Of a stretch of DNA of 13,486 bases, positions 1 to 13,486 are shown in pieces. The position numbers and the translations under genes are program-made. The notes beneath the pieces were generated by a model. It was not told the origin of the DNA. It worked only from the letters and a program-made list of their open reading frames with translations, and made no database searches. The stretch comes from a virus (lineage: Duplodnaviria; Heunggongvirae; Uroviricota; Caudoviricetes). How positions within the stretch are numbered: the stretch's first letter is position 1; the number at the start of each line of letters is the position of its first letter. The stretch lies in the IMG/VR virus record IMGVR_UViG_2534681899_000005. One strand, 5' to 3'.

Positions 1-95
1 TTGGTGTGAACAGTCTTTCATGTTCTTTATGTATCAGTTGTCCTGTGTGGTGATTTGGTGGACTGCCCCAGGGGCCATACTTATGATGCCCGGTC
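1..95. repeat. Left copy of 95-bp terminal direct repeat
   Basis: Bases 1-95 are identical to 13392-13486. Contains CTGTGTGG and the inverted repeat GCCCCAGGGGC. The repeat is truncated by the window edge, so its true length may be larger. Confidence 0.9.
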
Positions 96-343
96 AACAT
101 AAGTGTCGATAAAATCAACGGGTGTTGATCTGCATATTTCCCACACATGAGAGGAAATCAGAGCAAAGAGAGAGGAGAGAGGTTTGCTAGTCAAATTAAA
201 GGATACTCCCACACAAGACAGTCTCATACATCAGATTTGAAGGGTGCTTATCTTTCCCCAGACTTGGCCCTTGACCTGTTGGGATTTCCTACAACCCCTT
301 TCAGTCATACTCAGGCACCACACCCCGGTAAATATTACCGCAC

Positions 344-541
344 TAACCTGTAAAGAATTTTCACACCTGTGTGTTTATACAGTCATACTCTCCTGTTTTG
401 CAGTCATTGCACCCATGATACACAGCCCCTAACCTGTCAAAATATTTTACTACCCCACCAATAATACGGCCCATACCTGTAAAATATTTTTACTACTACC
501 TGTCAAAATCTTTTACTACTACCTGTAAAAATATTTGACAC
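344..541. repeat. Iteron array: five direct 22-24-bp repeats, three contiguous; candidate replication origin
   Basis: Copies at 344-366, 430-453, 474-496, 497-519 and 520-541 share the core ACCTGT[A/C]AAAAT(A/C)TTTTACTAC; AT-rich context. Confidence 0.7.
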
Positions 542-1109
542 TAATAGATAAAGTAATAGACCACACAATAAATCCCCCCTAACCCCCCCAGGGGGAATGG
601 GGAGGGATCAGAGAGTGGGGAAGGTTTTCTAAGGGAAAAGCTTAACCCACAAATGAAAGCCTAAAGAGCATTAGTGACTCTTTAGGCAATCTGTGTGTGG
701 GTCACTCTGTGACTTTAGCTATACAGCTAAACCGACTACATCGGCCTGTGTGTGGGGTGACAATGTATTCCATACATGACACGTCACCCAATTGTGTGTG
801 GTCCGGCGAATGCGTCAGCATGAGGCCCACATGTGGACCGCTGCCGAAAGCTTGCCAGCGCCGGAAGGAGGCAGCAAAGAGTCTCCCGCGCTCATGTGTG
901 GGCGTATACGTAAGATATACATTCATAAATCCAATTCTAGGCACCTAAATGGCCTTCTGGCTGCATTAACCTGTGTGAGTAGTGCAATTGCATTACCTGA
1001 CCTCTAAATCGCGTTAGAATCGATTTTAGAGCGCTTAAGGCAAAAAGTGCCCTCCCTCCCTTGTGGGCTTGCTTGTACCTATAGCACACCTAAATGATAA
1101 TAATTCTCA

Positions 1110-1138
1110 TTGACAATTGGTTGACAATATGATAAGAT
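1110..1138 (+). promoter_or_regulatory. Candidate sigma70 promoter (TTGACA-17-TAAGAT), with a second TTGACAAT copy at 1121
   Basis: -35 TTGACA at 1110-1115 and -10-like TAAGAT at 1133-1138; TTGACAAT is duplicated 11 bp downstream. Confidence 0.3.
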
Positions 1139-1173
1139 TATAAATAGGGGGAGAAACAGATCCGGAGGTCAAT

Positions 1174-1323
1174 GTGGAAATTACTGATGCAATAGCGATC
1201 ATCAACCTGGCTGTACTGTGGTGCGGTGTTGCCTACATAGCCGGAGTAACTGCAATCGACAATCTTGAAGAAAAAATGATAGATAAATACAAAAAGATTG
1301 TTGACAATTTGACGAATGTCTGA
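1174..1323 (+). CDS. Hypothetical small hydrophobic peptide (49 codons, GTG start)
   Basis: GGAGG at 1164-1168 lies 5 nt before GTG 1174. The translation VEITDAIAIINLAVLWCGVAYIAGVTAIDNLEEKMIDKYKKIVDNLTNV has one predicted TM helix and a charged tail. Below the ORF-track size cutoff and overlaps the downstream promoter. Confidence 0.2.
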   Translation: MEITDAIAIINLAVLWCGVAYIAGVTAIDNLEEKMIDKYKKIVDNLTNV

Positions 1324-1329
1324 TAAAAT
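1301..1329 (+). promoter_or_regulatory. Strong sigma70-type promoter for the rightward Rep operon (TTGACA-17-TAAAAT)
   Basis: -35 TTGACA at 1301-1306, 17-bp spacer, -10 TAAAAT at 1324-1329; 125 bp upstream of the first operon ATG; near-identical to the minus-strand promoter at 10859-10887. Confidence 0.55.
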
Positions 1330-1454
1330 ATAAAGCATAGGGTAATTCTCATCATAGTGAATTTCCTTTAGTAGACTGGCGGGGGCTTGTATTAAGTTCC
1401 CGTTTCTTTTTAACCGTATATCGCACAGGCGGTGAGCTGACAGGAGATTGAATC

Positions 1455-1664
1455 ATGGCTAAAACCGGACCGATAAGCCAGCTTGTAAACTGGACTACTG
1501 ACGAAATCGTCGAGAACGTGCTTAAAGGTAACTTTCGAAAAACTTCCGTTTATGCATTTATTCGTAAACACAAAGGAGAATATCCACACATTGAAGCGGC
1601 AATAGAAAAACTTAACTTTATCCGTATTGAGCGTGAGCTGGAAAGATATAAACATCTACTTTGA
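1455..1664 (+). CDS. Small (69 aa) putative DNA-binding regulator
   Basis: ATG preceded by AGGAGA RBS; stop overlaps the TTG at 1661 of the next gene; basic, with an HTH-like segment (TTDEIVENVLKGNFRKTSVYAFIRKH). Family not recognised. Confidence 0.5.
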   Translation: MAKTGPISQLVNWTTDEIVENVLKGNFRKTSVYAFIRKHKGEYPHIEAAIEKLNFIRIERELERYKHLL

Positions 1665-1684
1665 TAAATAATTGTGAGGGAATT

Positions 1685-2590
1685 ATGGCAAACAATAAAC
1701 TGGGGGCACATTTCACCCCAATTTTTAAACGTTTCATCAAGTATAATTTTGAAAATCCAATTGCAAAAACTACAACAGGCAAAGAGAGATTTAATTTAAA
1801 TGCGACGGAATTGATAATTTACGGGGAAATGGTTGGCTTTCATTTAAACGGCAACGAAATATTCATCTCGGAGCAGACCTTAGCAGATGATTGGGATTTT
1901 TCAAGACCAACGATTATTAAAGCTATTAAATCTCTAGTAAATGCTGGGATTATTTCTAAAGATAACCGGAAAGGCAAATCTAACATTTACAAACTGTTAA
2001 TTACACCTGAGCAGTTTGATAAAATGTGCGATGAGCAGGGTATTAAAACCTTAGACAGTGTGGGAGACAGCAAAGAGGCACCTGCTACACAGGCCCAAGA
2101 TAATCAACAGGAAGCCCCAAAAAAAGCCGCACAGCAAGCTAAAAAGGCTAAAGTAGTGCAATTGCCTACCCAAGACACTAAAGCGCCTCAAATTAACGCT
2201 GTTAGTGACAAGCCACGCCGGGGCCGTCCTGTGAAAGATGCAACAGATGGAGGCTGGATCGCCCTGGGTGAGAGTGAGGCTAAAGGCATAATGCGATCAC
2301 TGTGGGAAAGCAAATACAAAGATTTAAACAAACGTCGCCCGATCCTTTTGTCAAAGATTCAGGAGGATTTTTACACCGCAGAAGAGGTAAGCCAACATAA
2401 AGGGAAAAGAGAGGGTGAAATCTGGAAACCGGAAGAATACTGGCATTTAACCAGACCTGTGTTTATTTTTGCAAATAAGCTTATTGGGATGGGATTTGAA
2501 ATATTGTTAGATAAAACCTGCGGAGATTATCCCGAAATATTGTGGAGAAATGTTAGAAAAAATAAAAAAGGCATTTTAGAGTTTAAATAA
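1685..2590 (+). CDS. Putative replication initiator / replisome-organiser-like protein (winged helix plus AT-hook)
   Basis: ATG 1685 with GAGGGA RBS (the track uses in-frame TTG 1661). N-terminal winged-helix-like region (..FISEQTLADDWDFSRPTIIKAIKSLVNAGIISKD..), P/Q/A/K-rich linker with AT-hook KPRRGRPVK, C-terminal domain. Iteron array lies about 1.1 kb upstream. Confidence 0.45.
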   Translation: MANNKLGAHFTPIFKRFIKYNFENPIAKTTTGKERFNLNATELIIYGEMVGFHLNGNEIFISEQTLADDWDFSRPTIIKAIKSLVNAGIISKDNRKGKSNIYKLLITPEQFDKMCDEQGIKTLDSVGDSKEAPATQAQDNQQEAPKKAAQQAKKAKVVQLPTQDTKAPQINAVSDKPRRGRPVKDATDGGWIALGESEAKGIMRSLWESKYKDLNKRRPILLSKIQEDFYTAEEVSQHKGKREGEIWKPEEYWHLTRPVFIFANKLIGMGFEILLDKTCGDYPEILWRNVRKNKKGILEFK

Positions 2591-2638
2591 AAACACTGAT
2601 AATCTTATTTTTTTACAGTATTCTAAAGGAAATTTAAA

Positions 2639-2785
2639 ATGTATGGCGATTTTGATTATTACCTGGAAAAGGAAAAATATTTTGAAGATGAACTATCACA
2701 ACATTTTTCATATTGGGAAGAATATTGTGGTTGGTTAGCTGAAGATCCAGCAGATGAAGAAAACGATTCTGACATCCCTTATTAA
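2639..2785 (+). CDS. Hypothetical small acidic protein (48 aa)
   Basis: ATG 2639 with AAAGGA RBS 8 nt upstream; translation MYGDFDYYLEKEKYFEDELSQHFSYWEEYCGWLAEDPADEENDSDIPY; below the track cutoff, found by hand. Confidence 0.3.
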   Translation: MYGDFDYYLEKEKYFEDELSQHFSYWEEYCGWLAEDPADEENDSDIPY

Positions 2786-2889
2786 TTAATATCCCCTGTT
2801 ATCCCCAAATAAACTAAATAAACTAATTACATATAGAACTAGAACTAGATTGATTTCTCTTTAATGTTAAATTGACTGGAGAATTAATC

Positions 2890-3375
2890 ATGTTCAAATC
2901 TGATCTTTCTGATTCCCAATTTGAAAAACTGGTAGCACTGCAGAAATATCTTCCCAGTGATGATCAACCAACACGACAGGCCAAACACTTATTAGTCGAG
3001 GGCTTTACCCCTGAATTCGTGGCGGAATATACAGGCGTTAAACTTGAGAAAGTCCAAAAACTATATAATGAATCCTGGAATCCACGGTGTCGAGTTCCCC
3101 TCAGTGTCTATAACGACACAGACAGAGATAGAAATGTCTTCGAAGATCGCCGCCGCAAATCTCTTTTAATGTGGAATTGCGGGATGAATATTGAAGAGAT
3201 AGCAAAAGAATTAAAAGTAACCTGCTTTCATATCTGGGGTTTGTTGAGTGAAATCCTGCCACGTAAGGAGCTTAATCAACGTTTGCCTAAGCCCGGTAGT
3301 CGTGCTTATCGCGAATTTATATTCATCTACCGCCGCCATAGCAATAAAGTCCGGAAAGCAATGCAGCGCAAATAG
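2890..3375 (+). CDS. Hypothetical DNA-binding protein with two HTH-like segments (161 aa)
   Basis: ATG 2890 with TGGAGA RBS (the track ORF starts at TTG 2872). Segments GFTPEFVAEYTGVKLEKVQKLY and GMNIEEIAKELKVTCFHIWGLL resemble resolvase or sigma-region-4 type HTH; basic C-terminus. Confidence 0.5.
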   Translation: MFKSDLSDSQFEKLVALQKYLPSDDQPTRQAKHLLVEGFTPEFVAEYTGVKLEKVQKLYNESWNPRCRVPLSVYNDTDRDRNVFEDRRRKSLLMWNCGMNIEEIAKELKVTCFHIWGLLSEILPRKELNQRLPKPGSRAYREFIFIYRRHSNKVRKAMQRK

Positions 3376-3433
3376 CTTATAGCCTTCACATATGCCGCAA
3401 GTTATTGATTCTGCCGTCCGGTAAATATGCCGG

Positions 3434-3907
3434 ATGGCTCATATAAATTTTAAGGAATTCCAAATGTCTCAAATCGCTAAATTATTATCCCAGGTTATCA
3501 AAGCTATCGACGCTGAAGATTCAAAAGTTCGCCAGGATCTTTTAGATGGCAAGTTTACCAACACCCTGGCATTTACCCGTGACAAAGAGCACTTCTTAAA
3601 GCACAGACATCACGCTTTCGCTGAATGCAAGTCCGCTAATGGTGATGTTTTCTATGTCGATTTGGTGGTTATGGCATGCCGGTTGTGGATGATTCAGGAC
3701 CTTATGCGCCAACACGGTGATGATCCTCTTATCAGCATGTGGAACAGCGCCCAGGATGGCTTTGTGATTGCTGCCTTATCTAAATCCATGATTGAGGCAG
3801 AAGGCGCAAGCCTTCAGAACATGGCAGATCTCTTTGAAATAAGCGTAGGAATGATGCAGACCATGCTGCAGGCGGTGAAGCCTCTCAAACTGGTTAATCT
3901 TGATTAA
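3434..3907 (+). CDS. Hypothetical protein (157 aa; alternative start ATG 3464)
   Basis: Long ORF co-directional with neighbours; ATG 3464 has a TAAGGAA RBS; no recognisable motifs. Confidence 0.5.
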   Translation: MAHINFKEFQMSQIAKLLSQVIKAIDAEDSKVRQDLLDGKFTNTLAFTRDKEHFLKHRHHAFAECKSANGDVFYVDLVVMACRLWMIQDLMRQHGDDPLISMWNSAQDGFVIAALSKSMIEAEGASLQNMADLFEISVGMMQTMLQAVKPLKLVNLD

Positions 3908-3922
3908 ACTATTGATAAATAA

Positions 3923-3947
3923 GCACTCCCCATTTTTTGGGGGGTGC
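3923..3947. other. Intergenic GC hairpin (GCACTCCCC-ATTTTTT-GGGGGGTGC)
   Basis: 9-bp stem with one G.T pair and a T-rich loop, between the 157-aa and 129-aa genes; no downstream U-tract on the plus strand. Confidence 0.4.
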
Positions 3948-3961
3948 ATCAATGAGAGGAT

Positions 3962-4351
3962 ATGCCTATGAATATTGAAGAAATGATAGTTGAATTCGAA
4001 GAGGGTGATTTCCTGGAGGATGGGGAGTTTAGTTACTCCCGTTTTAAACAGGCGTTATTTAGCAGCGAGGATAAACCACACGTTAGTGATCTTAACGACG
4101 ATGATTTATGTCGCTGGGTATGCACCCGCTTATATGAGGATGGAAAATATACAGGCCAAAACTTTCCAAATCTCTATTTCAAAGCACAAACATTTGAGGA
4201 AGGGCAAAGAGTGAAAAACCTGGTCGATAAAATGCTTTCAGCCGGATATTTGCATAAAGAATTATTAAATCCTAAAGCTGAAAGCAAGCGCCATTATATT
4301 TTTGTGTGGACTATTGGCGATAAGTGTCCACTAAGACGCAAAGGAAAATGA
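3962..4351 (+). CDS. Hypothetical acidic protein (129 aa; probable start ATG 3968)
   Basis: GAGAGGA RBS upstream; sits two genes before the tape-measure-like gene, so a tail-assembly-chaperone-like role is possible but unproven. Confidence 0.5.
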   Translation: MPMNIEEMIVEFEEGDFLEDGEFSYSRFKQALFSSEDKPHVSDLNDDDLCRWVCTRLYEDGKYTGQNFPNLYFKAQTFEEGQRVKNLVDKMLSAGYLHKELLNPKAESKRHYIFVWTIGDKCPLRRKGK

Positions 4352-4352
4352 T

Positions 4353-4589
4353 ATGAATACCTACGAAAAGATTTATCAAAAACTGGTTAAGGACTCCGAA
4401 GAGACGCACGAAGGGGTGACAGTAGGTCACCTGCCAGAGGCAGCGAAAGAGGGGGCCACCATTATTAAAAGTTGCTCCCACACAGAAGGCCTCTCAATCG
4501 AAGAGCTTGCGGAGAAATATAATATTGATAAAGAGGCCCTGAAAAGGGCTATTTCATTATCAAAATCTTTAAGACAGGGCGAGGTGTAA
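4353..4589 (+). CDS. Hypothetical protein (78 aa)
   Basis: ATG 1 nt after the preceding stop, AAGGA RBS; stop 3 nt before the tape-measure-like ATG, so tightly coupled. Confidence 0.5.
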   Translation: MNTYEKIYQKLVKDSEETHEGVTVGHLPEAAKEGATIIKSCSHTEGLSIEELAEKYNIDKEALKRAISLSKSLRQGEV

Positions 4590-4592
4590 GAG

Positions 4593-6719
4593 ATGGCAAT
4601 GAAGGAAGTCGCCAGACTAACAAACGTTATTTACTGGGATTCTGATAAATCCAGCTGGCGAAAAGAAGTTAAACGGCTTGAGGATTATAAAAAATCCTGG
4701 AAGAAAGCCACCGACGATATAGCTAAAGCGGATTTTAAATCGAATCAGGCTGTGCTCAGAACACAAAGAACACGCGCTAAGGTGGAAGAGCAGATTGCCA
4801 GAGCACAGAAGAAACAACGTGCTCAGGCTGTCAGCCGTCTGACCGGGGGCAATAATCCGGAGCTCTCCTCTATGCGCAAGTTCTACCAACAACAAGCCAG
4901 AGAAGCCGCCAGACAACAAAAACTGTTAGATCGTAGTGTTGGAGATGTTCAGCACAGAAAAGCACGTGTAGGGGCCAACAGTGCACGAATCAGCAGCATG
5001 TTTGATGGCTCCCTGGTTGCTCAGTTCCAATCCAGAATTCAGAGAGTTAATGCTGATTATGCTAAAGGGGCTATTAACCTGCAGACCTATAATCAGAAAA
5101 TGGCCCGACTCAGAGCTGAAATGAAGATGGCAACAGCAGAGGCCGGAAAATTTCAGAGCAGACTAGACAAAGCTGCGGTAGCAGGATCTAAGCTGCATGA
5201 CAACCTGGGGAAACTCAACTCCACACTTGGCAAGATAGCTATTGGCCTTACTGCCGCTGGCTGGGGTGTTCAGCGTGCTGTTAGTGGTGCTATGGGTAGC
5301 CTTGCAGATCGCAACAGTGCCTACTTCGGTTTGATGGCACAGAACAAGGATGATAAAGCCAAGACTGATCAGCAGATGGCTTTTATCAAGAACACAGCCT
5401 ACACCTACGGGATGGATGAGCGGGAGATGCAAGGTGGCTACATGCGCTTTGCTGCAGCTACCCCCACCATGAAGGAATCTGATAAGCAGGCTCTTTTTGA
5501 GGCTATGGCTATTAAAGGTCGCTCAGTGGGTGCTACTGGCGAGCAACAGAACAGGGCGCTTGTTGCGGTCCAACAAATGGCTTCAAAGGGAAAAGTTATG
5601 GCAGAAGAGCTGCGGGGCCAACTGTCAGAAGCCTTTGCAGGCTCACAACAGGATTTTCAACAGGCCGCTATTGATGCCGGAATCATCAAGAATGCCCAGG
5701 AATTCGATAAAGCCCTTAAAGATGGCAAAATCACCCTGGATAAGCTTCTCCCTTCTTTGGTGAAAATCTGGGGTGCTGCAAAAGAAACTAAAGCTTTTGC
5801 TGAATCCATGAAACAGCCAGAAGTAGCAATGCAGCGCATGAAAAACAGCTTTAACGAGCTGGCGATCCAGTTTATGGGTGTTGTAGATCCTGCAGATGGC
5901 GTTATTAGCTTATCTGAATCTCTGATCTCCATCTTCGAAGACCTCACTACTGATATGGACGGCAGCGGGAGCGCGGCAAAACAGTTTGGTGAGGCAGTCG
6001 GTGCTGCCATGCGGGAGATCATGTATTGGGTAGGCTTCGCTAAGGGATATATTGAGGTCAAGGCTAAAGAGTTCGGCATGACCGGATCAGAGGTTGGCGA
6101 GCTTATCGGGAAACTGGTAGTCGGCTTAGCTGGTCTGAAAGTTATTACCACACTGCTTTCCCCTCTAACCGGATTTGTTTCACTTGTCACCCAACTGATT
6201 TCTCTGATAGGCAAGATTCCAGGTCTGGGCAATCTCGTTAAGGGTGCAGGTGGTGCAGTCGCTGGAAGCCCAACAACAGCATTAGCCGCTGGCAGTGCCG
6301 CAGGTGTGGGTGTTGGTGTCGCTGGCGCACTGGGCGCTAAGACGGTAGGTGAGAAGTTCAGAGGATGGATGCAAAGCAAGGCTGATCAGTTCGGGGAGTG
6401 GGCTAAATCTAAAGGCCTGCTTAGCGATGAACAGGACGCTATGACCAAACCGGGGGCCTATAACCATAGCTACATCAACAAGGGAGCTTCTTTTAATCCA
6501 TATCCAACCATTAGCCCATCACGTCCTACTCCTAGCACTGGTACGGCTATTCAGAATGGTGGCTATCAACCTGCTCAGGTTAATGTGGTGCCTCAAGGTG
6601 AGATTTCCGGCAAATGGGAGATAACCATCGATGAGGGGGGAATTGCCAGGGTGATTCAGAAGGAAGTCAGCGATCAGTTGGATTGGAAAGCCACACAGGA
6701 ATCTAATCAGCTTTTCTAA
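4593..6719 (+). CDS. Phage tail tape-measure-like protein (708 aa)
   Basis: GAGGTG RBS then ATG 4593. N-terminal about 200 aa is Q/R/A/K-rich and coiled-coil-like; central ..GATGEQQNRALVAVQQMASKGKVMAEELRGQLSEAFAG.. resembles the conserved tape-measure core; C-terminal Gly/Ala-rich hydrophobic segments; no Walker A or catalytic motif seen. Confidence 0.6.
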   Translation: MAMKEVARLTNVIYWDSDKSSWRKEVKRLEDYKKSWKKATDDIAKADFKSNQAVLRTQRTRAKVEEQIARAQKKQRAQAVSRLTGGNNPELSSMRKFYQQQAREAARQQKLLDRSVGDVQHRKARVGANSARISSMFDGSLVAQFQSRIQRVNADYAKGAINLQTYNQKMARLRAEMKMATAEAGKFQSRLDKAAVAGSKLHDNLGKLNSTLGKIAIGLTAAGWGVQRAVSGAMGSLADRNSAYFGLMAQNKDDKAKTDQQMAFIKNTAYTYGMDEREMQGGYMRFAAATPTMKESDKQALFEAMAIKGRSVGATGEQQNRALVAVQQMASKGKVMAEELRGQLSEAFAGSQQDFQQAAIDAGIIKNAQEFDKALKDGKITLDKLLPSLVKIWGAAKETKAFAESMKQPEVAMQRMKNSFNELAIQFMGVVDPADGVISLSESLISIFEDLTTDMDGSGSAAKQFGEAVGAAMREIMYWVGFAKGYIEVKAKEFGMTGSEVGELIGKLVVGLAGLKVITTLLSPLTGFVSLVTQLISLIGKIPGLGNLVKGAGGAVAGSPTTALAAGSAAGVGVGVAGALGAKTVGEKFRGWMQSKADQFGEWAKSKGLLSDEQDAMTKPGAYNHSYINKGASFNPYPTISPSRPTPSTGTAIQNGGYQPAQVNVVPQGEISGKWEITIDEGGIARVIQKEVSDQLDWKATQESNQLF

Positions 6720-6792
6720 TGCTGGAAGATAGCGCAGCTTTACTGATATTGTGATCAAAATCAATAAGTTAGCCCGACCGGATAAACTCCAG

Positions 6793-6828
6793 GCAAGAAA
6801 AAAGCCCCTAAGTGTTAACAAAGGGGCT
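6793..6828 (-). terminator. Intrinsic terminator, clearest on the minus strand (possibly bidirectional)
   Basis: Stem AGCCCCT (6803-6809) / AGGGGCT (6822-6828) with a 12-nt loop. On the minus strand it is followed by TTTTTTCTT (complement of 6793-6802); on the plus strand only by CTCTTCTCC. Confidence 0.5.
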
Positions 6829-6849
6829 CTTCTCCGGTATCCTTTTGAT

Positions 6850-6964
6850 GCGGGGCGAACCTGCTAACAAAAATCAACCTCTCGCGAGACTAATGTTAGC
6901 AGGTTGCCGGAAGGTAAGTCAACTCCGGCCTATAAACCTTAAAGCGACTATAAAATCGCCCCGC
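6850..6964. other. Highly structured element with nested perfect inverted repeats (candidate structured RNA or protein-binding site)
   Basis: 9-bp outer stem GCGGGGCGA (6850-6858) / TCGCCCCGC (6956-6964) encloses a 10-bp stem CCTGCTAACA (6860-6869) / TGTTAGCAGG (6895-6904), whose loop holds the palindrome TCTCGCGAGA, plus hairpin GCCGGA / TCCGGC (6906-6929). Confidence 0.4.
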
Positions 6965-7246
6965 CAATTGTGATGATCCGACCTTTGAGGCGGGTCCGGT
7001 GCCCAGGGGGTGCAGTGATGCACAAACCAGGCAACGATAAACAGGCTAACAGTGATAGCGGCGCTCAATCAGCGCACTAAATCCTAACCAGTCCGGGAAA
7101 GAGGCTGGCTCTATCGACCGCTCATGCACGGGACAATGCATACCTGATAAAGGATTCTCACAAGGGACCAATCGCGAGAAAAGAAGTGGAAAGGGGCTGA
7201 TTTGTGGTGTATCACTACGGCCTCAAAAGAACACTATTGTCTTTTT

Positions 7247-7705
7247 TCAGCCTCTCCCCACATTTGACCAGTATTTGATTGCACCGATCAAATCATCATA
7301 GTGGCGCATTGCATCATTGAAGCCTTTATAGCTTGCCCATTGTGGGGAAACCTTGTTATTGCTGAATTGCCCACTAATCAGGATAGTCTCCAAAATGTCG
7401 GCGTATCGCTTGCCAATTCGCTTTCTGACGGCCTCAGAGCTCCCACCCTTTACGATTGCATTAATCAGGGCTTTTGTGTGTCTCAGGCTCTCATAGAGCA
7501 TTGCAGCGTGGGCAGATTCCATAAAGGAGCGCTTAGGCAGATCACCCCACCCCTCAGAATGAATTGCTGCCAGTGTGGCGTAATTCAGGCCGCTATAGTG
7601 TTTCCCGTCATCCCAGCCAACCGCTACACCTTCCATCTGTGAGAGCTCTTTATGCAGCTTATCCATCATGCGCTTGTCTATGGTGCAACGGACTTTCGGA
7701 CTCAT
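7247..7705 (-). CDS. Phage virion morphogenesis / head-tail joining protein (HK97 gp10 / Mu G-like), 152 aa
   Basis: Start overlaps the upstream stop by ATGA (7702-7705); motif ..NYATLAAIHSEGWGDLPKRSFMES.. resembles the Y-A-x-H-x-x-G...P-x-R-x-F signature of this family, recalled from memory. Confidence 0.4.
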   Translation of the reverse strand: MSPKVRCTIDKRMMDKLHKELSQMEGVAVGWDDGKHYSGLNYATLAAIHSEGWGDLPKRSFMESAHAAMLYESLRHTKALINAIVKGGSSEAVRKRIGKRYADILETILISGQFSNNKVSPQWASYKGFNDAMRHYDDLIGAIKYWSNVGRG

Positions 7706-8514
7706 TTGTTGATCTCCGTGATGTCATCGAGCAACATGTTGGCCTTATCAATCATCGTTTCGTGGAACTCATTCGACACAACAGACTTATCACCTGCGGC
7801 AATCTTTCCCGCTGCCTCTCCCTGTGCATATTCCCCGCGATGCTTAGCCCTGGTTGATTTCGTAGCAGCGTTGCCAGCGTTGCTACCCTCTTTAGCACTG
7901 TTAACAGCGCCCTTTTGCTGTGTTTTATTCACCTTCTTACTGTTAGTGAAAACTCCGGCATTTTCGACCATCTTCACCTTGAAGGTGCGGAATTCTTCAA
8001 AAGTGCAATCAATAGTGATGCAGTCACCAGAGGAAGAGCTACGCTTAACTTCACATTTCGTCATGATGAAGTTCTCAAGGAGTCCGGCATCTTCACTTAC
8101 CAGGCTAACTAGCTGGCGCTTGTCTCTCATTTCCATAAGTGCCTGAACAGCGGCAGCAGGGCGCATAGATTCACGGGGATTATCTGGATCAGTGTTCCGG
8201 TCGATGTAGTTCTCTTTCCGGATGATATGAGGGGAAGAGGTAATAATGCCCGTAAAGCTGACAGATTTATCTTTAATGACGGCATGGTCTGACATGGTGG
8301 TGCCATCCTCGACCGCATAGCTCGATTTCTCGACAGGGAACGAATAGCTGACATCAGAGATTGAGTCAAAGAAGATAGCCACGTTATCGGTATAGTTGAA
8401 GCCATCCATTATATTTTTGTTTTGTGAATATCCCCCACACATAACAGTGAATGCAGGAGATCTCGATTCAGCTTGTTTTGCAGCTGTCAGAGCATCACTA
8501 GCCATATTAAACAT
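7702..8514 (-). CDS. Hypothetical protein, possibly phage structural (270 aa)
   Basis: Long ORF in the capsid operon, translationally coupled to the next gene; C-terminal half is low-complexity K/A/G/N-rich; no family recognised. Confidence 0.45.
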   Translation of the reverse strand: MFNMASDALTAAKQAESRSPAFTVMCGGYSQNKNIMDGFNYTDNVAIFFDSISDVSYSFPVEKSSYAVEDGTTMSDHAVIKDKSVSFTGIITSSPHIIRKENYIDRNTDPDNPRESMRPAAAVQALMEMRDKRQLVSLVSEDAGLLENFIMTKCEVKRSSSSGDCITIDCTFEEFRTFKVKMVENAGVFTNSKKVNKTQQKGAVNSAKEGSNAGNAATKSTRAKHRGEYAQGEAAGKIAAGDKSVVSNEFHETMIDKANMLLDDITEINK

Positions 8515-8610
8515 GCCTCCAAAATGAATCTTTTCGTTGCCCTGCTTAAAATCTGCAGAAAATACAGGGCAGTTATTCGTTAGAATCGCTTATAGCTCTT
8601 CCCGAGAGCG

Positions 8611-8862
8611 TTATTTTGCAAAACGATTATGCGCATTCAGGGCTTTTTTGCGGTCCTGGGCTTGTTTGCGTGCAATAAAATGTTCGAAAGTCTCGGCCCA
8701 GGTGCATTTATTATATTCACGGTATTTATGCATAGCCTGGCGGCTAACGTCATAGCAGGCGGCAAATGTGGAGATACGCAGGAATTCCGGCAGATCCTCG
8801 TCATCGATATGGATAATATCAAAAGGCACGTCGTCACGGTCGCCGTATAAAACAATTTTCAT
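8611..8862 (-). CDS. Hypothetical small protein (83 aa from ATG; track ORF extends to GTG at 8871)
   Basis: GAGGTG RBS 6 nt before the ATG (complement of 8860-8862); acidic N-terminus, basic C-terminus with a possible HTH (FAACYDVSRQAMHKYRE). Confidence 0.4.
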   Translation of the reverse strand: MKIVLYGDRDDVPFDIIHIDDEDLPEFLRISTFAACYDVSRQAMHKYREYNKCTWAETFEHFIARKQAQDRKKALNAHNRFAK

Positions 8863-8975
8863 AAAAGACACCTCAAAAACTTAAGACGGGGATAATAAAA
8901 AAGGGAAGAGGGAAAGACCTATCCCCGATCTCTCACCTCTTCCCTTTGCTTTTATTTGGCCTTCGAAGAAGGACC

Positions 8976-10022
8976 TTATTTAGCCTTGGCTTTTGCCAGA
9001 GCAGCGGCGGCGGAGTTACTAACACTCACTTTAACCACAACTTCAGGCATCATGTTCATGAAAGCATAAGAGGATTCAATGAAGATTTCTCGTTTACCTC
9101 TGGACTCTTCCATATACATGAAAGCTTCACGTGCAGCGCCGTTTGCAAGCTTCAGGTTGCGAGCGCAAGGGCCGAAAAATTGAGTATAAACGCCCACCAT
9201 ATCGCCTAACGCATGCGGCTGGAACTGTGGGACCAGATAAGCAGTATTCTCTGGCAGACTATCCATTTGCACCACACGCAGAGCTAAGCCTGGAATGCGG
9301 AAAGTCGGGAAGCCCGGCAGAATATCCTCAGGGAACATCAGACCTTTATCGGTAATATTCTGATTGCCGAACAACAGCACTTTTCGCAACAGTTCATCAG
9401 TCTGAATTGCAGCAAAGAGTTCAGCACGGCAGAACAGGGTGAAACCACGCAGAGCACGAACGACACCACGCTGTTTAACCTTGCTCAGTGCAACCAGGTC
9501 CTGCAGTTGTTTGAGGATGTCTTGAGCTAGATCCACTTCAGAGGTGGACTGTTCCACGCCCAGCAGTTCGCACACATTCAGTTCTTTACCCTTGGTGAGG
9601 ATAATTTTGTTCTCAAAGAGAGCAAGCTGGCGTGCTTCTTCGTGGGTCTGGCGTAAGCCTTCACCCAACTGAATAACACGACGAGCGGTTACAGACTCTA
9701 AATTCTCTTCGGAATCTTTGCCCGGAACACGGATACCTTGCCAGTCAGAAGGATAAATAGCACTTGATGCGGCAGTGAATGCCATATCACCCGTGCCCGT
9801 TTCACGCTCATCTGCGGTAATGGTAGCCATCTGTTCACCGTAGCGCGGATACTGACCGAAAGCGGATTGTTTCACCTGGCGAACTTTGTCATATTCAAAT
9901 TTAAAGGTATTGCACAGAGCAGTAGTGTTGAAGATATCCATTGCTGAAATAATCTGGTTATCCAGCGGGATATCTTTAATCAGACCACACAGATCGCGAA
10001 CTTCGAATTCTTTCTTAGCCAT
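8976..10022 (-). CDS. Putative major capsid protein, lambda gpE-like (348 aa)
   Basis: ATG (complement of 10020-10022) with AAGGAGG RBS 6 nt upstream; the track ORF starts at in-frame TTG. Size and C-terminal segment (..KREIFIESSYAFMNMMPEVVVKV..) resemble lambda E-family capsid proteins as recalled; follows a ~110-aa gene as in lambda D-E. Not searched. Confidence 0.45.
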   Translation of the reverse strand: MAKKEFEVRDLCGLIKDIPLDNQIISAMDIFNTTALCNTFKFEYDKVRQVKQSAFGQYPRYGEQMATITADERETGTGDMAFTAASSAIYPSDWQGIRVPGKDSEENLESVTARRVIQLGEGLRQTHEEARQLALFENKIILTKGKELNVCELLGVEQSTSEVDLAQDILKQLQDLVALSKVKQRGVVRALRGFTLFCRAELFAAIQTDELLRKVLLFGNQNITDKGLMFPEDILPGFPTFRIPGLALRVVQMDSLPENTAYLVPQFQPHALGDMVGVYTQFFGPCARNLKLANGAAREAFMYMEESRGKREIFIESSYAFMNMMPEVVVKVSVSNSAAAALAKAKAK

Positions 10023-10033
10023 TTTCAACCTCC

Positions 10034-10369
10034 TTATTGTGCAACACGCAAATCGCCATTGCTGGCAGCAATAACAGCGGCTAAGCCGTCTTTATCCACG
10101 TAGGCCGGATTGATATAACAGCCCTTGTTGGCAACAACGATAAAAGCGTCGCCAACTTCAGCACGTTCTACAACCAGCAGCGGAGTTTTATCTGTGTGCG
10201 TTGCTTTAACGAAGGTCTCAACCTCGCCAGCCTCAGTTACCACAACAACAGTGCCAGCCGGAATCTCAGCTTTAACTTTGTTTTTAATTTCAACGTCGCG
10301 AATACTAAATTGCTCATCTGCGGCGTATGAAATGATGTGTCCGCGTGTGCGGATAGTCATATCTTTCAT
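10034..10369 (-). CDS. Putative head decoration protein, lambda gpD-like (111 aa)
   Basis: AGGTGA RBS then ATG (complement of 10367-10369); beta-rich small protein directly upstream of the capsid candidate; first gene after the promoter. Confidence 0.35.
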   Translation of the reverse strand: MKDMTIRTRGHIISYAADEQFSIRDVEIKNKVKAEIPAGTVVVVTEAGEVETFVKATHTDKTPLLVVERAEVGDAFIVVANKGCYINPAYVDKDGLAAVIAASNGDLRVAQ

Positions 10370-10667
10370 TTGATCACCTGCGATTTAAATTAACTCCCCT
10401 CAAAGAGTTCCGGTATAACCTCTCAAACCACGACAGGCTCGGGCCGAAAAGTTATGCCGGAAATCTAAAGGGAAATTGATACAAGGAGAGGGAGATAGCC
10501 CCGCACCGTCCAAGCGGGGGCTATTCCACATGGGGAAACCGACAACAGTCGGATGATAGTTCACAGTATGATTACGGTTACTAGAGAGCACTATCACGAA
10601 AGGCACTCCCCCGGATCAGTTCAGGCTGCGGTCACATCAGCGGGGAAATACCTTTCGGGATAGCTAC

Positions 10668-10701
10668 CCACACAGAAAACCCGCAAAAGAAAACTGTGTG
10701 G
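10668..10701. promoter_or_regulatory. Inverted repeat CCACACAG-N18-CTGTGTGG in the capsid-operon leader
   Basis: Perfect 8-bp arms at 10668-10675 and 10694-10701; lies in the roughly 480-nt leader between promoter and decoration gene; overlaps TGTGGATAA. Confidence 0.35.
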
Positions 10702-10850
10702 ATAACTAGCCCAATAGGAGAATTAATCGACCACTCAACGATGATCAGGGTAGTGTTATTTATAAGGCGGCACCGCTACCTGGTCGCCTTTACTTTGGAG
10801 GAAAATACGGCAAATCAAGATCTTCTCAAATGATATTGATTCCATACTAT

Positions 10851-10870
10851 ACTGTATATTATATCAGTAT
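10851..10870. promoter_or_regulatory. LexA-box-like palindrome (SOS operator candidate)
   Basis: Minus strand reads TACTGATATAATATACAGTA, which keeps CTG-N10-CAG with an AT-rich spacer (consensus TACTGTATATATATACAGTA); overlaps the -10 of the capsid-operon promoter. Confidence 0.5.
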
Positions 10871-10887
10871 TCTCTCAAATTGTCAAC
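10859..10887 (-). promoter_or_regulatory. Consensus sigma70 promoter for the leftward capsid operon (TTGACA-17-TATAAT)
   Basis: Minus strand reads gtgTTGACAatttgagagaatactgaTATAATat: -35 at 10882-10887, -10 at 10859-10864, exact 17-bp spacer. Confidence 0.6.
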
Positions 10888-11193
10888 ACCCTGATTATAT
10901 AAATTCTAATAATTAGCGTGGTAACTGTATTTTCAGACCTCTATCAATCCCATCAATACGTCACCCCACCCTTTAGATGCATACATCCGACCTACTTTGT
11001 AGGCTTGGCGTACTGCCAAGGTCGCAGCTATGCGACTCCTATCTATCACCACTTTATAAAGCTTGATAGATATCTTTTGATCAATATCAATGTTTTCCAG
11101 GGATTTACCCGGCTATAGTTCGAATCAAGGAAGGGGAGCATTGATAGCACCCAACCGAGCAAACAAATCAACTTCTCGCAAAAGGTGATAGTT

Positions 11194-11316
11194 ATGGGTA
11201 TCAAGAACAGTGCCAGCGCATGGCAAAAGGCCAGGTTTCATCACCCACACATTGTTAAGGCAATTGAGGTGGTTGGAGTTTTAGCCCTGATGTTAGCTCT
11301 GTGTGTGGAGGTGTGA
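11194..11316 (+). CDS. Hypothetical small hydrophobic peptide (40 aa)
   Basis: AAGGTGA RBS 6 nt before the ATG; translation MGIKNSASAWQKARFHHPHIVKAIEVVGVLALMLALCVEV has a C-terminal TM-like segment; its leader shares a 15-nt motif with the 173-aa gene leader. Confidence 0.25.
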   Translation: MGIKNSASAWQKARFHHPHIVKAIEVVGVLALMLALCVEV

Positions 11317-11380
11317 GATAGGCAAAGGAGGCAAAGCATTTTTTAATAGGTCTGGCAGTCTTAGATTTTGTATTAATCAT

Positions 11381-11423
11381 CATTGAGCGGAGTTTATGAA
11401 CAGCATTGAGAGGAGTTTATGAC
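11381..11423 (+). repeat. Tandem duplication of a translation-initiation region, with an 8-codon upstream ORF coupled by ATGA
   Basis: CATTGAGCGGAGTTTATGAA (11381-11400) is followed by a near-identical second copy (11404-11423, CATTGAGAGGAGTTTATGAC); mini-ORF 11396-11422 (MNSIERSL) stops at TGA overlapping the main ATG at 11419. Confidence 0.45.
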
Positions 11424-11679
11424 GGGGGCTAAAGATATCAGGAGACTGAGGGAAGAGCTGATAGCTGAAATTAAAGCTAAGGCAAAGCAAATGGAGATAG
11501 CCGCACAAATGGATGTAGCGGAACAGATGTACAAGATGGTTGAAGAGGGAACACCACGACAGGTTATCGCTAAAACCTTCGGTGTGGGGATCGCCACCGT
11601 GCACAGAAGGCTGAAAGCCTATGCCGACTACCACAATATCGAGAGAAAGGAGGATGGGAGATTTAAGAAGAATAAATAG
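11419..11679 (+). CDS. Small HTH DNA-binding protein (resolvase/Fis-type HTH), 86 aa
   Basis: GAGAGGAG RBS; coiled-coil-like N-terminus; C-terminal GTPRQVIAKTFGVGIATVHRRLKAY matches the Hin/resolvase-type HTH pattern; no recombinase catalytic domain. Confidence 0.5.
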   Translation: MTGAKDIRRLREELIAEIKAKAKQMEIAAQMDVAEQMYKMVEEGTPRQVIAKTFGVGIATVHRRLKAYADYHNIERKEDGRFKKNK

Positions 11680-11736
11680 TAGGAACAGTCCAACAGGTTA
11701 TTAACTAAATTCAACTTCTCGCAAAGGGGTACCATT

Positions 11737-12258
11737 ATGTTATTTCAGAAAGATAAAGAATCAGTAAATAAAAGGCTTTTTAAAGAACTGGTAAAAATGT
11801 TCTTTCAGTACACTGCAGCGTTTTTGATAGCCGGGCCTTGGTTAATGGCTATCTGTTTTTACCCTGCTACCTTGTTTATTGGCAGTAGCAAGTTCGGCGA
11901 TGGCCCGTTTCATGTGGATATTGGTTTTATAGATTCTCTCCTGATCCGTCCTATAAATGCTGTTCTCAATGCTTTCTACTTCCCCACTAGTCTAGAGGGG
12001 TGGGCGGTAACCTGGGGTGTTTTAGGCTTAGCATATGTATATTGGTTGGTTGGCTTTTTGTGGGGTGCAATCTGTGCTCTCCTCGATATTGATACAGGAT
12101 CAAGCCGTAGGAGTGGTGGTAATAATAGCGGAGCGGGTGTATATGCACATGTAGGCACCAGGGGAGCTAGTGTTACCGCAGGTACCCGATTCGCTGGCGG
12201 CTGGCTGAGCATAGGCAAACGCGGCGTTAGTTGGAGAAAAAGCAAAAAACTGTTCTGA
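11737..12258 (+). CDS. Hypothetical membrane protein (173 aa, 2-3 predicted TM helices)
   Basis: ATG 11737 with a leader containing TCAACTTCTCGCAAA; hydrophobic segments (AAFLIAGPWLMAICFYPATLFIG; GWAVTWGVLGLAYVYWLVGFLWGAICALL); Gly/Ser/Arg-rich tail; followed by a terminator. Confidence 0.5.
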   Translation: MLFQKDKESVNKRLFKELVKMFFQYTAAFLIAGPWLMAICFYPATLFIGSSKFGDGPFHVDIGFIDSLLIRPINAVLNAFYFPTSLEGWAVTWGVLGLAYVYWLVGFLWGAICALLDIDTGSSRRSGGNNSGAGVYAHVGTRGASVTAGTRFAGGWLSIGKRGVSWRKSKKLF

Positions 12259-12265
12259 CCTACCA

Positions 12266-12292
12266 GGGGGGCCATCACGGCCCCTTTTTATT
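12266..12292 (+). terminator. Rho-independent terminator
   Basis: GC stem GGGGCC / GGCCCC with loop ATCAC, followed by TTTTTATTTAT; 8 nt after the stop at 12258. Confidence 0.75.
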
Positions 12293-12366
12293 TATCCCTT
12301 ATTTACACTCCTTTCAGTCCTGATCATCACTCCCTACGGTAATGAGCAATTAACCCCTATTTAAGG

Positions 12367-12408
12367 GGTATTTAATGGGTATTTAATGCCTATTTATTGA
12401 TTTAATCC
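12367..12408. repeat. 11-bp tandem repeats (GGTATTTAATG x2 plus degenerate copies)
   Basis: GGTATTTAATG at 12367-12377 and 12378-12388, then CCTATTTATTG and ATTTAATCC; preceded by CCCCTATTTAAGGGG; related palindrome GGTATTAATACC at 12871-12882. Confidence 0.5.
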
Positions 12409-13099
12409 GTTTTATGCCACAACCGCCCGGTTGACAGAGTAAGAGAGAGGGTGTAACCCTTTTTCGTAAAACCAATAAAATCAATAGCTTAGCTCAATTG
12501 GCCTTTTCTCTGTTTTTGTCAAATTTAACATGCCCTCAAAAACTGCAAAATCTGGCTGCAAGATTATCTGCAGCTGGATTTCTTACACCTCAATTTGTGG
12601 TATCACCCTGACTAGTTTGTGCATAAAATGAACAGTTTTTAACATTTCCTATTCACCTGGTAACCACACAAAAAGCTAAAAACGAGGCACAGATAATCTT
12701 AGAGGCCTGTTTTCTTGTTATCACTCTGGGAACGTCGTAGAAGTGATTTTGATGAAAGACGGCCTACCCTATTACACCCCCATTTTTTGTTATCACAATT
12801 GCATCCTGTGCGGTATATGACTATGTGCTGAAAGCGGTCTCAGGTGTGGGTGTCAGAAATATCCATTAGCGGTATTAATACCCGTCAGATGTTCGTCTGA
12901 GGTGCCAGGCAGGCGCTCCCCTACCTCCCCTTTTTCTTCTAACAATTCTCAAATATCACACCACTGCCCACCACGTTGCTATTATGTTAATTCTTAAGCT
13001 TTGCTTTATGTTGTGCACATTATTTATTCAGGTGCGTGTACGTAAATTCTGGGCCTCCTTATCACGATTTTTAAATCAGATTTTGTAGTGCGCTTTATT

Positions 13100-13127
13100 A
13101 GTGTAGATAAGATCTATTATGTTAAAT
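13100..13127 (+). promoter_or_regulatory. Candidate Xer recombination site (dif/psi-like)
   Basis: AGTGTAGATAA-GATCTA-TTATGTTAAAT: right arm is identical to the E. coli dif XerD arm as recalled; 6-bp centre resembles pSC101 psi (GATCCA); left arm is degenerate versus GGTGCGCATAA (5 of 11). Confidence 0.35.
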
Positions 13128-13391
13128 GCAATTTTCCCAACCCTTCAAATCAATGACTTACATGTAAGCATGCACTAACACCCCACACAGCACATTAGAC
13201 GTGTAGATGTCCATATCCCACATTTTTGATTGTTTTGTAGTCATTCCCCTGATCATTTAACCAGTATAGTTTGTTCTCTGCAGACCACAAAATCGGAATT
13301 TACATCTGATTAACATAATCTGTTAGCATGATCACCATTACCCACACAACAATAACCCCATGCAAGCCTCTTCAGGCAATTTATCGGCGTG

Positions 13392-13486
13392 TTGGTGTGA
13401 ACAGTCTTTCATGTTCTTTATGTATCAGTTGTCCTGTGTGGTGATTTGGTGGACTGCCCCAGGGGCCATACTTATGATGCCCGGTC
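13392..13486. repeat. Right copy of 95-bp terminal direct repeat
   Basis: Exact match to 1-95 on the same strand. Confidence 0.9.

Follow-up and report, generated by a model that had tools for sequence, protein, structure and literature searches.

SOS boxes placed over promoters are well known in E. coli, where those of sulA, umuDC and the colicin genes follow the consensus TACTG(TA)5CAGTA, and LexA operators that combine one CTGA with one CTGT half-site exist as well, for example at uvrA/ssb and yjiW. Several switches of E. coli mobile elements are likewise controlled by LexA (coliphage 186 tum, the N15 antirepressor and the colicin operons); there, host LexA acts as a damage sensor at a single key promoter, and the operators are conserved and serve antirepressor, lysis or toxin genes. 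In phage satellites, operon I of the SaPIs, which comprises packaging and capsid-remodelling functions, is repressed by LexA (Ubeda 2007, as cited in PMC5052747). A LexA box over a promoter is by itself ordinary biology. SaPIs are integrated islands of Gram-positive bacteria that have temperate, SOS-inducible helpers, remodel the capsids of those helpers and encode no major capsid protein (MCP). Late-gene control in P4 and in the capsid-forming PICIs, other satellites that carry only part of the virion genes, is not LexA-based.

Here we analyse a stretch of DNA of 13,486 nucleotides (the window) in which a LexA-operator-like 20-mer lies over the promoter of a capsid and tail operon. We lean towards a reading in which LexA would bind 10869-10850 and block this promoter, SOS induction would relieve the block, and the transcripts would then still have to pass a structured leader. 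If LexA does repress the capsid promoter, the arrangement of SaPI operon I would have its first counterpart in a Gram-negative host and on a plasmid, with a satellite's virion-gene operon wired to the host SOS repressor. As in SaPI operon I, the morphogenesis operon of a satellite-like element is predicted to be under the host SOS repressor and not under an element repressor only; unlike the SaPIs, the element is an E. coli iteron plasmid that encodes a capsid protein and tail parts of its own, and its likely helper lineage is virulent.

Judged by its sequence, the capsid promoter is real. The minus strand reads ...GGTG TTGACA ATTTGAGAGAATACTGA TATAAT ATACAGTATAG..., with the -35 hexamer TTGACA at 10886-10881, a spacer of 17 nt at 10880-10864 and an extended -10, TGaTATAAT, whose TG lies at 10866-10865 and whose TATAAT lies at 10863-10858. 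The start site is predicted at ~10852-10850. A consensus scan returned this as the sole 12/12 sigma-70 match in the window. TTGACA-N17-TATAAT with at most one mismatch is matched twice, against 0.11 expected, the second match being a paralogous promoter at 1301-1329, and the expectation for the exact pattern is far below 0.11. The -35 hexamer is the same in 26 of 26 family loci, and -35, spacer end and -10 are retained in every one of them; the -10 reads TATAAT in 22 of the 25 close-family loci and TACAAT in the other three, while the most distant relative (L012, 81% MCP identity) has TTGACA-17-TAAAAT with the TG.

The promoter faces the capsid/tail operon, and the scan found none of comparable quality nearer the genes. 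The best explanation of these data is that 10886-10858 is the strongest promoter of the element and would drive an untranslated leader of 483 nt, followed by a five-gene operon, all on the minus strand. The first gene (10034-10369) encodes 111 aa and is known from its ORF and from the annotation of relatives, in all of which it is hypothetical. The second (8976-10028) encodes the MCP of 350 aa (phrog_29 major head protein, E = 3e-21; 'major capsid protein' in RefSeq). These are followed by a small conserved ORF of 83-86 aa (8611-8871), a Dit-like protein or tail tube initiator of 270 aa (7702-8514; PF21821, E = 2e-25) and, as the last gene, a tail completion or Neck1-like protein of 152 aa (7247-7705; phrog_222, E = 8e-29), after which a terminator scan placed a terminator-like hairpin at 7180-7155.

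The LexA-operator-like 20-mer TACTGATATAATATACAGTA occupies 10869-10850, with CTG at 10867-10865 and CAG at 10854-10852, and spans the TG extension, the entire -10 and the predicted +1. Its outer 5+5 bases form a perfect inverted repeat; the inner ten are not palindromic, and this spacer, which contains TATAAT, is A or T at 10 of 10 positions. Bare CTG-N10-CAG cores are common, with 8 matches in the window against 3.3 expected. TACTG-N10-CAGTA with at most one mismatch is matched once, without any mismatch, against 0.29 expected. No repeat of the 20-mer was found elsewhere in the element. A search for the exact consensus TACTGTATATATATACAGTA with up to three mismatches gave no match, because the (TA)5 spacer of the site is in the other phase.

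In order to grade the site, we used a heterology index (HI) matrix of 32 E. coli operators (after Lewis 1994 and Fernandez de Henestrosa 2000); the matrix is approximate and not curated. With this approximate matrix TACTGATATAATATACAGTA has an HI of 5.9 in the better orientation, 8.8 in the opposite one and, symmetrised, 7.2, making it the best-scoring site of the element and placing it inside the spread of the training sites. Sites of HI ≤ 6 arise at 0.005 per dinucleotide shuffle of the element (200 shuffles), and at HI ≤ 10 the element holds three sites against 0.08 expected, a count reached by 0 of the 200 shuffles. The HI distribution in E. coli K-12 has two modes, with peaks at 7.34 for LexA binders and 22.3 for non-binders (PMC12527982); by these class boundaries the HI of TACTGATATAATATACAGTA, as given by the approximate matrix, falls in the low-HI, LexA-binding class. 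The palindrome would make a good E. coli LexA operator, placed to occlude the -10 and the start site.

An earlier note on this DNA had proposed, at 10851-10887, a minus-strand TTGACA-17-TATAAT promoter overlapped by a palindrome that keeps the CTG-N10-CAG core of enterobacterial LexA operators, with the -10 inside. Promoter and overlap are both borne out, as is the palindrome, whose arms are perfect; the location was one base short, the 20-mer running from 10869 to 10850. Scoring against a LexA matrix, which the same note had suggested, gave an HI of 5.9-8.8, in the binding class with the approximate matrix, and the known hosts are all E. coli.

Set beside the E. coli SOS boxes, the candidate site has the same 20-bp architecture, perfect TACTG/CAGTA arms, an all-A/T spacer, an HI in the range of binders and the same host, and it lies over the -10 and the start site, where repression would be by occlusion. 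It differs in that one half-site is CTGA and not CTGT and in that it is polymorphic (present in 15 of 26 loci); in addition, LexA would meet strong competition here, the target being a promoter with full consensus and an extended -10. Core, arms, spacer, HI range and promoter overlap are therefore those of an SOS box, but conservation among orthologous promoters is not found. The comparison with 186 tum, N15 and the colicin operons is similar: host LexA would again be the damage sensor at a single key promoter, but this promoter serves structural genes, and an on/off polymorphism takes the place of a conserved operator.

Two further LexA-like sites were found in the window. Site A, ACCTGTGTGTTTATACAGTC (365-384, HI 6.9), adjoins the iterons at 432-542 and keeps CTGT-N8-ACAG in all five spacer variants of the relatives, in an iteron region that is mosaic and poorly conserved; alternatively, it could be a Rep-related inverted repeat. 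Site B, CCCTGATCATTTAACCAGTA (13247-13266), is weaker (HI 9.5) and is conserved in most relatives, as are its flanks. LexA-like sites of HI ≤ 10 number 2-4 in most full-length relatives.

To compare the box across the family we assembled 25 further loci, from 7 RefSeq plasmids, 4 metagenome contigs found by the promoter pattern and 14 contigs with MCP variants. The resulting 26 loci are not independent, as one MCP sequence is common to eight of them (L018-L025) and two others (L013 and L015) are near-identical, and the relatives returned by the MCP homologue search are all at least 81% identical and all from E. coli, which makes this a shallow test of conservation; the largest MCP cluster comprises 441 sequences. 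The CAG arm is present in 15 of the 26 loci, whose allele (+G) reads ...ATACAGTAT..., and has been lost in 10 close relatives by deletion of a single G, ACA[G]TAT, giving the allele (delta-G) ...ATACATAT..., for example in NZ_CP178698; in L012 the box is entirely absent. With the approximate matrix the delta-G allele has an HI of 12.2-17.2, borderline to non-binding. LexA control appears dispensable, because 10 of the 25 close relatives, and L012 too, have no CAG arm while their promoter is unchanged. The operator-like site at the promoter of the capsid module is present here but polymorphic in the family, and is not the fixed property expected of an operon of the SaPI operon I type. By the sequences compared, LexA control of the capsid promoter is not family-defining, and SOS control looks like an optional extra and not the core switch of the element. 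The proposal of the earlier note that the structural genes are directly under SOS control accordingly keeps its operator-like site at the promoter, but only for the 15 loci of 26 that have the box.

The variation around the box also bears on its origin. The left arm TACTG, which overlaps the TG of the extended -10, is fixed, delta-G elements included, and the box is one G insertion away from pre-existing promoter sequence, because TACTG is fixed and CTGATA is found in the paralogous promoter too. Other slippage-type indels occur in the start-site region (one versus two AGTAT copies, an AC duplication). Both alleles are found with several downstream hairpin variants; +G, the allele of over half the loci sampled, is combined with three different leader backgrounds. 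Across the family, which is a mosaic, the +/-G state showed no evident link to variants of the accessory genes or the iterons. These natural +G and delta-G alleles could be compared directly, as an isogenic pair, to measure the contribution of SOS control to satellite fitness.

It is possible, if on the unlikely side, that the palindrome is fortuitous. The box would then be a neutral by-product of an indel at the start site, and the promoter would be constitutive or controlled only through its leader, by termination/antitermination or by RBS sequestration that a factor of the helper or of the element would relieve. Such an origin agrees with the intact promoters of L012 and of the ~40% of close relatives that have no box, and with the clustering of small slippage indels exactly at the start site; TACTG would be retained for promoter reasons, as part of the extended -10, and CTGATA is common to the paralog. 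Control by the leader alone agrees with the strong structure of the leader and its conservation beyond that of coding DNA, with a canonical terminator ahead of the first gene in L012 and with a terminator-like hairpin that follows the paralogous promoter also. What chance does not readily provide is a perfect TACTG-N10-CAGTA with an all-A/T spacer, for which ~0.005-0.01 occurrences are expected per element, or two more LexA-like sites, with the CTGT/ACAG arms of one of them unchanged in five spacer variants. The spread of the +G allele over three leader backgrounds and more than half of the loci indicates, in turn, that it is at least not counter-selected.

In the reading that we prefer, repression by LexA, the sequence and position of the site and the identity of the host suggest that host LexA dimers would occlude the promoter in undamaged cells, and that RecA-stimulated cleavage of LexA would de-repress it. 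SOS input would be an accessory, strain-variable layer in the family, and one G gained or lost in ACA[G]TAT would toggle the operator while leaving the promoter untouched. Family-wide control would act after initiation, through a terminator-homologous hairpin and an RBS-sequestering helix in the leader.

The leader (10370-10852, minus strand) is conserved at 88-96%, above much of the coding DNA, and has a minimum free energy of -174.3 kcal/mol (z = -6.25 against shuffles). Its hairpins comprise a hypervariable one on the 5' side (10846-10806), those at 10788-10766 and 10701-10668 and a GC-rich, terminator-homologous one (10527-10491), after which comes a C-rich, G-poor tail (10490-10459). In a long-range helix, 10747-10739 pairs with 10382-10370, which includes the Shine-Dalgarno of the first gene. 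RNAalifold on 20 distinct sequences gave 133 consensus pairs. Of these, 16 show compensatory changes, for most of which L012 is responsible; a GC/AU switch divides the close family 10:9, and the RBS-sequestering helix has compensatory changes at two pairs. At the homologous hairpin, 340-370 nt past the start, L012 has a canonical intrinsic terminator (15-bp stem, T-run); the C-rich, G-poor tract stands in place of this T-run in the window, where a simple scan found no intrinsic terminator between 10850 and 10369. Rfam returned only noise, both over the leader (E ≤ 5) and over the whole window at the gathering threshold. Translated small ORFs in the leader were considered and rejected, as the indels are not multiples of three and the PGAP annotation of the 7 plasmids has no gene there. 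Given this conservation and structure, the conserved candidate control layer is more likely to be post-initiation, in the leader. With 483 conserved and structured nucleotides between the start site and the first ORF, the structural genes cannot be said to be 'directly' under SOS control.

The same leader could be a product in its own right. Doubtful as we consider it, and partly overlapping with the other readings, the promoter may mainly yield a stand-alone structured non-coding RNA of ~350-480 nt, the structural genes being expressed by read-through or from another, helper-dependent start. A non-coding leader of 483 nt that is highly conserved and folds at z = -6.25 would suit such an RNA, and the canonical terminator of L012, 340-370 nt past the start, would end it; in the window, the GC hairpin 10527-10491 and the C-rich, G-poor tract behind it could load Rho. 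This is countered by the outcome of the simple scan for intrinsic terminators over 10850-10369 of the window, which was empty, by the lack of any comparable promoter nearer the genes and by the closing helix of the leader, whose pairing with the Shine-Dalgarno of the first gene implies one transcript.

The paralogous promoter, TTGACA-17-TAAAAT (1301-1329, plus strand), belongs to the rep/tape-measure operon. Its region is 74% identical to that of the capsid promoter over 54 nt, spacer bases included, and it also reads CTGATA; it has CTG-N10-AAG, so no LexA box (HI ~17). The tape-measure gene lies in this opposite operon, outside the capsid operon, a point that the proposal of structural genes directly under SOS control leaves out of account. 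Other family members have an entirely different spacer at the paralogous promoter (ATCTCGCAAATAGCTGA), and for this reason the spacer common to both promoters is not a conserved operator.

A strong, seemingly unregulated consensus promoter with a leader and a terminator ahead of late structural genes recalls lambda PR'-tR' and its Q protein, and a similar layout recurs at the paralogous promoter, where a terminator-like hairpin lies at 1378-1404. Unlike in lambda, a Q homologue was not found, the would-be Q-binding spacer differs between the family variants of the paralogous promoter, and a lambda-type pause element, TATAGT at ~+1, is present in some alleles only. A lambda-Q-type reading of both promoters was not adopted, as the spacer varies in the family and the pause-like hexamer is allele-specific.

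The element encodes regulators of its own that might act here. The gene for an HTH_7 protein of 86 aa lies ~530 bp upstream of the capsid promoter, in a divergently oriented gene cluster, and further small HTH proteins give weak matches, so that the absence of an element-encoded repressor, as put forward in the earlier note, cannot be claimed. Nevertheless, it is improbable that the palindrome, or the core common to both promoters, is the operator of a non-LexA regulator (the HTH_7 protein, another HTH protein of the element, or a helper-phage factor coordinating both operons): the 54 nt shared at 74% identity, spacer bases included, the nearby HTH gene and the several weak HTH proteins, and a TTGATAG cluster between that gene and the promoter (three of the five copies in the window) would fit it, but the paralogous promoter lacks the right arm (AAG for CAG) and has another spacer in the family (ATCTCGCAAATAGCTGA), the 20-mer is not repeated in the element, and its sole palindromic element, TACTG...CAGTA, is the exact specificity of LexA.

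The element that carries the box is a more novel object than the box. The window is a 13,391-bp circle, bases 1-95 recurring at 13392-13486, and over at least 82% of its length it is matched at 93-96% identity by seven complete E. coli plasmids (13.3-13.7 kb); one further record, of 39.6 kb, contains three copies of the element. All seven RefSeq records, and every named protein source, have E. coli as host; E275a and RM10740 are two plasmid-bearing strains. In addition to the iterons, the element encodes an O/DnaD-like Rep protein (family and domain search) and a partial set of virion genes: the MCP, a tape-measure protein of 708 aa, the Dit-like protein and the tail completion protein. No family match to an integrase, terminase, TerS, portal or protease was obtained among its proteins, and the window has no tRNA or tmRNA genes. 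The window is thus a circular E. coli plasmid with iterons on which phage head and tail genes are carried, and it looks like a plasmid-borne phage satellite.

In its size of ~13 kb, its partial virion genes and the lack of a detectable terminase, portal or full tail set, the element resembles the capsid-forming PICIs and P4-like satellites, and P4 can likewise persist as a plasmid. It differs from them in having no recognisable integrase, portal, protease or TerS, in iteron/Rep replication, and in carrying tape-measure, tail tube initiator and tail completion genes related to those of rV5-like myophages. The capsid-forming PICIs are chromosomal islands that have an integrase and att sites and encode, beside the MCP, a portal, a protease, head-tail connectors and TerS. 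An identity as a capsid-forming PICI was set aside, as the element is a circular iteron plasmid with Rep and without integrase, portal, protease or TerS match.

The tail genes hint at a helper lineage. The Dit-like protein shares 51% amino acid identity with a 'tail tube initiator protein' of rV5-like phages (Vequintavirinae). The tail completion protein has relatives at 49% identity in other large myophages of ~140-150 kb, Pectobacterium phage phiTE for one, and the identity between the tape-measure protein and its rV5-like counterparts is 26%; for the MCP no phage match was found. On the simplest reading of these similarities, the helper lineage would be rV5-like. The rV5-like Vequintavirinae are virulent E. 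coli myophages of ~136 kb. Sensing of helper induction, which the earlier note had offered as the use of the box, is unlikely, the tail genes being ~50% identical to those of virulent rV5-like phages and not of a temperate phage. The likely virulence of the helper lineage also speaks against SOS sensing, for which it gives no evident biological rationale; we speculate that the only plausible SOS trigger with such a helper would be DNA damage during lytic infection.

At the nucleotide level, neither the whole window nor the promoter/leader region had a match in the phage database, where the large non-coding region gave nothing beyond a 50-nt match of chance level; scans of IMG/VR and of GTDB representatives with the MCP or the promoter pattern gave no match, and our literature searches met with no account of a Vequintavirinae satellite, nor of one on a plasmid that carries capsid and tape-measure genes. 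A far-reaching and quite tentative proposal would join these observations: a family of plasmid-borne E. coli satellites, as yet undescribed, that would have virulent rV5-like myophages as helpers, a capsid of their own and re-specified tail parts, in which LexA would act at the capsid promoter, site A and site B, the +/-G difference would be a maintained SOS-responsive/SOS-blind polymorphism, and the cleavage of LexA that follows DNA damage in lytic infection would act as an infection sensor set over a new riboregulatory leader. The carrier merits separate attention as a 13.4-kb E. coli plasmid family whose own capsid gene, rV5-like tail genes, structured leader and over-represented 7-mer were not found in the searchable literature. 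This 7-mer, CCACACA, is 15-fold over-represented in the element.

The first 95 positions of the window (1-95) are identical to the last 95 (13392-13486), giving a circular element of 13,391 bp. Seven complete plasmids of E. coli, 13.3-13.7 kb in size, share 93-96% identity with the window; their host strains came from chicken, human, pig and bovine sources on four continents. One record of 39.6 kb carries three copies of the element, and the largest cluster of major capsid proteins holds 441 member sequences. The searchable literature yielded no description of the family. Relatives differ in sharp mosaic blocks at 201-500, 2201-2600, 6201-6500 and 11701-12200, each alignable in only 13-50% of them. 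The iteron region and the Rep C-terminus fall in these blocks and vary jointly as specificity types; the blocks also cover a portion of the C-terminus of the tape-measure protein, and a gene for a 173-aa membrane protein that is replaced in relatives by alleles of 195, 236 or 239 aa.

The observations on the tail proteins concern window positions 7247-8514 (minus strand) and 4593-6719 (plus strand) and L026. Between the Dit-like tail tube initiator and its counterpart in the virulent, rV5-like phages of the Vequintavirinae, identity is about 51%. The tail completion protein has its relatives, at about 49% identity, in other large myophages such as phiTE. The tape-measure protein shows 26% identity to rV5-like ones and, at 708 aa, is shorter than the 778 aa of phage MaxTheCat. 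These comparisons point to a helper of the rV5 type, a large and virulent myophage. For the capsid protein, phage relatives were not detectable. It is possible that the element re-specifies both head and tail.

Downstream of the capsid promoter lies an untranslated leader of 483 nt (10370-10852, minus strand), conserved above much of the coding DNA. Its fold has a predicted energy of -174 kcal/mol (z = -6.25) with 16 compensatory pairs, and it matched no Rfam family. In the predicted fold, a long-range helix sequesters the Shine-Dalgarno sequence of the first gene. The homologue of the hairpin at 10527-10491 in the distant relative L012 (1402-1436) is a canonical terminator. The 5'-terminal hairpin (10806-10846, minus strand) is hypervariable: relatives with 92-97% identity elsewhere have at least seven sequence types here, and despite this the pairing of its stem with the invariant TGATTTGCC is preserved. 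In this it resembles a specificity or immunity determinant.

The rep/tape-measure operon has a paralogous near-consensus promoter (TTGACA-17-TAAAAT, 1301-1329, plus strand), related to the capsid promoter over 54 nt at 74% identity and separated from the operon by a terminator-like hairpin (1378-1404, plus strand). Two more copies of the TTGACAAT -35 motif, at 1110 and 1121 (region 1104-1138, plus strand), lie upstream of a hydrophobic 49-aa ORF (1174-1323).

Two further LexA-like sites occur in the 2.5-kb non-coding region, one adjoining the iterons (365-384; heterology index, low in binders, of 6.9) and the other at 13247-13266 (index 9.5). The CTGT-N8-ACAG of the former is retained across five spacer variants within a mosaic region. 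The motif TGTTTTG[C/T]AGTCATT adjoins both, at 392-406 and 13227-13245 respectively. The two may serve as LexA sites, or alternatively may be inverted repeats related to Rep. Directly 5' of the gene for the 86-aa HTH protein, positions 11386-11405 read AGCGGAG... in the window (index 13.8) and AGCTGAGTTTATGAACAGCA in some relatives (index 9.6; L006 at 3884, L007 at 4149); it adds to the LexA-like sites and is likewise polymorphic.

The stretch from the capsid promoter to the divergent HTH gene and 40-aa ORF (11194-11316) contains, clustered within 10941-11147, three of the five TTGATAG copies in the window and a TTGATA...TATCAA inverted repeat. A regulator encoded by the element may bind at these sites.

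Finally, the 7-mer CCACACA/TGTGTGG occurs 22 times in the window against 1.46 expected (for example at 141, 209, 561, 700, 755, 801, 901, 10668, 10701, 13183 and 13342), in coding and non-coding DNA alike and without extended context. Per 10 kb, the close family members carry 10-16 copies and the contig of the distant L012 about 6, but an rV5-like phage segment is at background level.

What the first reader, a model, noticed from the sequence alone, without database searches (positions are those of the whole stretch)
11165..11725. A 15-nt leader motif shared by two membrane-protein genes and echoed inside the structured element
TCAACTTCTCGCAAA occurs identically 12-13 nt upstream of the start codons of the 40-aa peptide (11168-11182) and the 173-aa membrane protein (11711-11725). 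A close variant, AAATCAACCTCTCGCG, lies in the loop of the nested element at 6871-6886, and TCGCGAGA recurs at about 7168-7175. This looks like a common operator or an RNA target site co-regulating the two membrane proteins, possibly by a trans-acting RNA from the 6850-6964 region.
Basis: seen in the sequence. Interest (0 to 1): 0.55.

Follow-up and report, generated by a model that had tools for sequence, protein, structure and literature searches.

The report
Shared leader motif matching a plasmid antisense RNA
Two membrane-protein genes on a small phage-like E. coli plasmid carry the same short sequence just before their ribosome-binding sites, and it matches the end of a highly conserved non-coding RNA region elsewhere on the plasmid, so it is most likely the docking site of a new plasmid-encoded regulatory RNA.

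Summary
TCAACTTCTCGCAAA occurs exactly twice, each copy ending 12 nt before a start codon, and AAATCAACCTCTCGC lies at 6871-6885 (3 matches against 0.01 expected). The window is a complete 13.4-kb circular E. coli plasmid carrying phage capsid and tail genes. All 29 complete or near-complete relatives I examined have exactly three same-strand copies of the core CAAC[T/C]TCTCGC: before the 40-aa peptide gene, before a swappable cargo gene, and in the spacer after the tape-measure gene. The third copy persists in two spacer types that share little sequence around it. In both it lies next to a minus-strand intrinsic terminator. The spacer is 96% identical between lineages whose genes are 65-83% identical, and its minus strand folds better (z -6.2 against -3.2). 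Best reading (about 0.55): a minus-strand RNA, either a 3'UTR-derived or an independently transcribed sRNA, pairs over 11-15 nt with both leaders just upstream of the Shine-Dalgarno and co-regulates the two membrane proteins. This is inferred from sequence only. There are no expression data and no strict compensatory covariation. A sequence-specific protein site remains the main rival. No Rfam family matches. It is a new member of a known kind.

The parts
11165..11182 (+). Leader motif copy 1 (AAATCAACTTCTCGCAAA; core CAACTTCTCGC at 11169-11179). It is followed directly by the SD AAGGTGAT and the ATG at 11194.
   Evidence: Identical in every relative, including lineage L134/L018, where the -60..-1 leader is only 75% identical overall.
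11194..11316 (+). pep1, a 40-aa peptide with a hydrophobic C-terminal segment (MGIKNSASAWQKARFHHPHIVKAIEVVGVLALMLALCVEV).
   Evidence: The ORF length and pattern (MGIKNSA..HHPH..CVE[VF]) are kept in lineages with 68% DNA identity. No Pfam, PHROG or PADLOC match.
11419..11679 (+). 86-aa HTH_7-type protein encoded between the two motif copies. Its own start region lacks the motif.
   Evidence: Pfam HTH_7, E = 3.4e-6. Sequence read.
11708..11725 (+). Leader motif copy 2 (AATTCAACTTCTCGCAAA; core at 11712-11722). It is followed by the SD AGGGG and the ATG at 11737.
   Evidence: Conserved in front of three unrelated cargo genes. The variant ACAACCTCTCGCAAAGGAG occurs in L134/L018.
11737..12258 (+). 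Cargo gene, here a 173-aa polytopic membrane protein, ending at a plus-strand terminator (12265-12287).
   Evidence: Relatives carry a 195-aa secreted protein or a 186-236-aa secreted/membrane protein instead.
6871..6888 (-). Third copy. Read on the minus strand it is the anti-motif 5'-CUCGCGAGAGGUUGAUUU-3', complementary to AAAUCAACUUCUCGC (15 contiguous pairs with leader 1 including one G-U; 12 with leader 2).
   Evidence: It is the best or tied-best plasmid-wide pairing partner of the leaders. It is conserved in both spacer types.
6850..6964 (-). Three-way junction that presents the anti-motif. It has an outer stem (6850-6858 with 6956-6964), hairpin 1 (6858-6869 with 6894-6905, 24-nt loop) and hairpin 2 (6906-6929, loop containing GAGUUGACUU).
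   Evidence: Minus-strand MFE and centroid. One outer-stem pair varies G-C, G-U, A-U when read on the minus strand.
6893..6922 (-). Possible internal sRNA promoter on the minus strand: TTGACT (6922-6917), 18 nt, TG-n-TAACAT (6898-6893). The predicted start falls at the first bases of the anti-motif.
   Evidence: 9/12 match with TG. The same TTGACT lies 29-31 nt from the anti-core in type B. This is inconclusive, because the hexamer is also the loop of a hairpin whose stem differs between the types.
6795..6838 (-). Minus-strand intrinsic terminator: stem GCCCCU/AGGGGC (6804-6809 with 6822-6827), then U6 (6803->6798). On the plus strand no T-run follows the stem.
   Evidence: Read. Paired in the MFE. 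The analogous terminator directly follows the anti-motif in type-B plasmids.
6790..7246 (-). Highly conserved non-coding region (3' trailer of the leftward structural operon) that contains the anti-motif.
   Evidence: About 99% identical among 10 plasmids while the flanking CDS are 92-94%. 96.4% identical to L134, whose CDS are 65-83% identical. Minus strand -168.8 kcal/mol, z -6.2; plus strand -151, z -3.2. No Rfam hit.
10858..10886 (-). Perfect sigma-70 consensus promoter (TTGACA-17-TATAAT with TG) for the leftward operon, whose 3' end is the conserved non-coding region.

Best explanation
The 11-15-nt motif is the docking site for a plasmid-encoded antisense RNA that acts in trans. The RNA is made from the minus strand of the spacer after the tape-measure gene. 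It arises either as the processed 3' end of the leftward capsid/tail operon or from its own promoter just upstream. It ends at the intrinsic terminator at about 6798. Its anti-motif GCGAGA(G/A)GUUGA(UUU) pairs with both leaders from about -27 to -13 relative to each AUG, directly abutting the Shine-Dalgarno. This co-regulates translation, and probably stability, of the 40-aa membrane peptide and the cargo membrane or secreted protein. The HTH cistron between them lacks the motif. I favour repression by blocking 30S access, so that membrane-protein output is tied to the level of the structural-operon transcript. What is shown: the three-copy architecture, its conservation, the complementarity, the minus-strand terminator, and the strand asymmetry in folding. 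What is inferred: that the RNA is made, that pairing occurs in vivo, and the sign of the effect.
For: (1) There are three same-strand copies against 0.00-0.01 expected. (2) All 29 complete or near-complete family plasmids examined carry exactly one copy in each of the three places. (3) In diverged lineages the motif is an island of identity. L134 leader 1 keeps 30 nt exactly in a 75%-identical leader. L134 leader 2 keeps only the motif and the SD in a 47%-identical spacer. (4) The third copy is kept in two spacer types that share little sequence around it. In type A it is in a hairpin loop about 40 nt before a minus-strand terminator. In type B it is directly 5' of a minus-strand terminator hairpin plus U-run. 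The type-B terminator stems differ between L127 and L131/L136, yet the anti-motif is constant. (5) The minus strand folds better than the plus strand. Single sequence: -168.8, z -6.2, against -151, z -3.2. Alignment fold: -148 against -137. Variable pairs tolerated: 5 versus 3. Variable pairs broken: 4 versus 6. (6) In an unbiased scan of both strands of three plasmids, excluding the leaders' own antisense, the minus-strand spacer element is the best or tied-best partner for 5 of 6 leaders and second for the sixth (z -4.4 to -6.7). Net cofold gain is -9 to -15 kcal/mol for cognate pairs. (7) Variation is wobble-compatible. Type A has G opposite the leader U (G-U). The only lineage with C at that leader position carries type A, giving G-C at -24 kcal/mol, against -16 with a type-B RNA. 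(8) The leaders are unstructured (z about 0), so the site is accessible. (9) Terminator hairpin plus U-tail is the usual 3' module of enterobacterial sRNAs (established knowledge, not tested here).
Against: There are no transcript data. A same-sense third copy is equally what a sequence-specific protein would need. There is no true compensatory double change between seed and target, only one wobble-compatible difference, and the core is otherwise invariant. The candidate internal promoter is mediocre in type A and weak in type B (-10 CACACT). Its -35 hexamer doubles as a conserved hairpin loop. Two variable pairs in the larger region favour the plus strand. The high conservation of the whole 450 nt may have another cause, such as a packaging site. 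The direction of regulation is unknown: the leader mRNA could act on the 3' trailer rather than the reverse.
Confidence: 0.55

Rival explanations
1. The motif is a recognition site for a sequence-specific protein. This could be an RNA-binding translational regulator acting on plus-strand transcripts (both leaders, plus the read-through 3' end of the tape-measure operon as a third site or decoy). It could instead be a DNA-binding protein such as the 86-aa HTH or a helper-phage factor.
For: All three copies have the same orientation and the same invariant 11-nt core. An HTH gene lies between the two leader copies. No plus-strand terminator precedes the third copy, so it could be transcribed on the plus strand. 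Two variable pairs in the spacer favour plus-strand folding.
Against: The motif has no dyad or direct-repeat substructure (read directly). It abuts the SD rather than a promoter. This model gives no reason for the third copy to sit next to a minus-strand terminator in both spacer types. ATCAAT repeats clustered in the divergent promoter region are better operator candidates for the HTH. No multi-copy occurrence of the motif was found in any contig of IMG/VR.
Confidence: 0.2
2. The motif is an intrinsic translation-initiation element (an enhancer or ribosome standby site, or a weak anti-SD that pairs with the purine-rich SD). It was copied along with the initiation region. No trans factor is involved and the third copy is a relic.
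For: The position relative to the SD and AUG is fixed. The CUUCUC/UCGC part can form short local hairpins with the SD in some leaders. The element shows another duplicated initiation region (23-nt tandem repeat 11378-11422).
Against: The local hairpins are weak and differ between leaders, and the leaders' fold z-scores are about 0. The third copy has no usable ORF. The ATG at 6893 lies inside a 12-bp stem, and type B has none. A relic would not stay invariant in two diverged spacer types across 29 plasmids.
Confidence: 0.12
3. The repeats are recombination or module-junction sequences that allow cargo-gene swapping.
For: Three unrelated cargo genes follow copy 2. L136 shows a hybrid leader with a junction just 3' of the motif.
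Against: Conservation runs through to the ATG, and the junction in L136 lies downstream of the motif, so the motif is not the crossover point. Copy 1 precedes a non-variable gene. Three direct repeats would delete essential segments if recombined. No recombinase catalytic domain is present.
Confidence: 0.05

Closest known systems
Satellite phage P4 immunity: CI RNA (seqB) pairing with seqA and seqC (own knowledge)
   Same: A mobile, phage-dependent element uses a short RNA segment complementary to two repeated target sequences in its own operon. The two targets flank other genes.
   Different: In P4 the regulator is processed from the same transcript and strand as its targets and causes premature transcription termination. 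Here the regulator would come from the opposite strand of another operon 4.3 kb away, and the targets abut ribosome-binding sites. No Rfam match at E <= 1, including any C4/CI-type family in the library.
P1/P7 c4 antisense RNA acting on the icd-ant mRNA (own knowledge)
   Same: A plasmid-prophage RNA with short complementary segments that mask a ribosome-binding region.
   Different: c4 is co-transcribed with its target. There is no sequence or Rfam similarity.
Type I toxin-antitoxin pairs with limited trans complementarity (tisB/IstR-1, zorO/OrzO, shoB/OhsC) (own knowledge)
   Same: A small hydrophobic peptide gene whose 5' leader carries a roughly 12-20-nt site complementary to a small RNA.
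   Different: In those systems the antitoxin gene lies next to the toxin gene. Here it is 4.3 kb away and also targets a second, unrelated gene. pep1 toxicity is unknown, and pep1 matched no family in Pfam, PHROGs or PADLOC.
3'UTR-derived Hfq-dependent sRNAs of enterobacteria (CpxQ, DapZ, SroC, MicL) and the prophage sRNA DicF (own knowledge)
   Same: The seed lies just upstream of the mRNA's own intrinsic terminator with a U-tail, with a possible internal promoter or processing. It targets the initiation regions of several mRNAs in trans.
   Different: It is carried on a plasmid and aimed at the plasmid's own genes. In type A the seed is displayed in a large hairpin loop, as in plasmid copy-control antisense RNAs. 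Hfq dependence was not tested.

Membership tests
Trans-encoded base-pairing sRNA with mRNA-leader targets | Contiguous complementarity between the RNA and the target at or near the ribosome-binding site | tested here: met
   11-15 contiguous pairs ending 1-4 nt before the SD.
Trans-encoded base-pairing sRNA with mRNA-leader targets | Regulator strand ends in an intrinsic terminator with a U-tail | tested here: met
   Minus-strand hairpin plus U6 at 6838->6798. The analogous terminator follows the anti-motif in type B. The simple scanner missed it because the loop exceeds 8 nt.
Trans-encoded base-pairing sRNA with mRNA-leader targets | Own promoter or defined processing site that yields a discrete small RNA | tested here: inconclusive
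   TTGACT-18-TGnTAACAT in type A and TTGACT-17-CACACT in type B both place the start at the anti-motif. The matches are weak, and the -35 hexamer is also a hairpin loop.
Trans-encoded base-pairing sRNA with mRNA-leader targets | Seed and target conserved together, ideally with compensatory changes | tested here: inconclusive
   Both are invariant in 29 plasmids. The only variable position gives G-U, G-C or A-U and never a mismatch, but only one lineage is informative.
Trans-encoded base-pairing sRNA with mRNA-leader targets | The RNA is expressed and changes target expression | not testable with these tools
   No transcriptome or reporter data were available.
Type I toxin-antitoxin system | Small hydrophobic toxin peptide under 60 aa | tested here: met
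   pep1 is 40 aa with a hydrophobic C-terminal stretch and is conserved as an ORF. Toxicity was not tested.
Type I toxin-antitoxin system | Antitoxin RNA gene overlapping or immediately adjacent to the toxin gene | tested here: not met
   The complementary element is about 4.3 kb away, after the tape-measure gene.
Type I toxin-antitoxin system | Similarity to a described toxin or antitoxin family | tested here: not met
   No Pfam, PHROG or PADLOC hit for pep1. No Rfam hit.
P4 CI / P1 c4 immunity RNAs | Regulator processed from the same transcript as its two targets | tested here: not met
   The third copy has the same sense as the targets, so pairing requires the opposite strand.
P4 CI / P1 c4 immunity RNAs | Match to the curated covariance model | tested here: not met
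   Rfam 15 scan of the whole window at E <= 1 gave only a terminator-like ctRNA_p42d hit at E = 0.25.
HTH repressor operator | Dyad-symmetric or tandem half-sites overlapping a promoter | tested here: not met
   The motif has no internal symmetry and sits between the putative promoter or upstream gene and the SD.
HTH repressor operator | Binding by the 86-aa HTH protein | not testable with these tools
   Requires a gel-shift or footprint.

The most novel reading that the evidence does not exclude
The roughly 450-nt conserved minus-strand RNA is a new structured regulator of an undescribed family of plasmid-borne phage satellites. Its 3' module would couple transcription of the capsid/tail operon to expression of a small membrane peptide (a lysis or toxin function) and a swappable exclusion or defence cargo. 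The two discrete spacer types (A and B) would act as specificity or immunity alleles, analogous to P4 or P1 RNA immunity but in trans and between operons.
Probability: 0.2. Interest if true: 0.75.

Novelty: new member of a known kind. Interest (0 to 1): 0.55.

Why it matters
If confirmed, this would be a self-contained RNA regulatory circuit in a common but undescribed E. coli/Shigella plasmid family. The tape-measure search returned 420 proteins at E <= 1e-10. The 120 listed are all at least 84% identical, and nearly all sit on contigs of about 13-14 kb. The plasmids carry capsid and tail genes but no detected terminase or portal, which is what a phage satellite looks like. The circuit would show how such an element sets the output of membrane proteins separately from the regulator encoded between them on the same mRNA. 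It would also give a conserved 11-nt handle for reporter assays, for RIL-seq-type searches for host or helper targets, and for engineering. The spacer's conservation, well above that of the flanking genes, marks it as the most constrained part of the plasmid.

Tried and rejected
1. Signal shared with a helper phage. An exact 15-mer scan of IMG/VR gave 106 single hits, about the chance number, and no contig with several copies. The two hits that looked leader-like (L077, L088) lie inside a coding frame.

2. Known RNA family. Rfam found nothing on the window or on a type-B spacer.

3. Spacer shared with a phage (cos-like). There was no blastn match in 50,697 phage records. In complete E. coli genomes the only matches were the plasmid family itself plus a 33-nt hairpin in a chromosomal island.

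4. More distant relatives for covariation. Capsid-protein searches of viral, genome and metagenome collections returned nothing or only near-identical plasmids. Capsid and HTH protein families are confined to E. coli/Shigella at 81% identity or more. Extra contigs added no new motif variants.

5. Third copy as the leader of a hidden ORF. The ATG at 6893 is inside the hairpin stem, and type B has no ORF.

6. Upstream ATT-initiated extension of pep1. It is broken by a 48-nt insertion in relatives and is absent in L018.

7. Sigma-70 promoter in or at the motif. None was found.

8. Function of pep1 and cargo. No hits in Pfam, PHROGs or PADLOC.

9. A complementarity scan allowing G-U pairs was too noisy to reveal further targets.

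10. Two literature searches found no description of this plasmid family.

Full report
**What the window is**

Bases 1-95 repeat exactly at 13392-13486, so the window is a closed circle of 13,391 bp.

It encodes these features:
- an iteron-type replication module: four 22-nt repeats at 432-542 and a Rep/DnaD-like protein at 1661-2590;
- a rightward operon ending in a 708-aa tape-measure protein at 4593-6719 (PHROG 5255, E = 1e-193);
- a leftward operon driven by a perfect TTGACA-17-TATAAT promoter at 10886-10858. It encodes a 111-aa protein, a major head protein (8976-10028), a Dit-like protein (7702-8514) and a tail-completion protein (7247-7705).

I detected no terminase or portal.

Near-identical circles of 13.2-14.3 kb are annotated as E. 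coli plasmids (91-96% identity). Protein searches show a populous but narrow E. coli/Shigella family. No phage record matches at the DNA level. The tape-measure protein has only about 26% identity to rV5-like phages. The gene content fits a plasmid-borne, phage-dependent (satellite-like) element, but I did not test that.

**The observation**

TCAACTTCTCGCAAA is exact at 11168-11182 and 11711-11725, and each copy ends 12 nt before an ATG.
- The first ATG opens a 40-aa peptide with a hydrophobic C-terminus (pep1, 11194-11316).
- The second opens a 173-aa polytopic membrane protein (11737-12258).
- Between them lies an 86-aa HTH_7 protein, whose start region lacks the motif.

The third, same-strand copy AAATCAACCTCTCGC at 6871-6885 sits in a 24-nt hairpin loop. 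Framed as AAATCAACYTCTCGC with up to 1 mismatch, the window has 3 matches against 0.01 expected. The 11-nt core CAACYTCTCGC has 3 against 0.00. The TCGCGAGA 'echo' is really at 7172-7179 and is within chance for an 8-mer.

**Conservation**

Every family member I could assemble has exactly one core copy in each of the three places, all on one strand: 29 complete or near-complete plasmids.

The strongest evidence comes from diverged lineages:
- In L134/L018 the coding DNA is 65-83% identical to the window. Leader 1 still keeps ACAAATCAACTTCTCGCAAAAGGTGATAGT exactly within a 75%-identical leader.
- The 34-nt spacer before a different cargo gene in L134 keeps only AAATACAACCTCTCGCAAAGGAG.
- Copy 2 precedes three unrelated cargo genes in different plasmids.

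So selection acts on the motif itself and on its position abutting the Shine-Dalgarno.

**The third copy and its surroundings**

The spacer between the convergent tape-measure and tail-completion genes (6720-7246) is the most conserved part of the plasmid.
- It is about 99% identical among ten plasmids whose flanking genes are 92-94% identical.
- It is 96.4% identical to L134.
- Its minus strand folds to -168.8 kcal/mol (z = -6.2), the plus strand to -151 (z = -3.2).
- An alignment fold gives -148 against -137. More variable pairs stay paired on the minus strand (5 against 3) and fewer break (4 against 6).
- One outer-stem pair of the three-way junction runs G-C, G-U, A-U when read on the minus strand.

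A GC-rich hairpin at 6804-6827 is followed by six U only on the minus strand (6803->6798). So leftward transcription ends there, about 40 nt beyond the loop that carries the complement of the motif.

A second spacer type (type B: L127, L128, L131, L136) shares little sequence with type A around this point, but it still contains CTCAACTTCTCGCC. There the complement GCGAGAAGUUGAG lies immediately 5' of a minus-strand terminator hairpin plus U-run. That hairpin differs in sequence between L127 and L131/L136 while the anti-motif does not.

In both types a TTGACT hexamer lies 29-31 nt upstream on the minus strand. With TAACAT (preceded by TG) or CACACT as the -10, it would start transcription at the first bases of the anti-motif. 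I regard this as a possible internal promoter only. The hexamer is also the loop of a hairpin whose stem differs between the types.

**Pairing**

Read on the minus strand, the type-A loop pairs 15 contiguous bases with leader 1 (one G-U) and 12 with leader 2. Type B pairs 12 perfect bases with each.

I scanned both strands of three plasmids in 40-nt windows, excluding the leaders' own antisense. The minus-strand spacer element was the best or tied-best partner of five of six leaders and second for the sixth (z -4.4 to -6.7). Net cofold gains are -9 to -15 kcal/mol for cognate pairs.

The leaders show no significant structure of their own (z about 0), so the site should be accessible.

The single variable core position behaves as pairing predicts. 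Type A has G opposite the leader U. The only lineage with C in a leader carries type A, giving G-C at -24 kcal/mol, against -16 with a type-B RNA. That is one informative lineage, so it is suggestive only.

**Mechanism proposed**

A minus-strand RNA ending at about 6798 pairs with both leaders at about -27 to -13, inside the 30S footprint. It could be the 3'UTR of the capsid/tail operon (possibly processed) or a short sRNA of about 90 nt in type A and 50-60 nt in type B.

I favour translational repression, possibly with decay, of the two membrane-directed cistrons. This would allow discoordinate control within one polycistronic mRNA.

Activation by opening the weak motif-SD hairpins seen in some leaders is possible. 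So is the reverse direction of control, with the leader acting on the 3' trailer or its terminator.

The anatomy, conservation and complementarity are shown. Transcription, pairing in vivo and the sign of the effect are inferred.

**Rivals**

- A sequence-specific protein (RNA- or DNA-binding) would also require same-sense copies and cannot be excluded. Against it: the motif lacks symmetry, it is not at a promoter, and this model does not explain why the third copy always adjoins a minus-strand terminator. The ATCAAT repeats clustered at 10835-11145 (6 of the window's 22 copies, against 12.4 expected overall) are better operator candidates for the HTH.
- An intrinsic translational element or a recombination junction fails to explain the invariant third copy. 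The junction visible in L136 lies 3' of the motif.

**Comparison with known systems**

The logic resembles P4 CI RNA with seqA/seqC, P1 c4, trans-type type I antitoxins (IstR-1, OrzO), and 3'UTR-derived enterobacterial sRNAs. These comparisons rest on my own knowledge.

Membership in each specific family fails at least one defining test:
- the regulator is on the opposite strand and in another operon (unlike P4 and P1);
- it lies 4.3 kb from the peptide gene (unlike type I TA loci);
- no Rfam, Pfam, PHROG or PADLOC match was found.

It is best filed as a new member of the general class of trans-acting base-pairing RNAs on mobile elements.

**Verdict**

The operator idea is not supported. Confidence in the antisense mechanism is about 0.55, pending a simple Northern blot or RNA-seq and a compensatory-mutation test.

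Noticed in passing
window 1-95 and 13392-13486; whole window: The window is a complete 13,391-bp circular plasmid with a terminal assembly overlap. It carries capsid, tape-measure, Dit-like and tail-completion genes, but I detected no terminase or portal. The family is common in E. coli/Shigella, always at about 13-14 kb, and I found no description of it in two literature searches. It looks like a plasmid-borne phage satellite.
   Followed up: partly
window 6790-7246: This non-coding spacer is more conserved than any gene (96% against 65-83% to lineage L134). It is strongly structured on the minus strand (z -6.2) and has no Rfam match. It comes in two discrete types (A and B) that share little sequence. 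Only its 3' module is explained here. A packaging site or a larger structured RNA is possible.
   Followed up: partly
window 11317-11398: Relatives encode a second small peptide (26 aa, MGKGGKAFLIGLAVLDFVLIIIEMSL) right after pep1. In the window it is broken by ATG->ATA and an extra T. Other lineages have an unrelated acidic 35-aa peptide there, or none.
   Followed up: partly
window 11378-11422: A 23-nt tandem duplication of the HTH gene's ribosome-binding region creates an 8-codon mini-ORF (11396-11422). Its stop overlaps the HTH start (ATGA). The duplication is absent in three relatives.
   Followed up: partly
window 10835-11145: Six of the window's 22 ATCAAT/ATTGAT hexamers cluster in the 310-bp divergent promoter region, together with a CCRGGG-N5-CCCGG inverted repeat near 11098-11113. 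These are candidate operators for the 86-aa HTH protein.
   Followed up: no
window 10370-10886 and 1287-1340: The leftward operon has a perfect consensus promoter followed by a roughly 490-nt untranslated leader that is nearly invariant over 10560-10810 in close relatives. A 54-nt stretch around this promoter is 74% complementary to a promoter-like region at 1287-1340 that faces the Rep operon.
   Followed up: no
window 11737-12258; L004, L005, L125, L134: The gene after leader 2 is a swappable cargo. It is either a 173-179-aa polytopic membrane protein with a DUF4236-like tail, a 195-aa secreted protein, or a 186-236-aa secreted/membrane protein. The last two share a CKD..GNDRW motif. None matches a known family.
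   Followed up: partly
window 7080-7112; L152 6001-6033: A 33-nt hairpin of the conserved spacer (AATCCTAACCAGTCCGGGAAAGRGGCTGGCTCT) recurs at 97% identity in a chromosomal island next to tRNA-Gly in two cat E. coli isolates. The island also carries ImmA/IrrE and integrase genes.
   Followed up: partly
L127 4594-4743; L128 11764-11913; L136 11655-11804: Type-B plasmids carry an extra 49-aa, very basic protein gene with its own consensus-like promoter, between the spacer and the tail-completion gene.
   Followed up: no
window 6880-6889: The type-A loop contains a perfect 10-nt palindrome, TCTCGCGAGA, which could allow loop-loop self-pairing of the RNA. It is absent in type B.
   Followed up: no
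NZ_CP043822 (L014); L137: One 39.6-kb 'plasmid' record is a head-to-tail trimer of the 13-kb unit, with one degraded copy. An 18.6-kb contig contains an inverted partial duplicate. These are either real multimers or assembly artefacts.
   Followed up: no

What the first reader, a model, noticed from the sequence alone, without database searches (positions are those of the whole stretch)
13100..13127. dif/psi-like Xer site in the non-coding right arm, which may explain the missing integrase
A 28-bp sequence has a right arm identical to the dif XerD-binding arm (TTATGTTAAAT) and a 6-bp centre one base off the psi centre, with a degenerate XerC arm. An exact 11-mer match is expected by chance well under once in 13 kb. 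Host XerCD could resolve multimers or integrate the element, as in plasmids with cer/psi sites or Xer-exploiting integrative elements. A weaker inverted candidate lies on the minus strand near 13301-13329 (GGTGATCAT...TTATGTTAATC).
Basis: partly seen in the sequence, partly recalled or inferred. Interest (0 to 1): 0.7.

Follow-up and report, generated by a model that had tools for sequence, protein, structure and literature searches.

The report
Xer (dif-like) site on phage-like plasmid
The 28-bp sequence is a genuine-looking target for the host XerC/XerD recombinases on a small, circular, phage-like E. coli plasmid. It most likely keeps the plasmid monomeric rather than integrating it, which is a common plasmid strategy, here found in an unusual host element.

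Summary
Window 13100-13127 reads AGTGTAGATAA-GATCTA-TTATGTTAAAT. The XerD arm is identical to E. coli dif, the centre is one base off psi, and the XerC arm matches dif at 7 of 11 positions.

- **Score:** against a matrix built from 184 curated enterobacterial Xer sites it scores 27.5 bits. That is above 23% of the curated sites, and 0 of 300 shuffles reach it.
- **Conservation:** it is invariant in all 16 family members. It is one of only two invariant stretches of 28 nt or more in a 1-kb conserved non-coding block.
- **Inverted candidate:** this is noise (-1.2 bits, not conserved).
- **Host element:** the window is a complete 13.39-kb circular plasmid with an O-like Rep and iterons, plus capsid and tail genes. 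It has no recombinase, terminase or portal.
- **Integration:** it is never chromosomal in 5,426 complete E. coli genomes, so integration at dif is not supported.

The best reading is XerCD-mediated dimer resolution. No canonical ArgR or ArcA accessory sequence is present, which is atypical for a small plasmid.

Unexpectedly, some virulent Seuratvirus phages carry a near-identical site that shares motifs on the XerC-side flank. The site is a new member of a known kind, of moderate interest.

The parts
13100..13127 (+). Xer recombination site (xrs) core. XerC arm 13100-13110 AGTGTAGATAA; 6-bp central region 13111-13116 GATCTA (contains a GATC Dam site); XerD arm 13117-13127 TTATGTTAAAT.
   Evidence: sequence. 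PWM 27.5 bits, 0/300 shuffles reach it; invariant in 16 family members; one arm mismatch from curated xrs AGTGCAGATAA... and AGTGTCGATAA...
13030..13099 (+). XerC-side flank with two motif islands, TACGTAAA (13039-13046) and AGATTTTGT (13078-13086). The same islands occur at the same spacing upstream of the xrs of Seuratvirus phages. This may be a non-canonical accessory region.
   Evidence: flank alignment; 33/70 and 29/70 anchored identities versus 18 +/- 3.6 in shuffles, while the XerD side gives 12/70 and 11/70; the islands are invariant or nearly so in the family.
12470..13391 (.). Roughly 950-bp conserved non-coding block that contains the xrs. It has no ORF over 38 aa and no Rfam family, and its function is unknown apart from the xrs. 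A second invariant run lies at 13388-13419.
   Evidence: conservation. (ORFs). (Rfam); no similarity outside the family except the xrs region of phage WildeMaa.
345..545 (+). Five ~22-bp iteron-like direct repeats (aacctgtMaaaatatttttactact), the presumed replication origin about 0.5 kb from the xrs on the circle. They are hypervariable among relatives.
   Evidence: Read directly. One search shows the variability.
1661..2590 (+). Replication initiator (O-like / DnaD-like HTH protein). It shows the element is an autonomous plasmid.
   Evidence: HTH_36, DnaD_N. (phrog_270/678, replication initiation O-like).
13308..13336 (-). Rejected.
   Evidence: -1.2 bits; the XerD-like arm and centre are changed in L021/L022.
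12963..12992 (+). Third TTATGTTAA-containing candidate (8-bp spacer). Rejected.
   Evidence: 14.8 bits, below the shuffle maximum of 19.3; its XerC-like arm is deleted in L021/L022 and the TTA of the D-like arm varies.
13392..13486 (.). 95-nt repeat of window 1-95, a circular-contig assembly overlap. The true element length is 13,391 bp.

Best explanation
The 28-mer at 13100-13127 is a functional Xer recombination site (xrs) of a 13.39-kb circular, iteron/Rep-replicating, phage-like plasmid of E. coli.

Proposed mechanism:
1. Host XerC binds the left arm (AGTGTAGATAA) and XerD binds the right arm (TTATGTTAAAT).
2. When homologous recombination has fused two plasmid copies head to tail, the two directly repeated xrs synapse.
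3. XerC and XerD exchange strands across the identical 6-bp centres (GATCTA), returning the dimer to monomers.

This lets the plasmid be inherited stably without encoding its own resolvase.

What is shown: the sequence fits the xrs definition quantitatively, it is under stronger purifying selection than its already conserved surroundings, the element has no recombinase, and it is always extrachromosomal.

What is inferred: XerCD binding and catalysis, the dimer-resolution role, and how recombination is controlled.

The control mode is open. The core is of the 28-bp dif/psi type and no ArgR- or ArcA-type accessory sequence is recognisable. That points to FtsK-activated, XerD-first recombination, as shown for AS-less xrs of large plasmids. 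However, the replicon is small, and its XerC-side flank is conserved and shares motif islands with phage-borne copies of the site. A non-canonical accessory region is therefore about equally plausible.
For: - **Sequence:**. The dif, psi and cer reference sequences were verified.
- **xrs rules of Fournes et al. [quoted passage not shown]
- **PWM from 184 curated xrs:** 27.5 bits, above 23% of curated sites by leave-one-out, with 0/300 shuffles reaching it. Positive controls scored 30.7 (psi) and 34.7 (cer).
- **Nearest curated xrs** differ by a single arm base.
- **Conservation:** the site is identical in all 16 family members, including L021/L022, which are 82.6% identical over the region. Only 9 of 974 28-nt windows of the block are invariant.
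- **No recombinase, integrase or resolvase** is found in any ORF.
- **Literature:** 70% of enterobacterial plasmids under 25 kb carry xrs and such plasmids tend to lack recombinases. Cloned xrs of this type all recombined XerCD-dependently.
- **Independent occurrence:** a near-identical site is retained in Seuratvirus phages. Their XerC arm varies at 4 positions yet stays within the consensus, at 32.6 bits each.
Against: - There is no experimental evidence.
- The XerC arm carries rare bases at positions 5-7 (T, A, G; frequencies 0.05, 0.14 and 0.21 in curated sites).
- No ArgR box at about -113..-99, no ArcA box at about -97..-81, and no similarity to any known accessory sequence. In the survey, every xrs on a small plasmid had one, and AS-less 28-bp xrs were almost confined to large replicons.
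- The whole surrounding ~950-bp block is conserved for unknown reasons, so part of the site's conservation could be shared with the block.
- The more divergent relative L020 shows no xrs in the 18 kb held.
- There is no signal that the xrs is a recombination breakpoint within the family.
- One record is a head-to-tail trimer, although this is most likely an assembly artefact.
Confidence: 0.7

Rival explanations
1. The sequence is functional but not, or not only, as a dimer-resolution site. It and its XerC-side flank form a module used in phage-type biology. Possible roles include a binding platform for another protein at or near an origin or early control region, a packaging-related signal, or recruitment of XerCD or FtsK for something other than resolution. 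The dif resemblance would then be mimicry or incidental.
For: - The same module (xrs plus TACGTAAA at -61 and AGATTTTGT at -22) sits between divergent early gene blocks of virulent Seuratviruses, which have no obvious need for dimer resolution.
- The site lies in a ~950-bp conserved non-coding block of unknown function, only about 0.5 kb from the iterons.
- The element encodes a stand-alone resolvase-type HTH protein of 86 aa.
Against: - Both arms and the spacing fit the XerCD consensus. In the phages the XerC arm varies only within that consensus, which is what selection for XerC/XerD binding predicts.
- There is no protein homology between the element and the phage.
- The other TTATGTTAA copies that might have suggested a different repeated operator are not conserved.
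Confidence: 0.13
2. The match is a non-functional coincidence or a relic. It is an AT-rich stretch that happens to resemble dif and is conserved only because the whole block is conserved.
For: - The block around it has 72% invariant columns among close relatives.
- The XerC arm is degenerate.
Against: - 0/300 shuffles reach the PWM score, and the gap is large (27.5 versus a maximum of 19.3).
- The 31-nt invariant run is one of two in 1 kb.
- An independently maintained, near-identical site occurs in unrelated phage genomes.
Confidence: 0.1
3. The site is an attP of an integrative element exploiting Xer (IMEX). XerCD would integrate the element into chromosomal dif, which would explain the missing integrase.
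For: No integrase is present. The XerD arm is identical to dif, and the last two centre bases next to the XerD arm (TA) match dif.
Against: - There are no chromosomal copies of the element or of its conserved block in 5,426 complete E. coli genomes, and all 9 places are plasmids.
- The exact 27-mer is absent from 185,579 species-representative genomes.
- Contigs of relatives are all about 13-15 kb circles. The one 30-kb contig is a transposon-bearing plasmid variant.
- The element has its own Rep and iterons.
- The centre matches dif at only 3 of 6 positions.
- No XafT-like DUF3653 protein is present.
Confidence: 0.04

Closest known systems
psi of pSC101 and other ArcA-type plasmid xrs (e.g. 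pECO-b75 GGTGCCGATAA-CGTCCA-TTATGTTAAAT)
   Same: 28 bp with a 6-bp centre; a GATC-containing centre one base off psi; a dif-type TTATGTTAAA(T/C) XerD arm; a GATAA inner XerC arm as in pECO-b75; carried on a small iteron/Rep plasmid without its own resolvase.
   Different: There is no ArcA box (TAACA-N6-CAACA on the top strand at about -97..-81) and no sequence similarity to the ~180-bp psi accessory region. The outer XerC arm is more divergent.
cer of ColE1 and ArgR-type xrs
   Same: A host-XerCD-dependent multimer-resolution site on a small plasmid that lacks a recombinase.
   Different: cer-type sites mostly have TTATGGTAAAT arms, often 7-8-bp centres, and an ARG box (TGCAT-N4-ATGCA) at about -113..-99. 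None of these is present here.
Chromosomal dif and the AS-less 28-bp xrs of large plasmids (R27, pHCM1, R478; FtsK-dependent)
   Same: 28 bp; an identical XerD arm; an 'AGT...' XerC arm; no recognisable accessory sequence. The nearest curated sites (AGTGCAGATAA-CGTGAA-..., AGTGTCGATAA-TGCGTT-...) have this 28-bp format with a dif-type XerD arm.
   Different: Those replicons are over 100 kb, whereas this one is 13.4 kb and has no partition system detected. KOPS is at chance level with a single copy. The site lies next to the origin rather than opposite it.
IMEX attP sites (CTXphi, VGJphi, TLCphi, gonococcal genetic island)
   Same: A mobile, phage-related element without an integrase that carries a dif-like site.
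   Different: IMEXs are found integrated at dif, but this element is never chromosomal and replicates autonomously. No XafT-like factor is present. It is a tailed-phage-like dsDNA element, not a filamentous phage.
Cre/loxP of phage-plasmid P1
   Same: A phage-type plasmid replicon that needs dimer resolution for stable plasmid inheritance.
   Different: P1 encodes its own tyrosine recombinase. This element would outsource the job to host XerCD.

Membership tests
xrs (XerCD recombination site: dif/cer/psi family) | Two 11-bp arms separated by a 6-8-bp central region | tested here: met
   11 + 6 + 11 bp at 13100-13127.
xrs (XerCD recombination site: dif/cer/psi family) | XerD arm better conserved than XerC arm; the inner 5 bp of each arm are the most conserved and near-palindromic (rules in PMC11724359) | tested here: met
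   XerD arm 11/11 to dif and XerC arm 7/11. The inner bases are GATAA | TTATG, 4 of 5 palindromic. Positions 10-11 (AA) occur in 99-100% of curated sites.
xrs (XerCD recombination site: dif/cer/psi family) | Scores within the range of curated xrs and above background | tested here: met
   27.5 bits, above 23% of 184 curated xrs by leave-one-out. 0/300 shuffles reach it.
xrs (XerCD recombination site: dif/cer/psi family) | Cooperative XerC/XerD binding and XerCD-dependent recombination | not testable with these tools
   Needs EMSA and two-site deletion assays in xerC and xerD backgrounds.
cer/psi-type accessory-sequence-dependent resolution site | About 180-200-bp accessory sequence on the XerC side, with an ArgR box (about -113..-99) or an ArcA box (about -97..-81) | tested here: not met
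   No ARG box of at least 12/16 at that position; the only one is at -37. TGTTA repeats are in the opposite orientation and 24 bp apart (compared).
cer/psi-type accessory-sequence-dependent resolution site | Sequence similarity to known accessory sequences | tested here: not met
   blastn (word 11) of 12470-13391 against 72,556 plasmids returns only the element's own family.
cer/psi-type accessory-sequence-dependent resolution site | PepA (plus ArgR or ArcA) dependence and FtsK independence | not testable with these tools
   Genetic test required. The conserved XerC-side islands leave a non-canonical accessory region possible.
dif-type, FtsK-activated xrs | 28-bp site (6-bp centre) devoid of an accessory sequence | tested here: inconclusive
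   The 28 bp and the lack of a canonical AS are met. A novel AS cannot be excluded.
dif-type, FtsK-activated xrs | Large, low-copy replicon with KOPS polarity converging on the site | tested here: not met
   The replicon is 13.4 kb and has one KOPS, which is chance level. The site is about 0.5 kb from the iterons.
IMEX attachment site | Element found integrated at host dif, flanked by hybrid sites | tested here: not met
   0 chromosomal places in 5,426 complete E. coli genomes. The 27-mer is absent from species-representative genomes.
IMEX attachment site | Central-region homology with host dif on the side of the exchanging recombinase | tested here: inconclusive
   GATCTA versus TGTATA matches at 3 of 6 positions. 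Only the two bases next to the XerD arm are contiguous matches (read directly from the sequence).

The most novel reading that the evidence does not exclude
The xrs plus its ~70-nt XerC-side flank (islands TACGTAAA at -61 and AGATTTTGT at -22) is a previously unrecognised type of Xer module. It would carry a short, non-ArgR/non-ArcA accessory region, shared by unrelated phage-type replicons of E. coli: a plasmid-borne, satellite-like element and a subset of virulent Seuratviruses. On this reading, tailed dsDNA phages and their plasmid-like relatives recruit host XerCD. They might do so to resolve circular replication intermediates or to exchange DNA at the site, under a control different from the cer/psi or dif/FtsK paradigms.
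Probability: 0.2. Interest if true: 0.7.

Novelty: new member of a known kind. Interest (0 to 1): 0.45.

Why it matters
Xer sites on small enterobacterial plasmids are routine, so the core finding mainly completes the annotation of this element: it explains how a recombinase-less plasmid can avoid the dimer catastrophe.

Three aspects give it some extra value:
- It is a rare case of a 28-bp dif-type xrs without a recognisable ArgR or ArcA accessory sequence on a replicon under 25 kb. A recent survey found this combination almost only on large replicons. It therefore offers a compact test case for what actually decides between FtsK control and accessory-factor control.
- The carrier is a widespread, uncharacterised 13.4-kb plasmid with capsid, tape-measure, Dit and neck genes but no terminase or portal. 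It is a candidate plasmid-type satellite of a tailed phage, and reviews note that only one plasmid satellite has been demonstrated. Knowing its maintenance site helps in engineering and curing it.
- Closely related sites sit in virulent Seuratviruses, where a role for XerCD has not been described in the searchable literature.

Tried and rejected
- **Second, inverted Xer site (13308-13336, minus strand).** Rejected: -1.2 bits and not conserved. This also removes the idea of a CTX-like forked hairpin or an invertible, pdif-like module formed by two sites.
- **Third TTATGTTAATT (12982-12992) as a XerD arm or an ArcA box.** Only TGTTAAT is conserved, the orientation and 24-bp spacing do not fit ArcA sites in curated accessory sequences, and its 'XerC arm' is deleted in L021/L022.
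- **ARG box at 13013-13030 (TGCAC-N7-ATTCA).** The spacing and the distance from the core are both wrong.
- **Conservation in distant relatives.**
  - MCP homologues at 81%, 43% and 31% identity (L012, L018, L019) sit on contigs too short to reach the region.
  - L020 (47% identical neighbouring protein; 18 kb of the contig held) has no xrs.
  - Scans of genome contigs and viral contigs with the MCP alignment found nothing, and the metagenome scan found only close relatives.
- **Seuratvirus as helper phage.** No protein homology, and no other shared DNA.
- **xrs as a recombination breakpoint within the family.** Four-gamete incompatibility is not enriched across it.
- **KOPS polarity.** A single motif, uninformative.
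- **NZ_CP010068.** This is the one similar-sized AS-less xrs plasmid in the survey, but it is an unrelated Yersinia plasmid.
- **Upstream motifs next to other validated sites.** An attempt to check whether they also flank chromosomal dif and the R27 xrs failed because I fetched the wrong coordinates.
- **IMG/VR scan for ATAA-NNTCTA-TTATGTTAAAT.** It returned 28 unrelated contigs, many with the site at a contig end, and was not informative for this element.
- **Literature.** Nothing was found on this plasmid family or on Xer sites in Seuratviruses or phage-plasmids.

Full report
**What the window is.** The first 95 nt repeat the last 95 nt, so the window is a circular contig of 13,391 bp.
- Near-full-length relatives at 90-96% identity are nine E. 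coli records, all annotated as 13.2-13.7-kb circular, non-mobilizable plasmids. They come from humans, chicken, cattle and a feral pig on several continents.
- One 39.6-kb record is a head-to-tail trimer.
- None of the 9 places in 5,426 complete E. coli genomes is chromosomal, and the phage collection holds no relative.
- The element encodes an O-like/DnaD-like replication initiator (1661-2590). Five ~22-bp iteron-like repeats lie at about 345-545.
- It also encodes a lambda-E-type major head protein, a tape-measure protein, a Dit-like protein and a neck/tail-completion protein.
- It has no integrase, resolvase, terminase or portal.
- About 2.5 kb (12260, through the junction, to about 1450) is non-coding.

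**The observation.**
- Positions 13100-13127 read AGTGTAGATAA-GATCTA-TTATGTTAAAT.
The dif 28-mer GGTGCGCATAATGTATATTATGTTAAAT is printed verbatim in 11 papers.
- The records of pSC101 and ColE1 contain GGTGCGCGCAA-GATCCA-TTATGTTAAAC and GGTGCGTACAA-TTAAGGGA-TTATGGTAAAT.
- So the XerD arm equals dif, the centre is one base off psi, and the XerC arm matches dif at 7 of 11 positions. The exact 11-mer occurs once in the window.

**Is it more than chance?**
- Fournes et al. (NAR 2025, PMC11724359) define xrs by three rules: inner arm bases most conserved and near-palindromic, the XerD arm better conserved than the XerC arm, and a 6-8-bp non-conserved centre. They list the unique xrs of 981 enterobacterial replicons, of which 184 were recovered here. 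The site meets all three rules.
- A PWM built from that list gives 27.5 bits. This is higher than 23% of the curated sites scored leave-one-out, and the XerC arm alone is higher than 16%.
- The best score in each of 300 dinucleotide shuffles of the element averaged 5.3 (sd 3.8, maximum 19.3).
- psi and cer score 30.7 and 34.7 as controls.
- The site is not in the curated list, but two curated xrs differ by a single arm base: AGTGCAGATAA-CGTGAA-TTATGTTAAAT and AGTGTCGATAA-TGCGTT-TTATGTTAAAT.
- A third candidate at 12963-12992 scores 14.8 bits, within the shuffle range.

**Conservation.**
- All nine database relatives plus six further assemblies carry the identical 28-mer. These include L021/L022, whose neighbouring gene product is only 68% identical and whose flanking 1.4 kb is 82.6% identical.
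- This must be read against the background, because the site lies in a ~950-bp non-coding block (12470-13391) that is itself conserved.
- Even so, 27.6% of the block's columns vary among the 16 sequences. The 31-nt run 13100-13130 is one of only two invariant runs of 28 nt or more; the other is 13388-13419. Only 9 of 974 28-nt windows are invariant.
- The second and third TTATGTTAA motifs are altered in L021/L022. They are therefore not a repeated operator, and the primary site stands alone.

**Which kind of Xer site?**
- In the survey, 70% of plasmids under 25 kb carry an xrs and such plasmids tend to lack recombinases, which fits this element.
- However, every xrs on a small plasmid had an accessory sequence (AS) on the XerC side, with an ArgR or ArcA box at a fixed distance. 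[quoted passage not shown]
- Here the XerC-side flank has no ARG box at -113..-99. In ColE1 that box is TTGCATAGGTATTCATA at -115.
- It also has no ArcA box of the curated form (TAACA-N6-CAACA on the top strand at -97..-81). The TGTTA-like repeats present are in the opposite orientation and 24 bp apart.
- blastn of the whole block against 72,556 plasmids finds only the family itself.
- KOPS is at chance level, and no XafT-like (DUF3653) protein is encoded.
- The site is thus a dif/psi-type core without a canonical AS on a 13.4-kb replicon, which is atypical. The control mode cannot be assigned by computation.

**Integration.** The IMEX reading is not supported.
- Neither the element nor its conserved block occurs in any E. 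coli chromosome.
- The 27-mer is absent from 185,579 species-representative genomes.
- All relatives' contigs are about 13-15 kb, except a 30-kb contig that is the same plasmid with a ~16-kb resistance-transposon insertion.
- The element replicates autonomously.
- The centre matches dif at 3 of 6 positions.

**An unexpected relative of the site.**
- The only similarity of the block to any of 50,697 phage records covers exactly window 13078-13127. The hit is in the virulent Seuratvirus WildeMaa.
- There, between divergent gene blocks, lies AGTGCAGATAA-CGTCTA-TTATGTTAAAT. Phages Seurat and VogelGryff have AGTACGTATAA-CGTCTA-TTATGTTAAAT at the same place. All three score 32.6 bits.
- It is the only high-scoring xrs in the 60-kb WildeMaa genome; the next best scores 6.4.
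- Eight of 36 related phage records share the full intergenic stretch. Five others examined lack the site there.
- The XerC arm differs at four positions between phages yet stays within the consensus, as expected if XerC binding is selected.
- The element and WildeMaa share no protein homology and no other DNA, so a helper relationship is not indicated.
- Anchored at the xrs and ungapped, the 70 nt on the XerC side are 33/70 (WildeMaa) and 29/70 (Seurat) identical to the window, versus 18 +/- 3.6 for shuffles (P <= 0.003).
- Shared islands TACGTAAA (-61) and AGATTTTGT (-22) occur at identical spacing and are invariant or nearly so in the plasmid family.
- The XerD side shows no similarity, at 12/70 and 11/70.
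- Homology confined to the XerC side could reflect a short, non-canonical accessory region or an old exchange at the site. I could not discriminate between the two.
- Within the plasmid family the xrs is not a detectable recombination breakpoint.

**Conclusion.**
- The integration half is effectively refuted, and the inverted second site is noise.
- As a kind of thing it is a new member of a well-known class.
- The unusual points are the lack of a canonical accessory sequence on a small replicon, the phage-like and possibly satellite nature of the carrier, and the closely related module in virulent Seuratviruses. The searchable literature describes neither the plasmid family nor Xer sites in those phages.

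Noticed in passing
window 1-13391 (whole element): The element is a complete 13.39-kb circular plasmid. It encodes a lambda-E-type major head protein (8976-10028, -), a 111-aa protein upstream of it (a decoration-like position), a Dit-like protein (7702-8514, -), a neck/tail-completion protein (7247-7705, -) and a 708-aa tape-measure protein (4593-6719, +). It has no terminase, portal, protease, tail tube or integrase. It is found in 7 of 5,426 complete E. coli genomes from several continents and hosts, and one MCP cluster has 441 member sequences. It looks like a candidate plasmid-type satellite of a tailed phage. A 2025 review says only one plasmid has been shown to be a phage satellite.
   Followed up: partly
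L027:3023-3050 (phage WildeMaa MZ501112.1 52807-52834); L028 and L029:1373-1400 (phages Seurat, VogelGryff): A subset of virulent Seuratviruses (8 of 36 records) carries a single high-scoring xrs (32.6 bits) between divergent gene blocks. The XerC-side motifs are shared with the plasmid family. I found no paper linking these phages with Xer.
   Followed up: partly
window 12470-13391, continuing into 96-125: A ~950-bp non-coding block is far more conserved than the neighbouring iteron region. It has no ORF over 38 aa, no Rfam family and no convincing promoter or terminator. A second fully invariant 32-nt run lies at 13388-13419 (GTGTTGGTGTGAACAGTCTTTCATGTTCTTTA). Its function is unknown; it could be a packaging signal or an RNA.
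   Followed up: partly
window 345-545 and 100-1100: Five ~22-bp iteron-like repeats are hypervariable among otherwise 90-96% identical relatives, as is the Rep gene. This suggests incompatibility-driven diversification. The surrounding non-coding DNA is rich in CCACACA/TGTGTGG motifs, seen by eye only.
   Followed up: no
L010 (NTNY01000053.1, 30,105-bp contig), locus 13400-21041: This is a variant of the element carrying a ~16-kb insertion between the neck and tape-measure genes. The insertion has aminoglycoside phosphotransferase genes (strA/strB-like), a DDE transposase and a TetR-family regulator. It is a possible route for phage-particle-borne spread of resistance. The xrs is retained.
   Followed up: partly
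L009 (NZ_CP043822.1, 39,610 bp): The record is a head-to-tail trimer of the element, with an xrs in each copy. One copy has many broken genes, so it is more likely a long-read assembly artefact than a real multimer.
   Followed up: partly
window 11419-11679 (+): An 86-aa protein consists only of a resolvase/invertase-type HTH (Pfam HTH_7, 27.5 bits against a cut-off of 23.8) with no catalytic domain. It is a candidate DNA-binding regulator or accessory factor, and its target is unknown.
   Followed up: no
L018, L019, L020: Distant relatives exist in metagenome assemblies. MCPs at 43% and 31% identity show the same 111aa-MCP-small ORF-Dit-neck synteny. An 18.9-kb contig (L020) has a rearranged architecture, an HNH gene, a 1.9-kb non-coding gap and no xrs. 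The family is therefore broader than the E. coli plasmids.
   Followed up: partly
window 1-95 and 13392-13486: An exact 95-nt terminal direct repeat, which is the assembly overlap of a circular contig rather than a biological repeat.
   Followed up: yes
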